From NCBI GenBank assembly GCA_040830765.1, contig JBFOMH010000028.1, positions 31,089-95,088 of the forward strand: a stretch of DNA of 64,000 nt, written 5' to 3'. The position numbers and the translations under genes were made by a program. Positions 1-64,000 of the stretch are shown piece by piece (the stretch's first letter is position 1; every line of letters begins with the position of its first letter). The notes below the pieces were generated by a model. It made no database searches. It was not told the origin of the DNA and saw only the letters and a list, made by a program, of their open reading frames with translations. This stretch comes from Puniceicoccaceae bacterium. GTDB taxonomy: Bacteria > Verrucomicrobiota > Verrucomicrobiia > Opitutales > Oceanipulchritudinaceae.

Positions 1-1
1 G

Positions 2-307
2 GAGCCCATCGGCGGTAATTCCTACGGCTTTGCCAGTCTGGAATACTCCATCAAACTGGCCGATGCGATGCGGATTGCCCTCTTTTATGACTGGGGCTTT
101 GTCAACAAGGACGACTTCGACTTCAATCCCTCTACCTACAACGATAACTTCGGTTTCGGGGTGCGTCTTCTGGTCCTCGGAAATCCGCTCCGTCTCGACT
201 ACGGAATACCCATCACTTCATCGGAATATTACGATGAAAACGGGAACCTCCGCTACACCAACGATACCGGAAATCAGTTCAATTTCTCCTTTGGTACCCG
301 TTTTTAA
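2..307 (+). CDS. bamA: Outer membrane protein assembly factor BamA, C-terminal part (5' truncated)
   Basis: Open frame from window start: EPIGGNSYGFASLEY...GFGVRL...PLRLDYGIP...QFNFSFGTRF with terminal Phe; followed by skp-lpxD (classic synteny). Confidence 0.9.
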   Translation, partial: EPIGGNSYGFASLEYSIKLADAMRIALFYDWGFVNKDDFDFNPSTYNDNFGFGVRLLVLGNPLRLDYGIPITSSEYYDENGNLRYTNDTGNQFNFSFGTRF

Positions 308-376
308 ATTTGAACACCCCTTTGTTTCTGGGGTCTCTTCAACATTGACCTATCGAACAAATCCATCAAAACATTC

Positions 377-964
377 ATGAAAATGAGAAATATAAAGAAA
401 CTCCTTCTGCCCGTTCTCGCGATGGGCGCCCTTGCTTTTAATGCGGCCAATGCGGAGGTAACAATCGTTACTGTGAATCTGCAGAAGCTTCTCGACGGCT
501 ACTACAAAGCCGCCCAGGCCACACAGCGCCTCGAAAGTGTCCAGCAGCAAGCTGTCGCCGAGCGCGAGGAAAAGGCCAAGGAACTCGAAGGCCTTGTCCA
601 GGACTTCCAGACCAAGCAGGAAGAGCTCCAGAATCCTGTCCTTTCCGAGGACTCCAAGGCTGAAATGGAAGCTGAAATCCAGCAGATGGGTCTTGGTATC
701 CAGCAGAAGCAGCAGGAAGCCCAGCGCTGGTGGCAGCAGAAGGTCAATGACCTGCAGCAGCAGAGCCAGGAAATCAGCCGCGACCTCATCAATGAGATCG
801 TCAAGCTGGTGCAGGAAATCGCCCTGCGGGATCACTCTGCCGACCTTGTCCTCGACAGCAGCTCCCCGGCTGGTGGTGTTCCCACTCTCCTTTACGGCAG
901 CGACTCTCTGGACATCACCGACAAGGTGTTGAACCAGCTCAATGCTGACGCACCGACCGAGTAA
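377..964 (+). CDS. skp: OmpH/Skp periplasmic chaperone
   Basis: Signal peptide, IVTVNLQKLL, long Q/E-rich coiled coil, C-terminal DITDKVLNQLN; between bamA and lpxD. Confidence 0.9.
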   Translation: MKMRNIKKLLLPVLAMGALAFNAANAEVTIVTVNLQKLLDGYYKAAQATQRLESVQQQAVAEREEKAKELEGLVQDFQTKQEELQNPVLSEDSKAEMEAEIQQMGLGIQQKQQEAQRWWQQKVNDLQQQSQEISRDLINEIVKLVQEIALRDHSADLVLDSSSPAGGVPTLLYGSDSLDITDKVLNQLNADAPTE

Positions 965-992
965 GCCCCGCTCAACGGTCTGTAACCTTTCC

Positions 993-1028
993 AATCCCGG
1001 TCCCTCGTTGGGGACCGGGATTTTTTTG
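993..1028 (+). terminator. Rho-independent terminator after skp
   Basis: aatcccggtccc-tcgttg-gggaccgggatt hairpin followed by T-run. Confidence 0.85.
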
Positions 1029-1075
1029 TCCTGAAAACGGTTGAAAGGGTGGGATGATGGCTCAAGCTGAAAGGC

Positions 1076-2107
1076 ATGAGCTGGGAACTTTCAGTTGATC
1101 ATATTCTGCAACTACTGGGTACGGAAGCGTCCCAGGGGGAATACGCCGGGACGGTTACCGGCATAGCGGACCTCAGGAGCGCGGAGGCCGGTGAGCTGAG
1201 CTTCCTCAGTTCCAGCAAGTACGCCAAGTATCTTGCTTCAAGCAGGGCGAGTGTGATTCTGGTACCGGCCGATCAGGAGGGAACGCCAGCGGACAACCAG
1301 GTGTGGATACCGATTGAGAGTCCATCGGTGGCCCTGGCAGGAATTTGTTCCCATCTGGAAAAGCAGTTGGCTCCCCGTCCGGAGGCGGGCGTGCATCCAT
1401 CCGCGGTTGTTGATCCGGAGGCCAGTGTTGATCCGACAGCCCACATCGGACCCTTCTGTGTTATCGGGAAAGGGGCTGTCATCGGTGCCCATGCGGTGCT
1501 GCAATCCAACGTCAGTATTGAACACGGGGCCCGGGTTGGTTCCGGTTCCACTCTCTATCATGGCGCCGTGGTTGCCTGGAACTGCGTGGTTGGGGAAAAC
1601 TGTCTCATTTACCATGGTGCCAAGATTGGGTCCGACGGATTTGGGTATCATTCCGACAAGGCCGGCCACACCCGCCTGCCGCAGATCGGGACAACGGTCC
1701 TTGAGAACAACGTTGAAGTTGGGGCCAACTCGACCATTGACCGGGCCCGCTTCGCCGAGACCCGGATCGGGCAGGGGACGAAAATCGACAACCTTGTCCA
1801 GGTCGGTCACAACGTCGTCATTGGCAAGCACTGCATCCTTTGCTCCGGAGTGGGGATATCAGGAAGCACGGAATTGGGCAATTTCGTGGTACTCGCCGGC
1901 CAGGTCGGCGTGAATGGGCATATCAAGATTGCTGACGGGGTCACGGCAACGGGACAGAGCGGTGTCACCAAGGATACCCAGCCCGGCCTCATCCTCAGCG
2001 GGACGCCGGCTGGGCCGCACCGGGAGGAGATGCGCAAACAAGTCCTGATACGCCAACTACCGGATTTTATGAAACGGGTGAAGGCCCTTGAGGAACGGAT
2101 GAATTAA
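1076..2107 (+). CDS. lpxD: UDP-3-O-(3-hydroxyacyl)glucosamine N-acyltransferase
   Basis: Hexapeptide repeats, GSDGFGY, EVGANSTIDR, TKIDNLVQVGHN motifs. Confidence 0.95.
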   Translation: MSWELSVDHILQLLGTEASQGEYAGTVTGIADLRSAEAGELSFLSSSKYAKYLASSRASVILVPADQEGTPADNQVWIPIESPSVALAGICSHLEKQLAPRPEAGVHPSAVVDPEASVDPTAHIGPFCVIGKGAVIGAHAVLQSNVSIEHGARVGSGSTLYHGAVVAWNCVVGENCLIYHGAKIGSDGFGYHSDKAGHTRLPQIGTTVLENNVEVGANSTIDRARFAETRIGQGTKIDNLVQVGHNVVIGKHCILCSGVGISGSTELGNFVVLAGQVGVNGHIKIADGVTATGQSGVTKDTQPGLILSGTPAGPHREEMRKQVLIRQLPDFMKRVKALEERMN

Positions 2108-2176
2108 TTTCCATGGTATTTGTTTGCCACCCTCCGCAAGGCCTTCCATTGAATTAACACAAGTTCGATAGAGATT

Positions 2177-3124
2177 ATGCAGCTGGGTGAAATGAAAATT
2201 CTGATGGGGAGTGCCAATGTTCCCCTGTCCAAGTCTGTCTGTGAATTTGTGGGTACCGAACCCACCCATGTCACCCTGAAGCGCTTTCCGGACAAGGAGG
2301 TATTCGTCAAGATTGACGAGAACATCCGGGGCAAGGATGTCTTCATTATCCAGCCAACCTGCCCCCCGGCCAACGACAACCTGATGGAGCTGCTCATCAT
2401 GATGGATGCCGCCCGTCGGGCCTCCGCGCGGCGTATCACGGCCGTCCTTCCCTTTTATGGTTATGCCCGGCAGGACCGCAAGGACCAGCCGCGGGTACCG
2501 ATTACCGCCAAGTTGGTGGCCAATCTACTCGTGACTGCCGGGGCCAACCGTGTGCTCACGATGGACCTCCATGCCCCCCAGATTCAGGGTTTCTTCGATA
2601 TCCCGGTGGATCACCTCTATGCTTCCACGGTCTTTTTCGATTACCTGAAGAAGTTCAAGGATGAGGACCTCATTGTCATCTCCCCGGATGTCGGTGGGAT
2701 GAAGATGGCCTCCGCCTATGCGGATATGCTGGGAACGGATTTCGGCTTTGTGGCCAAGAAACGCAAGGATGCCACCGAAGTGGAGGCCACGAGTGTGGTT
2801 GGCGATGTCGAAGGCAAGTCGGTGCTTATCGTCGATGACCTTACTGAGTCTGCCGGCACCCTGCAGGCGGCTGCCAAATTACTCAAGGAACAAGGCGCCT
2901 CCAAAGTCCGGGCAGCGGTGAGTCACGCCGTGCTCAACGAGAAGGGCTATGAGCGTATGAAGGAAGGCTTTCTCGATGAATTGATCTCAACCAATTCCAC
3001 TCCGGTGGATTGCCGCGGTCTTCCGATCACCATCCTTTCCATCGCGCCTTTGCTGGGCGAGGCGATGTTGCGCATCAATAACCACCAGAGCGTCACCTCA
3101 CTCTTCAAGATCAAGGGATTTTAA
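2177..3124 (+). CDS. prs: Ribose-phosphate pyrophosphokinase
   Basis: FYGYARQDRK, DLHAPQIQGFFDIPVD, SPDVGG, IVDDL motifs. Confidence 0.97.
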   Translation: MQLGEMKILMGSANVPLSKSVCEFVGTEPTHVTLKRFPDKEVFVKIDENIRGKDVFIIQPTCPPANDNLMELLIMMDAARRASARRITAVLPFYGYARQDRKDQPRVPITAKLVANLLVTAGANRVLTMDLHAPQIQGFFDIPVDHLYASTVFFDYLKKFKDEDLIVISPDVGGMKMASAYADMLGTDFGFVAKKRKDATEVEATSVVGDVEGKSVLIVDDLTESAGTLQAAAKLLKEQGASKVRAAVSHAVLNEKGYERMKEGFLDELISTNSTPVDCRGLPITILSIAPLLGEAMLRINNHQSVTSLFKIKGF

Positions 3125-3139
3125 GGCTCCCTGACTTGA

Positions 3140-3170
3140 AATCTTTCCAAGTTTGGAAAGATTATTTTTG
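3140..3170 (+). terminator. Putative terminator after prs
   Basis: aatctttccaa-gt-ttggaaagatt inverted repeat followed by atttttg. Confidence 0.55.
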
Positions 3171-3223
3171 AATAAATCGTGCCCTTGGCGCGTCAAAACC
3201 CGGTGATGACATCATTTATTCAC

Positions 3224-4711
3224 ATGAAGAAATCGATTGATTCTGGAAAATTGAATGTGTGGCAACGCGGAACAGGCATCTGCCTGCTCCTTCTGGCATT
3301 TGGGGCAGCCCCGCTCCTGGGCGAGGAGTCCTTCCCGATGGACACCAGCCCGGTCGAGGATGGGACTTTGCCCAGCATCGCCAGCTATGCGGACACCCTT
3401 GAACCGGCGCGCTCGGCAGTGGTTTCCGTGACAACGGCGAGTATTGTCGAGATCATGCGCAATCGCGGCCGCAGCCCGATGGAGGAATTCCTGCGCCGCT
3501 ACTACGGCCTCCCGGAGGATCCCCGCCGCCAGCAACCGGATGGTGAACGCCGTGAGCAGCGTGTTCCCAATGGGCTCGGTTCCGGTGTCATTATTTCCGA
3601 GGATGGTTACATTCTGACCAATAACCACGTTGTCTCCGACAATTCCGGTGAACCCGCGGACGAGATCACCGTCCACTTGGATGACGGACGTGAAGTGGAG
3701 GCAACCCTCGTTGGCCGTGACGAGCGGACCGATGTCGCCCTCCTGAAGATTGAGGAGAGTGGCTTGCCCTTCATTACAATGGCGGACAGCAACCAGCTGC
3801 GGGTCGGTGACATTGTCTTTGCTATCGGGAATCCGCTGGGGGTGGGGCAGACCAGTACCATGGGTATTGTCTCCGCAACTGAACGGACCAACCTTGGCCT
3901 GCTAGGCAACCAAGGCTACGAGAACTTTATCCAAACCGATGCGGCCATTAACCGCGGTAATTCCGGCGGGGCCCTTGTCGATGCCAAGGGACGCCTTGTC
4001 GGCATCAACACCGCCATCTTCTCCCAGACTGGGGGGAACATCGGAATCGGTTTTGCCATCCCGTCCCGACTGGCTCGTACGGTTGTGCTGGAGCTGATTG
4101 ATAGCGGCCGCGTCCGCCGCGGTTATCTAGGCGTTTCCATCAGCGACCTCAATCTGGACATGGCGGAGGCCTTTGGCCTTGAGTCCACAGAAGGTGCGCT
4201 TGTCGAAGCGGTCCAGGAATCCACCCCGGCTGCCCGAGCTGGCATGGAACGGGGAGACATCATCACCCACATTGAAGGTGAGGTTGTTGAGTCCGTGGCT
4301 GATTTGCGCCTGAAGGTGGCCTCGATGCGTCCGGGAACAGAGATTAATATCAGCATCCTGAGGGATGGTGAGGAGGAGAATTTGGTAGTCACCCTGGGCA
4401 GTCTTGATGACCCGACAGCAGTCGTGACCGGGGAAGATTCCCCGCTTGATGGCGTCGGCCTTGAGCCGCTCACTCCAGCTTCCGCTGAGGAATGGAACGT
4501 CGATGAGGAATCCGGCATTATCGTGACGGAGGTCAACCCGCGATCGCCCTTTGCCCAGATCCTGGCCAGTGGCATGGTTATCCTGGAGGTCAACGACGAG
4601 GCTGTCTCGACCATCGGTGAACTGAATGCCAACCTGCGCCCAGGCAGGGTCAACAAGCTGTGGGTATCCTTCCGGGGCAACCGTGGTTACCTCGCCTTGC
4701 GGATTCCCTGA
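3224..4711 (+). CDS. degP: Do/DegP-family serine endoprotease with two PDZ domains (start uncertain: 3179-3224)
   Basis: GSGVII, LTNNHVV, TDVALLK, FIQTDAAINRGNSGGAL catalytic motifs; RGYLGV PDZ junction; signal peptide. Confidence 0.9.
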   Translation: MKKSIDSGKLNVWQRGTGICLLLLAFGAAPLLGEESFPMDTSPVEDGTLPSIASYADTLEPARSAVVSVTTASIVEIMRNRGRSPMEEFLRRYYGLPEDPRRQQPDGERREQRVPNGLGSGVIISEDGYILTNNHVVSDNSGEPADEITVHLDDGREVEATLVGRDERTDVALLKIEESGLPFITMADSNQLRVGDIVFAIGNPLGVGQTSTMGIVSATERTNLGLLGNQGYENFIQTDAAINRGNSGGALVDAKGRLVGINTAIFSQTGGNIGIGFAIPSRLARTVVLELIDSGRVRRGYLGVSISDLNLDMAEAFGLESTEGALVEAVQESTPAARAGMERGDIITHIEGEVVESVADLRLKVASMRPGTEINISILRDGEEENLVVTLGSLDDPTAVVTGEDSPLDGVGLEPLTPASAEEWNVDEESGIIVTEVNPRSPFAQILASGMVILEVNDEAVSTIGELNANLRPGRVNKLWVSFRGNRGYLALRIP

Positions 4712-4713
4712 GT

Positions 4714-6789
4714 TTAGTTGCTGCCGAGCAGATCGAGGCGCCTGAGGAGTGCATCCGGATCCGGATCGCGGCCCATGAAGTCGCGGAACAAGACCGCCGG
4801 GTCCTTGGCGTTGCCCATGGCCAGGACTGACTTGCGGAAGGCCAGTCCTGTTTCCTGGTTGAGGATACCTTCATCGGCAAACCGGGTAAAGGCGTCCGCG
4901 TCGAGGACTTCGGCCCACTTGTAGCTGTAGTAGCCGGCGGCATATCCGGTAGCATCGCTGAACAGGTGGCCAAAGGAGCGGATTCCGCTGTTCAACTCAA
5001 CGTTGACCGGCGGGAGGTAGCCTTCAAGGGAGTCCTTGATAAAGGCATCCATGTCGGCACCGTTGGCGGGATCGAACTCCATGTGCAGGGCGAGGTCCAT
5101 TTTACCGAGGGAGAGCTGACGCATCTGCATGCGCGCAGCGCCCAGGTTACGGCACTTCTTCATCTTTTGGAAAAGGTCCTCCGGGATGGTCTCACCGGTT
5201 TCGTAATGACGGGCAAAAAGGTCCAGGCTCTCGCGCTCCCAGCACCAGTTCTCCATGATCTGGGAGGGCAGTTCGACAAAGTCCCAGGCGACATTGACAC
5301 CCGCCAGGCTGGGGATTTTTACCTCGCTGAGCAGGTGGTGCAGGAGATGGCCGAACTCGTGGAAGACGGTCTCGACATCACTGTGGTTAAGCAAGGCCGG
5401 CTTGTCCCCGACGGGTGGTGTGAGGTTCCCGGCAATCTGCCCCAGATGCGGGCTCAGGGTGCCGTCTTCCATCGGTTCACCGGTGATCATGAAAGACATC
5501 CAAGCACCGCTGCGCTTGGATTCGCGCGGGTACCAGTCGGTGTAGAAAGAGCCAAGATGGCGCCCGTCGGCGGAATCATGAATGGCAAACAACTGGACCT
5601 CCGGATGCCAGGTGTCTGGCTTGGGATCGGTGACTTCCTTGACGGTGATCCCGAAGATGCGTTCCACTAGCTTGAACATACCGGTCATGACCGATTCCAT
5701 GGGGAAGTAGGGCCGCAGGACCTCCTCGTCGAAGTCATAGTGTTCCTTGCGCCGCTTTTCACTCCAGTAGGCGACCTCCCACTGGTTCAGGGGGGCTGGT
5801 TCACCACCGGTATGGGCAGCCTTGAATTCCTGCAGCTCCTCGATTTCGCGGTCAAATGCCGGTTTGGTCTTTTGCTGCAGGTCCTCGACAAAGGACAAGG
5901 CACGCTGGCCGGACTTGGCCATGCGCCGGGAGAGGACCCAGTCGGGGAAAATGTCCTTGCCGAGCAGGTTCGCCTTTTCCTTCCGCAGCGCGAGAATGTC
6001 CCGGATCAGGGGTTCGTTCTCAAATTTCCCGGAGTGCCCGACATCAAGGTACGCCTCCAGCAATTCCCGTCGCAATCCGTCATCATCGACAAACCGCATC
6101 ACCGGGATAAAGGAAGGGGCTTGCAGGGTGAAGCGGTACTTGGGCTCCTCCTCGGTCCCGATGCCTTTCTTGAGGGCATCGAGGCGGGCACCTTCAACGA
6201 AGGATTCCGGGAGGCCGGTCAGCTCCTCCACCGAGTCGACAATCCGCTCATACGCATTGGTCGAGTCGAGGACATTGTCGGAGAAAGTCTTGGTCTTTTC
6301 GGCGAGGATGGACTCGATCTCGCGAAGGCGATCGCGCGTCACATCCGGCAGGTTGGCTCCGGAGTCCTCGAAGTCATGAAGTGTTTCCTCAACAAAGCGG
6401 GCTTCGACAGAGTCAAGCGCCTTGGCCGCATCGGTAGCGGCGAAATTCTTCAGTTTCCGGTACAGGTCCTGGTCGAGGGGGATGTCCGCGAAGAAGGCAC
6501 TGACCTTTGGCAGAGCCGCCAGGTGGGCCGCCCGCAATTCAGCATGATCGTTGACCGCTGTCAGGTGGTTTACCTTGTGCCAGGGTTCGGAAACCTTGTC
6601 GGTGGCCTTTTCCAAGGCAACAAAGGTGTTCTCGAATGTTTCTTCGCCATCAGGGATGGCCTTGATGGCCTCAAGGCCGGCTGAACCTTGTCGGATGGCC
6701 TCATCCATACCGGGTTCCACGAGGTCAGCGGTCAGCTTCGACCAAGGGACGGAAAAGCTGTTGTCGAGTAGTAGGTTTTCAGAATGCAT
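4714..6789 (-). CDS. prlC: M3 family metallopeptidase (oligopeptidase A)
   Basis: FHEFGHLLH zinc motif, VAWDFVELPSQIMENW, GYAAGYYSYKWAEVLDADAF. Confidence 0.92.
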   Translation of the reverse strand: MHSENLLLDNSFSVPWSKLTADLVEPGMDEAIRQGSAGLEAIKAIPDGEETFENTFVALEKATDKVSEPWHKVNHLTAVNDHAELRAAHLAALPKVSAFFADIPLDQDLYRKLKNFAATDAAKALDSVEARFVEETLHDFEDSGANLPDVTRDRLREIESILAEKTKTFSDNVLDSTNAYERIVDSVEELTGLPESFVEGARLDALKKGIGTEEEPKYRFTLQAPSFIPVMRFVDDDGLRRELLEAYLDVGHSGKFENEPLIRDILALRKEKANLLGKDIFPDWVLSRRMAKSGQRALSFVEDLQQKTKPAFDREIEELQEFKAAHTGGEPAPLNQWEVAYWSEKRRKEHYDFDEEVLRPYFPMESVMTGMFKLVERIFGITVKEVTDPKPDTWHPEVQLFAIHDSADGRHLGSFYTDWYPRESKRSGAWMSFMITGEPMEDGTLSPHLGQIAGNLTPPVGDKPALLNHSDVETVFHEFGHLLHHLLSEVKIPSLAGVNVAWDFVELPSQIMENWCWERESLDLFARHYETGETIPEDLFQKMKKCRNLGAARMQMRQLSLGKMDLALHMEFDPANGADMDAFIKDSLEGYLPPVNVELNSGIRSFGHLFSDATGYAAGYYSYKWAEVLDADAFTRFADEGILNQETGLAFRKSVLAMGNAKDPAVLFRDFMGRDPDPDALLRRLDLLGSN

Positions 6790-6900
6790 GCCTATATCGA
6801 ATCACGGAAAGTGGATGCGGCAAGAACAAGGCCAAATTTCTCACCATGAAGTCCCTGATTAAGTCTGGAAATTTCCTCAGGGGTTTCCAAGGATGAGAGA

Positions 6901-7887
6901 ATGAACGAGTCCAAAGCCCTCATTTACAAGGAATACGGCCTTCCGTCGACGGTGATTGACGTGGAGACACGACCGGTGCCGGATCCGGGACCTGGCGAAG
7001 TCCTGCTCCAGGTCTTGGCGGCCCCTGTCCATCCGTCGGATTTCGGGATGATCCTTGGTAAATATGGCCAGCTGAAGGAACTCCCAGCCATTGCTGGACG
7101 CGAGGGCGTGGCTGTTGTCAAGGCCGCCGGAGAGGGCGTTACGGAATTCCAGCCCGGAGACCGGGTGGTCGTGCCCAAGGAAATGGGCTCCTGGCAGACC
7201 TGCGGGATTGTCCCGGCAGAGGGCCTGTTCCGTGTTCCGGCGGACATTCCCGTGGAAATGGCGGCCATGGTCATGGTCAATCCCCCGACGGCCTGGCGCC
7301 TGCTGCGGGATTCCGGCCTCGCCAGCGGGGATTGGGTCATCCAGAACGCGGCCAATTCCGCGGTTGGCCTGCATGTCATTGAAATGGCTCATCACCTTGG
7401 CCTGAAGACGATCAATGTCGTTCGTCGGGAGGAGCTGGTCGAACCGTTGCTCAAGCTCGGGGCGGACCACGTTGTCCTTGAGGATTCCGGCTACGAGAAG
7501 CGGATCAAGGAATTAACCGGCGGTCAGCCGGTCAAGCTGGCCTTGAATTCCGTGGGAGGGGAAAGTGCCATCCACCTGGTCAATGCCCTTTCACCGGGTG
7601 GTATCCACATCACCTTCGGGGCGATGCAGTTCGAGGCGGTCCGCTTTCCAACCCGGGCCTTGATTTTCAATGATGTCCACATGAAGGGATTCTGGATGGA
7701 CAAATGGTTCCGCAGTCATTCGCAACCCCGCATCCAGATCATGTACGACAAGATTTTCGACTTGATGCGGAAGGGAATCGTCTCTCCCTCGGTTGACTCA
7801 ACCTATCCAATTGAGGATTTCAAGCAGGCCTTTGAGCGTGCCGGGCAGCCACGCCTGGGCAAGGTGCTCTTCACGTTCGAGGCCTGA
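6901..7887 (+). CDS. MDR-family 2-enoyl-thioester reductase-like (MECR/Etr1 type) oxidoreductase
   Basis: AAPVHPSD, GREGV, VNPPTAWRLL, QNAANSAVG motifs. Confidence 0.85.
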   Translation: MNESKALIYKEYGLPSTVIDVETRPVPDPGPGEVLLQVLAAPVHPSDFGMILGKYGQLKELPAIAGREGVAVVKAAGEGVTEFQPGDRVVVPKEMGSWQTCGIVPAEGLFRVPADIPVEMAAMVMVNPPTAWRLLRDSGLASGDWVIQNAANSAVGLHVIEMAHHLGLKTINVVRREELVEPLLKLGADHVVLEDSGYEKRIKELTGGQPVKLALNSVGGESAIHLVNALSPGGIHITFGAMQFEAVRFPTRALIFNDVHMKGFWMDKWFRSHSQPRIQIMYDKIFDLMRKGIVSPSVDSTYPIEDFKQAFERAGQPRLGKVLFTFEA

Positions 7888-7895
7888 TTTTCCAG

Positions 7896-10274
7896 ATGGA
7901 TCTGCTCAGTCTGCCAGACTTTACCCGCGAGGCCTTGGCGGAAATGGGGGGCTGGACCGCCTTGCGCAGTGCCCGGACCCTCTTTGAAGCGGGGGCCGTG
8001 CAGTCCGTTAACTGGGAGAAGCCAGTGCTCAGCGGGACTGTCCGGGAAGGGGAGACCGTCTACGAGCCGAAGCTCGATTTGCGTTCCATGACCTTCGTGC
8101 GCAACCGGTGCAGCTGCCGTACCGGCCGAAGCGGACAAGTCTGTCCCCATGCCCTTGCCCTCTGCCTGGCGGCCCGCCGGATGGAGCAGGCAACGCCTGC
8201 GGCCAGCGCTCCGGAGCGGCCACGCACAGGAGCGAACCGGGTTCTGCTACCGCAAAACTGGATGGTGGTGGATGGGTCCCCAAAGTACCTCTCCATCATG
8301 CTGCGGGAGAAAAACCACCCGCAATACAGCCGTCTGGTGGACTGGTTGCGGGCGGAAGGTTTCCGACATGAGCCCAGCAACGGGAAATGGTGGCTCCGGG
8401 ACCAGCACAAGGTACTGAACTTCCTGGCCCTCAACCGGCAGAGGCTGGAGACGGACTACGATGTCGGCTTCACGGAAGGTTTCCAGGAGCGCACCCGCAT
8501 GATTCAGCCGGTTAAACTGGACTGCCAGGCGCAGAAGCAACGGAACGGCTATACCCTGCGAATGGAACTGCAGGCCGGTGACACCGATATCCGCGACATC
8601 CGTCATGCGCTTGTAACGGGCCGTCACTACATCATTCAGGACGATAAGGTTTACCTGGTGGAGAAGAGCACCCTCGATCGACTGGCCTCAGCCAGCCGAT
8701 CCCTTGGGGGCGATCCGGAACTGCCCATGAGCGGCATCTTCCAAATGGATGTTCCCGGGGCCAATCTCGCCGACACGGCCAGTGTCCTCGAAGATCTGGA
8801 GATCGAGGCCGAGTTGCCGGCTGACTGGACGGAGCGCAGTGCCGCCATCCGGGAGGTCGGGCGGCTTCAGGCGCCGCCAATCCCGGAAGCCACAGCGGCT
8901 AAATTCCGTGCTTACCAGTTGATTGGAACCGCCTGGTTGTGGCACCTATATCGCAACCGCCTCGGCGGAATCCTCGCTGATGAAATGGGCTTGGGCAAAA
9001 CCATCCAGGCTATCGGACTCATCCTGAGTTGGAAAGGGGCAGGGGAGTGTAATGGACCGGTTCTTGTGGTTGCTCCCGCCAGTCTGCTGGGAAACTGGCA
9101 GCGCGAGCTCGCCACCTGGGCGCCAGAATTGAGCGTCTACTTGCATCATGGTCCCGGGCGCTTGACGGAATTCTGGCCAGACGACAAAGAGCCGGATGTT
9201 TGCCTCACCTCCTACAGCACCTTGCGTAATGACCAGACGCTTTTTGGCGGGGAGGGCTTCTCCTTCGCGATCGCGGACGAGGCCCAACACGTCAAGAACC
9301 GCCGGACCCATGCTGCCCGGTCCCTGCGCAGTATTGATACCCCGGCCCGCTTTGTCCTCACCGGTACGCCCATCGAGAATTCCCTTGATGACCTCCGTTC
9401 GCTCTTTGAATTCTGCCTGCCGGGTTACCTCAAGCGTCCGCCCTCCGATTGCCGGGGTGAGGACCGGGCCTGGCATGACAAGCGCCATCTCGAGATGGCT
9501 GCTCCCTATATCCTCCGCCGGGGCAAGAAAATGGTCGCTCCGGAATTGCCGGACAAGATTGAACAGACCATCTGGTGCAGCCTTGAGGACAAGCAGCTCG
9601 CGTATTACCACGCCGTGCAGCAGAAGAGCCAGCAGGCGATGATGGAGATGGCCCAGTCGGGCGTATCCGAAAACCGGCTGCGGTTCGCCCTCCTGACGGA
9701 GCTCCTGCGTCTCCGTCAGGTCTGCGCCGATCCGGGACTGGTCAACCCGGAGTTCCCGCTCGAGGCCTCGGGCAAGTTTCTCGCCTTCCGGGAACTCCTC
9801 GAGGAGGCCATGGACGGCGGGCACCGCATCCTCGTCTTTTCCCAGTTCGTCAAACTCCTGAAACGTCTCCGGAAATGGCTCCAGGAGCAGGATATCCCGT
9901 CGGCCTACATTGATGGCTCGACCCGGGACCGGCTCGCGGTTTGCGATTCCTTCAACAACAATCCGGACATCCCCCTCTGCCTCATCTCCCTCAAGGCGGG
10001 AGGGACCGGACTCAACCTGACCGGTGCCGATACCGTGGTCCACTTCGACCCATGGTGGAATCCAGCGGTGGAAGACCAAGCCACCGACCGGGCGCACCGG
10101 ATCGGCCAGGAACGGACGGTAACCAGTTACAAGCTGGTCACTGAAGGAACCGTAGAGGACAAGGTCCTTGGACTGCAGTTGCAGAAAGCCAGCCTATTAC
10201 GGGAACTTCTGGACGAAAGTGCCGCCCAGTCGGCAAAGGTTGATCTTGATACCCTGAAGGCTTTAATGTCCTGA
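7896..10274 (+). CDS. SWIM zinc-finger + SNF2-family helicase/ATPase
   Basis: N-terminal CSC...CPH SWIM motif; LADEMGLGKT, DEAQ, LTGTPIEN, SLKAGGTGLNL, QATDRAHRIGQ. Confidence 0.93.
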   Translation: MDLLSLPDFTREALAEMGGWTALRSARTLFEAGAVQSVNWEKPVLSGTVREGETVYEPKLDLRSMTFVRNRCSCRTGRSGQVCPHALALCLAARRMEQATPAASAPERPRTGANRVLLPQNWMVVDGSPKYLSIMLREKNHPQYSRLVDWLRAEGFRHEPSNGKWWLRDQHKVLNFLALNRQRLETDYDVGFTEGFQERTRMIQPVKLDCQAQKQRNGYTLRMELQAGDTDIRDIRHALVTGRHYIIQDDKVYLVEKSTLDRLASASRSLGGDPELPMSGIFQMDVPGANLADTASVLEDLEIEAELPADWTERSAAIREVGRLQAPPIPEATAAKFRAYQLIGTAWLWHLYRNRLGGILADEMGLGKTIQAIGLILSWKGAGECNGPVLVVAPASLLGNWQRELATWAPELSVYLHHGPGRLTEFWPDDKEPDVCLTSYSTLRNDQTLFGGEGFSFAIADEAQHVKNRRTHAARSLRSIDTPARFVLTGTPIENSLDDLRSLFEFCLPGYLKRPPSDCRGEDRAWHDKRHLEMAAPYILRRGKKMVAPELPDKIEQTIWCSLEDKQLAYYHAVQQKSQQAMMEMAQSGVSENRLRFALLTELLRLRQVCADPGLVNPEFPLEASGKFLAFRELLEEAMDGGHRILVFSQFVKLLKRLRKWLQEQDIPSAYIDGSTRDRLAVCDSFNNNPDIPLCLISLKAGGTGLNLTGADTVVHFDPWWNPAVEDQATDRAHRIGQERTVTSYKLVTEGTVEDKVLGLQLQKASLLRELLDESAAQSAKVDLDTLKALMS

Positions 10275-10276
10275 AA

Positions 10277-11392
10277 ATGCGGATCGACTGGTATGTGTTC
10301 AGGGAGTGGCTGAAGGTCTTTATCATGACCTTGTTCGTGCTGTTCGGGCTGCTCATCATCAGCGATCTGCAGGACAACTTGCCGGACCTGCTCGGGTTCG
10401 GGGCCAGCAATGCAGAGATTTTGCGTTACTATGCCATCAAGCTGCCTTCCTTCGTGCCCATTGTTGTTCCCATGGGGTTCATGGTCTCGCTGCTTTTCAG
10501 TCTCGGGCAGTTTCACCGGAATCACGAGATAACGGCCATGCGGGCGGCCGGATTCAGCCTCTTCCGGATTACCCGCAGCCTTTGGGCATCTGGCCTCGTG
10601 CTCACTGTCATCCTCTTCCAAATGAACGCCCGGATCATTCCCTGGTCGGTCGAGGAGGCCCGGCAGATCTGGAACGATTATGCCTACAGCAAGGCACTGC
10701 AGGAGGAGGCCAATGAGGAAGTGGGCCTGCTCTACAATCTGACCTTCTTCAACCGTCGGGACGGCCGTCTGTGGTTCCTGAACCGCTTCAACGAGTACAA
10801 CTACCGCGGGTTTGGCATCACCATCTCCGAATTGAATCCGGAAAACGGGCAGGAGCTGCGGCGCATTGCCGCCAACCGGGGCTACTATGATGACTTGAAC
10901 GGTGGCTGGACCTTCAATGAGGGACGGGAGACAACCTTTGATGAAAGCAGTGGCGATCCTGTTCGCAGTTTGCCTTTTGACCAGTTGCACATGGCCGGGT
11001 TCACGGAGGATCCCGACTTGATGAAGGCCCTCGAAAAGCGTCCCAAGGACCTCTCCCTGAGCGAGCTCAAGACGGTGGTTGATTACCTTCGTCCAGCGGA
11101 GGATCCCCGCCTGGCCACTTATGCCGTGACCTTCTATGATCGGCTCTTCAGTCCAGTCAGCTGCCTGATCATCCTCGGACTGGCGATTCCTTTTTCGGTT
11201 ACAGGGGTGAGGACCAACCCATTTGTCGGAGTCAGTAAGGCGATGGGCCTGCTATTCCTTTATTACATCCTTCTCAATGTGGCCCAGTTTGCCGGGACCA
11301 GCGGGTTCAACCCGCTGTTGGCGGCTTCGTTGCCAAATGTCGCGGCTTTTGCCCTCATTGGATGGTACTTTATTAAACTGCAACATCCATGA
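10277..11392 (+). CDS. LptF/LptG family LPS export permease
   Basis: RIDWYVFREW start, HEITAMRAAGFS motif, three TM + periplasmic domain + three TM, C-terminal AASLPN. Confidence 0.88.
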   Translation: MRIDWYVFREWLKVFIMTLFVLFGLLIISDLQDNLPDLLGFGASNAEILRYYAIKLPSFVPIVVPMGFMVSLLFSLGQFHRNHEITAMRAAGFSLFRITRSLWASGLVLTVILFQMNARIIPWSVEEARQIWNDYAYSKALQEEANEEVGLLYNLTFFNRRDGRLWFLNRFNEYNYRGFGITISELNPENGQELRRIAANRGYYDDLNGGWTFNEGRETTFDESSGDPVRSLPFDQLHMAGFTEDPDLMKALEKRPKDLSLSELKTVVDYLRPAEDPRLATYAVTFYDRLFSPVSCLIILGLAIPFSVTGVRTNPFVGVSKAMGLLFLYYILLNVAQFAGTSGFNPLLAASLPNVAAFALIGWYFIKLQHP

Positions 11393-12543
11393 TGAAGCTT
11401 GTCTTGAAAAAGGAAGCCGCGCGGGCCCGTGTCCGCAATGGCCATCCGTGGCTTTTTGTGAACGAGGTCGAGGCGGTACCGGATGCCTCCTTTGATGGCA
11501 AGGCACTGGCCCTTGAGGATGCCCGTGGTCGTCATCTCGGTATGGGCATTGTCAATACACAATCCCAAATCCTCTGGCGGCGCTACAATAAGGACAAGGA
11601 GGCCTGGGGTCCTGAGTTCTGGGCCAAAGCTCTCGAGCGGGCAAACCACAACCGCGAGGAGGAACCCTTTCGTCGTCTGGTCTGGTCGGAAGCTGATGAC
11701 CTTCCCGGTTTGGTTGTAGACCAATTCGGCGATGTCCTTGTTGTTCAGGCCCTGACCAAGGCAATTGATCTTGCGCTCAAGGAGTTGCTGCCACTTTTGC
11801 AGGAACAGTATTCCCCGCGGGAGATTCTTGTCCGTAACGATGCACCCAGTCGGCGGCGGGAGGGTCTTGAGCTGGAGAGCTACACTGTCAGCGGCAAGCC
11901 GCTACCGGCGTTCTGGGCGGAAATCTATAACGTGCATTATCACCTCGACCTCGACAAGGCACAGAAAACGGGATTCTACCTGGACCAGCGACAGGAACAC
12001 TTCAAGGTGGCCACCTTTGCTTCCGGATGGCGGGTTCTTGATGCCTTCTGCAACCAAGGTGCCTTTGCCATCAATTGTGCCCTCGCTGGCGCTCGGGAAG
12101 TCATTGCCATTGACAGCTCAGCGGAGGCTATTGAACAGGGGCGGAAAAATGCTGCCAAAAACGATGTCTCCGTGGAATTCAGGGAGGAGAACGTCTTTGA
12201 CTATTTCACTGCCAACCGGGAGGAGCGCTTTGACCTGGTTATCCTCGATCCACCCTCCTTTGCTCCCAACCGGCGATCGGTCAAGGGTGCCCTCAAGGGA
12301 TACAAGGAGCTCCACGTTCGCGCATTCCGGTCGCTCAATGCCGGCGGCATTCTTGCTACCTATTGTTGCTCCCATCATGTCTCCCGGAGCCTTTTCCGGG
12401 AGGTCATTGAGCAAGCCGCGGCCGACACGCGGAGCAAGGTCCAGGTTCTTTACGAAACCGGCCAACCGATGGACCATCCGGTCCTGCTGAATTTTCCGGA
12501 ATCGGAGTATCTCAAGGGATTTATCCTGAGAATGCAGGATTGA
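11389..12543 (+). CDS. rlmI: RlmI-like class I SAM-dependent rRNA methyltransferase
   Basis: GHPWLF PUA start, SEADDLPGLVVD, QKTGFYLDQR, ILDPPSFA, DHPV...ESEYLK. Confidence 0.85.
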   Translation: MMKLVLKKEAARARVRNGHPWLFVNEVEAVPDASFDGKALALEDARGRHLGMGIVNTQSQILWRRYNKDKEAWGPEFWAKALERANHNREEEPFRRLVWSEADDLPGLVVDQFGDVLVVQALTKAIDLALKELLPLLQEQYSPREILVRNDAPSRRREGLELESYTVSGKPLPAFWAEIYNVHYHLDLDKAQKTGFYLDQRQEHFKVATFASGWRVLDAFCNQGAFAINCALAGAREVIAIDSSAEAIEQGRKNAAKNDVSVEFREENVFDYFTANREERFDLVILDPPSFAPNRRSVKGALKGYKELHVRAFRSLNAGGILATYCCSHHVSRSLFREVIEQAAADTRSKVQVLYETGQPMDHPVLLNFPESEYLKGFILRMQD

Positions 12544-12545
12544 CC

Positions 12546-13451
12546 TTACCAGAAGAAGGTCATTACCCGGGGGTCCAGGTGTTTCTTTGAGCGTGACGGA
12601 TAGAGGGTTCGCCACACCGTGGCGTAATTTTCCCATGGTCCCCGGATTTCGTTGTCCACCAATGGTTCCGGGCAAGTGTCATCAGGTGAAGGAACATCCA
12701 TTTTCAATCGCTCCCTGAAGACGGCATGGCCGTAAGGGAATGCATAGTGCAAAAGCCGTCTTTCCAGATGATTGCCCAGGGCAGGGAGATCCGTCTCGCT
12801 GAAGCGGGGATTTCGCTTATTGAAAAACTCCAGCGCCACGATGGCCCGCTCCAGTTCAATGGTCGCCTTCCAGAGCGAATCCCTAACCTTTACCGCCGCG
12901 GCAGTGCCATAGCCCGTCCATCCGCAAGGGCCCATCCTCCAGCAGAGGACTACCGCAGCTTCGGAGATCGGGTTGTTGATCCGGACAGCCGAAAATCCAG
13001 GTACCTTAGTTTCCAATGGCTGATGCTCCAGGCAGCGATTCCACCACTGGACGAGGCAGTACCGTTCCTCGGCCTCAAGCCGCGCCCGTTCGCGGGCTGA
13101 TCCCTTGAAGAGTCCAGGGAAGGCCGCAATGCCGCTTGTTGTGTCATCATCCTGGAACCCATGGGATGCGTGTTGGCCCTGCTGGCAGATATAGTGGAAG
13201 GCCCACCGTTCCAGTGCTTCCGAGATAGCCTTGTGCCGCGCTACCATTGGGGAGGCGTCGGTCCCGGTCCCGTCAGCGTTGGCAAAGACTTGGTTCTCCC
13301 CCTGCCTGAGGTTCAAGTACCGGGATAAGTAAGCGCTGGCCTGCTGGAGCTGTCTTCCCTGGATGGTGACAGGACCGTGCTCAAGGTACTCAATGGGGCC
13401 GCCATGGCAATTGAGGACTTTGCTGTATCGCAGGGGCGCAAGGCTCAACAT
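12546..13451 (-). CDS. Compact stand-alone YcaO-like protein
   Basis: Three YcaO-type nucleotide/Mg-binding motifs recognised by eye: GTG61-63...K74AISE78ALE81R82; TTS106G107IAA...R122ARLE126AEE129R130; GYG180-182...K195ATIE199. GGAG RBS 7 nt upstream of ATG. Confidence 0.75.
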   Translation of the reverse strand: MLSLAPLRYSKVLNCHGGPIEYLEHGPVTIQGRQLQQASAYLSRYLNLRQGENQVFANADGTGTDASPMVARHKAISEALERWAFHYICQQGQHASHGFQDDDTTSGIAAFPGLFKGSARERARLEAEERYCLVQWWNRCLEHQPLETKVPGFSAVRINNPISEAAVVLCWRMGPCGWTGYGTAAAVKVRDSLWKATIELERAIVALEFFNKRNPRFSETDLPALGNHLERRLLHYAFPYGHAVFRERLKMDVPSPDDTCPEPLVDNEIRGPWENYATVWRTLYPSRSKKHLDPRVMTFFW

Positions 13452-13484
13452 GAGGTGCTCCAGCCAGTTGATGAAAACATTCCT

Positions 13485-13503
13485 GTAGCGGACTGTCCGC
13501 TAC
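13485..13503. promoter_or_regulatory. Hairpin between peptide gene and YcaO gene
   Basis: gtagcggac-t-gtccgctac perfect 9-bp inverted repeat overlapping the peptide stop codon. Confidence 0.55.
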
Positions 13504-13685
13504 TTGCGCTTGTTTGAACCGCAGGGCAGGGTCCCGAGTGCGGGCGAATCGCTGGAAGGATCGGGAATCAACCTGGACTCGCTTTCCAGTTCATCAAATG
13601 CCTCCGCAGCCTTGACGAACCCACAGCTTAAAAGCAATGTGGCTGCCACATGAAGAATGATTCTGGGTATGCGTATTCTGCTCAT
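13500..13685 (-). CDS. Small secreted-type peptide, candidate RiPP/pheromone precursor (61 aa)
   Basis: ATG start; basic N-region, hydrophobic stretch, AEA site, acidic spacer, C-terminal SSDSPALGTLPCGSNKRK; 48 bp upstream of YcaO-like gene on same strand. Confidence 0.6.
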   Translation of the reverse strand: MSRIRIPRIILHVAATLLLSCGFVKAAEAFDELESESRLIPDPSSDSPALGTLPCGSNKRK

Positions 13686-13773
13686 GTGTTCAGGAATAAT
13701 TCCGGTGCTACCTAAATTCGACTAAAGGACCTCCTTGAATTCAAGTACTTTTTTTCCTTTACATGGCTGGACG

Positions 13774-16700
13774 ATGCGGGCCCACTTGCTTTCGGTCTTC
13801 CTGGTTGCTGCGGTAGCTTCTCTCCTGGAGGCCTCCATGGAGCGGTTTTTCCACTACGGTGAGCCGCTGGTGCAGGATCTGGGTATTGATGGATCCAAAG
13901 AAGGGGGGTATATTTGGAATATTGTCTGGGACGACCTGGGGGTGGCCTATCTTGGCCGGGATACCCTCTGGCGCTGGGATGGGACCAACATGAGGCAACT
14001 GGGACCGGATCACCTGGTCGAACTCAAGGGAATGTGTTTCGATGCCCAAGGCAGGCTGTGGTTGGGAAGTTTCAATGAGATTGGGGTCTTCGATCCCCGT
14101 ACCTTGAGGTATGATTCCCGACTGGACTGGATTCCGCGGGAAAAACAGGCTTTCGGACAAGTATGGGACCTTCACCACGACGGGGAGTTCCTTTGGGTTG
14201 CCACGGACCATCAACTCTTCCGGGTCGGGGAAGACAGCTTCAGCGACTGGTCATTTCCCGGGGACCATCGGGTCATCTTCCACTTTCTTGAGTCAGGCAC
14301 TTATGCGCACCAGGTTGGTGTCGGCCTTTGGCGATTGCAGGACAGTGAGATGCACTTGCTTTGTGATGATTCCCAACTGGCCGAACGCAGCGTCCTCTAT
14401 CTTGAGGATCAGCCTGATGGAACGTTGATGGCCGTCTCCGGGAGTGGGGTGTTCTATTACCATGAGAATTATATACCATCACTAATTAAGAATCAGTTTC
14501 CGTCACATATTTCACTAAGTGGGGTATGTGAAATATCTAGAGATCATTGGCTTTTAGGTACCCTAAGTGATGGCATCTTCGAGTTAACCAAAGAGGGTCA
14601 GGAATTCTCGCTTAGGAAAAGCAAGTCTCAGAGAGAACAGATAAGTATAATCAAATTACTGACCGATCCCCACGGAGAACTATGGCTTGTTGATTTAGAT
14701 TCTGTTCAGATCGTTGATTTTTCATTCCTAATAACTCTGCTTAAAGGACCGGAAGATTTCCCCTCAGGGACAATTCGAGACATCAGTTTAATAAAAAGTT
14801 CTTTAGTACTTGGAATGGATACTGGAGTCTTTGAATTTAAGTCTAAAGATCTCAAAAACAATTGGATTCAGCACACCGAAAATGAATCCAAAAAGACTGT
14901 CGCTTTTGATGGCGCGATATATTTTGATGACTACGATCGGTTGATGGTTCTCAAGGACGGGAACCCGGAAGTATTGGCGGAGTTTGACCGGGAGATCCGC
15001 ACGTTCACCCTGACCTCGCCGGACCGATTGGTTGTGGCCTTCAACGATCGGTTGGAGGCCTATCGCATCATCCCCGGTAGGGAATTGGAGCTGCTTGGGG
15101 AATACAGTACATTGAACGGGCTCGTTAAGCTGGAAGCCGATGCTACTGGACGGGTCTGGGGGTGGTCTCACCGCACGCCATTGCTGGAGGTCGTTGCTGA
15201 TGGAATGGAGTTGAAAGTACATCGGTACGACACCGTTTCGGGAAGGGACCTGTTCAGCGAGGAGCATCAATTTGCGATAACTTCCGTGGGTCCGGTTCTG
15301 GTCTTTCATGACACATTGGCGCGTTACGCTGCAGGAAAGGGAATCTGGGAAGTGACGCCCTTTGACCCTGGACTGGGGCGATTGCAGGCCGTGGATTTCC
15401 GGATGGAGGCGAACAACCTGTCGGGCTGGCTGATCGTGCGGGATCCGATGACGGACAACAGCCTTCTTCTGGAAGTGAACTGGCCGGCAGACGGCGTAGT
15501 GGACTGGAGCATCCTGCCCTGGCCTGCGATGGATGAGATTGGTCCGGTCATGGATTTTGAATATGTGGATGGTCCGGAACCATACTTTGTCTTTGGCGGC
15601 CTGCGGGGAATCCTCATTGCACCGGTCGCGGTGTCGGAGCGCATTCCTGCACCAGGTAAGCCGGTTATTTGGGAGGGGTTGGCCGGCATACAACCCGCTG
15701 GTGACCGGGAAACGGAATTTGGTGCGGGCAATCTGCATTATTCCTTCAGTACCCCACGGGCCAGCTGGCACTATCCTGTGTGGTACCAGACGCGGATTAA
15801 GGGAATGGACCCTGACTGGACTCCCCCAAGTCCATTTGCCTTCAGGGATACCGGGCAACTGCTGGACGGCACGTTCGACTTTCAGGTACGGGCGGTAGAT
15901 CCCTTTGGCCGGGTGGGCCCAATTGCCTCGGTCCGGTTGAAGGTTAATCCTCCCTGGAGCCGTACCGGATGGGCTTACCTCATTTACTTTGGCTGTATCT
16001 TGTTGCTGGTCGCATTTGGTGTTCGCTTCGCTATCCATCTGGAGCGCAACAAACAGCGCAAACTGGAGCGCCTCGTTGATGAAAGGACCCACGAATTGCG
16101 CCAGGCAAATGCCTTCAAGGACCTCTTGATTGCCAACTTGAGCCACGAAATCCGCAACCCGTTGAACGGAGTGATTGGCCTTATCCGTCAGTTGAAGGAG
16201 GATGCCCTGCCTCCTTTGAGCCATTTGAAGGCCCTTCGGCAGGCAGCGGACTACCTTCGCAACACAGTCGAGGGCGTACTGGACTTTTCCAAGATTCAAT
16301 CGGGTCAGGTTGAGCTCAAGTTCAAGCCGGTCAATTTAAGACCTGTCCTCATGGGGCCCGTTGGTATCTACAGGTCCCAGGCTAAAGCAAAGGGGCTTGA
16401 CCTTAAAGTCGACTTTGAAGTCGCGGATGAGTTGGTTGTCGTTACGGACGAACAGAAGATACAGCAAATCATGGGTAATCTTGTTTCCAATGCGATCAAG
16501 TTCACCGAGGCGGGTACCGTATCGGTCGAGGTCCGGTTGGAAGTGGAGGAGCTGGAGAGGGGCAACTTGACTATATGCGTCATGGATACAGGTCGTGGCA
16601 TAGCCCCTGAAGACCATGACAAGATTTTCCAGGAATTCTACCAGAGCAAGGGACCCGCTCTAAAGACTCCCGGCACAGGTCTTGGTCTGGCACTAGTTCG

Positions 16701-17601
16701 GCAGTATGCGGAGCTCTTGCAGGGAACTGTCAGCCTGGAGTCCACATTAGGGGAAGGTTCCTCCTTTACGGTGTCGCTTCCGGTTTCCGTGGCCGCATTC
16801 GGATCTGACAACGGTGAAGCAGACCTCCCCGGGGCAGCTTTGAACCTCTCTGTCCTGGTCATTGAGGATACCGATTACAACCGACTCTTTATGGAGGACT
16901 TGCTTGTCGAGCGCGGGTGCCGGGTTGACCTTGCCGAAGATGGAAATACCGGATTACAGATGGCGCTAAAAGGTCAGTATGACCTCATCTTCCTTGATTG
17001 GGAATTGCCAGGAATGAATGGTGTGGAGATTACCCGGGAGCTGCGGGCGAATCAGCAATTCGATCAATCCACACTGCTGGTGGGACTGACAGCCTTTGCC
17101 ACGGAGGACAGGCGCCGGGCTGGACTGGAGGCGGGTATGAGTGCTTTCCTGGTCAAGCCGCTGGAACTTCGCGATCTTTACAGGGTCCTCGAGACAAGAT
17201 ACCCGGGTTTGAAGGATGTTATAAAGGGAGCTCTGGAATCCGAAGATACGCAGACAGGGGCAGGAAACAGCGGTGAGTCCTTGATCGCAGGCAGGGGACT
17301 CCTGGCTGAGATGTCGGCTCACAAGGATTGGGACGACTTGAAGAACCGGTGGCTGGGAATTTTCAATGAGCACGTCCTCGAGGTTGCCCAGGCCATAGAA
17401 GGTGGCGACAGCGAGACCATTCGCCGCTACACCCACAAGCTGCTCGGGCATTTGCGCATGCTCCAAGCGGAACCCATCGCAGAACCCATCCAGCAGATGC
17501 TGGTTGCGGCTCATGGAGGAGATATGGAGCGTATCTGCCGGCACTGGGCCACGTTCAACGGTCGGCTGGAGGCATTCCGTGAGGCTTACAGGAAATTGTG
17601 A
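13774..17601 (+). CDS. Hybrid sensor histidine kinase (beta-propeller + Y_Y_Y, TM, HisKA, HATPase, REC, Hpt); start 13774 ATG or 13735 TTG
   Basis: Signal peptide; propeller-like repeats (DAQGRLWLG, DPHGELWL); WYQTRIKG..GTFDFQVRAVD..PPWSRT; TM; LSHEIRNPL; NLVSNAIKFT; DTGRGI; GTGLGL; IFLDWELPGMNG; YTHKLLG. Confidence 0.92.
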   Translation: MRAHLLSVFLVAAVASLLEASMERFFHYGEPLVQDLGIDGSKEGGYIWNIVWDDLGVAYLGRDTLWRWDGTNMRQLGPDHLVELKGMCFDAQGRLWLGSFNEIGVFDPRTLRYDSRLDWIPREKQAFGQVWDLHHDGEFLWVATDHQLFRVGEDSFSDWSFPGDHRVIFHFLESGTYAHQVGVGLWRLQDSEMHLLCDDSQLAERSVLYLEDQPDGTLMAVSGSGVFYYHENYIPSLIKNQFPSHISLSGVCEISRDHWLLGTLSDGIFELTKEGQEFSLRKSKSQREQISIIKLLTDPHGELWLVDLDSVQIVDFSFLITLLKGPEDFPSGTIRDISLIKSSLVLGMDTGVFEFKSKDLKNNWIQHTENESKKTVAFDGAIYFDDYDRLMVLKDGNPEVLAEFDREIRTFTLTSPDRLVVAFNDRLEAYRIIPGRELELLGEYSTLNGLVKLEADATGRVWGWSHRTPLLEVVADGMELKVHRYDTVSGRDLFSEEHQFAITSVGPVLVFHDTLARYAAGKGIWEVTPFDPGLGRLQAVDFRMEANNLSGWLIVRDPMTDNSLLLEVNWPADGVVDWSILPWPAMDEIGPVMDFEYVDGPEPYFVFGGLRGILIAPVAVSERIPAPGKPVIWEGLAGIQPAGDRETEFGAGNLHYSFSTPRASWHYPVWYQTRIKGMDPDWTPPSPFAFRDTGQLLDGTFDFQVRAVDPFGRVGPIASVRLKVNPPWSRTGWAYLIYFGCILLLVAFGVRFAIHLERNKQRKLERLVDERTHELRQANAFKDLLIANLSHEIRNPLNGVIGLIRQLKEDALPPLSHLKALRQAADYLRNTVEGVLDFSKIQSGQVELKFKPVNLRPVLMGPVGIYRSQAKAKGLDLKVDFEVADELVVVTDEQKIQQIMGNLVSNAIKFTEAGTVSVEVRLEVEELERGNLTICVMDTGRGIAPEDHDKIFQEFYQSKGPALKTPGTGLGLALVRQYAELLQGTVSLESTLGEGSSFTVSLPVSVAAFGSDNGEADLPGAALNLSVLVIEDTDYNRLFMEDLLVERGCRVDLAEDGNTGLQMALKGQYDLIFLDWELPGMNGVEITRELRANQQFDQSTLLVGLTAFATEDRRRAGLEAGMSAFLVKPLELRDLYRVLETRYPGLKDVIKGALESEDTQTGAGNSGESLIAGRGLLAEMSAHKDWDDLKNRWLGIFNEHVLEVAQAIEGGDSETIRRYTHKLLGHLRMLQAEPIAEPIQQMLVAAHGGDMERICRHWATFNGRLEAFREAYRKL

Positions 17602-17604
17602 TCC

Positions 17605-18279
17605 TCAATCGTGTACATGGTAGGTGTCCTGCAGCCCCATGCTAGGAAAGGCGGGCTTCCAGAATCCACATTCGTTGGCGTAGCGAATAAGTTCTGGCGT
17701 ACTGTGGACGTCCAGTTTGCGGAAAAGATTCCGGCGATGGGTTTGAACGGAGCTTTCACTGAGTCCGAGGCCTTCGCCGATTTCGCGGTCAGATAATCCG
17801 GATCCAATGAGGGTGAGAACCTCCTGTTCCCGCTTGGTAAGGATCTTCTGGAAAGCCTTCGGGTCCGTGCGCAATTGATTCAGGACGGCCTGGATACTGG
17901 GGGAATAGTATCGCTGGCGCGCAAGGACTCCCTCGATCGCCTGCCGTAGCACGTCAACGGAGGCCTCCTTCTTGTCGATGAACGCCGGAAGGTGCTGCTT
18001 GTTTACCTGGTAAACGGTCTTGGGATCGGTTTCCGCCGAAAGGGCGATGATACGTAGCTTTGGCATTACGGCCAGCAACCGCCTTGCAACATGGATACCG
18101 GACAGCTTTGGAATCAGGATGTCGAGGATAACCAAATCTGGCTTCTCTCTCAAGATGAGCTCAAGGGCGGCTTCCCCATCCGTCGCGATACCGGCGATCT
18201 CAAATCCCATCTTGTCTCGCAACTGGTCAATCAGGAACTCCTGGAAAAGTATCTGGTCTTCAACGACAACCACCCTCAT
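17605..18279 (-). CDS. NarL/LuxR-family response regulator
   Basis: VVVEDQ, PDLVILDILIPKLSG receiver; LTKREQEVL...VQTHRRNLFRKLDV HTH. Confidence 0.93.
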   Translation of the reverse strand: MRVVVVEDQILFQEFLIDQLRDKMGFEIAGIATDGEAALELILREKPDLVILDILIPKLSGIHVARRLLAVMPKLRIIALSAETDPKTVYQVNKQHLPAFIDKKEASVDVLRQAIEGVLARQRYYSPSIQAVLNQLRTDPKAFQKILTKREQEVLTLIGSGLSDREIGEGLGLSESSVQTHRRNLFRKLDVHSTPELIRYANECGFWKPAFPSMGLQDTYHVHD

Positions 18280-18322
18280 GGCACGCTCACCTTAGTTTCA
18301 TTGCCCGGTATGTAAAGATTCC

Positions 18323-19798
18323 TTAATGGTCCCAGGGCATGCGAACGTCCTCACGGGTGAACGACCAGGGCTCGCTGATTTCCCACAGCTTCCCGGGATT
18401 GAGAATCCCGTTCGGATCAAGGGCCTCCTTGATGGCCCGCATGGCCCGGATTTCCGCTTCGGAATGTTGCAGCTGGAAGAAGGGAGACTTGGCCAGTCCA
18501 ATCCCGTGCTCCCCGGAAATGGCCCCGCCCAGGTCGATGACTTTCTCCATCAGTTCCTGCAAGGCGGTGCGAGCCGTGGCGGAAACTTCCGCATCTGTTT
18601 CATTATACATGATATGGACATGGAAATTGCCATCCGCGGCATGTCCGAAAGTCGGGGTGGGGAGGCCGGTTTGATGATGGATATCGTGCACAAATTGCAG
18701 CAGGTCGAGCTGGGCGTCAAAGGGCACCACAACATCCTCATTGAGCTTGCGGGTTCCGAGCTCAAACATGGCCTGGGAACAGGAACGACGTACTTTCCAG
18801 AGCAACTCAACGGTTTCCTCCTCAATGGCCGTGGTGTAGTCTCCCGTTCGATCGGCCACCAGGGCCGTTACGGCATCCAGTTGCTCGCGGACTTCGTTTG
18901 GACGACCATCCACTTCAATGAGCAGAAGCGCCGCCTCTTTTCCGGACAGGCGGTATTTGTTGAGGCAATCAGGCAGGTCATCCAGAAGGTGGGGGGATTT
19001 GCGCTTCCAGAATGAGAAAGTGCAGGCCACTGTCTGGGTATCGAGAAATTCAAGTGCGGAAGGAGTCTGGCCCACCCGAAGAAGCTCCTGCGAGCATTCG
19101 AGTGCCTCGCGGTCAGACCCGAAGACGGCCAGGCAGGTAGCGCTGGCGGGGGGACGGGGAATCAATTTGAGGACAGCCCCCGTTATGATCCCAAGGGTTC
19201 CTTCCGATCCAATCCAGAGGTCCCGCAGGTTGTAACCCGCGGAAAACTTGCGCAGATTACCGGCCCAACGGACAAACTCCCCGGTGGGCAGGCATCCTTC
19301 AAGGGAAAGGACGTAATCCCGGGTCACCCCGTACTTGGCCCCGCGCATGCCACCGGCGTTGGTGGCGATCGTCCCGCCGACCGTGGCGTAGGCCTTGGAG
19401 CCGGGGTCCGGCGGGTAGGCAAGATTGTGCCGGGCGGCGGCTTCATCCAGCTCGGCTAGGGTGACCCCTGGCTGGACATAGGCCATTCGGGCCACAGGAT
19501 CGATGTGGAGCTGCTTCCAGCCAGACATGTCGAGCACCCATCCCCCTGGTGCAGGGGAGGTGGCCCCGGTGGTCGCTGATCCGGCCCCGCGGGTGGTCAC
19601 GGCGATCCCATGGGAGTTGGCCAGGCGCAGAACGGTATCCACGGCCTCCTCATCCCGGGGCCGGATGCATGCCGAGGGCATCCGGCTGTAACGCAGGTTG
19701 TCCATGGAAACCGCATAGAGAACCTCCGGGTCGGTAATGACCTGGCTGGTATCGAGGGCGGCCAGAAGGGCGTTGAGGGCTTTGTTGTCGGGATCCAT
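18323..19798 (-). CDS. FAD-linked oxidase, GlcD/D-lactate dehydrogenase family
   Basis: TVGGTIATNAGG..KYG, GSEGTLGII, GHAADGNFH, SGEHGIG, DPNGILNPGK. Confidence 0.9.
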   Translation of the reverse strand: MDPDNKALNALLAALDTSQVITDPEVLYAVSMDNLRYSRMPSACIRPRDEEAVDTVLRLANSHGIAVTTRGAGSATTGATSPAPGGWVLDMSGWKQLHIDPVARMAYVQPGVTLAELDEAAARHNLAYPPDPGSKAYATVGGTIATNAGGMRGAKYGVTRDYVLSLEGCLPTGEFVRWAGNLRKFSAGYNLRDLWIGSEGTLGIITGAVLKLIPRPPASATCLAVFGSDREALECSQELLRVGQTPSALEFLDTQTVACTFSFWKRKSPHLLDDLPDCLNKYRLSGKEAALLLIEVDGRPNEVREQLDAVTALVADRTGDYTTAIEEETVELLWKVRRSCSQAMFELGTRKLNEDVVVPFDAQLDLLQFVHDIHHQTGLPTPTFGHAADGNFHVHIMYNETDAEVSATARTALQELMEKVIDLGGAISGEHGIGLAKSPFFQLQHSEAEIRAMRAIKEALDPNGILNPGKLWEISEPWSFTREDVRMPWDH

Positions 19799-19876
19799 GT
19801 CGGCGTTAAAGGGATGCCTTTAGCCTTGCCAGAGGCGGGTCCACTTCTACTGATAGGGAAAAGTTGAGAGAACTGT

Positions 19877-20293
19877 ATGGAAAAAACACTTATTATTCTC
19901 AAGCCGGATGCCTTTGAAAAGCGGAAAGTGGGTGCGACCATCGCCCGCTTTGAGGATGCCGGCCTGTCTATCGTGGCCACCAAGATGATTGAGCTCAGCA
20001 GCGCCTTGCTGAAGGAGCACTATGCACACATTGCGGACAAGCCCTTTTTCCCGGAAATTGAGGGTTTCATGTCATCCATGCCCGTCATTGTCATGGTACT
20101 TGAAGGAAACTCGGCCATTGAACGCGTCCGTAACCTGGTCGGCCCGACCAACTCGCTTGCCGCCCCGGCCGGAACCATCCGCGGTGACTGGGGGACGAAC
20201 ATGATGCTCAATATCGTTCATGCTTCAGATGGTCCGGAGACGGCAGAGATGGAAATCAAGCGATTCTTCGCTGAGGGTGAGGTCTTCGCCTAA
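19877..20293 (+). CDS. ndk: Nucleoside-diphosphate kinase
   Basis: TLIILKPDA, HYAHIADKPFF, GTIRGD, NIVHASD. Confidence 0.97.
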   Translation: MEKTLIILKPDAFEKRKVGATIARFEDAGLSIVATKMIELSSALLKEHYAHIADKPFFPEIEGFMSSMPVIVMVLEGNSAIERVRNLVGPTNSLAAPAGTIRGDWGTNMMLNIVHASDGPETAEMEIKRFFAEGEVFA

Positions 20294-20374
20294 TCGGCTA
20301 CGCCCCACGCAGTGAGGTCTTCGCCTAACCGGCTACGCCCCACGCAGTGAGGTCTTCGGCTAATCGGCTACGCC
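20277..20374. repeat. 35-bp tandem repeat (~2.8 copies) containing the ndk 3' end
   Basis: gtgaggtcttcgcctaatcggctacgccccacgca at 20277, 20312 and partial 20347. Confidence 0.9.
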
Positions 20375-20387
20375 TAACGGGCTAAAT

Positions 20388-21602
20388 CTAGACCTGCGTG
20401 GATCCTCGGCGCGTTCCCTGTAACGTTGCCACTGCGTGTGCCGCTATGCCGGCACTCTGACCCAATGCCCCAATCCGTTCCTGGGTAGTGGCCTTGATGC
20501 CAATGTCGATTGGCTGCAGTTTGAGCTTTTTGGCCAGGACAGTTTTCATCCGGGCGACGTATGGCGCCACCTTGGGCTGTTCCGCAATCAGGGTGGCATC
20601 GATGTTAACCACCTTCATTCCGGCCTTTTTGGCCTCACGACGCGCCTGCTTGAGAATCTCAAGGGAGGAAATCCCGGCAATGGAGGGATCGGTATTGGGA
20701 AAGTAGTGCCCGATATCCGGCAGGCCACAGCCACCAAGAATGGCATCGGCAATGGCGTGGGTCAGGACATCGGCATCAGAGTGACCCTCCAGGCCGACAT
20801 CTGAGTCAATCTCTACTCCGCCCAGGATGAGTGGAAGGCCCTCTTTAAGGCGGTGAATATCGTATCCGAGGCCGACCCGGACCTGGCTCTTTGATTCATC
20901 ATTCATGGCGTCTTTTGAAAGGATGCTTTCCAGCAGGGCAAAATCTGCCGGGCGCGTCAGTTTCGGATTGGGGTGCTTGGATTCGACGAGGAAGACCGGT
21001 TCGCCAAGGGCTTCCACAGCCGCGATATCGTCTGTCACCTTGTTGTTAAGGCTGGCATGGGCCTTTTCGATAAGCTGCCGGGGAAAGGCCTGTGGCGTCT
21101 CCATGGCCCAGAGTTTGTCCCGGTCAAGCAAGGTACCATGTCCCGGGTTATCCACCGGTGAGCTTTCGAAACAGCGGATAGTATCGGTTACCCGGTGGGC
21201 AAGGCTGACGGCACAGCGCATGGCGAGGAGGCTTTTCCGGACAGCTTGGAGGGTATTCCGGGTGACCGCAGGCCGTGCACAATCATGGATGGTGACCCAT
21301 TCGGCTCGACTGGGAACCATCTCTAGCCCGGCAGAGACGGAATCCTGCCGCTCGCTGCCACCGAGGGTAAAATAAACGGGCAGCTTCGTTTTCTCGGCCT
21401 TGATGATGGCTGCGAGTTCCTTCCGCTGGCGGTTGTCACGGGCCACAATGATGATACCGTCCTGAGTCCCACTGTTGGCGAAGGTGGAAAAGACATGTGC
21501 AAAAACGGGCCGGCCGGCCACCTCAACGAGGATTTTATCCTCCACGGAACTGCCCATGCGGGAACTCGATCCACCCGCCAGCAGGATTGCCACATGCTTC
21601 AT
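20388..21602 (-). CDS. ispDF: Bifunctional IspD/IspF
   Basis: LLAGGSSSRMG, GGSERQDSV, IHDCARP, ETPQAF; then VGLGYDIH, GHSDADVLTHA, DIGHYFP, KATT. Confidence 0.95.
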   Translation of the reverse strand: MKHVAILLAGGSSSRMGSSVEDKILVEVAGRPVFAHVFSTFANSGTQDGIIIVARDNRQRKELAAIIKAEKTKLPVYFTLGGSERQDSVSAGLEMVPSRAEWVTIHDCARPAVTRNTLQAVRKSLLAMRCAVSLAHRVTDTIRCFESSPVDNPGHGTLLDRDKLWAMETPQAFPRQLIEKAHASLNNKVTDDIAAVEALGEPVFLVESKHPNPKLTRPADFALLESILSKDAMNDESKSQVRVGLGYDIHRLKEGLPLILGGVEIDSDVGLEGHSDADVLTHAIADAILGGCGLPDIGHYFPNTDPSIAGISSLEILKQARREAKKAGMKVVNIDATLIAEQPKVAPYVARMKTVLAKKLKLQPIDIGIKATTQERIGALGQSAGIAAHAVATLQGTRRGSTQV

Positions 21603-21649
21603 TTCAATACCTTTGACTTGTTGAATGGTGAAAGCAAATACTGAATTAC

Positions 21650-22600
21650 ATGGTACCCGATAATGCCCCTGTGCGAATCAATTGCCCAGCCAAGGTGAAT
21701 CTTTCCCTGGCTATTCTAGGCAAGCGGGACGATGGATTCCACAGCCTGCACAGTGTCGTGACCCAGGTCGGGCTGGCCGACTCCCTTGAGTTGCAGTGGG
21801 ATGCCGATGGAACGCCAATAGAGGACACGCTGCTGATTGAGGGAGCTGAACTGCCGACGGAAGACAATACCGTCAGCACAGCGCTGCGGCATTTCCGGGA
21901 AGAAAGCGGATTCGACCAGGGGGCTTTCCGGGCCCGCTTGGTGAAGAAGATTCCTTCCGGTGCAGGTCTTGGTGGGGGCAGCAGCGACGGAGTTGGTGTA
22001 TTCCGGGCCCTTCGGCAGCTTTTTGGGGATGCAGTTGCCGAAATTGACTGGGAGGCACTGGCTGGCCGTATTGGCAGTGATTGCCCGCTTTTCCTGAGGG
22101 ATGAACCGGTCGTTATGGAGGGTCGGGGAGAGGCGATTCGGTCCCTTCCTGATGACCTGGCGGCGCGCTTCCGTGGGCGGCCGTTACTCCTCTTCAAGCC
22201 GCGTTTTTCCATTAATACCGGCGAAGCCTACCGTCGGTTGGCCGCGGGTGGGTACTATGGAGAGAGCCGCGGGATAAACCTGCTCGCTATCCGAGATGAA
22301 GCCATGAAATCGCGGCGGGCCAGGGTGGAAGAGCAGATGCGGGCCTGGGAAACAGGAACGGATCCCCTGCCGCCTCGATGGAACGACTTTGAGCGGCTGG
22401 TAGAGGACTGGATGCCCAGTCTGGCGGTGGTCCTGTCCCGTCTGCGGGTCCTGCATGGCCTCGATGCCCGCCTGAGTGGTAGCGGGAGTGCGTGTTTTGT
22501 CTTTCCCAATGACCAGCCGTTTGATACGAATGCTGTCCAGAAGGAGCTTGTTGAAGCATTCGGAGAACACTTCTGGATGCAGGAAACAACTATCAATTAA
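21650..22600 (+). CDS. ispE: 4-diphosphocytidyl-2-C-methyl-D-erythritol kinase
   Basis: CPAKVNLSL, KKIPSGAGLGGGSSD, IGSDCPLF, NDFE, LSGSGS. Confidence 0.93.
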   Translation: MVPDNAPVRINCPAKVNLSLAILGKRDDGFHSLHSVVTQVGLADSLELQWDADGTPIEDTLLIEGAELPTEDNTVSTALRHFREESGFDQGAFRARLVKKIPSGAGLGGGSSDGVGVFRALRQLFGDAVAEIDWEALAGRIGSDCPLFLRDEPVVMEGRGEAIRSLPDDLAARFRGRPLLLFKPRFSINTGEAYRRLAAGGYYGESRGINLLAIRDEAMKSRRARVEEQMRAWETGTDPLPPRWNDFERLVEDWMPSLAVVLSRLRVLHGLDARLSGSGSACFVFPNDQPFDTNAVQKELVEAFGEHFWMQETTIN

Positions 22601-22653
22601 GGACTTGCATTAAGACGGACCCCTCTATGCCCTGTTGAGCTCCAGATTTGAAC

Positions 22654-24441
22654 ATGGCCACTGACAAACAGGAACAGATTTTCCAAGGCATCTCCGGTGC
22701 ACCGGGTGTTGTCCATGGTCCCTTGGTCAGCTTCTACCAGGGTGAAGTCGAGGTTCCGCGCTATTCTGTCCCTCCCGAGCGGCGTGAGGAGGAGATTGCA
22801 CGTTTTGAACAGGGCCTGATGGAAACCCGCCGCCAGATTTCCTCCATCCGGGCTGAAGTTGAGGAAAAGGTCGGAGAGGAGGAGGCTTCCATTTTCGATG
22901 CCCACCAGCTGGTGCTTGAGGACCGGGCCCTCATTGAGGATACCATTCGCGAGGTCGGGGAAACGGGATTCAACATCGAGTATTGTTTTCAGGAAGTCGC
23001 CAATCGCTATATTGAGGCCTTCAACCAAATTGATGACGAGTACATCAAGGAGCGGGTGAGCGATATCCGGGATGTTTCCAAGCGGTTGATATGCAATCTT
23101 TTAGGTCGCGATCATAAGACCCACGGATCGCATCATGGACTCGGGGAACATATCCTCATCTCCGTTGACCTGAGTCCTTCCGAAACGGCCTTGCTCAACG
23201 TCAAGGAAGTACTGGGAATCGTCACGGAACAGGGGAGTCGGACCAGCCATAGTGTTATCATGGCCCGTTCCCTCAGCATCCCCTGTGTGGTTGGTGTTCA
23301 TGGTTTGCTGGAAGTGGCTGATTTCGGCGCGGAGATCCTTGTCGATGGCTACAAGGGGCTTGTTTACCTCAATCCCTCCCCGGAAACAATGGAGCGCTAC
23401 GGGCGACTTGCTTCCGAGCAACGCCACGTTGAAGAGCTATTTGAGTCCGAACGCCTTTTGCCAAGTGAGACCCTGGACAAGTTTGAATACCACCTGCTCC
23501 TCAACGTTGAGGGGGTTGAAGACAAGGAGCAGATGCGCAACAGCGGGGCCACCGGGGTCGGTTTGTTCCGCACGGAGAATATATTCCTCTACGCAAGGCA
23601 ATTTCCCGGAGAGGAGGAACAGTTCGCGATCTACAAGGAGTTGGTTGAGAACATCGGTGAACATCCAGTGACCATCCGGACCCTGGACCTGGGTGGGGAT
23701 AAGAATCCACACAAGAGCCTGACGGGTTATCAGGAAGCAAATCCCTTCATGGGCTTCCGGGGCATTCGCTTTTGCCTGGAGCATACGGATGTATTCAAAG
23801 ATCAACTACGAGCCATCCTGCGGGCCAGTCACTATGGCAAGATCAAGGTCCTCTATCCCATGATCTGCAGTGTGGCCGAGGTCAAGCAGTCGAACGCACT
23901 TTTGGAGGAGGCCAAGCAGGAACTGGAAGAACGCGGTATCCCTTATGACAAGGATATTGAGAAGGGAGCCATGATCGAGGTGCCAAGTGCGGCCGTCATC
24001 ACGGACATGCTGGCCGACCACTGCGACTTCTTCAGTATCGGGACCAACGACTTGATGCAGTATCTGTTGGCCGTCGACCGTATCAATGACCGCATCGCCT
24101 ATCTTTATGATCCAAGCCAGCCGTCGGTGGTGCGGACCTTGAACTTCATCTTCCAGCAAGGGAAGATGCGCAATGTTCCGGTCAGTGTCTGTGGCGAATT
24201 GGCTGGCGATCCCCTTTGGGCACCCCTGTTGATCGGTCTCGGCGCATCCGATTTGTCGGTATCAATGGGCTGTATTGCCAATATCAAGTATCTCATCCGG
24301 CGGATGCGGCTTCATGATGCCAAGCATCTGGCCATACGGATTCTTCGTTGTGACGAGCCGGAAGAAATTCAAAACGAGTTATCGACCTTCTATGAAACGG
24401 TCATGGGCGACACGCTCAAGGGCCTGAAGGAATACGATTGA
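22654..24441 (+). CDS. ptsI: Phosphoenolpyruvate-protein phosphotransferase (PTS enzyme I)
   Basis: IFDAHQLVLED, SRTSHSVIMARS, GVGLFRTE, IRTLDLGGDK, EANPFMGFRGIR, FSIGTNDL, VCGELAGD. Confidence 0.95.
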   Translation: MATDKQEQIFQGISGAPGVVHGPLVSFYQGEVEVPRYSVPPERREEEIARFEQGLMETRRQISSIRAEVEEKVGEEEASIFDAHQLVLEDRALIEDTIREVGETGFNIEYCFQEVANRYIEAFNQIDDEYIKERVSDIRDVSKRLICNLLGRDHKTHGSHHGLGEHILISVDLSPSETALLNVKEVLGIVTEQGSRTSHSVIMARSLSIPCVVGVHGLLEVADFGAEILVDGYKGLVYLNPSPETMERYGRLASEQRHVEELFESERLLPSETLDKFEYHLLLNVEGVEDKEQMRNSGATGVGLFRTENIFLYARQFPGEEEQFAIYKELVENIGEHPVTIRTLDLGGDKNPHKSLTGYQEANPFMGFRGIRFCLEHTDVFKDQLRAILRASHYGKIKVLYPMICSVAEVKQSNALLEEAKQELEERGIPYDKDIEKGAMIEVPSAAVITDMLADHCDFFSIGTNDLMQYLLAVDRINDRIAYLYDPSQPSVVRTLNFIFQQGKMRNVPVSVCGELAGDPLWAPLLIGLGASDLSVSMGCIANIKYLIRRMRLHDAKHLAIRILRCDEPEEIQNELSTFYETVMGDTLKGLKEYD

Positions 24442-24446
24442 TTTAA

Positions 24447-25382
24447 TCAGGCGGGCTTGATTCCGGTTGCCAGCAGGGTCTCAAAGTGCGGCTCCTGCGT
24501 CTCCTTGGAGACGGGATCCACATGGACCTCGGAAAAGCCACACTCCTTTATCCAGTGATAAAGGCGATTGGGAGAGAAGCCCAGCCAGCGATCGGCATAC
24601 AACTCACGGGCTTTCTCGAACGTGTGCTGGTTAAGATCGAGAACAACCAGGCGTCCGCCTGGGCGGAGGATACGCCATGCTTCGGAAAGGGCGGTCTCCG
24701 GTTTGCCAGCATGATGGAGGGCCTGGCTGAGAAGGGCCAGATCCATGGAGGCATCCGGTAGGGGAACCTTTTCGATATCACCGAGTTTGTAGGTCAGGTT
24801 GCCGAAGCCGTGTTCCTTGGCCAGTTCCTTGCCCACCTTGACCATGGCGGCTGAGTTATCGATGCAAATGACGGACTTGGCCCGCCGGGCCAGCAGTTGC
24901 GCCAGAACGCCTTCCCCCGCACCCAGGTCAACGATGTCGATTTCCGGTGCCAGAAGCAGGAGCAGGTGACCAATGGCCTCCCATGAACGCCCCGGGCAGT
25001 ACTGTTTGCCAAGCTTGCTGGCAACCATGTTGAAGTAAGCCTCGGATGCTGCCCGCCGCTTGCTCAGGACGCGGTCGAGGCTGCTGGCATCATCGCCAAA
25101 GGCGGGCATGGTTTCGGCAGCCTCGAGGGAGGCGTCAAAGATTTTCCGCAGGTGACCTTTGCGAGGGGGCTTGCAGGAATAGAAGCTTTTCTTTCCCTCC
25201 CTCCGGTCCTCGACGAGGCCTGCCTGGCGGAGCAAGGCAAGGTGGGAGGAGATACGGGATTGCCCCATATCCATGATTTCCTGCAACTCGACAACGGACA
25301 GCGGCTCGGACTGAAGCAAGGCCAGCAGGCGCAAACGGGTTGCGTCACTGAGGAGTTTGATCAACTCGACCGCGTCGGCCAT
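24447..25382 (-). CDS. ArsR-family regulator fused to SAM-dependent methyltransferase domain (SahR-like)
   Basis: LSDATRLRLL..QSRISSHL ArsR HTH; PGRSW; VDLGAGEG, SQALHHA, RILRPGG; TAATG overlap with greA. Confidence 0.85.
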   Translation of the reverse strand: MADAVELIKLLSDATRLRLLALLQSEPLSVVELQEIMDMGQSRISSHLALLRQAGLVEDRREGKKSFYSCKPPRKGHLRKIFDASLEAAETMPAFGDDASSLDRVLSKRRAASEAYFNMVASKLGKQYCPGRSWEAIGHLLLLLAPEIDIVDLGAGEGVLAQLLARRAKSVICIDNSAAMVKVGKELAKEHGFGNLTYKLGDIEKVPLPDASMDLALLSQALHHAGKPETALSEAWRILRPGGRLVVLDLNQHTFEKARELYADRWLGFSPNRLYHWIKECGFSEVHVDPVSKETQEPHFETLLATGIKPA

Positions 25383-27247
25383 TAATGGAGGTCCACCCAG
25401 CGCTGGATGTTCTTGACGGTCCAGGTTTCCTCGTGTCCGTCAATTTCCACCACAACCTCCTGGTCCTTTTCCTTGCCCATGAGGGCCTTGGCCATGGGGG
25501 TCTGGTAGGAAAGGACATTCTTTTCCGGGTCGCTGTCCCAGGCACCAAGGATGCTGTAGGTGACACGCTCGCCGCTGGAGGCAGCCTCGATGTCGACAAC
25601 GCTACCGACACTGACCATGTCGTTGGTGGCATCCTCGAAGTCCGTCACGCGGGCCTTGTTGATGTCCACCTCGAGCTCGTTCTTCTGGGCCAGGAGGAGA
25701 TCCTGTTCCTGTCGAGCCATCTTGTACTCGGCATTTTCGCGAAGGTCCCCGTGGCTCCGGGCCTCTGCGATTTCCTCCTTGTTGCGCGGAATTTTGACCT
25801 GGATGAGGTCCTCGTATTCCTTCTTGCGCTCATCGAAGCTGGACTGCGAGACAACCAGTTCCTCGGGAGCCTCGTCCTTGGGAGCGGACGGCTCGCCGCC
25901 CACGATGGACTGGATACTCGGATAAAGACGGATAAACCGGGCCAGAAGGGACTTTTTGGAGAGGTCTTCGAATCCCTGGTTCAGCATCAGGGTCTGGGCC
26001 AGGTCGTGGGCAGTCTCGTAAGTGCTTTCGGCCAGCAGGTCACCAATTAATTCCTGGTCATCGCTGACCAGATCGGCCAGCGGGATGCGGCGTGAACTGG
26101 TATTTTGAAGAGCCTCGTAATCGATGGCGTAGAAAATGGCACTGAGCAGTCGCGGTGTCATCAGAGGCGCCAGCATAGGTGCATACTTGCGGGAGGCACG
26201 ATTCTTGAGAATCCATGTCAGCACGGGAGCCTTGAGGTTTTGTTCCACCAGCCAGCGTTCGAAAGTCTGGGTGATTTCCTCGGACTTCTTATGCTCCATG
26301 AGGAAATTGATGCACTCCACGGTCAATTTGCCGGAGCTGTTCTTCAGAAGGTCGAACGTCACGCGCTCCCACTGTTCAGGTGCACAACGCTCAATGAGAT
26401 CGAGCAGGCGGCTGTAATGGGAGGCAGGAATCTGGCCGGCGAGGCTGGTCAGGTCCGTTGAATCGGCAATGATGGAAGCGGAAGTCGGTTCCAGGATTTC
26501 CACATCCGCATGAATAAAGCGGGCGAGGTCATTGCGGACCCAGATGCCGTAGAGCCGCTCACCCGGATTGAGCTGCTTGGTTTCAGCGAGGGAATTGGCC
26601 AGGTGGGAAAGGATGTCAGGAAGCTCCTCCTTGATGTCCTCATGCTTGACCGAGAGATCGACCAGTTTGCTGGCGAGACTGATTTTTTTCTTCGGGGCCT
26701 TGGTCTCGAAAAACTCATCGAGGACCTCCTCCTCGGCACGAACAGGCTCGTCCCGGAGGATAAAGGGCTCCGTCTTCTTGGTTGGGACAGCGACCCGCGG
26801 ATCCTTGACGAGGGCCTTCTTGGCTTGCGTCCACCACTTCTTGAACTTGGCCGGTCCCATCAGGCGGCTGAGGATCGTCTCGATCTCAAGGGCCGTGGCG
26901 GATTGCTCGTTGGCCCGTTCCAGAACCTCGACAATGAGGTCGGCCGGGCGGCTCTTGATCATCTCCTCAATGGCTGGGGGATCCTTCTGGGCGCGGACAA
27001 GGATGTCGTCGTCATCCAGGATTTCCAGCTTGTCGACACAGAAAACGGGATCCATGGGATGGCCCTCCCGGCCGCTCTGGAAATCAATGATGAGGCGGTT
27101 TTCCCGCTCGTCATAGTCTTTAATCTGGCCCAGTCCCCATGCACGGTGGACGCAGTAGGCGCCGGTCTGCATGGATTCAAGCTTTGCCCGGGCACGCTTG
27201 AGACGTGGTGTCTTCTGGATTAGCAAGTCGATTGCTTCCTTGTTCAT
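25382..27247 (-). CDS. greA: Long (PVC/Chlamydia-type) GreA transcription elongation factor
   Basis: C-terminal EIAEARSHGDLRENAEY and LSYQTPMAKALMGK; ~460-aa N-terminal extension. Confidence 0.9.
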   Translation of the reverse strand: MNKEAIDLLIQKTPRLKRARAKLESMQTGAYCVHRAWGLGQIKDYDERENRLIIDFQSGREGHPMDPVFCVDKLEILDDDDILVRAQKDPPAIEEMIKSRPADLIVEVLERANEQSATALEIETILSRLMGPAKFKKWWTQAKKALVKDPRVAVPTKKTEPFILRDEPVRAEEEVLDEFFETKAPKKKISLASKLVDLSVKHEDIKEELPDILSHLANSLAETKQLNPGERLYGIWVRNDLARFIHADVEILEPTSASIIADSTDLTSLAGQIPASHYSRLLDLIERCAPEQWERVTFDLLKNSSGKLTVECINFLMEHKKSEEITQTFERWLVEQNLKAPVLTWILKNRASRKYAPMLAPLMTPRLLSAIFYAIDYEALQNTSSRRIPLADLVSDDQELIGDLLAESTYETAHDLAQTLMLNQGFEDLSKKSLLARFIRLYPSIQSIVGGEPSAPKDEAPEELVVSQSSFDERKKEYEDLIQVKIPRNKEEIAEARSHGDLRENAEYKMARQEQDLLLAQKNELEVDINKARVTDFEDATNDMVSVGSVVDIEAASSGERVTYSILGAWDSDPEKNVLSYQTPMAKALMGKEKDQEVVVEIDGHEETWTVKNIQRWVDLH

Positions 27248-27429
27248 AAATGTCGCTGATTGAGGTGTTGTCCCTGAGCAGGCAATACACAAAGTCCCAC
27301 GAAAGTGGGGATTTTCCGTGGTAATTCATGAATGTGTGCCCTATTTCGGACTCTTGATTAAGATTTTGTTAAAAAAGTGGACGTTGCAACCACGAATTTC
27401 ATCTGACTAATAGTTGTAAGGAACTGGAA

Positions 27430-28641
27430 ATGAGCAGCAAAGAGACATTGGGAAAGGGGGACTGGCGTGCGGCGGTGGAATTACTGGTTCGCTGGGAAAA
27501 AGGGGAGGGCCATCTGGATGACCTGCTGGAAACTTTCGAACCCGGCCGCCTGCGTTGGCTGGTGATGGAGGTATTCCGCCGCTGGCTGGTTATCGAGTCG
27601 CTGCTCGAGGGGCGGATGCGGCGTGAGCCTCGACCCAAGGTCCGGCAGTTGCTCCGGTTGGCGATTGGTGAATGCCTGGTCCATCGCGGGGAAACGGCCA
27701 AGGTGGTTCATAACGCCGGTGAGGTGGGCCGCATCCTCGGGCTGAGTTCAGCCGAGCGGGGCTTTATCAATGCTGTCCTGCGGGCCTGTTTGCGGGCAGG
27801 GTTGCCGGAGGAATCCGATTTGGAGGCGACCCATCCGGAATGGATGGTCAAGCGCTGGCGGGATCGTTTCGGGCAGGAAGCGACCGGGCGCCTTCTGGCC
27901 TGGAACCAGGAAGCAGGTGCTGTCTACGTCCACTCAACCAGTTGTCCGGCTTATGCTGAGGAGACCGAATGGGAAAAGTATTTCAGGGTCCGGCCTGGCA
28001 GCTTCCGTGAAGCCTTGCCGGATCTGGCTCAGGGCAAGGTCTATGTCCAGGATCCCTTTGCCCGCATTCCCGTAGAGCTGTTGGCTCCCCAGCCGGGTGA
28101 GAACATTCTGGACCTCTGTGCGGCCCCCGGAGGCAAGACACGGCTTATCGCCGGGGCCATGAAGGGAGAGGGCAGGATAACCGCGGTGGACCGTCCGGGT
28201 CCGCGCCTGGAGCGGCTGCGGGAAAATATTTCCCAGATCCCGGGTGCTACGGTCGCGGTGCATGCGGGGTCGGTGGAGACCCTTAACCTTCCGCCAGAAG
28301 CCGGTCCGGTAGACGCGGTCCTGATCGATGTACCGTGCAGCAACACGGGAGTCATGCAAAAGCGTCCCGATGTGAAGTTGCGACTCAGTGTTGGGGAAAT
28401 CGATACCCAGGCGGAAAGCCAGCTCCAGCTGCTCGCCCACGCGGCTGACCTGGTGCGTCCCGGGGGTCGGCTGGTCTACAGTACCTGCAGCCTGGAGGCC
28501 GAGGAAAATGAAAATCTTCTTCACTCCTTTATTGAATCGACCAGCGGGTGGCGCTTGGAGAAATCGATTTTGAGCCGGCCGTGGGAGTGCCGGCATGATG
28601 GAGGTGGGGCTTTCTTGTTGACGAGAGTGAAGAGCCGGTGA
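27430..28641 (+). CDS. rsmB: RsmB/Sun family RNA m5C methyltransferase
   Basis: NusB-like N-term (GFINAVLR), HPEW, VQD, DLCAAPGGK, DVPCSNTG, YSTCS. Confidence 0.88.
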   Translation: MSSKETLGKGDWRAAVELLVRWEKGEGHLDDLLETFEPGRLRWLVMEVFRRWLVIESLLEGRMRREPRPKVRQLLRLAIGECLVHRGETAKVVHNAGEVGRILGLSSAERGFINAVLRACLRAGLPEESDLEATHPEWMVKRWRDRFGQEATGRLLAWNQEAGAVYVHSTSCPAYAEETEWEKYFRVRPGSFREALPDLAQGKVYVQDPFARIPVELLAPQPGENILDLCAAPGGKTRLIAGAMKGEGRITAVDRPGPRLERLRENISQIPGATVAVHAGSVETLNLPPEAGPVDAVLIDVPCSNTGVMQKRPDVKLRLSVGEIDTQAESQLQLLAHAADLVRPGGRLVYSTCSLEAEENENLLHSFIESTSGWRLEKSILSRPWECRHDGGGAFLLTRVKSR

Positions 28642-28660
28642 AAAAACATAGGTGTTTCCT

Positions 28661-29980
28661 ATGAAGGATCCCAAAGCGCTTTTCCCGTTTCTCTTTGCCT
28701 CAAGCTGGCTGGGAAACTTGTTGCTCACGATATTGGCGTTCTACCTCGCCTTCTCCCATGAGGGTCCTCTGACGCCATTGGTTTTCCTGACCGTTGCCTT
28801 GTGCATTCTGTCGGGAAACGCCCTGCCCATCGGGGTCTATATGATTCTGGTGCGCTGGCGGGCGGATGAACTGAAGGCAGAGTCGGCAGAAGCCACTCTG
28901 CGGGTGCGGGATGCGCTGGTCCGCTCCGAAGAGGTCATGGCCCGGCTCGATGAAGCCGAAGGGGCCTTGTCCAAGAGCACCCTCGTTGCCCGTCAGGTCC
29001 CAGAGCGCATCAAGGCCAGCTTTGAACAGGTGGATCAGCTGGCGGAAAAGCTGGAGACCCTCGAGCTCAACTCGTTCACAGAGGCGCTGGTCCGGCAGGA
29101 ACAGGCAGTCAAGGAACTGAGCGAGCCATTGGAAGCCATCAAGACGGATGTGGGCTCGGTAACCACTGCCGCCACTTCCCTGAAAAAGGACATCAAGGGG
29201 GTCCCCGCGGCGCTGGAGAAGATCATGGCCGAAGTGGCCTCAAGGACCAGCGAGGGAGGCGAGTCTGAGATCGATGTCTCAGCCATGGAGCGACTCGACT
29301 TGGTTTTTGAAACCCTCGAAGGGATCCAGGATTCCCTTGATGGTCTCCTGCAACGCATGGCCGAACTGAGGTCCATCGCCCCGGAGCCGGAAGCAAAACC
29401 AAAACAACCGGAACCGGAGGATATAGAGGAAGAGGGGCCTGCAGAGACGGAGGAAGAACCAGAACAACCGGAGCCGGTAGAGGAAGCCCCGGAACCAGAG
29501 CCGGAGGAAGAGGAGGAGCTGGAAGAAGCAGAGGAAACGGCACCGGAGGAGGAACTGGACCAGCCAGATCCGGAACCCGAACCACAACCGGAGAAGAAGC
29601 CCACGAAAAAGGCGGCCCGAAAGGCTTCCAAGACGAAAAAGCCACCGGAGAAACAGATGATGCTCTCGGATGAGGACGCCAGCGGTGAGGACAGTTTTGC
29701 CTCAGATGGGAGGACCCGTCTCTTTGCCCATGCGATGATTGGAATGGCGAACAAACTCTATATCCGGGGCGACGAGCCCTGGCTTTCCTGGGACGATGGC
29801 CAACAAATGGAGCTGATCGGTATCGGGGAGTTTTCCTGGTCCATCGAAGACCTCAAGGAACCGATGGAGGTCACCTTGTTCCTCAACGATGAACTCGCCG
29901 CGGAAGGCAAGCCAATCACCCTGGAACCGGGTCAGACGGTGCGGGTCAATCCGAAGTTCCCGCAGCAGGATCCGTTTTAA
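28661..29980 (+). CDS. Hypothetical membrane protein: 2 TM, coiled coil, acidic Pro/Glu linker, small C-terminal beta domain
   Basis: Long ORF with typical codon usage, co-oriented with rsmB; C-terminal KLYIRGDEPWLSW. Confidence 0.8.
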   Translation: MKDPKALFPFLFASSWLGNLLLTILAFYLAFSHEGPLTPLVFLTVALCILSGNALPIGVYMILVRWRADELKAESAEATLRVRDALVRSEEVMARLDEAEGALSKSTLVARQVPERIKASFEQVDQLAEKLETLELNSFTEALVRQEQAVKELSEPLEAIKTDVGSVTTAATSLKKDIKGVPAALEKIMAEVASRTSEGGESEIDVSAMERLDLVFETLEGIQDSLDGLLQRMAELRSIAPEPEAKPKQPEPEDIEEEGPAETEEEPEQPEPVEEAPEPEPEEEEELEEAEETAPEEELDQPDPEPEPQPEKKPTKKAARKASKTKKPPEKQMMLSDEDASGEDSFASDGRTRLFAHAMIGMANKLYIRGDEPWLSWDDGQQMELIGIGEFSWSIEDLKEPMEVTLFLNDELAAEGKPITLEPGQTVRVNPKFPQQDPF

Positions 29981-31239
29981 GATTCTTCCGGACCCATCCA
30001 CTTGAAGCCGACGAGGCAGATGTCATCCTCGAACTTGGGCTTGGTGGAGAAATTCTGGAGGTCGGAAAGAATGGCCTTCAATTGCAGGCTGACCGGCTGC
30101 CGGGCATATTCGGTGACGAATTCCGCCAAGCGGGTCTTTCCGTATTGCTCGTTGTCCGGGTTGCTGGTCTCGAAGATTCCGTCGCTGTAAAGCAGCACCA
30201 CATCCCGGGGATCCAGATCCTGCTCTACGGTCAGGTATTCCATCTCCTCAAAGAGGGCGAGGGCAGGCGCGCGATGGGGATCATGAATGCTGGCTGACAG
30301 GTGGCACTTGCTGGAATAGCGAATGGGTCTGGGGTGGCCGGCGCTGCAAAAGCGGACATGGCCGCTCGCTGTATCGACTATCAGGTACAGTGCGGTAATG
30401 AACATCACATCCTTGGAGTTCTGGAAGATCGGGCAGATGCGCTGGTTGAGGTGGGTCATGAACTCTCCGGGATCGCTCTCGATGGGGGAGAGTTCCTCAA
30501 TCAGGGAGCGGACGATGGCCGTGCCCAATGCGGCGCGAACGCCATGACCCATGACATCACAGAGGAAGACGCCAGCCTCGGTGGGCGAGATGCGCTTGAT
30601 GGAACAGAGGTCACCCCCGACATATCCGCACGGTTCCGCATAGTGGGCAAATTCGATGTGGCTTTCCCCGTCGGCAGCGTTCTCTGGGAAGTCCGGATAG
30701 CTCTTCGGGAAAAAGGCTTTCTGCAATTCCCCGGCAACCCGCACATCCTCTTCCATTTCCTCCTGCAGGCGCTGGTTTTCAGAAGCATATTCGGCGGCCC
30801 GGAACTCGGCTTCCTTCTTGTCCGTGATATCACGGGAAATGCCAAAGGTTCCGATCACATTGCCATCCGGATCGCGCATGGGGACCTTTGTCGTGGAGAC
30901 CCAGGTGACACTTCCGTCCGGCCAGGTTTCCTTTTCCTCGAGTCCGACGAGCGGTTCCCCGGTGGCGATGATATTCTCTTCATCCTCGAGGGCCTGCTGG
31001 GCGTGGTCCTCGGTGAAGACGTCGGCATCGGACTTGCCGATTGTGTCCTCCATGTCCTTGAAGCCGTGCTTGTGCATGCAACTGTCGTTGACCAGCAGGA
31101 AGCGTGACTTGCGGTCCTTGAAGTAGATCGAGTCGTTGATGTTCTCGAGGATGTTTTGCAGGTAGACTTTTGCCTCCTGCGGACTGAGGGACCATGTATG
31201 CTTTTTCAGCTTGGCCAGTCTTTTCAGGGGATTCTTCAT
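29977..31239 (-). CDS. PAS/PAC + SpoIIE (RsbU-type PP2C) phosphatase
   Basis: IYFKD..., WVSTTKVP..GTFGISRDIT PAC; VGGD, DVMGHG, SAGH, YSDG, DD motifs. Confidence 0.92.
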   Translation of the reverse strand: MKNPLKRLAKLKKHTWSLSPQEAKVYLQNILENINDSIYFKDRKSRFLLVNDSCMHKHGFKDMEDTIGKSDADVFTEDHAQQALEDEENIIATGEPLVGLEEKETWPDGSVTWVSTTKVPMRDPDGNVIGTFGISRDITDKKEAEFRAAEYASENQRLQEEMEEDVRVAGELQKAFFPKSYPDFPENAADGESHIEFAHYAEPCGYVGGDLCSIKRISPTEAGVFLCDVMGHGVRAALGTAIVRSLIEELSPIESDPGEFMTHLNQRICPIFQNSKDVMFITALYLIVDTASGHVRFCSAGHPRPIRYSSKCHLSASIHDPHRAPALALFEEMEYLTVEQDLDPRDVVLLYSDGIFETSNPDNEQYGKTRLAEFVTEYARQPVSLQLKAILSDLQNFSTKPKFEDDICLVGFKWMGPEES

Positions 31240-31332
31240 CTGGAAGAGGAAAACTTATGACATTCCCGAAAATTCGCCAATATAAATATAGATTGGCTGC
31301 GTCGCGCCCCGCTTCACTTCGTTTCGCGGGGT

Positions 31333-31394
31333 ATGCTTCGTTCTAGTCTCACTTCTGCATGGCTGTGCCATGCGAAGTTCGAAGAACGAAGCAT
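31333..31394. repeat. Nested inverted repeat abutting the tRNA-Met 3' end
   Basis: atgcttcgttct...agaacgaagcat outer arms with inner gcatggc-tgt-gccatgc. Confidence 0.7.
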
Positions 31395-31470
31395 GGTAGC
31401 AGGGGCCGGAATTGAACCGGCGACCTCAGGCTTATGAGTCCCACGCTCTAACCAACTGAGCTACCCTGCC
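31394..31470 (-). tRNA. tRNA with CAT anticodon (probably elongator tRNA-Met)
   Basis: GGCAGGGTAGCTCAGTTGGTTAGAGCG-TGGGA-CTCATAA-GCCTG-AGGTCGCCGGTTCAATTCCGGCCCCTGCTACCA; no C1:A72 initiator mismatch. Confidence 0.92.
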
Positions 31471-31526
31471 ACGTTAAGAGGAAGTTATCATAGGGCCCTT
31501 GTCGGCAAGTCAAGCCGCAATGGGTG

Positions 31527-31560
31527 AAAAAAACGGCCCCGCCGTGGAGGCGGAGCCGTG
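31527..31560 (-). terminator. Rho-independent terminator of glnII
   Basis: Minus strand acggctccgcc-tccac-ggcggggccgt followed by T-run. Confidence 0.85.
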
Positions 31561-31594
31561 AAAAGGAACGTTAGTGATGAAATGGACAGGTTCC

Positions 31595-32605
31595 CTAGTT
31601 GGTCGGGACTTCCTCGATTGTCTTGAGGACACGACCGACAATCTTGTAGGGATCGCCCTGGGAATTCGGACGACGATCTTCCAGGTAACCCTTGTAGTCA
31701 TTCTTGATGAAGCTATGGGGGACCCGGACGGAAGCGCCGCGGTCAGCAACACCCCAGGAGAATTTGTCGATGGACTGGGTCTCGTGGAGGCCGGTGAGGC
31801 GCAGATGGTTGTCCGGACCGTAGGCGGCGATGTGCTCGTCACGGTTCTTCTCGAAAGCATCCATGAGGGCCAGGAAGTAGTCCTTGCCGCCAACTTCACG
31901 CATGTGCTTGGTGGAGAAGTTGCAGTGCATTCCGGAACCATTCCAGTCACCGCTCAGCGGCTTGCAATGGTACTCAATCTGCACCCCGTACTTTTCGGTC
32001 AGGCGCTGGAGGAAGTAACGGGCAACCCAGATGTCGTCAGCGGCGCTCTTGGAGCCCTTGGCGAAGACCTGGAATTCCCACTGGCCCTTGGCCACTTCGG
32101 CGTTGATGCCTTCGTGGTTGATGCCGGCCTCGAGGCAGAGCTCAAGGTGCTCGTCGGCAATGGAGCGGGCGATGTCACCCACGTTTTCGTAGCCAACGCC
32201 GGTGTAGTACTTGCCCTGGGGACCCGGATAACCAAATTCCGGGAAACCGAGCGGGCGGCCTTCCTGCATCATGAAATATTCTTGTTCCAGACCAATCCAG
32301 GTGTCCGGATCGTCAAGGACCTTGGCCCGGAAATTGGACGGGTGGGGGTCACCGCTCGGGAGGTAAACCTCACAGAGGACGATGAACGCGTTATTGCGGC
32401 CGGCGTCCGGATAGAGCCGGACGGGCTTCAGGATACAATCCGAATCGCTACCTTCGGCCTGTTCGGTTGAACTGCCGTCAAAACCCCACTCAGGACAGTC
32501 GTCGACCGTCTTCGGAGCTTCGCTTACGATTTTGGTTTTCCCACGAAGATTCGGCTCCGGCACGTAGCCGTCGAGCCATACATACTCAAGCTTGTATTTC
32601 GCCAT
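31595..32605 (-). CDS. glnII: Glutamine synthetase type II
   Basis: 336 aa; LEYVWLDG, WGFDGSST, GINAEVAKGQWEFQ, DWNGSGMHCNFST, RLTGLHET, YLEDRRP. Confidence 0.93.
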   Translation of the reverse strand: MAKYKLEYVWLDGYVPEPNLRGKTKIVSEAPKTVDDCPEWGFDGSSTEQAEGSDSDCILKPVRLYPDAGRNNAFIVLCEVYLPSGDPHPSNFRAKVLDDPDTWIGLEQEYFMMQEGRPLGFPEFGYPGPQGKYYTGVGYENVGDIARSIADEHLELCLEAGINHEGINAEVAKGQWEFQVFAKGSKSAADDIWVARYFLQRLTEKYGVQIEYHCKPLSGDWNGSGMHCNFSTKHMREVGGKDYFLALMDAFEKNRDEHIAAYGPDNHLRLTGLHETQSIDKFSWGVADRGASVRVPHSFIKNDYKGYLEDRRPNSQGDPYKIVGRVLKTIEEVPTN

Positions 32606-32685
32606 AATTTCGATTTATTTCAGGTGTCAGTTGATTAGGAGGGACCGGCCGGCGTGGCCAATCCGTTCCCGTGCGCAGGATCAAC

Positions 32686-32702
32686 TGCACGTTTTGGGCC
32701 AA
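32686..32702 (-). promoter_or_regulatory. Putative sigma54 (-24/-12) promoter of glnII
   Basis: Minus strand TTGGCCCAAAACGTGCA = GG-N10-GC, ~80 bp upstream of ATG. Confidence 0.65.
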
Positions 32703-32759
32703 AATTTCAAGCAACATAAAAATTTTTCCGAATTCTCACCGCCTCGTGGAAATTGACCG

Positions 32760-33308
32760 ATGCCAGAAGTAAAAGACTCCAAGCAAGCGACCGTGCATGT
32801 CGGGTATGATGGACGGGTACACAAGACTTTCCGTGGTCCATTGGCCCAACGACGCTTCCAGAACGAATTGCGGGTCCTGAAGTACCTTGAGCAGCAGAAT
32901 TGTCCCTTTGTCCCGCGGGTATTGGAGCACGATGCGTCAAAATTGTACATGGTCACCACCAATGTCGGCTCGATCGTGGATAAAATTAGCCAGAGCAAAT
33001 TAAACCACCTCTTCCAGGAGTTGGAGCAGTACGGGGTCAAGCACGACGATCCGTATGCCCGCAATGTCACTTACAATGCGGACATGGGCCGCTTCTGCCT
33101 CATCGACTTCGAGTTTGCCCGCATCATTGAGAGCGGGGAGGGCTTCACGCTTGAGGAGCTGGAGGAGCTCAACAAGGGCAAGAAGTACCTCAAGGCAATG
33201 GCTGAACTGGAGGCGATCGAGCAGGAGGCAAAGGAGGAAGAAAGACAAAGGTCAAAAGACAATGGAGCAACCGACAAGGCCCCGGGGCGAAAGGCGAAGG
33301 GCCTATGA
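32760..33308 (+). CDS. Minimal Ser/Thr kinase-like protein
   Basis: VHK lysine, NE helix-C glutamate, HDDPYARN catalytic loop, LIDFEFA; very short C-lobe. Confidence 0.75.
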   Translation: MPEVKDSKQATVHVGYDGRVHKTFRGPLAQRRFQNELRVLKYLEQQNCPFVPRVLEHDASKLYMVTTNVGSIVDKISQSKLNHLFQELEQYGVKHDDPYARNVTYNADMGRFCLIDFEFARIIESGEGFTLEELEELNKGKKYLKAMAELEAIEQEAKEEERQRSKDNGATDKAPGRKAKGL

Positions 33309-34156
33309 GTTCCAGCGAGCGACCGTTGGCGTTTGACCATCATCCCGCAACCGACCTCCGCTGGTGGGGCCTGACGGACAAGGGTCCCTTCCGGAAGAAC
33401 AACGAGGATGCTTTCCTGGCACTGACCTTTAATGCCACCGAAGTGCACTTGCTGGGCAAGGAGGGCGAGGCGGACTTTGATCTGGGAGACTTTGTCTTTG
33501 CGGTCAGCGATGGCATGGGCGGGGCCAATGCGGGTGAATTTGCCAGCCGCATCGCCGTCAGCGCCATTACCCAGCGCTTTCCGGGGCAGTTTCGAAGGGA
33601 GGATCCCAACGGGGACCATGTCCATGAGCGCGTCCTGAAATCCCTTTTCGAGCAGATCCATGCCGAGATGGTTGTCATGAGCCGGCATTACGAGGAGTGC
33701 GCTGGCATGGGAGCCACCCTCAGCATGCTCTGGCTCACCCCTTGGAAAGCTTATTTTTGCCATGCCGGCGACAGCCGTGTTTACCGGCTCAATAAGGACG
33801 GTCAATTGAAGCAGCTGACAGAAGACCACACCCATGTTGGTTGGCTGTTCCGGGAGGGGAAAATCTCTGAGCGCGAGGCCCGTTACCATGAGGGCCGCCA
33901 CATGCTGCAGATGGTCCTCGGGGGCAAGCAGACCAACCTCGTTCCGCAGACCGGTTCGGTCGATATCAAGGAAGGGGACCGGTTTGTCCTCTGCACCGAC
34001 GGTCTGATTGAAGGGCTTTGGGACAGTTCCATCGCCCGGCTCCTGACCAGCCCGCCGCCCCGCCTGGCAGAGGTTACTCCGGCACAGCGCCTCATGGACG
34101 AAGCCCTCTACGAGTCCGGCCGCGACAATACCACGGTCGTCGTGGTGGAATTCTAG
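33305..34156 (+). CDS. PP2C-family Ser/Thr phosphatase
   Basis: RKNNED, VSDGMGG, HAGDSR, LTEDH, LCTDGL, GRDNTT; ATGA overlap with kinase-like gene. Confidence 0.93.
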   Translation: MSSSERPLAFDHHPATDLRWWGLTDKGPFRKNNEDAFLALTFNATEVHLLGKEGEADFDLGDFVFAVSDGMGGANAGEFASRIAVSAITQRFPGQFRREDPNGDHVHERVLKSLFEQIHAEMVVMSRHYEECAGMGATLSMLWLTPWKAYFCHAGDSRVYRLNKDGQLKQLTEDHTHVGWLFREGKISEREARYHEGRHMLQMVLGGKQTNLVPQTGSVDIKEGDRFVLCTDGLIEGLWDSSIARLLTSPPPRLAEVTPAQRLMDEALYESGRDNTTVVVVEF

Positions 34157-34157
34157 A

Positions 34158-34260
34158 TAATCTTAATCTTAGCCTTAATCTTAATCTTAATCTTGATCTT
34201 CCCCAACAGGCCGTGCAAAGGCGCAGGGATCAAGATCAAGATTAAGGCTAAGATTAGGAT
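34158..34260. repeat. Hairpin element with hexamer-repeat arms, copy 1
   Basis: (taatct)n-like left arm, (agatta)n-like right arm, core aggccgtgcaaaggcgcagggat. Confidence 0.85.
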
Positions 34261-34265
34261 CGTAT

Positions 34266-34346
34266 AAAAAGATTCCCGGTTGCCGTCTGCTGACACCAGG
34301 AGACATCCGACAACCGGGAATGGATGAGGGGAATAAACTTCCCTTC
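34266..34346 (-). ncRNA. Candidate sigma54-dependent small RNA
   Basis: Lies between a -24/-12 motif (34357-34372) and a strong hairpin attcccggttgtcg...cggcaaccgggaat + TTTTT on the minus strand; no ORF-track ORF here. Confidence 0.45.
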
Positions 34347-34356
34347 TCTGCCTTTG

Positions 34357-34372
34357 AGCAGGATGCGTGCCC
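34357..34372 (-). promoter_or_regulatory. Putative sigma54 promoter
   Basis: Minus strand GGGCACGCATCCTGCT matches TGGCACG-N4-TTGCW with exact GG-N10-GC spacing. Confidence 0.55.
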
Positions 34373-34440
34373 TTTACGCGGTTAATTGTCTCAATAATTG
34401 GCTTGGATTTCCGGCCGGGGATTCCTAAGGTCTTAGGCCT

Positions 34441-35421
34441 ATGGCCAAAAATATCTTATATGGACTATTATTTATGCTGATTTTAGCGGCAAATCCCTGT
34501 CAGGCCATCCTGGGCAAGCTGATGGACAAGGACGCTGAATCGGAGGAGGGGAAATCCCAGGTGGAACTGCCCGAGTACACGGGCATCAAGCATTCCCTGG
34601 CAGTGGTTGACTTTGACAATCCGCAGAACTGGTACTCGCAATATCGTCTGGGTGCCGCGTTGAGCATGATGCTGGAATCGGCCCTGTTTGAATCGGGTCG
34701 GTTCGTCATCGTTGAGCGTGAGCAACTGGGAAATGTCATTGCAGAGCAGGATTTGGCGGCGAGTGGCCGGGCTGCCCAGTCCGCGCAAGTGGCGCAGACG
34801 GGACTGATCCGGACGGCCAAGTATCTGGCCACGGGGACGGTGACGCGGGTTGATGAGCGGACCCAAGGCAGTGGAGCGGGTATCGGGTACAAGGGATTTC
34901 GCATCGGCGGTGGCGGCAATGAGTCGGAACTGGAAGTGGTGGTGAAGCTGATTGATTCAACGACCAGTCAGGTTTTGGCCAGCAAGCGGATCCTCGGCAA
35001 GGCTGGAGGCAGCAAACTCAATATCGGGTACTACAATCGAGGATTTGGCGGCGACTTAAGTGGATTTGCCGAGACACCGCTCTCGGAGGCCGCCCAGGAT
35101 GCTATTTCGACGGCCGTGGCCTGGATTGCCACCGAAATGGAAGATTACGACATCACCGCCAACATCGTGACCGTGAAGAGTGATAACCTTATCATCATGA
35201 ACCGGGGCGAGAACTATGGAGTCCAGATTGGGGATGTGTTCGTGGTCAGGGAGGCCGGGGAAATCCTTACCGATCCGGATACCGGGGAAGTCCTCGATAT
35301 CTTTGAAGGGGAGGTAACGGGCAAGATTGAGGTCCATCGGGTGGCGGAGAAAATTGCCTATGCCAAGCTGGTCGATGGCGTTGCTCCCAGTCGGGGTGAT
35401 GCGGTTGTCTATGACCGCTGA
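34441..35421 (+). CDS. CsgG/HfaB-family exported protein with FlgT-like C-terminal domain
   Basis: Signal peptide; LAVVDF, SGRFVIVERE..AEQDL, VKLIDSTTSQVL; C-terminal IMNRGENYGVQIGD..LTDPDTGEVL. Confidence 0.75.
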   Translation: MAKNILYGLLFMLILAANPCQAILGKLMDKDAESEEGKSQVELPEYTGIKHSLAVVDFDNPQNWYSQYRLGAALSMMLESALFESGRFVIVEREQLGNVIAEQDLAASGRAAQSAQVAQTGLIRTAKYLATGTVTRVDERTQGSGAGIGYKGFRIGGGGNESELEVVVKLIDSTTSQVLASKRILGKAGGSKLNIGYYNRGFGGDLSGFAETPLSEAAQDAISTAVAWIATEMEDYDITANIVTVKSDNLIIMNRGENYGVQIGDVFVVREAGEILTDPDTGEVLDIFEGEVTGKIEVHRVAEKIAYAKLVDGVAPSRGDAVVYDR

Positions 35422-35448
35422 GACCACCAGCCAACAAGGAACAACAAC

Positions 35449-36294
35449 ATGAATCGGATTCTTCACAGCATTTGTCTCTCCTTGGTTCTCATGCCGGTAT
35501 TGGTCAGTGGCAGGCCGACCATCGGGGTATCGGACTTTGGTACCCAGTATGGGCGGACCCTGCATCGGGTCGTCCCCAACATCATCACCGAGAACCTGAT
35601 CAATTCCGGCCAGTTTGATTTCTACGAACGGGAAAAGCTGGGAACGCTCTTGCAGGAGCAGGGATTCCAGTCATCCGGCATGGTCGACCCGGCAACAGCC
35701 GTGACCTTGGGACGCCTGAGTGGTATCGACTATATCCTTACTGGCGAGATTGTCGACTTTGGCCGCGAGGTCCGGAATTTTTCGGGCTACGGGGTCCGTA
35801 CCACAACGGTTGACTACCGGTTGGAAGTGGCGGTGCGGGTAATCGAGACGGAAACCGGCCGGGTGGTCTTCTCCAAGACCGAAATGGCCGAGGAGCGGCA
35901 GAACCAGGGATCGACCCGGGTGCTCGACACCACCATGGATGCCCGCTTGGGGCGTATTGTAGGTGACCAGCTGTCGCAGGCCCTGCTCAACAGCCCCGTC
36001 TTTGCCGCCCCTGAGGAAAAGCCGGCTCCGGAATCGGCCGTCATCCATATCACCTCCGAGCCCGCCAATGCCTCTGTCGAGATCGATGGGGTCTTCTACG
36101 GCAACGCCGGGGGCAGTTTTGAGCTACCGGCCGGCTTGCACCAAATCCGTATCAGCCTTCCCGGCTACGCGGTCTGGGACAAGAAGGTCATGGTCCGCGA
36201 TGGAGCTTCCTTCCATGTTCCGCTCGTCCGGACTAGTGACATCCGGGTCGAGGTGGAGGAAAACACCAGCATTTCGACCAGCCAGCAGCCGTGA
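35449..36294 (+). CDS. CsgG/HfaB-family protein with PEGA domain
   Basis: Signal peptide; SGQFDFYEREKL..EQ, GRLSGIDYILTG, VRVIETETGRVVF; ITSEPANASVEIDG..GLHQIRISLPGY PEGA. Confidence 0.78.
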   Translation: MNRILHSICLSLVLMPVLVSGRPTIGVSDFGTQYGRTLHRVVPNIITENLINSGQFDFYEREKLGTLLQEQGFQSSGMVDPATAVTLGRLSGIDYILTGEIVDFGREVRNFSGYGVRTTTVDYRLEVAVRVIETETGRVVFSKTEMAEERQNQGSTRVLDTTMDARLGRIVGDQLSQALLNSPVFAAPEEKPAPESAVIHITSEPANASVEIDGVFYGNAGGSFELPAGLHQIRISLPGYAVWDKKVMVRDGASFHVPLVRTSDIRVEVEENTSISTSQQP

Positions 36295-36307
36295 CTCCAT
36301 TTCCTCC

Positions 36308-36400
36308 TAATCTTATTCTTAGCCTTAATCTTAATCTTAATCCCTGCGCCTTTGCACGGCCTCCTTGGTAAAGATCAAGATTAAGGCTAAGATTAAGATA
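36308..36400. repeat. Hairpin element with hexamer-repeat arms, copy 2 (core inverted relative to copy 1)
   Basis: Core atccctgcgcctttgcacggcct at 36340-36362 is the reverse complement of 34208-34230. Confidence 0.85.
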
Positions 36401-36418
36401 AAGGGATACTGGCGAAAA

Positions 36419-36495
36419 TGGTGGGCGCGCGCAGATTCGAACTGCGGACCCCTACCGTGTGAAGATAGTGCTCTAACCAACTGAGCTACGCGCCC
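36419..36495 (-). tRNA. tRNA-Val (CAC)
   Basis: GGGCGCGTAGCTCAGTTGGTTAGAGCA-CTATC-TTCACAC-GGTAG-GGGTCCGCAGTTCGAATCTGCGCGCGCCCACCA. Confidence 0.95.
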
Positions 36496-36566
36496 GTCAC
36501 CTTGTGACAAGGGAAGAAAGACTAGGGATGCGGTTCCGAAATCGACAACGCAAAAATTCGGGAAAA

Positions 36567-37649
36567 TCAATGCCGGACCACCGGGTGGGACTTGGTGTGG
36601 TCCTCGGAAGAAGCGGCTAGGTCACGGGCGTCGGCGAGGAAGTCGTTGATGTCCTGTTCGGTGGTATCCCATGAGCACATCAGGCGGCAGCCACCGGCAC
36701 CGATGAAATCGTAGAACTGCCATCCGCGGGCGTAGAGGCCGGAGATGATCCGGTCCTCCATGCGGGCAAAAACGGCATTGGCCTCGCGGGGAAAGAGCAC
36801 CTTGACACCGTCGATGGCGCTGAGCCCTGCTTCCAGCTGGGCGGCCCGGTCGTTGGCGTTGGCGGCGTGGCGAAGCCAGGCGCCATCCTTGAGGATGCCC
36901 AGCCAGGGCGCGCTGAGGTAGCGCATCTTGGAACAGAGCTGGCCGGCCTGCTTGCAACGAAATTCAAACTCCTTGGCCAGTTCCTTGTTGAAGAAGACGA
37001 CGGCCTCCCCGATGGCGAGCCCGTTCTTGGTCCCGCCGAGGCAAAGGACATCCACCCCGGCCCGCCAGGTTATATCCTTTGGGGGGCAATTGAGGTGGGC
37101 GAGGGCATTGGCAAAGCGCGCGCCATCCATGTGAAGGTAGAGCCCCAGTCCATGCGTGATGGCCCCCAGTTGGCGCAGTTCGGCGGGGGAGTAGACCGTG
37201 CCCACTTCCGTGCTCTGGGTGATGCTGACCACCTTCGGTTTCGGGTAGTGGAGGTCGTTCCGGCGATGGACAACCGACTCCACGGCATCCGGGGCGACTT
37301 TGCCTCCGTCCCCCTCAACGAGCAGAATCTTGGAACCACCGGAGTAAAATTCCGGAGCGCCGCACTCATCGGTCTCCACGTGGGCCAGTTCGTGGCAAAT
37401 GACACTGTGGTAGCTGCGGCAGAGGCTGGCCAGGGACATCGAGTTGGCGGCGGTTCCATTGAAGGCAAAGAAGACCTCGCACTCCGTCTCGAAGATCTCG
37501 CGAATGGCCTCGCAGGCCTTGGCCGTCCATTCGTCCGTCCCGTAGGCGGCCGAGTGGCCCTGGTTGGCCGCTTCCATGGCCTCCCATGCTTCGGGGCAAA
37601 TGGGGGCGTTATTGTCGCTGGCGAGGTTTCTGGTTCGTGAAGGTTTCAT
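36567..37649 (-). CDS. ltaE: Low-specificity L-threonine aldolase
   Basis: ASDN, FNGTAANS, DECGAPE, HMDGARFANA, LGGTKNG. Confidence 0.9.
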   Translation of the reverse strand: MKPSRTRNLASDNNAPICPEAWEAMEAANQGHSAAYGTDEWTAKACEAIREIFETECEVFFAFNGTAANSMSLASLCRSYHSVICHELAHVETDECGAPEFYSGGSKILLVEGDGGKVAPDAVESVVHRRNDLHYPKPKVVSITQSTEVGTVYSPAELRQLGAITHGLGLYLHMDGARFANALAHLNCPPKDITWRAGVDVLCLGGTKNGLAIGEAVVFFNKELAKEFEFRCKQAGQLCSKMRYLSAPWLGILKDGAWLRHAANANDRAAQLEAGLSAIDGVKVLFPREANAVFARMEDRIISGLYARGWQFYDFIGAGGCRLMCSWDTTEQDINDFLADARDLAASSEDHTKSHPVVRH

Positions 37650-37736
37650 CGGTTTGAAGCATATTTTGTCCTGACAATGAGCATTGCAAATTGATAAGGA
37701 TCCTTAACAGTCGAACGTTTTAAGACCGTAAAGCAT

Positions 37737-39407
37737 ATGAGCGAACCAGACAACAGGTCCAAGAATTTTATCGAGGAAATCATTGAGGAAGATTTGGCCA
37801 GCGGAAAACACGAGACCATCGTGACCCGTTTCCCGCCCGAACCAAACGGCTACCTCCATGTCGGCCATGCGATGTCCATCTGCCTCAACGGAGGGCTGGC
37901 CCGGAAGTACAAGGGCCGTTTTCACCTGCGGTTTGACGACACAAACCCGGTGAAAGAAGAGACGGAATATGTCGAATCGATCATGGAGGACGTCAAGTGG
38001 CTGGGCATTGATTGGGGGGAGAATCTATTCTACGCATCCGATTACTTCGAGCAGCTCTACGAATGGGCCTGCCACCTGATCCACGAAGGCAAGGCTTATG
38101 TCGATGACTCGACCGCTGAGGAGATCCGCCGCATGCGGGGGAACCTGACCGAGCCCGGCGAGGAAAGCCCGTGGCGTAACCGTCCTGCGGAGGAGAGCAT
38201 GGACCTCTTCGAACGCATGCGCAAAGGGGAGTTCAAGGATGGCGAGAAGGTCCTTCGGGCCCGTATCGACATGTCCCATCCCAACATCAACATGCGTGAC
38301 CCTGTGCTTTACCGGATCGCCCACGCGCACCACCACCGGACCGGGGATAAATGGTGCATTTACCCGATGTATGACTTTGCCCATGGGCAGAGCGATGCCA
38401 TCGAAGGCATCACACACAGCATCTGCACCCTGGAGTTTGAGGATCACCGCCCCCTTTACAACTGGTTCATTGAGAACCTGCCCGTTCCGAGCACGCCACG
38501 TCAGATCGAGTTTGCCCGCCTCAACACGACCTACATGGTCACCTCGAAGCGCAAGCTCCTGCAGCTGGTCAAGGAAGGCCATGTCAATGGCTGGGACGAT
38601 CCCCGCATGCCAACGGTGAGTGGCATCCGGCGCCGCGGGTACACGCCCGAGGCTGTCCGTGAATTCTGTTCCCGGGTTGGCGTGGCCAAGCGCAACAAAA
38701 TCAATGACCTCGCCCTGATGGAGTTTTGTCTCCGGCAAGACCTCGAGGAAAAGGCGCTGCGCCGGATTGCGGTTCTCGATCCGGTCAAGGTGGTCATCAC
38801 CAACCTTCCCGAGGATGCCCGGGAGACCTACAAGGGACCGAATCATCCCGGAAATCCGGATATGGGCGAACGCGAAGTCGTCCTGACACGGGAGATCTAC
38901 ATCGAACGGGCCGACTTCATGGAGGATCCACCCAAGAAGTATTTCCGCCTCGCCCCCGGGCAGGAGGTGCGGTTGCGCTATGCCTGCTACATCACCGCTA
39001 CAGACGTCATCAAGGACGCCGATGGACAAATTACGGAAATCCATGCCGAGATGGATCCGGAATCACGCGGCGGCAGCACACCCGACGGCCGCCGGGTCAA
39101 GGGGACCATTCACTGGGTCAGTGCCACTGAGAATGTTCCGTTTGAAGCCAGGGTGTATGACAACCTGTTTACGAAGGAGGATCCGTCCGAGGTCGAAGAG
39201 GGTGGGGACTGGCTCGATAACCTAAATCCGCACTCGCTTGACGTTTCCACCGGCTACGGGGAACCGGCCCTGGCGGAGGCCAAGGTGGGAGATCGCTTTC
39301 AGTTTGAACGGACCGGATACTTCTGTGTCGACTCCGACAGCAAAGAGGGTGCCCTTGTTATCAACAAGTCCGTCGGCCTGCGGGATTCCTGGGGTAAGAA
39401 AAAGTAA
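37737..39407 (+). CDS. glnS: Glutamine--tRNA ligase
   Basis: [56 protein letters not shown]. Confidence 0.97.
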
Positions 39408-39413
39408 CCCTTG

Positions 39414-40112
39414 TCAGGCAATCGCCTTGTGAATGGCGACAATTGAACCGGTCAATCCGGTAGCCTCAATGGCGCTGAATCCGGCGGCTGCCAACTCATC
39501 GCTGAGGCTGGCCTTGTCCGGGAAAGCCTCAATGCTGCCGGCCAGGTAATCGTAGGCGGCCTTGTCGCCGGTCGCCAAACGGGCCAGCTGCGGCAGGACA
39601 TATTTCAGATAGGGACCGTAAATGGGTCTCATCCAGGCATCCGGCTGGGTGAACTCAAGAACGAAGAGGGCGCCTCGGCCGGGCTTGAGAACGCGGCGCA
39701 TTTCGCAGAGTCCCTTGTGACGGTCCTCAAGGTTGCGCAACCCAAAGGCAATGGTCACCGCCTCGACACTTTCATCCGCCAAGGGCAGGTTGAGGCAGTC
39801 TCCAAAGCCGAAACTTAGTTCGCCCGGCAGTTTGCGTTCGTCCTGCTTGCGGCGTGCCTCGTCGAGCATCGGCTCGCAGAAGTCGAGTCCCCGGATGGAG
39901 CAGGTAACGGGAAGCTTGTCGCGCAGGGCCAGCGCCACATCCCCGCTGCCTGTTGCCAGGTCAGCCACCGCAGATGGTTCATGCCGAGCCACCGCCTTGA
40001 CCAGTCGGTAACGCCAGTAGAAATCCATGCCTCCACTGAGAAAGTGGTTGGCAAAGTCATAGCGTCCGGAGATTCCGGAAAACATGGTCTGGACGGATTT
40101 ACCTTCGGGCAT
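39414..40112 (-). CDS. ubiE: Ubiquinone/menaquinone biosynthesis methyltransferase
   Basis: [44 protein letters not shown]. Confidence 0.9.
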
Positions 40113-40120
40113 GGTTGTAT

Positions 40121-40169
40121 TAAGGACTAAGGACGAAAGACGAAGGACTAAGGACGAAAGACGAAGGAA
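40121..40169. repeat. Degenerate heptamer tandem repeat (7 x 7 bp)
   Basis: taaggac taaggac gaaagac gaaggac taaggac gaaagac gaaggaa. Confidence 0.85.
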
Positions 40170-40183
40170 AAGGTTGGCAGGAT

Positions 40184-41806
40184 TCAGGCATCCTTTTCCT
40201 CGGATTCCTCTGGTTCCGGTGGATTCTCCTGCGCATGGTTGAAGCTTTCGACGACCATTTTGGAAAGCTCGGCATCCGGGTTTTCCGCCATCGCGCGATT
40301 GATTTCAAACGTGGTGCTTCCGGTGTTGCGGGAGACAATCTTCAAGCCGTATTCGAGGTCTTTGAAGCGGTCCTCGCAAATGGCCCGGATGGTCTTGTCC
40401 CGGTCCACAGCCACGTCGATAAGGAGGTCGCAGGCTTCTTCACTGAAGGAAATCGTCATTCCGGCTGTGCTCTGGAATCGTTCAATGAACGCATCCAGTT
40501 CCTGCCGGAGGATATTGCGTTTCATGTGACTGTGCTCCTTGAGCAGACCCTTGAGGGCCTCCTGTGGGTCGGCCACAGTTTCACGGGTCACCTCGAATGA
40601 GGGGGCACCCGCTGATGGCAGTTCAAACTTGAAGTAGCGGAAGACCCGTTCGAAGACGGTCATCAATCCGCGGGCACCGGTTTTTTCCTGATAAGCCCGC
40701 TCCGAAATTTCATCGATGGCCTCGGTGGTCACCTTGAAATCGATACCGTAACCCTTGAAGTCCTGGGTGTACTGTTCGAGGAGGTTGTCCTCGGCGCTGG
40801 TCAGGATGGCGGCAAGGTCCTTTGCTGCCAGGGGATCGCAGGCCACCCGCACCGGTAAGCGGCCAACGAATTCCGGTTCGAATCCGTACTTGATAAGGTC
40901 GTTGGTCTCGACGTTGTGGAGGTACTCGCTGGCTTCCCGGTCAATGATTTCACGCGTGTTGCCAAAACCAATGGAGTTGGCCTCGAGGCGTTTTTTGACG
41001 GATTCGGCCAGTTTGTCGAAGGCACCACTGACGATGAAAAGAATGTGCCGGGTATTGATACTGCGTTTGCGGGGCTTGCCTCCACGACTGGCCTCCATCA
41101 TGGCACTCATCTGGGCCATCATGTCGGTGGGGCTGAAAAGGTTGACGTCGGTGTCCTCCATCAGCTTGAGGAGATTGATTTGCACCCCTCGGCCCGATAC
41201 GTCTTTGCCCCCGGCAACGTTGCTGGCCGCGGCGATCTTGTCGATTTCGTCAATATAGATAATACCGTACTGTGCCAGGTCTGCATTTGAACCGGAGACC
41301 TTGTAGAGATCACGGACCAGGTCCTCCACATCCGCCCCGACATAGCCGGTCTCGGAAAACTTGGTTGCGTCGGCCTTCACAAACGGAACCCCAATCAGCT
41401 TGGAAATGTGCCGCATGATAAAGGTCTTCCCAACACCAGTCGGTCCAAGGAGGAGAATGTTTTGCTTGTGGTAGTCCTTTTCCAACAGCTTCGGGTTCTC
41501 CAGGCATTGCCGGACATGGTTGTAATGGTCACAAATCGCCACGGAGAGAACCTTTTTTGCCTCCTGCTGCTGAATGACGAAACGATCCAGGTAATCCCGG
41601 ATTTCCCGGGGCTTGAAATTGAAATGCCGAATGCGTTCCAGGGCCTCCTCAGCCTCCTGATCCTGCTTGGAGGGGCCATCCTCGGCGGATTTCTGGGGTG
41701 GAACCTGCTGTCCCGGCATGACACCCGTAATCTGGACATTACCACTCCGCAGGGCGTCCTGCAGCTTCTCCTGGAGTTCTTCCAAAGGTGTTTTATCTTT
41801 GCTCAT
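40184..41806 (-). CDS. ClpX-like AAA+ ATPase without N-terminal zinc finger
   Basis: [40 protein letters not shown] loop, [14 protein letters not shown]. Confidence 0.88.
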
Positions 41807-41903
41807 TGGTGATGTTTTGTATTGGCACTCTTGACAGCATGTGCCTGCTTATTAAGGAATTACTGTAAATCTAGAGAATTTCCAAAGTTAAACCAATATT
41901 CCC

Positions 41904-42230
41904 ATGTCCGCAAACCTGACCAAGAGAGATATCGTCCTCAGTATTCATAATGAGGTCAAGACCGAGTACCCTGAAGTCTCTCAGAAGGCCATTCGAGAAA
42001 TCGTACAGCGGACCCTCGACGAAATTTCCAGTGCCCTGTCATCTGGCAAGAATGTCGAGCTGCGGAATTTTGGTGTGTTTGAAGTTCAGGTCCGCAAGGC
42101 CCGGATCGGCCGCAATCCCAACCGGCCGGAGAAGGATGTCGTCATTCCTGAGCGGTCGGTCATCAAGTTCAAGTCCGGCAAGGAACTCAAGGCCAACCTC
42201 AAGGACCTGGACAACAACCGGCAGGCTTAA
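41904..42230 (+). CDS. HU/IHF family DNA-binding protein
   Basis: VELRNFGVFEV, ARIGRNP, KFKSGK. Confidence 0.93.
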   Translation: MSANLTKRDIVLSIHNEVKTEYPEVSQKAIREIVQRTLDEISSALSSGKNVELRNFGVFEVQVRKARIGRNPNRPEKDVVIPERSVIKFKSGKELKANLKDLDNNRQA

Positions 42231-42248
42231 GGTTGCCCAACCAGCGCC

Positions 42249-43610
42249 ATGTTTGAAGTGCTGCCGGGTTTCAGGGATTTCTATCCCGAGGATTGCCGGA
42301 AACGGAACTACATTTTCCGCCAGTGGACCAACTGGGCCCGCCGCTTCGATTTTCTTGAGTATGATATCCCAACGCTTGAACCGTTGGACCTCTTCACCCG
42401 CAAGAGCGGGGAAGAAATTGTCAGCCAGCTCTTCCACTTTGTTGATCAGGGTGAACGGGCAGTTGCCTTGCGTCCCGAATTGACACCTTCCCTGGCCCGC
42501 ATGGTGGGCAGCAAGATAAACAGTCTTAAGCGGCCGGTAAAGTGGTTCAACATCGCGGAGAACTTCCGTTACGAGCGGCAACAAAAGGGGCGGCTGCGGT
42601 CGCACTACCAGTTTAATGCCGATATCTTTGGCGAAGCGGGTCCCCAGGCGGATGCTGAAGTCATGGCACTGGCGGTCAGCGTCTTGCGTGAGTTCGGCTT
42701 CAGGCCGGGAGATATCAAGCTGCGCCTCAGTGATCGACGTCTCTGGACCCTTTTCCTGGAAGGACTCGGATTTTCAGGGGATACTGCCCTCGAGGTGCTG
42801 GCGGTCATCGACAAGATGGAGCGCATGTCTGCCGAGGACCTTCGCGAAAAGCTGAAGCCCTTCTTCAATGATGCGGTGGATGATTTCCTCGGTTCTGTCG
42901 AATTACTCCGCGCCCAGCGGGATATTAACGGGTTGCAGGAAGTTGTCTCAAATCTTGCTCCCACAGCGGAACTGAAGGAATCGTTCATCAGCCGCACCGG
43001 GGAGTGGAGACTCCTCCTCGACTCCCTGGAAGCCCATGGAGTGGGGGACTACATCCAGATCGATCTGGGAATTGTCCGGGGACTCGCCTATTACACGGGC
43101 TTTGTTTTTGAGATTTTCACCACCGACAAGGAGGGACGTCCCACGGGTCGGGCCCTGGCCGGTGGTGGACGCTTTGACCATCTGGTCGGCCTGCTCGGTT
43201 ATCCGGAAGTTCCCGCGGTCGGTTTTGGGATGGGGGATGTGGTCCTTGCCGACGCTTTGGAGGAAACAGGTCTCCTGCCGCCCCTGGTCGATGGTCCGGA
43301 TTTTTATTGTGTCACCGGTGGCAGTGAGGAACGGCTTATGGCCCTGCAAGACGCAACCGTGCTGCGCTCGCTCGGTTACCGGGTCAGTTACGCCCTCAAG
43401 TCGACAGGCTTTGGCAAGCAGTTCAAGCTGGCTGGCCAGAGTGGAGCCCGCTTTGCCCTGATTTATGGGGATGAAGAGCGGGAGAGGGATGTCGTCAAGG
43501 TACGTGACCTGCAAAGCGGTGGCGAAACAGAGCTCCCCAGAGCCAGCCTGGCCAAATTAATTGGCGACTTGATGAGCGAAGGTATTGAAAAATCCGGCTC
43601 ATCGGAGTAA
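42249..43610 (+). CDS. hisS: Histidine--tRNA ligase
   Basis: PGFRDFYP, LRPELTPSLAR, FRYERQQKGRLR, VRGLAYYTG, GGGRFD. Confidence 0.96.
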   Translation: MFEVLPGFRDFYPEDCRKRNYIFRQWTNWARRFDFLEYDIPTLEPLDLFTRKSGEEIVSQLFHFVDQGERAVALRPELTPSLARMVGSKINSLKRPVKWFNIAENFRYERQQKGRLRSHYQFNADIFGEAGPQADAEVMALAVSVLREFGFRPGDIKLRLSDRRLWTLFLEGLGFSGDTALEVLAVIDKMERMSAEDLREKLKPFFNDAVDDFLGSVELLRAQRDINGLQEVVSNLAPTAELKESFISRTGEWRLLLDSLEAHGVGDYIQIDLGIVRGLAYYTGFVFEIFTTDKEGRPTGRALAGGGRFDHLVGLLGYPEVPAVGFGMGDVVLADALEETGLLPPLVDGPDFYCVTGGSEERLMALQDATVLRSLGYRVSYALKSTGFGKQFKLAGQSGARFALIYGDEERERDVVKVRDLQSGGETELPRASLAKLIGDLMSEGIEKSGSSE

Positions 43611-43620
43611 TACAGCCTTT

Positions 43621-44511
43621 ATGAGAAAAGCAAACGTCTCCATGATCGTCGGCATCATTGTCGTCGTCCTGGTTGTCCTCTTCGGCAGCCGCTTCTTCAA
43701 ATCCGTCCCAGCCGGCCATGTGGCTGTGGCCACCCTCTTTGGGTCCGTTGTCGACAAGCCCTACGAGTCCGGCCTGCACATTCCGGTGAACCCGCTCTAT
43801 GAGTGGACGCTTTTTGACATCCGTGAAAAGACCCACACCGAGACGGCAGCCGTTCCCAGCCAGGACCAGCTGCAAACCGAAATCGATGTCAGTGTCCGCT
43901 TCAGCGTTAACGGTGAACTCGCCCCAAGTACCTACCAGAACTTCGGCACGACCACCATGCTCATCACCAACCAGCTGACTCCGGCCCTGCGGTCCATCCT
44001 TCGGGAGGCAGGAAAGAGCATTCCCCGGGCAGAGGACTTCTTTCTCGAAGAGACTCAGAACATGTTGCAGGAGAACATGATGAGCGCCTTGCGCACGGAT
44101 CTTGAGCCCAAGGGATTGAAGATTGACCGGGTGCTTATTCGCAGCATCACCCTGCCGCCGTTCATCATGAAGGCCATCGAGGCCAAGAAGGAGCGGGAAC
44201 AGGAAGTCGAGAAGCAGAAAGCCGAGCTGGAGCGCTACCGCACCGAACAGCAGCAGTTGCTGGCCCAAGCCACTGCACAGCGCCAGGCCGCTGAAGAGCA
44301 GGCCAAGCAGATTGAACTCCTGGCAGACGCCCGGGCCTACGAGATCCGTCAGCTCAATGAGGCCATAGCGGAGAATCCTGCTTACCTGCAACTGCAGGCC
44401 ATGGAAGCTCTCAAGGAAATTTCCAAGGACCCGAGCTCGAAGATTTACTTTATAAATGGCGATAGTCCGCAACCGCTGCCCCTGATGAATATCGGTGATG
44501 TCCTGAAATGA
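43621..44511 (+). CDS. SPFH/prohibitin (band 7) family protein
   Basis: N-terminal TM, VPAGHVAV..GLHIPVNP, VPSQDQL, C-terminal coiled coil. Confidence 0.88.
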   Translation: MRKANVSMIVGIIVVVLVVLFGSRFFKSVPAGHVAVATLFGSVVDKPYESGLHIPVNPLYEWTLFDIREKTHTETAAVPSQDQLQTEIDVSVRFSVNGELAPSTYQNFGTTTMLITNQLTPALRSILREAGKSIPRAEDFFLEETQNMLQENMMSALRTDLEPKGLKIDRVLIRSITLPPFIMKAIEAKKEREQEVEKQKAELERYRTEQQQLLAQATAQRQAAEEQAKQIELLADARAYEIRQLNEAIAENPAYLQLQAMEALKEISKDPSSKIYFINGDSPQPLPLMNIGDVLK

Positions 44512-46607
44512 GGCATTGCCGCTTTCTTTCCCTTCTGGTCCTGATCACGGTTTTCGTGGTCACAGGGGTCGCTCAACCTGTTGAGGAGACCGTTGAGGAC
44601 AAAGTTAAGCTGCTACGCCAAATCTGCCGCTATTCCCCATCTGCAGCAATAGAAATGGCGCAGGCGGAAGGCTTGCTACCTGAATTGGCCGCGACCCGGC
44701 AACAGTCCATTGAGTTGATCCTTACCCTGGCACCGGCCATTGCCATGCAAAAGGGGTTTGAAACGACACGACAGGAGTTGCAGAGCCTGCTGGTGGAGGT
44801 CCTGATGGCACCGACACCGGATGACGTGATCGTTCGCATACAGGCGGCGTTGGCCGATCTTAGCACCCGCAACGGGGAATATGAAGCCGGACTGGGCTAT
44901 TTCCTCGAGGGATTGAAGGGTATTCGGCCGGAGGCCGAGCTATCAACCAAGCTCTATCTGCTGGAATCAGGAATCCGGGCAAGTTTGCGTCTTGGCCGGC
45001 CATTCCTGGCCAGGGACATGCTTCAAAAAGTGGAGACCCTTGGCGGTTTCGCGAATACGGAGTGTCAGGCGGCCAGCTTCCTGTTGCGGGCCATGACAGA
45101 TGCAGATTGCGGGGATGCTGACAAGATGCACGGTGTCCTTGAGCAAATCGAGGTTGAGCCGGGTCTCCTTTTTCGTGAGGAGGTCCTCAAGCAGTTCTGG
45201 TTACAGAAGGCTAATTTCGCCCTCCTGACAAACAAGCCGATCCTTGTTGAACGCTTCCTCGACGAAGCAGAGGCTTCTGAGGAAGGTATCGAGAATTCCA
45301 CGACAATGGGATGGTTTTATTGGTACCGGGCTGTTCATGCGGCTTGGATGGGGGATGAAGATGCCGTTGTTCGCCAATTCCTCGACCAATCCGCTGATGC
45401 CTTCCAGGGTGCCGGAAGTCCGGGTACCTATCCTTCCTTGCTGGCTCAATACGCCCGGGAGTATCTGGCAAATCCGCGAGTCTCGTTGCAGAAACCGTTT
45501 CTAGACGAGCTGGCTGCTTTCGCTTTTCGTGATGGCGATTCCCATGTGGTTGCCTTTGCAAATGCCGCCCGCGGGGAACTCTTGAAGCAATCTGGGAATT
45601 CTGATGCTGCCTACACCGCTGCAAGGACTTGCTACGGTCTGCTGGGTAATGCCATGACCCGTGCGGACCGGCTGGAATCGGAGTGGAATGCTTATCAGGG
45701 CAACCTTTTCCAGGAGGAGGTTGAACCCAAGTCGAAACCGTTGTTTTACACGGTCCTGCTTTTCCTGCTTTTCGCGATACTGGTGCTTGTCCTGATTCTA
45801 AGGATACGGACTCAGCACCATATTAACGAACGATTACGCGAATCGGTTGAAAAGTCCCGCATCGCCGAGGAGGCCGCGGAACATGCAAACCGGCTCAAGA
45901 GCCAGTTTGTTTCCAATATCAGTCATGAGATCAAGGCCCCGATGAGTGGACTGGTCGGAATGGCCAGTATCCTCGATGAACTGGTGACGGACCCGGCCCA
46001 GCGCAAGTACCTCGACACCATTCGTGTCTGCAGTCGCAATCTTCTGGTCCTGATGGATGACCTGCTGGATCTTGGCCGGATGGAGTCCGGCCGGCTTGAA
46101 ATGGAGCAACTGCCATTTCGTCCCTCGGAGATCTTCAGCTATTGCGAGCAGCTGGCCCTGCGTCAGGTGAATCAAAAAAACCTGCGTTTGGAACTGGAGA
46201 TAGACGAGACCGTACCGGATGTAGTCATCGGTGACTCAACCCGGTTCGGACAGGTCCTGACCAACCTCATCAACAATGCCATCAAGTATACTGAGGATGG
46301 CCATGTACGGGTTGCGGCGCGCTACGAAAAACTTACGGGGGACTCCGGCCGCATGATTATCGACATCTCCGATACAGGAGTGGGGATCTCTGCTGAACGG
46401 CTCAATACAGTCTTCGAGCCCTTCAACCAGAGCGGCAAGGAAACATCCGCTGAACCGGACGGTAACGGACTTGGCCTGGCCATCAGCAAGCGGCTGGTCG
46501 ATCTCATGAGTGGCTCGATCATGGTTGTCAGTGACGAGGGCAAGGGATCCACTTTCACGGTGACCATTCCGTTCGATGAGCACTTTGAAGATCCGGAAAG
46601 CGCCTGA
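44508..46607 (+). CDS. Membrane sensor histidine kinase with large helical periplasmic region
   Basis: KSQFVSNISHEIKAP, NLINNAIKYT, DTGVGI, GNGLGL; signal peptide and one TM; no receiver domain. Confidence 0.9.
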   Translation: MRHCRFLSLLVLITVFVVTGVAQPVEETVEDKVKLLRQICRYSPSAAIEMAQAEGLLPELAATRQQSIELILTLAPAIAMQKGFETTRQELQSLLVEVLMAPTPDDVIVRIQAALADLSTRNGEYEAGLGYFLEGLKGIRPEAELSTKLYLLESGIRASLRLGRPFLARDMLQKVETLGGFANTECQAASFLLRAMTDADCGDADKMHGVLEQIEVEPGLLFREEVLKQFWLQKANFALLTNKPILVERFLDEAEASEEGIENSTTMGWFYWYRAVHAAWMGDEDAVVRQFLDQSADAFQGAGSPGTYPSLLAQYAREYLANPRVSLQKPFLDELAAFAFRDGDSHVVAFANAARGELLKQSGNSDAAYTAARTCYGLLGNAMTRADRLESEWNAYQGNLFQEEVEPKSKPLFYTVLLFLLFAILVLVLILRIRTQHHINERLRESVEKSRIAEEAAEHANRLKSQFVSNISHEIKAPMSGLVGMASILDELVTDPAQRKYLDTIRVCSRNLLVLMDDLLDLGRMESGRLEMEQLPFRPSEIFSYCEQLALRQVNQKNLRLELEIDETVPDVVIGDSTRFGQVLTNLINNAIKYTEDGHVRVAARYEKLTGDSGRMIIDISDTGVGISAERLNTVFEPFNQSGKETSAEPDGNGLGLAISKRLVDLMSGSIMVVSDEGKGSTFTVTIPFDEHFEDPESA

Positions 46608-46609
46608 GT

Positions 46610-47437
46610 ATGAGCCTGGTCAAGCCTACAGACTCCTTCCCGGATAAATCCCTTATCGCAATGATAGGATTACGCCCCTTGCCTGGTTCACCCGGTTACG
46701 GTGGTAGCATTCAGTCAATTATCGACCGGGCAATGGAGGATTTGCAGCATTACAAGTCTGCAGGGGCGGATGCGGTCCTTCTGGAAAACAGTGGGGACCT
46801 GCCCTATATCAAGCCGCCCCTGACGGACGAGGCCTGCCGCCTGGTGGAGCAGATTTGTTCCCTTGTCCGGATGGAGTACGAACGTCCAGTTGGCTTGCAA
46901 CTACTGGAAGCAGCCAACCTGCAGGCGATACAAATCGCAGCCGCCTGCAAACTGGACTTCATTCGTGCTGAGGGCTATGTCTTTGCCCACATCGGTGGCG
47001 CCGGCCTTATCGAGGGCTGTGCCGGGGCTCTGCTGCGTGAGCGGAAGCGGCTGCGGGCCGACCATCTCCGGGTTTTCGCGGATGTTCGCAAGAAGCACTG
47101 CTCGCATGCCTTGACAGGTGATTTGGACCTTGAGGAACATGTCCGGCAAGCGGACTTTTTTCATGCCGACGGGATAATCATAACCGGGCCCCGGACCGGT
47201 GCCGAGCCTGATACGGCTGATTTAGAGGCGGCCCAAGCCGCTTGCAAACTTCCCATTCTCATTGGATCCGGTCTGGATCCGGATAACATGGAGCGGTTTT
47301 TTCCATATGCCGACGGCTTTATTGTCGGCTCCACCTTCCGCAGAGGGGGGGCATTCCTCGAGGATTTGTGTCCCGAAAGACTGAATCGCTTCATGGATGT
47401 GTTTCAGCGCTTGAAATCCCAGCCTGCTGACGGATAA
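46610..47437 (+). CDS. BtpA/SgcQ family protein
   Basis: PLPGSP, LENSGDLPY, ADVRKKH, ILIGSG, FIVGS. Confidence 0.88.
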   Translation: MSLVKPTDSFPDKSLIAMIGLRPLPGSPGYGGSIQSIIDRAMEDLQHYKSAGADAVLLENSGDLPYIKPPLTDEACRLVEQICSLVRMEYERPVGLQLLEAANLQAIQIAAACKLDFIRAEGYVFAHIGGAGLIEGCAGALLRERKRLRADHLRVFADVRKKHCSHALTGDLDLEEHVRQADFFHADGIIITGPRTGAEPDTADLEAAQAACKLPILIGSGLDPDNMERFFPYADGFIVGSTFRRGGAFLEDLCPERLNRFMDVFQRLKSQPADG

Positions 47438-47446
47438 TGCAGCACC

Positions 47447-48091
47447 ATGAGGAAAATCCTATCCATTGTTTTCGCCATTTCACTCCTGCTGGTTCTCGCT
47501 GGTTGCCGAGGCAAACCCCACCCGGTGCTCTTCGGACCGGGTGATACCCAGGTCTGGCCAACCCTTGATGCGGAAGCCTTGGAGCGGCAACAGGAGTCGC
47601 TGCGCAAGGTCGAACTGGTCACCTCGATGGGCACGGTTGTTCTCGAGCTCTTTGAAGACCAGGCACCAATAACGGTGGAAAACTTCCTCGATTACGTTGA
47701 GTCTGGATTCTACGCCGGCACCATTTTCCACCGAGTTCAAGCAGGCCAGGTGGTCCAAGGAGGTGGATTTACGGTGGACATGGACATGAAGCGAACCAAT
47801 CCGCCGATCCGCAACGAGGCCTCCAACGGGTTGCGGAATTTGCGCGGGACGGTCGGTATCGCCCGGACGATGGACATGAATTCCGCAACGGCCCAGTTTT
47901 ATGTCAACCTGGTTGACAACCCCGGTTTCAACGGCGATGGCATCACGGGCGGCTATGCTGTCTTTGGCCGCGTCTATGAGGGCATGAGCGTTATCGATGC
48001 CATGGCGCTGGTGGATGTTGGCGAAGTGGATGGAATGCAGAACGTTCCGGTGGAGCCGATTCTTATCCTCAGTGCCCGCGTGCTGGAATAA
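47447..48091 (+). CDS. Cyclophilin-type peptidyl-prolyl isomerase, lipoprotein
   Basis: LAGC lipobox; APITVENF, FHRV, QGGG, SATAQFYVN, YAVFG. Confidence 0.92.
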   Translation: MRKILSIVFAISLLLVLAGCRGKPHPVLFGPGDTQVWPTLDAEALERQQESLRKVELVTSMGTVVLELFEDQAPITVENFLDYVESGFYAGTIFHRVQAGQVVQGGGFTVDMDMKRTNPPIRNEASNGLRNLRGTVGIARTMDMNSATAQFYVNLVDNPGFNGDGITGGYAVFGRVYEGMSVIDAMALVDVGEVDGMQNVPVEPILILSARVLE

Positions 48092-48114
48092 CGGCCCCGG
48101 GCAGAAGCAATCCG

Positions 48115-48975
48115 ATGACCTCGGGCCCGGCGGTTTTAAGTTCCCAGTGGGATGCTTACTCCCTCATTGATTGTGGGGGCCGGCGCAAGCTGGAGCAGTT
48201 CGGCAACCAGCGCCTGATCCGGGGCGAACCCAAGGCATGGTGGTCCGAGGATTCCCGCGTTTCAGAATGGCGCCAGGCGGATGCTGAAATCAGCGATGCT
48301 GGAGGTAAATGGAAGTTGCGGGGGCAGCCGCCGCGGACATGGACGCTGGAATTCGAAGGCCTGTATTTCGAGGCACGTTTGACCGACATGTCCAAGCATG
48401 TCGGCGTCTTTCCAGAACAGGAGCCCCACTGGCGCTGGTTAATGGACCGCCTTGCCAACCGCAACCGTCCGCGGGTGCTCAACCTCTTTGGGTATACCGG
48501 TGCGGCGACGCTGGTTGCCGCCAGCCAGGGTGCGGAAGTGACCCATGTCGATGCCTCCAAGCCGGCCATCAACTGGGCCCGCCATAATCAGGCCTTGAGC
48601 GGATTGGAAGATGCCCCGGTACGGTGGATTCTCGATGACGCCTTCAAGTTCGTTGCCCGGGAAGTGCGTCGGGGGCGAACCTACGATGCCATCCTGCTGG
48701 ATCCCCCCAGCTTCGGCCGTGGTCCCAAGGGTGAGTTGTGGAAGGTTGAGCAGCAGATTGGCCTCCTGCTGGAAAATGTCCGGCGAATACTGGAGCCCAA
48801 AGATGGCCTGGTTGTCCTGACCATGTACAATCTTGAAGCCTCCTCGCTGATGCTGAAATGCCTCATGGAAGACTACTTCCCGGGTGGTCGACTGGAATAC
48901 GGTGAACTGGCCCTTCAGTGCATCGGTTCCAATCGCATGCTTCCCCTTTCACTCTACGCCAGGTGGGAGGCCTGA
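48115..48975 (+). CDS. Class I SAM-dependent methyltransferase (RlmI/RlmK-related)
   Basis: YSLIDCG..KLEQFG, KHVGVFPEQ, LNLFGYTG, LLDPPSFGRG. Confidence 0.85.
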   Translation: MTSGPAVLSSQWDAYSLIDCGGRRKLEQFGNQRLIRGEPKAWWSEDSRVSEWRQADAEISDAGGKWKLRGQPPRTWTLEFEGLYFEARLTDMSKHVGVFPEQEPHWRWLMDRLANRNRPRVLNLFGYTGAATLVAASQGAEVTHVDASKPAINWARHNQALSGLEDAPVRWILDDAFKFVAREVRRGRTYDAILLDPPSFGRGPKGELWKVEQQIGLLLENVRRILEPKDGLVVLTMYNLEASSLMLKCLMEDYFPGGRLEYGELALQCIGSNRMLPLSLYARWEA

Positions 48976-48987
48976 CATTCGGAATGT

Positions 48988-49311
48988 ATGGAATTTTTCA
49001 CGACAGATCTGGATGGTGTTACCCGGATGGAACCGGGTGCCGTTGATCGGCTCGACATCCTGACCTCGGTTGAAGAGGCAGTCGAGGCCGATTACCCGGA
49101 GGTCTACCTGACTTCCGGCAAAGGGATTGTGCTGGGCTACCGCAGGGGCGGTATTCTCCTCTGGGAAGAGGAAGGACAGGTTCTCCGGACCTTGGGCGGC
49201 ATTTCCCCCGCAAAGGCGGCTGAGGCCTGGACACTTCTTGCTGGGGGTGAGGTGGAAGCCTTGCAGGCACTTCCCTGGAAGCCGTGGCGGGCAACGGGAG
49301 AACGGTCATGA
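48988..49311 (+). CDS. Hypothetical protein
   Basis: ATG ORF filling the gap in a co-directional run, ATGA overlap with next gene. Confidence 0.65.
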   Translation: MEFFTTDLDGVTRMEPGAVDRLDILTSVEEAVEADYPEVYLTSGKGIVLGYRRGGILLWEEEGQVLRTLGGISPAKAAEAWTLLAGGEVEALQALPWKPWRATGERS

Positions 49312-50243
49312 TTCCCGCCGTCTTGACGACCTTCCTCTGGAGCTACTGTGTGATTGCCACGAGGCGCTCAATCGAGCAACTGGGGGAGAATCTGGCCAAC
49401 CTTGCCCGCATTCTGCTTGCTGTGGTTTGCCTGGGACTGATGGCTCATCTGTTTGGGTTGGGAATTGGTGGAGGAGGATTGATTTACTTCTTCCTCAGTG
49501 GCGTGATCGGCTTCGGCTTTGGTGACATTGGCGTCTTTTACGCTCTGCCGCGAATCGGTTCCCGCCTGACGCTGCTGATGGCTCAATGCCTTGCCGCGCC
49601 GATTGCTGGGGTGGCTGAGTGGGCCTGGCTGGGAACAACCCTCAGTTGGCCGCAAGTCCTTTCCGTGACCGTGATTCTTCTGGGCATCGTCATTGCCCTG
49701 GCTCCCCGGGATATTCCCAAAGCCAGCATGCCGACCTTCCTGGCCGGACTTGCCTTTGGATTGTTGGCCGGGGCAGGGCAGGGACTGGGGGCAGTCCTGA
49801 GCCGCAAGGCTTATGCAGAGGCTAATGCCGCCGGCAACTGGACCGGTGGGGAAGGTATCGTCGAGAGCATCTGGATGGGAGCCACGACGGGTTATCAGCG
49901 CCTGCTGGGCGGGGCCTTGATCATCGCGGCCTTTTTCCTTCTGAGTTTCATCATCCGTTCCTGGCGTTCGCACCCGAGGCCGGACCATGCGGGGGACCCC
50001 CTTTCCAACAAGACCCTTTATGTGATACTGACAGCGGCCTCAGGCCCCGTCTTCGGGATTATCTGCTTCCAATGGGCCCTTGCGACCACTCCCAGCGCCA
50101 TCGTTCAGCCGATTGTTGCCATGACGCCGCTGGTGGTCATGCCGATGGCCTGGTACCTTGAGGGAGACCGTCCCAGCACCTTGGCGATTCTTGGATCCCT
50201 GGTCAGCGTTGCCGGCGTTGTGCTTTTGGCGGTGGCATCCTGA
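49308..50243 (+). CDS. DMT/EamA family transporter
   Basis: ~10 hydrophobic helices, [11 protein letters not shown] motif, two-repeat structure. Confidence 0.85.
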
Positions 50244-50296
50244 GATTGCTCGAAAGGGGTTGCTCAAACGGCATGGCCTCCCATAGTTTCCGGATC

Positions 50297-50797
50297 ATGG
50301 AAAACACGGATGCCGCAAAGGTCGGAATCATCATGGGAAGCATTTCTGACTGGGAAACCATGAAGGAAGCTGCGGCCATTCTGGAGGAGCTGCAGGTCCC
50401 CTACGAAAAGTCGATTGTCAGTGCCCATCGAACCCCCAAGCGGATGGTCGACTATGCGGAAAGCGCGGCCACCCGCGGATTGAAAGTCATTATTGCCGGG
50501 GCCGGCGGCGCCGCCCACCTGCCCGGAATGACAGCTTCGATGACCCACCTTCCGGTCCTTGGTGTGCCGGTTCGCAGTCGAGCACTCAGTGGAATGGATT
50601 CCCTGCTTTCGATTGTGCAGATGCCGGCGGGGATTCCGGTGCCGACCCTGGCTATCGGGGATGCCGGGGCAAAGAATGCCGCCCTCAGCGCGGCGGCCAT
50701 ACTCGCCCTGAATGATGAAGCATTACGGGAACGGCTGATTGCCTACCGCGAGGGTCTCCGGGCCAAGGTTGAAGCCATGGATTTGCCGGACGCATGA
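50297..50797 (+). CDS. purE: N5-CAIR mutase
   Basis: [33 protein letters not shown]. Confidence 0.97.
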
Positions 50798-51933
50798 ACC
50801 TGATTCCACCAGGTGCAACGATTGGAATGCTCGGGGGCGGCCAACTGGGTCGCATGTCCATCCTTGCCGGCCGGGCCATGGGCTACCGTTTTGTTGTCCT
50901 CGAACCAAAGGCTCCTTCAGCGGCCGGCATGGTGGCTGATCATCAGATTGAAACAGCTTATGACGATGAGACCGGCTTGCGTGAATTCGCCAGCAGGGTC
51001 GATATCGCGACGCTCGAGTTTGAAAACATCCCAGCCCGCACACTGGACATCCTCGCGGACTCGGTGACGGTTTATCCCGGTCGTAAAGCGCTTGAAGTCT
51101 GCCAGAACCGGGCCCGGGAAAAGCAGTTCCTCAAGGACAGTGGGATACCCTGTGCACCTTTCGCCGTGGTCCATAGCCTGGCCGAGCTGGAACAAGCTGT
51201 GGACCTGATTGGCAAGCCGGCTGTTCTCAAGACAGCTGACTTCGGTTACGATGGCAAAGGGCAGGTTCGTATTGATGAAGGCATGGATTTGGAACCGATC
51301 TGGGCACCCTATGAGGGCCACTCGGCAGTATTGGAAGGCTGGGTAGAGTTTTCGGGCGAATACTCGGTACTCTGCGGTCGTAACGTGCTCGGCCAGACCT
51401 GTGTCTATCCGCTCATTCACAATACCCACCGGAATCATATTTTGCATACCTCTGTTAGTCCGGCCGGTCTGGAAGAAGCCCTCGAAACAGACGCCCGCGA
51501 AATTGCCCTGGCAATCGCCGACGGGCTGGACCTCGTGGGACTGATCGCGGTTGAACTCTTCCTGACCAATGATGGCTGGGTCGTCAACGAGATGGCTCCG
51601 AGGCCGCACAACTCAGGACACCTGACAATTGATGCGCACATGACGAGCCAGTTTGAACAGCATATCCGCCTTGTCTGTGGCCTTCATCCCGGATTGGCCC
51701 GGCAGCATACGCCTGCCTGCATGTTGAACCTGCTCGGTGATGTCTGGAAAAACGGGGAACCGGACTGGGCCGCTATCCTGCAGGACACCAAGGCCAAGCT
51801 GCACCTCTATGACAAGGGAGAGCCACGGCCTGGCCGGAAAATGGGACACCTGACGTTTCTTGGCAAGGACACGGAAGACTGCCTGCACCGGGCCCATGAG
51901 TGCGACGAGCGTCTGCAACTAGCCAGTCAATGA
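50794..51933 (+). CDS. purK: N5-CAIR synthase
   Basis: [40 protein letters not shown]. Confidence 0.97.
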
Positions 51934-53543
51934 CTACCGGGAACTCTGCCAACGTGGCTCGCTATCTCAGCGAATGCGCCGCCTCCCAGCCAACAATGAC
52001 AGCAGTCCTGGCGCCTCGTGGACGCGGGGATGACGGCACTATCCAGTATGAAAAGCTGACCTTTTCCGACCTTCAGGCCCAATCGGAACAAGTTGCCCAT
52101 GGCTTACTGGACAAGGGTCTGCGTCCGGGCATGCGGACCCTGCTGATGGTCCGGCCGGGAAGTGATCTCATTCGCTGTTGTTTTGCCCTTTTCAAACTGG
52201 GAGCCGTTCCGGTTGTCATCGACCCCGGGATGGGCTTGAAACACTTTCTTAGCTGTGTCCGCCGTACTCAGCCGGAGGCACTGGTCGGCATCCCCATTGC
52301 CCAGTGGATCAGCTGCCTGTTTCCGGGAAGTTTCCGCTCCCTGAAGTATCGGGTGCCGGTTGGAAAAAAGTTTGTCCGCTGGTACACTCAGTTCCCTGAA
52401 AAGGGCTTCCCCGTTGCGGAACCGCAGGCGGACGAGCTGGCGGCGATTCTTTTTACCTCCGGCTCGACAGGTCCGCCCAAGGGAGTTCTCTACGGACACG
52501 GTCAATTTGATGCCCAGGTACGGCTCATCCGGGAGACCTTCGGGGTCGAGCCGGGAGAGGTCGATCTGCCCATGCTGCCGGTTTTTTCACTTTTCAATCC
52601 CGCCCTTGGGATGGCCACTGTGGTTCCGGAAATCAATCCGGGGAAGCCGGCCAAGGCGGACCCTGACAAGCTCATCCAGGCGATTGAACAATGCGGGGTG
52701 ACAAACAGCTTTGGCTCACCGGTCCTGTGGAAACTGATTGCTCGCCGGGCGGCCGAGAGGGGCAAGGTCCTCCCTGGCATGCGTCGAATCCTCATGGCTG
52801 GTGCGCCTGTGCCGCCCGGTCTTGTCCGCGAGTTGCAGCCCATCTTTCCCAATGCCCGTTTGTGGTCGCCCTATGGGGCAACGGAGTGCCTCCCGGTGAG
52901 TTGCATCGATGGGGAGACGATTCTCCGGGAATCTGCCGAGAAGACTGTTTCCGGGGCGGGGACCTGTGTCGGGCGACCGGTGGCCGGAGTGGAAGTGAAG
53001 GTTATTGCCATAGAAGAGAAGCCGATCGAGCAACTCTCGGATGCCACCGAGCTTCCCAATGGTGAAATAGGTGAGATCATTGCCACCGGCCCAAGTGTGA
53101 CCAAGGGATACGACAACCTTCCCGAACCCACTCGTCGGGCCAAGATCCAGGATGCTGAAGGCCGGATTTGGCATCGCATGGGGGATGCTGGATATATCGA
53201 TGCAGACGGACTGCTGTGGTTTTGCGGGCGGATTGCCGAGCGGGTCATGACTGCCGACGGACCTTTGTACACGGATTGCTGCGAGGGCATTTTCAATACC
53301 TTGCCGGGCGTGCACCGGTCAGCCCTGGTTGGTCTCGGCGAAGCGCCTGACCAGGAACCGGCCATTGCCATCGAGCCGGAACCCGGTGTTTCCCTGACGA
53401 AGGATGCGGTTCTGGAACACGGGGCAAAGCATCCGTTGACGCAGGGTATCCAGACAGTGTCCTATTGCCGGGCCTTTCCGGTTGACGTCCGGCACAATGC
53501 TAAAATAAACCGACTCGAATTGGCCCGGCGGCTGAATAAATGA
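51930..53543 (+). CDS. oleC: OleC-like beta-lactone synthetase (ANL family)
   Basis: IDPGMG, FTSGSTGPPKG, SPYGATECLPV, WHRMGDAG, FPVDVRHNAKI; adjacent oleD. Confidence 0.85.
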   Translation: MTTGNSANVARYLSECAASQPTMTAVLAPRGRGDDGTIQYEKLTFSDLQAQSEQVAHGLLDKGLRPGMRTLLMVRPGSDLIRCCFALFKLGAVPVVIDPGMGLKHFLSCVRRTQPEALVGIPIAQWISCLFPGSFRSLKYRVPVGKKFVRWYTQFPEKGFPVAEPQADELAAILFTSGSTGPPKGVLYGHGQFDAQVRLIRETFGVEPGEVDLPMLPVFSLFNPALGMATVVPEINPGKPAKADPDKLIQAIEQCGVTNSFGSPVLWKLIARRAAERGKVLPGMRRILMAGAPVPPGLVRELQPIFPNARLWSPYGATECLPVSCIDGETILRESAEKTVSGAGTCVGRPVAGVEVKVIAIEEKPIEQLSDATELPNGEIGEIIATGPSVTKGYDNLPEPTRRAKIQDAEGRIWHRMGDAGYIDADGLLWFCGRIAERVMTADGPLYTDCCEGIFNTLPGVHRSALVGLGEAPDQEPAIAIEPEPGVSLTKDAVLEHGAKHPLTQGIQTVSYCRAFPVDVRHNAKINRLELARRLNK

Positions 53544-54550
53544 TGAAAATTCTGGTTACAGGAGGCGGAGGATTCCTCGGCCGTTATATTGTTCGTGAGC
53601 TTATTCAGGCAGGGCATCGTGTCGCGTCCCTGCAACGAAGTGCGCATCCGGACTTGGAAGAGCTGGGTGTGACAGTGGTTTGTGGTTCCCTGTTGGACAC
53701 AGAAGCTGTACGCACGGCCCTGTCCGGGTGCGATGCGGTCATCCATACGGCTGCCAAGGCGGGTGTTTGGGGTTCCCGGTCAGAGTTCTTTGCCACTAAC
53801 GTGGATGGTACCCGCGAACTCCTCCACCTGATGGATGAGGAGGGGACAGACAAGCTGGTCTACTGCAGCTCACCCAGTGTCGTTTTCAATGGAGGGTCCT
53901 TCAACGGAGCGGATGAGTCCCTGCCTTATGGACGCAACTGGCATTGCCCATACCCGGAAAGTAAAGCACTGGCCGAACAAATGGTCTTGGCCTGGGGCAG
54001 GGAAGGGCGCGGCCGGGTGATTGCCCTGCGGCCACACCTGATGTGGGGTATCGGTGATCCGCACGTGCTTCCACCGGTCATTCGGCGCAGCGAGGCGGGT
54101 CGCCTTCGGATTGTCGGCGACGGCAGAAACCGGATTGATGTGACGCGGGTCGAGAATTCAGCCCGGGCCCACTTGTTGGCCTTGCAGGCGTTGGACAAGC
54201 CATCAGCAGTCAATCGCGCCTATTTCCTTTCGCAGGGTCAGCCAGTGGTCTTATGGGACTGGCTCAATGACATTCTTGAAGGCCTGGAAATGCCGCGGTT
54301 GCAGAAAAAGATTTCCCATCCTGCAGCGTTCCGTATCGGGGGTATCTGCGAGCTGGTGTGGCGCCTACTTGGCAAGGAGTCGATTCCGCCCATGACCCGG
54401 TTTGTCGCCCAGCAGATGGCCAAGAGCCACTGGTTTTCCATAGAGGCTGCCCGTCGGGAATTGCATTACCGGCCGGAGGCGTTTCCTTCCGATGAAGGTC
54501 TGGAAAGGTATCTGGCAGCTTGGAAAGCCGGTGAAACGCCCCGTGCTTAG
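53540..54550 (+). CDS. oleD: OleD-like 2-alkyl-3-oxoalkanoate reductase (3-beta-HSD family SDR)
   Basis: TGGGGFLG, HTAAKAGVWG, SSPSVV, YPESK, PPMTRF. Confidence 0.85.
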   Translation: MMKILVTGGGGFLGRYIVRELIQAGHRVASLQRSAHPDLEELGVTVVCGSLLDTEAVRTALSGCDAVIHTAAKAGVWGSRSEFFATNVDGTRELLHLMDEEGTDKLVYCSSPSVVFNGGSFNGADESLPYGRNWHCPYPESKALAEQMVLAWGREGRGRVIALRPHLMWGIGDPHVLPPVIRRSEAGRLRIVGDGRNRIDVTRVENSARAHLLALQALDKPSAVNRAYFLSQGQPVVLWDWLNDILEGLEMPRLQKKISHPAAFRIGGICELVWRLLGKESIPPMTRFVAQQMAKSHWFSIEAARRELHYRPEAFPSDEGLERYLAAWKAGETPRA

Positions 54551-54603
54551 GCTTGTTCCGCTAAGGACTGGAAAATTCCTGAATTCTGACTAGCTTCTCC
54601 CCC

Positions 54604-55053
54604 ATGCCAGAACGATTGCCCGGACGCTACTATTTCGACACGGAGACGTACTACGACCAACTGGACGGGCAGATGATCCTGCACCATCCGCGGTACTTTG
54701 TCTTTATCGAAAGGGCCCAGCAGGCCTGGATGGAATCGGTCCTCGGCGCGCCCAAGTTCGATTGGCGCAACTTCCCTGACATGTACCTTGTCGTCCGCAA
54801 GCTGGAGGCGGAGTACATTGTTCCTATCGAGGGGGTCCGCGATATTACAGTCGTCCTGTGGCCGGTCTCGATTCGTGCCGCCAAGCTGGAAATTCACTTT
54901 GAAATCCGCAGTCCGGACCTGGAGACCCTCTACTGCCGGGGTATGCGCCTCAATTGCAAGGTCGATAAGGAAACCCACCGGCCCGTCTTCTGGACTGATG
55001 CCTTTATGGAGGCCTGTGAGAAGGAAATAAGGCTTAAAGAGTCGGCCCTTTAG
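54604..55053 (+). CDS. Hot-dog-fold acyl-CoA thioesterase (YbgC/FadM-like)
   Basis: DQLDGQMILHHPRYFVFIERA, VVRKLEAEYIVP. Confidence 0.75.
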   Translation: MPERLPGRYYFDTETYYDQLDGQMILHHPRYFVFIERAQQAWMESVLGAPKFDWRNFPDMYLVVRKLEAEYIVPIEGVRDITVVLWPVSIRAAKLEIHFEIRSPDLETLYCRGMRLNCKVDKETHRPVFWTDAFMEACEKEIRLKESAL

Positions 55054-55092
55054 GGCCTGGTTACGTCACAACCGGCCCTGAAGGGCCGACTC
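55039..55092. repeat. REP-like palindrome / terminator overlapping the thioesterase stop
   Basis: gagtcggccctt...aagggccgactc 12-bp arms with further inner pairing. Confidence 0.7.
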
Positions 55093-55109
55093 TCGATGGT
55101 TAACTTTTT

Positions 55110-55137
55110 TGTAACCGCTGATGGGATATCCCCGAAT
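55110..55137 (+). promoter_or_regulatory. Putative ECF-sigma promoter
   Basis: TGTAAC-N17-CGAA upstream of an operon encoding an ECF sigma factor. Confidence 0.45.
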
Positions 55138-55196
55138 CCATGGATGAACCGGCATCATGGAGATGCCCAGCCTGTCCAAAACCGCTTTTAATCGCC

Positions 55197-56270
55197 ATGA
55201 AATTCACCATCTCATTCGCCATTCTCTTCTCATTCGGGGCCCTGACCGCCCCTCAAACGGTCCACTCCGGTCCGGTCGTGGAAGGAGCCATTCCTTCCGA
55301 GGTTGACTGGTTTGTTCATGTGGACATGGAAATGCTGCGCGCCTCGAAGACGGGCAGTGCCTTCCATGACGAGTTCAAGGCCATCATTCCCATTCCCAAC
55401 AAGGACGAATTGCCGATCGATCCCATCCTGATCGCTGACGGAGTCACCGGCATCACCGTCTTTGGAACCATGCCTGACTTTTCCCAGGAAAACTTCGAGC
55501 CCGATGCGGTTGTGATCCTGGAGGGAACGGGTGACCTCTTGCAGGTAGCCAAGGGCCTCGTATCCGGCATGCAGATTGAGCAACCCGAAGCCATCGTGCC
55601 TGTGGAAGGCGACAGTAATGGCATCCTTTCCATCCAGGGAGGGCAAATCTACGGTTCCTTTGTCGATGAAAACCGGCTCGCCCTGAGCAAGACCCTTCCC
55701 AGCCTGCAGAATTTCTTTAGTACCTACAATGGAACGAGTGCCCACATAAATCTCTCCGAGCGCTTTGCCATCTACTCCGGCGATGCGGCTTCGGGCATCT
55801 TTTTCGGTGCCTTTGTGGAGGGGCTTAATGAATTTGAAGGTCTCCCGGCCCAAGCCCGTATCCTCCAGCTGACCGAAGCGGTCTCCCTGCAACTGGGCGA
55901 ACAAGGGGATTACCTGAACCTCCTGACCTCCCTGATGACTGCCGATGAAAAGACGGCGGCCCAGGTGAGTGAGGTCCTCAAGGGATTGATTGCGGTATTC
56001 GCGCTCAGTAATCCAGGGAATCCGGAAATCACCACCCTTGTGCAGTCGGCCAAGGTCAGCCTCAACGAGCGGACGGTTTCCCTCAACATTTCCTATCCGG
56101 TCGAGGCCGCCGTGGTCTGGGCCCAGACCCTGGCCCAGATGGCCAAGGCGGAAATGGAAGCTGAGAAGGCTGCTGAGGAAGCTGAAGCCGCCGCCGAGGA
56201 AGCCGAAGCCGCTGCCGCGGAGGCCGAAGCTGAGGCAGAGGCCACTGCAGACCCGGAAACCGCCGGCTAA
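55197..56270 (+). CDS. Exported hypothetical protein with acidic Ala/Glu tail
   Basis: MKFTISFAILFSFGALT signal peptide; first gene of ECF operon. Confidence 0.8.
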   Translation: MKFTISFAILFSFGALTAPQTVHSGPVVEGAIPSEVDWFVHVDMEMLRASKTGSAFHDEFKAIIPIPNKDELPIDPILIADGVTGITVFGTMPDFSQENFEPDAVVILEGTGDLLQVAKGLVSGMQIEQPEAIVPVEGDSNGILSIQGGQIYGSFVDENRLALSKTLPSLQNFFSTYNGTSAHINLSERFAIYSGDAASGIFFGAFVEGLNEFEGLPAQARILQLTEAVSLQLGEQGDYLNLLTSLMTADEKTAAQVSEVLKGLIAVFALSNPGNPEITTLVQSAKVSLNERTVSLNISYPVEAAVVWAQTLAQMAKAEMEAEKAAEEAEAAAEEAEAAAAEAEAEAEATADPETAG

Positions 56271-56309
56271 TGGGAATTGTCTTTTCCGGGAAAAGCCCAA
56301 GGATGAAAG

Positions 56310-56885
56310 ATGCGCCCGCTTGAGATGACAATCAGTATGGTTCAGCCAACTCATCAGGAATCCGAGAATAACGTGGCCCTGGCCGGTTTCTCGGAGCTGA
56401 CCAAGGCGTACTACGAGCAGGTCTATCACTTCATCGCCAAGCAAAGTCCCAACCAGGCGGATGCTGCAGACATCACCCAGCAGACCTTCGTCCGGGCCTT
56501 CAAGAGTTTCCACAAGTTTGATTCGCAACGGGAGTTTGCCCCGTGGATCTATACCATCGCCCGGCGCTCCGTGGCGGACTTCTACCGCCAGCGCAAGCAG
56601 ACCACTGTTGACCTGGATGAATCCCTTGCCGACCCGGAACCAGGCCCGCGGGAGCAAACGGTCGCGGCGGACAACAAGGAGAACCTCTGGGAACTGGCGC
56701 GGGGCCTGAAAGTGAAGTACTACCAGGTCCTGCTGTTACACTATAAGGAGAATTTCGATTTACGTGAGACGGCCAGCATCATGGGGGTCAGCCTGACCCA
56801 TGCCAAAGTGCTTTTGTTTCGCGCCCGGGCCGCTCTCAAGAAGCGGATTGAATCAACCCAAGCCATCGGAGGATTAACCCAATGA
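56310..56885 (+). CDS. ECF RNA polymerase sigma factor (start uncertain)
   Basis: DAADITQQTFVRAF, FAPWIYTIARR, region 4 ETASIMGVS..KVLLFRAR. Confidence 0.92.
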   Translation: MRPLEMTISMVQPTHQESENNVALAGFSELTKAYYEQVYHFIAKQSPNQADAADITQQTFVRAFKSFHKFDSQREFAPWIYTIARRSVADFYRQRKQTTVDLDESLADPEPGPREQTVAADNKENLWELARGLKVKYYQVLLLHYKENFDLRETASIMGVSLTHAKVLLFRARAALKKRIESTQAIGGLTQ

Positions 56886-57490
56886 AAAGGTGGATTGCCA
56901 AACAATGGATAGCAGCGGCGGAGATATTCGGCTGGAACGTACCCGCATGGGTTCGCCGGTTGATTCCGTCCAGTGAATTTGAGAACCAGGTTTCCCTTGA
57001 GCGGGAGTTGACGGAAAGCCTCAAGAACGACGCCCCGAGGGACTTCCCGGAACCAGCCTTCCTGGAACAACGCATCGAGCGTGCCGTTGTTGAGCAAGGC
57101 GAGACGGTCCGTCCCGGATGGCGCTGGATCGACCTGCTGGTGCCGTCCTCCGCGTTCGCCATGGCGGTCGTGGTCGGTTTTGTCATGCTGTCCCGCCCGG
57201 ATGCGCAGCAGCAAGTTGATATTCCTTCCGAAGCTCCGGAACTGGCAGTCGTGGATACGGTACCTGAAACCGGTGTTTCCCCGCGCACGCTGACACGTAT
57301 TGGCGAAGGGTTGTCGACGCTGGAACAGGGCCTGATCATGAAGCCCCTGGAATCGGAACAGAAGCGATTGGCGGCTGATGTTGCTGGCGCACTGAAGTTT
57401 GTCTCCAGCAGCATCCTGCCGGATGCCTATGCGACTGGCGTCAATTCCCGTTTGGATTCCCTTAAGGAGGAAGTTTCCCGTTCCATTTGA
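56882..57490 (+). CDS. Putative membrane anti-sigma factor
   Basis: ATGA overlap with ECF sigma; single central TM (AFAMAVVVGFVML). Confidence 0.65.
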   Translation: MKRWIAKQWIAAAEIFGWNVPAWVRRLIPSSEFENQVSLERELTESLKNDAPRDFPEPAFLEQRIERAVVEQGETVRPGWRWIDLLVPSSAFAMAVVVGFVMLSRPDAQQQVDIPSEAPELAVVDTVPETGVSPRTLTRIGEGLSTLEQGLIMKPLESEQKRLAADVAGALKFVSSSILPDAYATGVNSRLDSLKEEVSRSI

Positions 57491-57501
57491 TGGGAAAAAT
57501 T

Positions 57502-57687
57502 AAGCCCTCCGGTGATGCCGTAACGGAAATTCGTGCTCTTTTTCCTATTGATTAGAATAGGTGGGTGCCCCTATTCCCGCTTTTGTCTTCCGGTTTACGG
57601 CCTGACAGCCACGAGACTTCAGAACTCCCGTTGATGAATTATCAGGGAAGAGCGCAGTGAAAATCGCTCGCACATCCCAGAGGGCTT
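57502..57687 (-). ncRNA. ssrS: Probable 6S RNA
   Basis: ~186 nt; 5' aagccctctgggatg pairs with 3' catcaccggagggctt; inner gctctt/aagagc stem flanking a central bubble; ggcacccacct motif; TTGACG ~40 nt upstream. Confidence 0.7.
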
Positions 57688-57759
57688 TAAACCATCTAAA
57701 ATGAAGCACAGGATCGGGGCCCGTCAAACAAGAATTTCGGGTGGTCCGGCCCCAATGGA

Positions 57760-57847
57760 GTACAGGCGTCCCGCCTGTACGTGACACCTACAGGCGAGAC
57801 GCCTGTAGTCCTTTGCGGGGTGGCAGCTACAGGCGAGGTGCCTGTAG
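57760..57847. repeat. Cluster of three REP-like 21-bp palindromes
   Basis: gtacaggcg-tcc-cgcctgtac (57760), ctacaggcg-aga-cgcctgtag (57788), ctacaggcg-agg-tgcctgtag (57827). Confidence 0.85.
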
Positions 57848-57853
57848 TTCCCC

Positions 57854-58714
57854 TTACCAGCCGTAAATCTCAATCCCGGCGGCGGCGGCCTGCTGCAGGA
57901 GTGATTGCTTGCCGAGCATGACAACCCGGTCCGCCTCGAGGGCCGCGGTGGTAATGCCACTGGCTTCCATCGATTCCAGGGTCCGTTCACCAAATACCGG
58001 CCAGTCAAAGTGCGGATTCTGGTCCGGCTTGGCGCATTTGACGAAAATGAGCTGGTCGGTCTTGTACTTGTTGGCCCGGGCCAGCATGTCGTCCGTCCCC
58101 TCGAAGGCTTCAACGGCAAGGACCGTCCCTTTGCGGACAACCACCCCCTGTCCAATATCCAGCCGGGCGACCTCCTTGGCCATCCGGATACCAAAGTCCA
58201 TATGGTCTTTCTTGGCATGGAGCTTGCCGGGGGTCATCAACCCGCGGGTGCTGAGGGAAGCGTCGAGGAAAGCCCGGGCATCGAGCATCTGGACCCCGAT
58301 TTTTTCGATCTCAGAAGTAATGGCACCAAAGATAGTATGGGCGTTGCGCTCCTTGAGGCTGGCCAGAAGGGTCAGTGCCTTGACGTCGGGGGTGAGATCG
58401 CGGAAGAGCTTGCCCGGGGAGACCTGCCCGACAAAGAGGGCATAGCTGGCTTCCAGCTTGCGAAGGGACTTTAGCATCTTGCCAATCTGGCCGACTTTGA
58501 TGAGCTCCCGTTCGGTTTCCGGGAAGGACTCAATTAGCTCCGGCCGGGTTTCCCCTTGCAGGGCGACGAGGCGGACTGGAACGCCCGCTGCCCGGATGGC
58601 CTCGACCGTCAGGACGGGATAGTCCCGCTGGCCGGCAATGACGGCGACCGGCCGGGTCGGGTCAAAGTCGGCGGGCAGAAATTGGGATCCGGTGGAATCA
58701 GCCACGAACGACAA
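57854..58714 (-). CDS. lpxI: UDP-2,3-diacylglucosamine diphosphatase LpxI
   Basis: [38 protein letters not shown]. Confidence 0.88.
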
Positions 58715-61268
58715 CGTTGAGGATTTTTCCCGGAACGTAAATCACTTTGACGATCTGCTTGCCCTCGATGTGCGCCGCCACCTTGGCATTGGCCATGGCG
58801 GCTTCCATGGCGGCGTCCTGGGTAGCCGTCTTGTGAATCATGGTTTCACCACGCGCCTTGCCATTGACCAGCAGGCCGATCGAGACCTCATCCGTCTTGA
58901 GGAGCGACTCGTCGTATTCCGGCCAGCCGGCATTGACGACCGAGCCGGTTCCCCCGAGCTTGCTCCATGCCTCTTCGGCGAGGTGCGGGGCCAGCGGCGC
59001 CAGCAAACGGATGAAATCGCGTGCGGTATCAACACTGACCTGCTCCTCCTTGGCGAGCTGGTTCATGAAAATCATCATCTGGGAGAGCGCCGTGTTGTAG
59101 CGGATGTTCTCGTAGTCGTTGGTGACCTTCTTGATTGTCTCGTGAAGGACCCGCAGGAGGGCCGGCGAGTCCTTGGCATCGGCGGAAATCTTTTCCGGCG
59201 AGCCGACAAATTCACGCCAGACCTTGCGCAGGAAGCGATGGACGCCCTCGATGCCCTGGGCGTTCCATGGCTTCTTGTCTTCCAGGGGGCCCATGAACAT
59301 GAGGTAGGCCCGCAGGCTGTCCGCGCCATGGCTCTCGATGTAGTCATCGGGATTGGCGACGTTCCCCCGGCTCTTGGACATCTTTTCACCGTCCTCGCCA
59401 AGGATGATGCCCTGGTGAAAGAGCTTCTTGAACGGCTCTGGTTCCTTGACGACCCCAAGGTCGAGCAGGAAGAGGTGCCAGAAGCGGGCATAGAGCAGGT
59501 GCAGCACAGCGTGTTCGGCCCCACCGAGATAAAAATCGGGGACACCCCAGTAATCACAGGCCTCCTCCGAGAGGATGGCCTCCGTGTTGGACGGATCGAG
59601 GTAGCGCAGGTAATACCAGCAGCTTCCCGCCCATTGCGGCATGGTGTTAGTCTCGCGCCGGGCGGCTACCCATGCATCGCCTTCCGGCTTGTCCCCGCTT
59701 TGCGGCCGGCCTTCGCCGGTCTCGAGGTTGAACCAGATATTGACCCATTCGCTGTTGTTGGCGAGGGGACTTTCCCCGGTTCCGGACGGCTGGTAATTGT
59801 CGGTCTGCGGCAACTCCAGTGGGAGGGCGCTGTCGGGCAGGGGCAGGGCGAAGTATGGTTCGCCTTTCTCCGAGTAGGTGACCGGTTCCTCCGGCAGGAG
59901 GCGGGTCACGGCGGTCTCGCGATCCTTGACCGACTCCCAGGTAGCGGCATCCACCCAGACAACCGGGAAGGGTTCGCCCCAGTAACGCTGGCGGGAAAAG
60001 AGCCAGTCGCGCAGCTTGTAATTGACGGCGGCTTCGCCTTTTCCGGACTCGGCCAGCTGGGCGATGATCTTTTCCTTCCCCTCGACGCTGCCCAGCCCGG
60101 TGAATTCACCGCTGTTGATCATGGTACCAACGCCGGTGAAGGCGGTGCCTTCCGGTACCTCGGTCCCTTCCGGAGGCTGGATGACCTCGATGATCGGCAG
60201 GTCAAAGGTGGTGGCAAACTCATGGTCGCGCTCATCGTGGGCCGGGACGGCCATGATGGCGCCGGTTCCGTAGCTCATGAGGACATAGTCGGCTATCCAC
60301 ACGGGGATTCGCTCACTGTTGACCGGATTGATGGCATAGCTGCCGGTGAAAACACCTGTCTTTTCCTTGGCCAGTTCGGTACGCATGAGATCGCTCTTGG
60401 AGGCGGCTGCTTTGATGTAGTCACTGACCGCTGCTTCCTGCTCCGGCTTGGTCAGCTTGGCAACCAGCGGATGTTCGGGAGCAAGCACCATATAGGTGGC
60501 CCCGAAGAGGGTGTCCGGGCGAGTGGTATAGACAGTGATGGAATCGCCTTCTTCAAGATCGAAGGTAACGTTGCCACCGGTACTGCGGCCGATCCAGTTG
60601 CGCTGCATGGCCTTCGTCGAGTCCGGCCAGTCGAGGTCTTCAAGGCCATCGAGCAGACGATCCGCATAGGCGGTAATCCGCAGCACCCACTGGCGCAAGT
60701 TGCGGCGCTCCACGGGATGGCCGCCAACTTCGGATTTGCCGTCAATGACCTCCTCATTGGCCAATACGGTCCCGAGGGCCGGGCACCAGTTGACCGGGCG
60801 TTCATCGACGTAGGCAAGGTTGTGCTGGAACAGCTTCTGGAAAATCCACTGGGTCCAGCGGAAATAGTTCGGGTCTGTGGTGTTGATTTCCCGGGACCAG
60901 TCAAGCGCCAGTCCCAAAGCGCTCAGTTGGCGCCGGAACGTCTTGATGTTCTCACGGGTGGTGATCGCGGGATGGGTGCCGGTCTTGACGGCATATTGTT
61001 CGGCGGGAAGGCCAAAGGCATCCCAGCCCATCGGGTGGAGCATATTAAAGCCACGTGCCAGCTTGTAGCGCCCAAGAACATCACTCCCGACAAAATTCTC
61101 AACATGGCCGGTATGCAGCCCCGCCCCGCTGGGGTAGGGAAACATGTCCAGCAGGTAGTACTTTGGCTTATCGGATTGGGTTGGGGCGGAGAATGTGGCC
61201 TCCTTCTCCCAAAACTGTTGCCATCGGTTTTCAATTTCCGTGAATGGGTATACTTTATCTTTATCCAT
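58698..61268 (-). CDS. leuS: Leucine--tRNA ligase
   Basis: [55 protein letters not shown]. Confidence 0.98.
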
Positions 61269-61287
61269 TGAATTACCCCCTGAAATC

Positions 61288-62691
61288 ATGAGTAAAAACA
61301 GCGGAGATTGGTCAACTAACTGCCAGAGGTCAACGCCACAGCATCTGAAACTGGCCTTGGCCCTGATGGCCGGCCTGGTCGCCCTCGCAGGTTGTGAGAC
61401 TGTTTCGGTAAAGGATCCCGGCGAGGCAGCGGGTTTCCAGAACCTGCTCGACTCTGTGGTCCGCCTCGATGTCCGGGAAGCCAGCTACAGCATGGGCATG
61501 AAGCAGACCGTCCGCGGTGTCGGCAGCGGGGTCATTTTGGACGAGGACGGGTATATCCTGACCAACGCCCACGTCATCGGCTCCAATGTTGAGGAAATCA
61601 TGGTTACCCTGCCGAACCTTGAGCGGGTCGAGGCCGAGCTGGTGGGTTGGGACCATTGGACGGATCTCGCGCTGGTCCGGCTGGACATGGAAACCGTCCG
61701 CGAACGCGGCTTGAGTTTCTCCCATAGTGAATTTGGGGATTCGGACTCCCTCTATCCGGGACAGACCGTGTATGCCGTTGGGACCCCGAACGGCCTCACC
61801 CGAACCGTGACCCGGGGCATTATTTCCAACCAGAATCGTTATTTTGCCGCCTCCAACCAGATTCGGGGCTACGAGACAGGCTACTTCAACACGTGGTTGC
61901 AGACTGATGCCGCCATCAATCCCGGTAACAGCGGAGGACCATTGGTGGATGACGATGGACGGGTTGTCGGTATCAACACCCGCAGCTATCTGGGTTCAAA
62001 TAATCTTTCTTTCGCGGTTCCGACCAAAATCGCCCTTGAGGTCATTCCATGGCTCAAGGAGAGCGGCCGGGTGACGCGTTCCTATACCGGTCTGAAGCCG
62101 GCACCGCTCCAGGACCTGGAGTCATTCTACGGGTTGGATGCCAATGTCGGGATGTTGATCGAGAGCGTCGATCCCGGTTCCCCGTCCGACGAGGCCGGCC
62201 TGCGGGCGGGCGATGTCATCCTTGAGATGAATGGCGAGTCACTCGATGTCCGCTTCCCGGAGCAGATGCCCCCGGTGCTGCATACGATTTCTGAATTTCC
62301 CATCGGGACGACAATCAATCTGGTTGTCCAGCGCAACGGCAACCGCAAGGAACTGGAAGTCGTCACCGAAAAACTGGAAAGTCGGGTCGGGGAACGCTGG
62401 GCCTTTGAGAAGTGGGGTATCAGTGTCGAGGATGTGAGCCGTGCCTATGCCCGCGAGATGCAATTGAAAAACGATGAAGGCGTTCTCGTCACGGGTGTCC
62501 AGCAAGCCTTTCCGGCCGAGAAGTCAGGTATCGGTCCGGGTGACATCGTATTGTCCGTGAACCGTGAAAAAGTTGATTCACTGGATGTCTTGAAGACCTT
62601 TTACGAGACCTATGAGGAGAATCCGGAGAAAGTGCTTCTCGAAGTGTGGCGGAACCACCGGCTAAGCTTTCACGTTCTGGAGCCACGGTAG
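61288..62691 (+). CDS. HtrA-family trypsin-like protease with two PDZ domains, probable lipoprotein
   Basis: LAGC lipobox; [32 protein letters not shown]. Confidence 0.9.
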
Positions 62692-62712
62692 AACACGGGA
62701 GGATACTTGGAT

Positions 62713-62900
62713 ACCCGGGTTGAAACCCGGGTCTATATATCTCATCATCCCGACGGGATGATGTAGGCTAAGCCCCGTGTTTCAACGCGGGGCGATGGAT
62801 ATGTCTCAACTGGAGAACCCGGGTTAAAACCCGGGTCTATATATCTCATCATCCCGACGGGATGATGTAGGCTAAGCCACGTGTTTCAACGCGGGGCGAT
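62713..62900. repeat. BIME-like tandem duplication of an 84-bp unit of REP-like palindromes
   Basis: Copies at 62713-62796 and 62817-62900; each has acccgggtt(g/a)aaacccgggt, catcatcccg-a-cgggatgatg, cc(c/a)cgtgtttcaacgcgggg. Confidence 0.9.
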
Positions 62901-62923
62901 AACGCCGGACGCTGGCACGTGTT

Positions 62924-63250
62924 TTAACGCGAGGACGATTTACGGCCCCGTTGGGCCCTGCTGGCCTTGGCAAGGTGCTTCTCAAACATCGGCTGGATAG
63001 TAGACTCGATGTGGTCAAAGGCAGCCTGGAGGCCCTTTTCCTTGTAGATAAGGCCAATACCGGCCTCCACCTTGGTCGGTTCGCCAAGGGCCTGGAGGAA
63101 AGCATTGGAAGTCAGGCGGACAAACAGCTCCTGCCGGCTGAAAAGCGGGTGGGGCGGTTGCTGCAGGAGCCATTCCCGGGCATAGAGGGCCAGCACGGCA
63201 TCGCCGGTCCAGGCAAGGTCCCTTGTTTCGCGGGTCTGCATGCTGTCCAT
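62924..63250 (-). CDS. Very small RNase III-domain protein (mini-III-like)
   Basis: [12 protein letters not shown] resembles the RNase III signature; LTSNAFL and VEAGIGLIY follow; no dsRBD. Confidence 0.65.
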
Positions 63251-63350
63251 CAATGGGGTTGCAGGCTGTCGAGGCAAGGCCGGAACCGCCAAGGCGTTGA
63301 CATTAACGTCTCAAGCTGATTTTTCAGTTCCTGAACTAACCCCCGAAAAT

Positions 63351-64000
63351 ATGAATACCATCAAATACCAGCTCAACGATGATCAACTCCCCGCGACATG
63401 GTACAACCTGTGTGCGGACCTCCCTGAAGCCCTTCCGCCGGTGCTGCACCCGGGAACCGGCGAGCCGATTTCCCCGGACGACCTGGCCCCGCTGTTCCCG
63501 CCGGCCCTGATCGAGCAGGAAGTCAGTACCGAGCGCTGGATTGAGATCCCCGAGCCAGTCCGGCAGATACTTTTGCAATGGCGCTGCACGCCGCTCTACC
63601 GGGCCCGCAACCTCGAGAAGGCCCTCGATACGCCGGCTAAAATCTACTACAAGTACGAGGGCGTCAGTCCCAGCGGATCGCACAAGCCGAATACCTCCGT
63701 GGCGCAGGCCTTCTACAATAAGGAAGCTGGTATCAAGAAAATTACTACGGAAACCGGTGCTGGCCAGTGGGGATCCTCCCTGGCTCTGGCTTGTGAGATG
63801 TTCGGACTGGAGTGCCTGGTCTACATGGTAAAGGTCAGTTTCAACCAGAAGCCCTATCGTCGAGCCTTCATGGAAACCTTCGGGGCGAAGTGTATTGCCA
63901 GTCCCAGTACAACAACCGCCTCAGGGCGGGCCATTCTGGAGGATGATCCTGATTGTACCGGATCCCTTGGGATTGCTATTTCCGAGGCGGTTGAGGTGGC
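63351..64000 (+). CDS. trpB2: TrpB-like PLP enzyme (TrpB2), 3' truncated
   Basis: Manual translation: [67 protein letters not shown]. Confidence 0.92.

What the first reader, a model, noticed from the sequence alone, without database searches (positions are those of the whole stretch)
12546..18279. Candidate YcaO-RiPP peptide signalling (quorum-sensing-like) module: precursor + mini-YcaO + hybrid sensor kinase + LuxR regulator
Seen: a self-contained four-gene block between two housekeeping genes. A 61-aa peptide gene and a YcaO-motif gene run on the minus strand, divergent (88-bp gap) from a 1.3-kaa kinase with an extracellular propeller/Y_Y_Y sensor, REC and Hpt domains. The kinase ends 3 bp from a convergent NarL/LuxR regulator. 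Established: YcaO enzymes activate peptide backbone amides with ATP (azoline, amidine, thioamide formation). 'Precursor + modifying enzyme + two-component system' is the layout of the agr and ComQXPA peptide quorum-sensing loci of Gram-positives. Inference: this is an analogous system in a diderm bacterium, with a YcaO-modified exported peptide sensed by the cognate kinase. I know of no described system with this combination.
Basis: partly seen in the sequence, partly recalled or inferred. Interest (0 to 1): 0.9.

Follow-up and report, generated by a model that had tools for sequence, protein, structure and literature searches.

The report
Mini-YcaO peptide module with its kinase
A four-gene block kept together across a whole order of Verrucomicrobia pairs a tiny exported peptide and a very small YcaO enzyme with their own sensor kinase and regulator, which looks like an undescribed peptide-signalling or peptide-effector circuit in bacteria with an outer membrane.

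Summary
The four ORFs lie at the stated coordinates.

- **Synteny:** all 50 related loci with at least 5.5 kb of upstream DNA carry the divergent hybrid kinase, and 49 carry the LuxR-type regulator. The flanking genes differ between loci.
- **Peptide:** a homologous small ORF precedes the YcaO gene in 77 of 81 loci. It has a Sec-like signal, a conserved junction motif, a variable region and a near-C-terminal Cys.
- **Operator:** a 14-bp palindrome lies upstream of the peptide gene in 27 of 48 intergenic regions (shuffles: mean 7.6).
- **Sensor:** the kinase's periplasmic domain has the fold of Bacteroides BT4663-type sensors.
- **Distribution:** the module was found only in the window's order (31 of 401 genomes sampled across the phylum). 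This genome has a second, deeply diverged copy.

Best reading: the YcaO modifies the peptide before Sec export, and the regulator controls the operon. That the kinase senses the peptide is inferred only (about 0.4). My literature searches found no description of this module.

The parts
12546..13451 (-). Mini-YcaO, 301 aa, with no partner domain. Conserved acidic/basic motifs: E78/E81/R82, E126/E129/R130, K195/E199.
13452..13499 (-). 48-nt spacer between the peptide stop and the YcaO start, on the same strand. It holds an 8-bp hairpin that begins at the stop codon.
   Evidence: The hairpin is kept in L001 but absent in L002, and the fold z-score is only -0.66. RNA-library contigs span this spacer.
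13500..13685 (-). Precursor peptide gene, 61 aa. Residues 1-26 are a Sec-like signal, Ala27 is invariant, AEAFDE is the junction motif, then a variable region and Cys55 within LPCG.
   Evidence: Family found in 77 of 81 loci. Near-invariant G22, D31 and C55.
13521..13523 (-). Codon of Cys55, the proposed modification site.
   Evidence: Near-invariant column in A5. 73 of 75 type-1 peptides have a Cys after the motif, and 53 have Pro-Cys.
13686..13773 (.). Divergent intergenic control region.
   Evidence: Conserved with L001 and L002. No RNA-library contig bridges 13700-13783 (weak hint only).
13734..13745 (.). Perfect 12-bp palindrome CTTGAATTCAAG, the candidate operator of the LuxR-type regulator. 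It lies within the 14-mer at 13733-13746, which ends 47 nt before the peptide ATG.
   Evidence: The other two exact genome copies lie inside long ORFs.
13774..17601 (+). Hybrid sensor kinase: TM1, periplasmic sensor, TM2, HisKA, HATPase_c, REC, Hpt.
   Evidence: Pfam. AF2 model of residues 14-790. Kept divergent from the peptide gene in 50 of 50 loci.
13867..15945 (+). Periplasmic sensor: beta-propellers plus a Y_Y_Y-type domain.
   Evidence: Model pLDDT 86.1. Foldseek E about 1e-29, TM 0.70/0.72 to BT4663 (4a2l) and 0.70/0.74 to BT3049 (3v9f). Reg_prop in 33 of 39 and Y_Y_Y in 18 of 39 aligned sensors.
16117..17529 (+). Cytoplasmic phosphorelay part: HisKA 16117-16305, HATPase_c 16447-16785, REC 16852-17187, Hpt 17368-17529.
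   Evidence: Hpt is below Pfam's cut-off.
17605..18279 (-). NarL/LuxR-family response regulator (REC + GerE), convergent with the kinase.
   Evidence: REC E 7.7e-18, GerE E 7.8e-18. Present in 49 of 50 loci.

Best explanation
The block is one copy of a self-contained peptide circuit found in the class Opitutia.

1. The 61-aa gene encodes a precursor with a Sec-type signal, a conserved junction motif (L-x2-G-h-x-[RK]-A-A-[ED]-x-h-D-P), a variable Pro- and acid-rich stretch, and a near-C-terminal Cys.
2. The co-directional 301-aa protein is a minimal, partner-less YcaO. In the cytoplasm it uses ATP to activate a backbone amide of the precursor at or next to the conserved Cys. The most likely product is a Pro-Cys thiazoline (-18 Da).
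3. The modified peptide is exported by Sec into the periplasm, and in most species the signal is cut just before the invariant Ala.
4. The phosphorylated LuxR-type regulator binds the palindrome upstream of the peptide gene and drives peptide-ycaO transcription, and probably the divergent kinase gene as well.
5. The kinase's periplasmic propeller sensor reads the level of the exported peptide. This closes a positive feedback loop of the ComQXPA or nisin type.

The gene content, fold, synteny and operator are shown by computation. All chemistry, export and binding are inferred. My odds per step:
- YcaO acts on the peptide: 0.8
- Sec export: 0.75
- Regulator controls the operon: 0.7
- Kinase senses the peptide: about 0.4
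- Signalling between cells rather than within one cell's periplasm: about 0.2

For: **Motifs.** hhalign pairs the family's E126/E129/R130 and K195/E199 with E. coli E199/E202/R203 and R286/E290. The role of those E. coli residues in ATP/Mg binding is recalled, not taken from a call. 23 of 24 family members weakly hit the SagD cyclodehydratase model (best E 3e-7, far below its cut-off).

**Gene linkage.** A peptide ORF lies upstream on the same strand in 77 of 81 loci. Three of the four misses have at most 164 nt of upstream DNA. The kinase is present in 50 of 50 loci and the regulator in 49 of 50, while the flanking and downstream genes vary.

**Peptide.**
- Invariant Ala; Gly at -5 in 54 of 56; Asp at +4 in 54 of 56.
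- 45 of 56 fit the -3/-1 signal-peptidase rule.
- A Cys follows the motif in 73 of 75, and Pro-Cys occurs in 53.

**Predicted complex** (YcaO + peptide, with ATP and Mg riding along): weak support. Score 0.50 against a best control of 0.00 among 3 controls. That mark was reached by 116 of 157 solved complexes and 2 of 215 mismatched pairs. At 0.60 or under, it was reached by only 18 of those 157 and by both mismatches that passed. The runs agree in at least 78% of contacts, and the partner's pLDDT is at least 65.

**Operator.** A 14-bp palindrome with at most 1 mismatch occurs in 27 of 48 intergenic regions (200 shuffles: mean 7.6, max 14). Most are of the ACC...GGT type and sit 47-50 or 70-78 nt before the peptide ATG. 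It is conserved between the window, L001 and L002.

**Same compartment.** The sensor model shows TM1, a periplasmic domain and TM2.

**Signs of a specificity-diversifying circuit.**
- The sensors are only 14-20% identical to the window's, apart from L001 at 61%. YcaO identity is 35-71%.
- A second module in the same genome has 32% YcaO identity, 41% regulator identity and a sensor that BLASTP cannot align.
- Against L001 the module genes have dN 0.09-0.24 and dS 1.1-1.35. The flanking genes have dN 0.003-0.064 and dS 0.56-0.87.

**No dedicated exporter, immunity gene, dehydrogenase, E1-like partner or TfuA** was found in the module or in the genome above cut-off (genome 96.9% complete).

**Precedent.** Bufferins are Sec-signal RiPP precursors that are modified in the cytoplasm (PMC11626156, passages read).

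**RNA.** RNA-library contigs, with no differing letters, span the YcaO 5' part, the spacer and the peptide ORF: X2 13131-13699, X3 13145-13643, X4 13375-13682. Contigs cannot prove transcription.
Against: - No assay of any kind exists for this module.
- The window protein fails Pfam's YcaO cut-off. Profiles of the family hit no solved YcaO by sequence. The hhalign probability is only 47%.
- The position equivalent to E. coli Ser71 is Lys or Met in this family (my reading). The protein ends in FFW, with no Pro-rich C-terminal motif (that motif is recalled).
- The peptide family has exceptions:
  - 2 of 75 type-1 peptides lack the Cys.
  - 11 loci carry a second, Cys-less paralogue.
  - L019 has an unrelated small ORF.
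  - 11 of 56 peptides do not fit the signal-peptidase rule.
- The closest solved sensors bind glycans, not peptides.
- A peptide of about 35 residues in the periplasm has no evident route across the outer membrane.
- The co-evolution test was inconclusive.
- The complex score is only weak support.
- The divergence contrast rests on a single genome pair with dS near saturation.
Confidence: 0.42

Rival explanations
1. Stimulus-driven effector. The two-component system senses something other than the peptide, such as an oligosaccharide or an envelope cue, as its Bacteroides look-alikes do. It then switches on the peptide-YcaO operon. The exported, modified peptide is the output: a periplasmic metal- or redox-buffering peptide, or an antimicrobial.
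For: The sensor fold matches the glycan-sensing BT4663, BT3049 and BT4673. An operator lies upstream of the peptide gene. Cys, Pro-Cys and CxxC motifs with acidic tails occur in the peptides (CxxC in 16 of 75). This recalls the Sec-exported, Cys-derived periplasmic metallophores called bufferins, which have adjacent regulators (PMC11626156).
Against: Only one Cys is conserved and the rest of the core is hypervariable, unlike a fixed metal site. No immunity or export genes are present. The sensor is as variable as the peptide, which is odd for a fixed ligand. Two orthogonal copies sit in one genome.
Confidence: 0.3
2. Accessory regulator. The small protein is an MgrB-like membrane or periplasmic partner that damps or tunes its kinase. 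Its hydrophobic N-terminus would be an uncleaved anchor in at least some species. The YcaO modification sets its activity or stability.
For: The hydrophobic segment is conserved in sequence beyond what targeting alone needs (Leu at -8 in 46 of 56, Gly at -5 in 54 of 56). 11 of 56 peptides lack a rule-conforming cleavage site. The gene sits directly beside the kinase gene. The periplasmic Cys resembles MgrB (recalled).
Against: 45 of 56 do fit the cleavage rule. The conserved motif spans the predicted cut site, which fits recognition in the cytoplasm. The peptide gene is linked more tightly to ycaO (same strand, short spacer) than to the kinase gene.
Confidence: 0.12
3. The YcaO acts on a different substrate, such as the kinase, the regulator or a ribosomal protein, as E. 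coli YcaO does on uL16. On this view the small ORF is an unrelated secreted peptide.
For: Partner-less YcaO enzymes that modify folded proteins exist (PMC13063428, passages read). The predicted complex gives only weak support.
Against: The peptide gene sits directly upstream on the same strand in 77 of 81 loci. The family is confined to one order and always accompanies this module, unlike a housekeeping modifier. The genome has no TfuA.
Confidence: 0.06

Closest known systems
ComQXPA of Bacillus (recalled, not taken from a call)
   Same: Four parts: a modifying enzyme, a short precursor modified near its C-terminus, a sensor kinase and a NarL/LuxR-family regulator. The module diverges faster than its flanks (one genome pair).
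   Different: The enzyme is a YcaO, not an isoprenyl transferase. The sensor is a periplasmic double propeller, not a polytopic membrane domain. The peptide has a Sec signal, and the host has an outer membrane.
Lantibiotic autoinduction, e.g. nisin NisRK (recalled)
   Same: A ribosomal modified peptide whose own cluster encodes the two-component system that controls the precursor promoter.
   Different: There is no lanthionine machinery, ABC exporter, protease or immunity gene. The regulator family and the sensor type also differ.
Azoline-forming YcaO cyclodehydratases (McbD in McbBCD, LynD/PatD, SagD)
   Different: The protein is about 300 aa, against 360-396 for the shortest solved chains it matched. 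No E1-like/RRE partner and no dehydrogenase were found. Only one Cys is conserved, rather than a Cys/Ser/Thr-rich core.
Partner-less YcaOs: E. coli YcaO, which thioamidates uL16 (PMC13063428), and the bottromycin YcaOs (recalled)
   Same: They act without an RRE partner. The E. coli enzyme also lacks TfuA.
   Different: The E. coli enzyme is 586 aa with a TPR domain and recognises a folded ribosomal protein. Here a dedicated peptide gene sits next door.
Bufferins (MNIO-modified periplasmic metallophores; PMC11626156)
   Same: Sec-signal precursor, Cys as the target, no dedicated exporter, diderm hosts, neighbouring regulators.
   Different: The enzyme family differs (MNIO plus DUF2063 versus YcaO). 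Bufferin precursors are folded 60-70-residue cores with several conserved Cys. Their regulation is by a sigma/anti-sigma pair.
Bacteroides hybrid two-component sensors BT4663, BT3049 and BT4673
   Same: The periplasmic sensor architecture matches over about 790 alignment columns (TM 0.70-0.74).
   Different: No AraC-type output domain was detected. The kinase has an Hpt domain and a separate LuxR-type regulator. It sits next to a peptide-YcaO operon rather than a polysaccharide-utilisation locus.

Membership tests
YcaO superfamily (PF02624) | YcaO fold | tested here: met
YcaO superfamily (PF02624) | Score above Pfam's gathering threshold | tested here: not met
   12.2 bits against 25.7 for the window protein. 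24 of 24 relatives hit weakly, best E 1.6e-8.
YcaO superfamily (PF02624) | Acidic/basic ATP-Mg motifs (ExxER twice, plus R/K...E) | tested here: inconclusive
   E78/E81/R82, E126/E129/R130 and K195/E199 are invariant or nearly so. hhalign pairs the last two sets with E. coli E199/E202/R203 and R286/E290 at 47% probability. The residue roles are recalled. The Ser71 equivalent is not kept.
YcaO superfamily (PF02624) | ATP-dependent backbone amide activation | not testable with these tools
   Needs biochemistry.
TOMM/LAP azoline synthetase (SagBCD/McbBCD type) | E1-like/RRE partner (C protein), separate or fused | tested here: not met
   None in the downstream genes of 16 loci. No fused longer forms found (weak evidence). 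TIGR03882 scores below its cut-off in the genome.
TOMM/LAP azoline synthetase (SagBCD/McbBCD type) | FMN dehydrogenase (B protein) | tested here: not met
   None in the module. The only genome hit to TIGR03605 scores 27.9 bits against a cut-off of 78.4, on another contig.
Peptide quorum-sensing circuits (ComQXPA/agr logic) | Precursor, modifying enzyme, kinase and regulator encoded together | tested here: met
Peptide quorum-sensing circuits (ComQXPA/agr logic) | The kinase is activated by the mature peptide, and the response depends on cell density | not testable with these tools
   The mirror-tree test was inconclusive.
Sec-dependent RiPPs (bufferin-like) | N-terminal Sec signal on the precursor | tested here: met
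   Median n-region charge +2, hydrophobic core, 45 of 56 fit the -3/-1 rule. No signal-peptide predictor was available.
Sec-dependent RiPPs (bufferin-like) | MNIO enzyme with a DUF2063 partner | tested here: not met
   The only conserved enzyme is the YcaO.
Bacteroides-type hybrid two-component system | Periplasmic propellers plus a Y_Y_Y sensor | tested here: met
Bacteroides-type hybrid two-component system | AraC-type DNA-binding output fused to the kinase | tested here: not met
   Pfam lists HisKA, HATPase_c, REC and Hpt only. The output is a separate LuxR-type regulator.
NarL/LuxR response regulators | REC domain plus GerE helix-turn-helix | tested here: met
   E 7.7e-18 and 7.8e-18.

The most novel reading that the evidence does not exclude
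This would be a ComQXPA-like peptide quorum-sensing system in diderm Verrucomicrobia. A partner-less 300-aa YcaO installs a thiazoline (or other backbone change) near the C-terminus of a Sec-exported pro-peptide. A processed fragment leaves the cell and is read by a Bacteroides-type propeller sensor. Peptide, sensor and operator then diversify together into mutually orthogonal 'pherotypes'. That diversification would explain the two copies in this genome and the module's excess divergence from its flanks.
Probability: 0.2. Interest if true: 0.92.

Novelty: new variant of a known kind. Interest (0 to 1): 0.75.

Why it matters
- **New enzyme family.** This YcaO family is compact: about 300 aa, which is 60-100 residues shorter than the shortest solved YcaO chains it matched. 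It has no recognition partner, so it is a minimal model for how a YcaO selects its substrate.
- **New precursor family.** The peptide uses the general Sec pathway. Bufferins were reported as a rare case of this.
- **New coupling.** A modified peptide is tied to a propeller-type sensor so far known for glycans. This could be the first peptide-based signalling circuit described in Verrucomicrobia.
- **Easy to test.** The module has four genes and is self-contained. A two-gene co-expression with mass spectrometry, plus a promoter reporter, would settle the main points.

Tried and rejected
- **PDB sequence searches.** Family profiles A1 and A2 found no YcaO. Only fold comparison shows the relationship.
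- **Fused or longer forms of the YcaO.** None found among proteins of 528-2000 aa. The tool itself rates this as weak evidence.
- **Mirror-tree / partial Mantel test on 44 loci.** Peptide core against sensor, controlling for YcaO: r 0.32, p 0.001. Peptide core against YcaO, controlling for sensor: r -0.07. The peptide leader tracks the sensor equally well (r 0.30). The sensor is therefore probably just the better clock, and I treat the test as inconclusive.
- **Hairpin after the peptide stop as an attenuator.** An 8-bp stem is present, but the z-score is -0.66 and it is absent in L002. Not claimed.
- **Promoter and terminator scan.** No sigma-70-like site in the intergenic region, and overall counts match the shuffles.
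- **The repeat finder.** Reported no inverted repeat in 13600-13850. I found the palindrome by eye and by my own script.
- **Palindrome as a regulon marker.** At up to 2 mismatches there are 55 genome sites against 21 for the reversed control. Of the 3 exact copies of the 12-bp core, the other two lie inside long ORFs. No regulon could be defined.
- **Peptide family searches.** No NCBIfam family matches. 7 of 56 weakly hit the Phr N-terminal model (E at least 0.027), which probably reflects the signal peptide only.
- **RNA libraries.** Uncovered parts of the stretch and the break at 13700-13783 cannot be interpreted, because only contigs were laid and no DNA run was laid beside them.
- **Earlier findings of this scan.** Nothing found by sequence or by words.
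- **Literature.** Four searches found no paper describing this module. The hits I checked by passage were irrelevant (PMC7298704, PMC10352776, PMC7794033). The Chem Rev YcaO review (PMC5406272) is not held. Statements about the PxPxP motif and the ATP-binding residues therefore rest on recall.

Full report
**What is at the site.** The ORF listing confirms the four genes:
- A 301-aa ORF at 12546-13451(-).
- A 61-aa ORF at 13500-13685(-), 48 nt upstream on the same strand.
- A long ORF on the plus strand ending at 17601.
- A 224-aa ORF at 17605-18279(-), whose stop lies 3 bp from the kinase stop.

Pfam calls HisKA, HATPase_c and REC strongly in the kinase. Hpt and Reg_prop fall below their cut-offs. 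The regulator has REC plus GerE. The flanks are an RlmI-like methyltransferase and an FAD-linked oxidase.

**The 301-aa protein has a YcaO fold.** By sequence this is marginal. There is no Pfam hit at E<0.1, and the YcaO score is 12.2 bits against a cut-off of 25.7. There is a 12.5-bit touch on the SagD model. Family profiles hit no solved structure by sequence. The protein nevertheless has 560 homologues of about 295-300 aa. All 24 that I aligned hit PF02624 weakly (best E 1.6e-8), and 23 of 24 hit the SagD cyclodehydratase model (best E 3e-7).

hhalign against E. coli YcaO (E 2e-4, probability 47%) pairs the invariant E126/E129/R130 and K195/E199 with E. coli E199/E202/R203 and R286/E290. 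I verified the E. coli numbering. From memory, those residues bind ATP and Mg. The first motif, E78-x2-E81-R82, is also conserved.

No partner was found:
- No longer or fused forms (weak evidence).
- No E1-like, dehydrogenase, TfuA or transporter genes among the downstream neighbours of 16 loci.
- No TfuA in the genome, and only sub-threshold hits to the SagB-type dehydrogenase and TOMM docking models (genome 96.9% complete).

**The four genes form a conserved module.** A scan of one genome per species found 235 stretches that encode a relative, and 80 loci were kept. tblastn with the window's proteins shows the divergent hybrid kinase in all 50 loci with at least 5.5 kb of upstream DNA. The convergent LuxR-type regulator is in 49 of them; L002 is the exception. 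The window's flanking housekeeping genes recur only in the closest relatives: RlmI in 4 loci, LptF/G in 2 and the oxidase in 1. Downstream genes vary, though many loci have an extra cytoplasmic PAS-kinase-REC gene there.

In a sample of 401 genomes across the phylum, 31 carry the YcaO. All 31 belong to the window's order as the tool defines it (families f1 4/5, f3 5/26, f4 20/35, f8 1/3), and none outside it does. By record titles and NCBI taxonomy these are Puniceicoccales and Opitutales, class Opitutia.

**The small ORF is a real precursor-like gene family.** An iterative profile search of the upstream regions, seeded with the window peptide, found a homologous ORF on the YcaO strand in 77 of 81 sources (80 loci plus the window). 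Three of the four misses have at most 164 nt of upstream DNA. The fourth, L019, has a different signal-like ORF.

The aligned peptides (56 sequences) share these features:
- A positively charged start (median net charge +2) and a hydrophobic core.
- Leu at -8 (46 of 56) and Gly at -5 (54 of 56), numbered from the invariant Ala.
- After the Ala: an acidic or polar residue, a hydrophobic residue at +3, Asp at +4 (54 of 56), and often Pro at +5 (29 of 56).
- A variable tail of 28-46 residues.

With a cut just before the invariant Ala, 45 of 56 fit the -3/-1 signal-peptidase rule. Of 75 peptides of the main type, 73 have a Cys after the motif, 53 as Pro-Cys and 16 as CxxC. Eleven loci carry a second tandem paralogue without Cys. 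Between the window and L001 the peptide gene has dN/dS 0.08. No curated family matches. The conserved motif spans the predicted cleavage site, so it should be read before cleavage. That fits recognition by the cytoplasmic YcaO.

A predicted complex of YcaO and peptide, with ATP and Mg riding along, gave weak support. The score was 0.50 against a best control of 0.00. That mark was reached by 116 of 157 solved complexes and 2 of 215 mismatches. At 0.60 or under, it was reached by only 18 of the 157 and by both passing mismatches. The runs agreed in at least 78% of contacts, and the partner's pLDDT was at least 65.

**Regulation.** The 88-bp intergenic region is conserved with L001 and, in part, with L002, whose YcaO is only 47% identical. 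It holds a perfect 12-bp palindrome at 13734-13745. Across 48 intergenic regions (47 loci plus the window), 27 hold a 14-bp palindrome with at most one mismatch. Two hundred shuffles gave a mean of 7.6 and a maximum of 14. Most are of the ACC...GGT type with clade-specific centres, and they sit 47-50 or 70-78 nt before the peptide ATG. This is what a dimeric LuxR-type regulator acting on the peptide-ycaO promoter would leave behind. The binding itself is inferred.

**The sensor.** A model of kinase residues 14-790 (pLDDT 86.1) shows TM1, a large beta-rich periplasmic domain and TM2. It matches the periplasmic domains of the Bacteroides hybrid two-component systems BT4663 (heparin-sensing), BT3049 and BT4673 over about 790 alignment columns (E about 1e-29, TM 0.70-0.74). 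Among the 39 aligned sensors, 33 hit Reg_prop and 18 hit Y_Y_Y. However, the nearest solved relatives bind sugars.

**Signs of diversification.**
- The sensors are only 14-20% identical to the window's, apart from L001 at 61%.
- The genome has a second module on another contig: regulator, kinase, a 55-aa signal-bearing peptide with a C-terminal Cys, a mini-YcaO and a REC protein. Identity to the first module is 32% for YcaO, 41% for the regulator and 28% for the kinase core, and the sensor cannot be aligned by BLASTP.
- Against the congener L001, the module genes show dN 0.09-0.24 and dS 1.1-1.35. The four flanking genes show dN 0.003-0.064 and dS 0.56-0.87. This is one genome pair with dS near saturation.
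- A partial Mantel test for peptide-sensor co-evolution was positive but not specific, so I discount it.

**Expression.** Contigs from RNA libraries, with no differing letters, cover the module. Single contigs span the YcaO 5' part, the spacer and the peptide ORF (X2 13131-13699, X3 13145-13643, X4 13375-13682). The tool warns that contigs cannot show transcription or transcript ends.

**Interpretation.** I take the following as established by computation:
- A new, order-restricted mini-YcaO family.
- A new family of signal-bearing peptides encoded directly upstream of it.
- Their obligate linkage to a BT4663-type hybrid kinase and a LuxR-type regulator.
- A conserved palindrome upstream of the peptide gene.

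I infer that the YcaO modifies the peptide around the conserved Cys before Sec export. A thiazoline is the most likely product, because the nearest relatives are azoline-forming and no sulfur-transfer partner or dehydrogenase is present. I also infer that the regulator drives the operon. Bufferins give a precedent for cytoplasmic heterocyclisation of Cys in Sec-signal precursors (PMC11626156, passages read).

Whether the kinase reads the peptide is open. In favour of peptide sensing:
- The module holds nothing but a signal-making pair and a signal-reading pair.
- Peptide and sensor meet in the same compartment.
- Both are hypervariable.
- The module is duplicated and fast-diverging.

Against it: the sensor's relatives bind glycans, and a peptide of about 35 residues has no evident way out of a diderm cell. 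It could instead act within the periplasm, or be processed further as Phr peptides are (recalled).

**Novelty.** The parts are of known kinds, but I found no description of this combination. Full-text searches for YcaO with Verrucomicrobia, Opitut*, histidine kinase/response regulator, or quorum sensing returned nothing relevant. I rate it a new variant of a known kind (a RiPP-type peptide coupled to a cognate two-component system), with a new enzyme subfamily and a new precursor family.

Noticed in passing
L084 (G000 contig C3:33000-48000) 4137-10194: A second, deeply diverged copy of the module in the same genome. It comprises a LuxR-type regulator 4137-4808(-), on the kinase's strand and overlapping its end; a hybrid kinase 4793-about 8404(-); a 55-aa signal-bearing peptide with a C-terminal Cys at about 8427-8594(+); a mini-YcaO 8652-9632(+); and a REC-domain ORF 9307-10194(+). 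Its second motif reads E-x2-E-Y instead of E-x2-E-R.
   Followed up: partly
L004-L023 (e.g. L004 7453-7614 and 7629-7790): In one Opitutaceae clade, two tandem peptide genes precede the YcaO gene. The proximal one lacks Cys, has a conserved FDPVFFGGR stretch and often ends in ...RLS.
   Followed up: partly
L010 9138-10895, L015 11117-12862, L030 8798-10840, and tblastn hits in about 20 further loci: Many loci have an extra cytoplasmic PAS-HisKA-HATPase-REC hybrid kinase just downstream of the YcaO on the same strand. L066 and the C3 paralogue have a lone REC protein there. This hints at a more complex phosphorelay than in the window.
   Followed up: partly
window 11389-21602 compared with L001: The four module genes are much more diverged from the congener L001 than the four flanking genes. 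Module: 66-85% amino-acid identity over the aligned codons, dS 1.1-1.35. Flanks: 89-99% identity, dS 0.56-0.87. This would fit old alleles or recombination at the module.
   Followed up: partly
window 13693-13703: A second small palindrome, GGAATAATTCC, lies 8 nt from the peptide start codon. It is only partly kept in L001.
   Followed up: no
window 13483-13501 (minus strand): An 8-bp hairpin begins at the peptide's stop codon, which is where RiPP operons often carry an attenuator. It is not significant against shuffles and is not conserved in L002.
   Followed up: yes
not in the window (ESM Atlas): A cluster of 137 proteins of about 283 aa is the third-nearest by language-model features (score 0.95). 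It is commonest in Bdellovibrionota, and 20% of members hit PF02624. Mini-YcaOs may therefore exist outside Verrucomicrobia.
   Followed up: no
L015 9190-10956: A DDE transposase gene is inserted just downstream of the YcaO gene in one relative, between it and the extra PAS-kinase gene.
   Followed up: no
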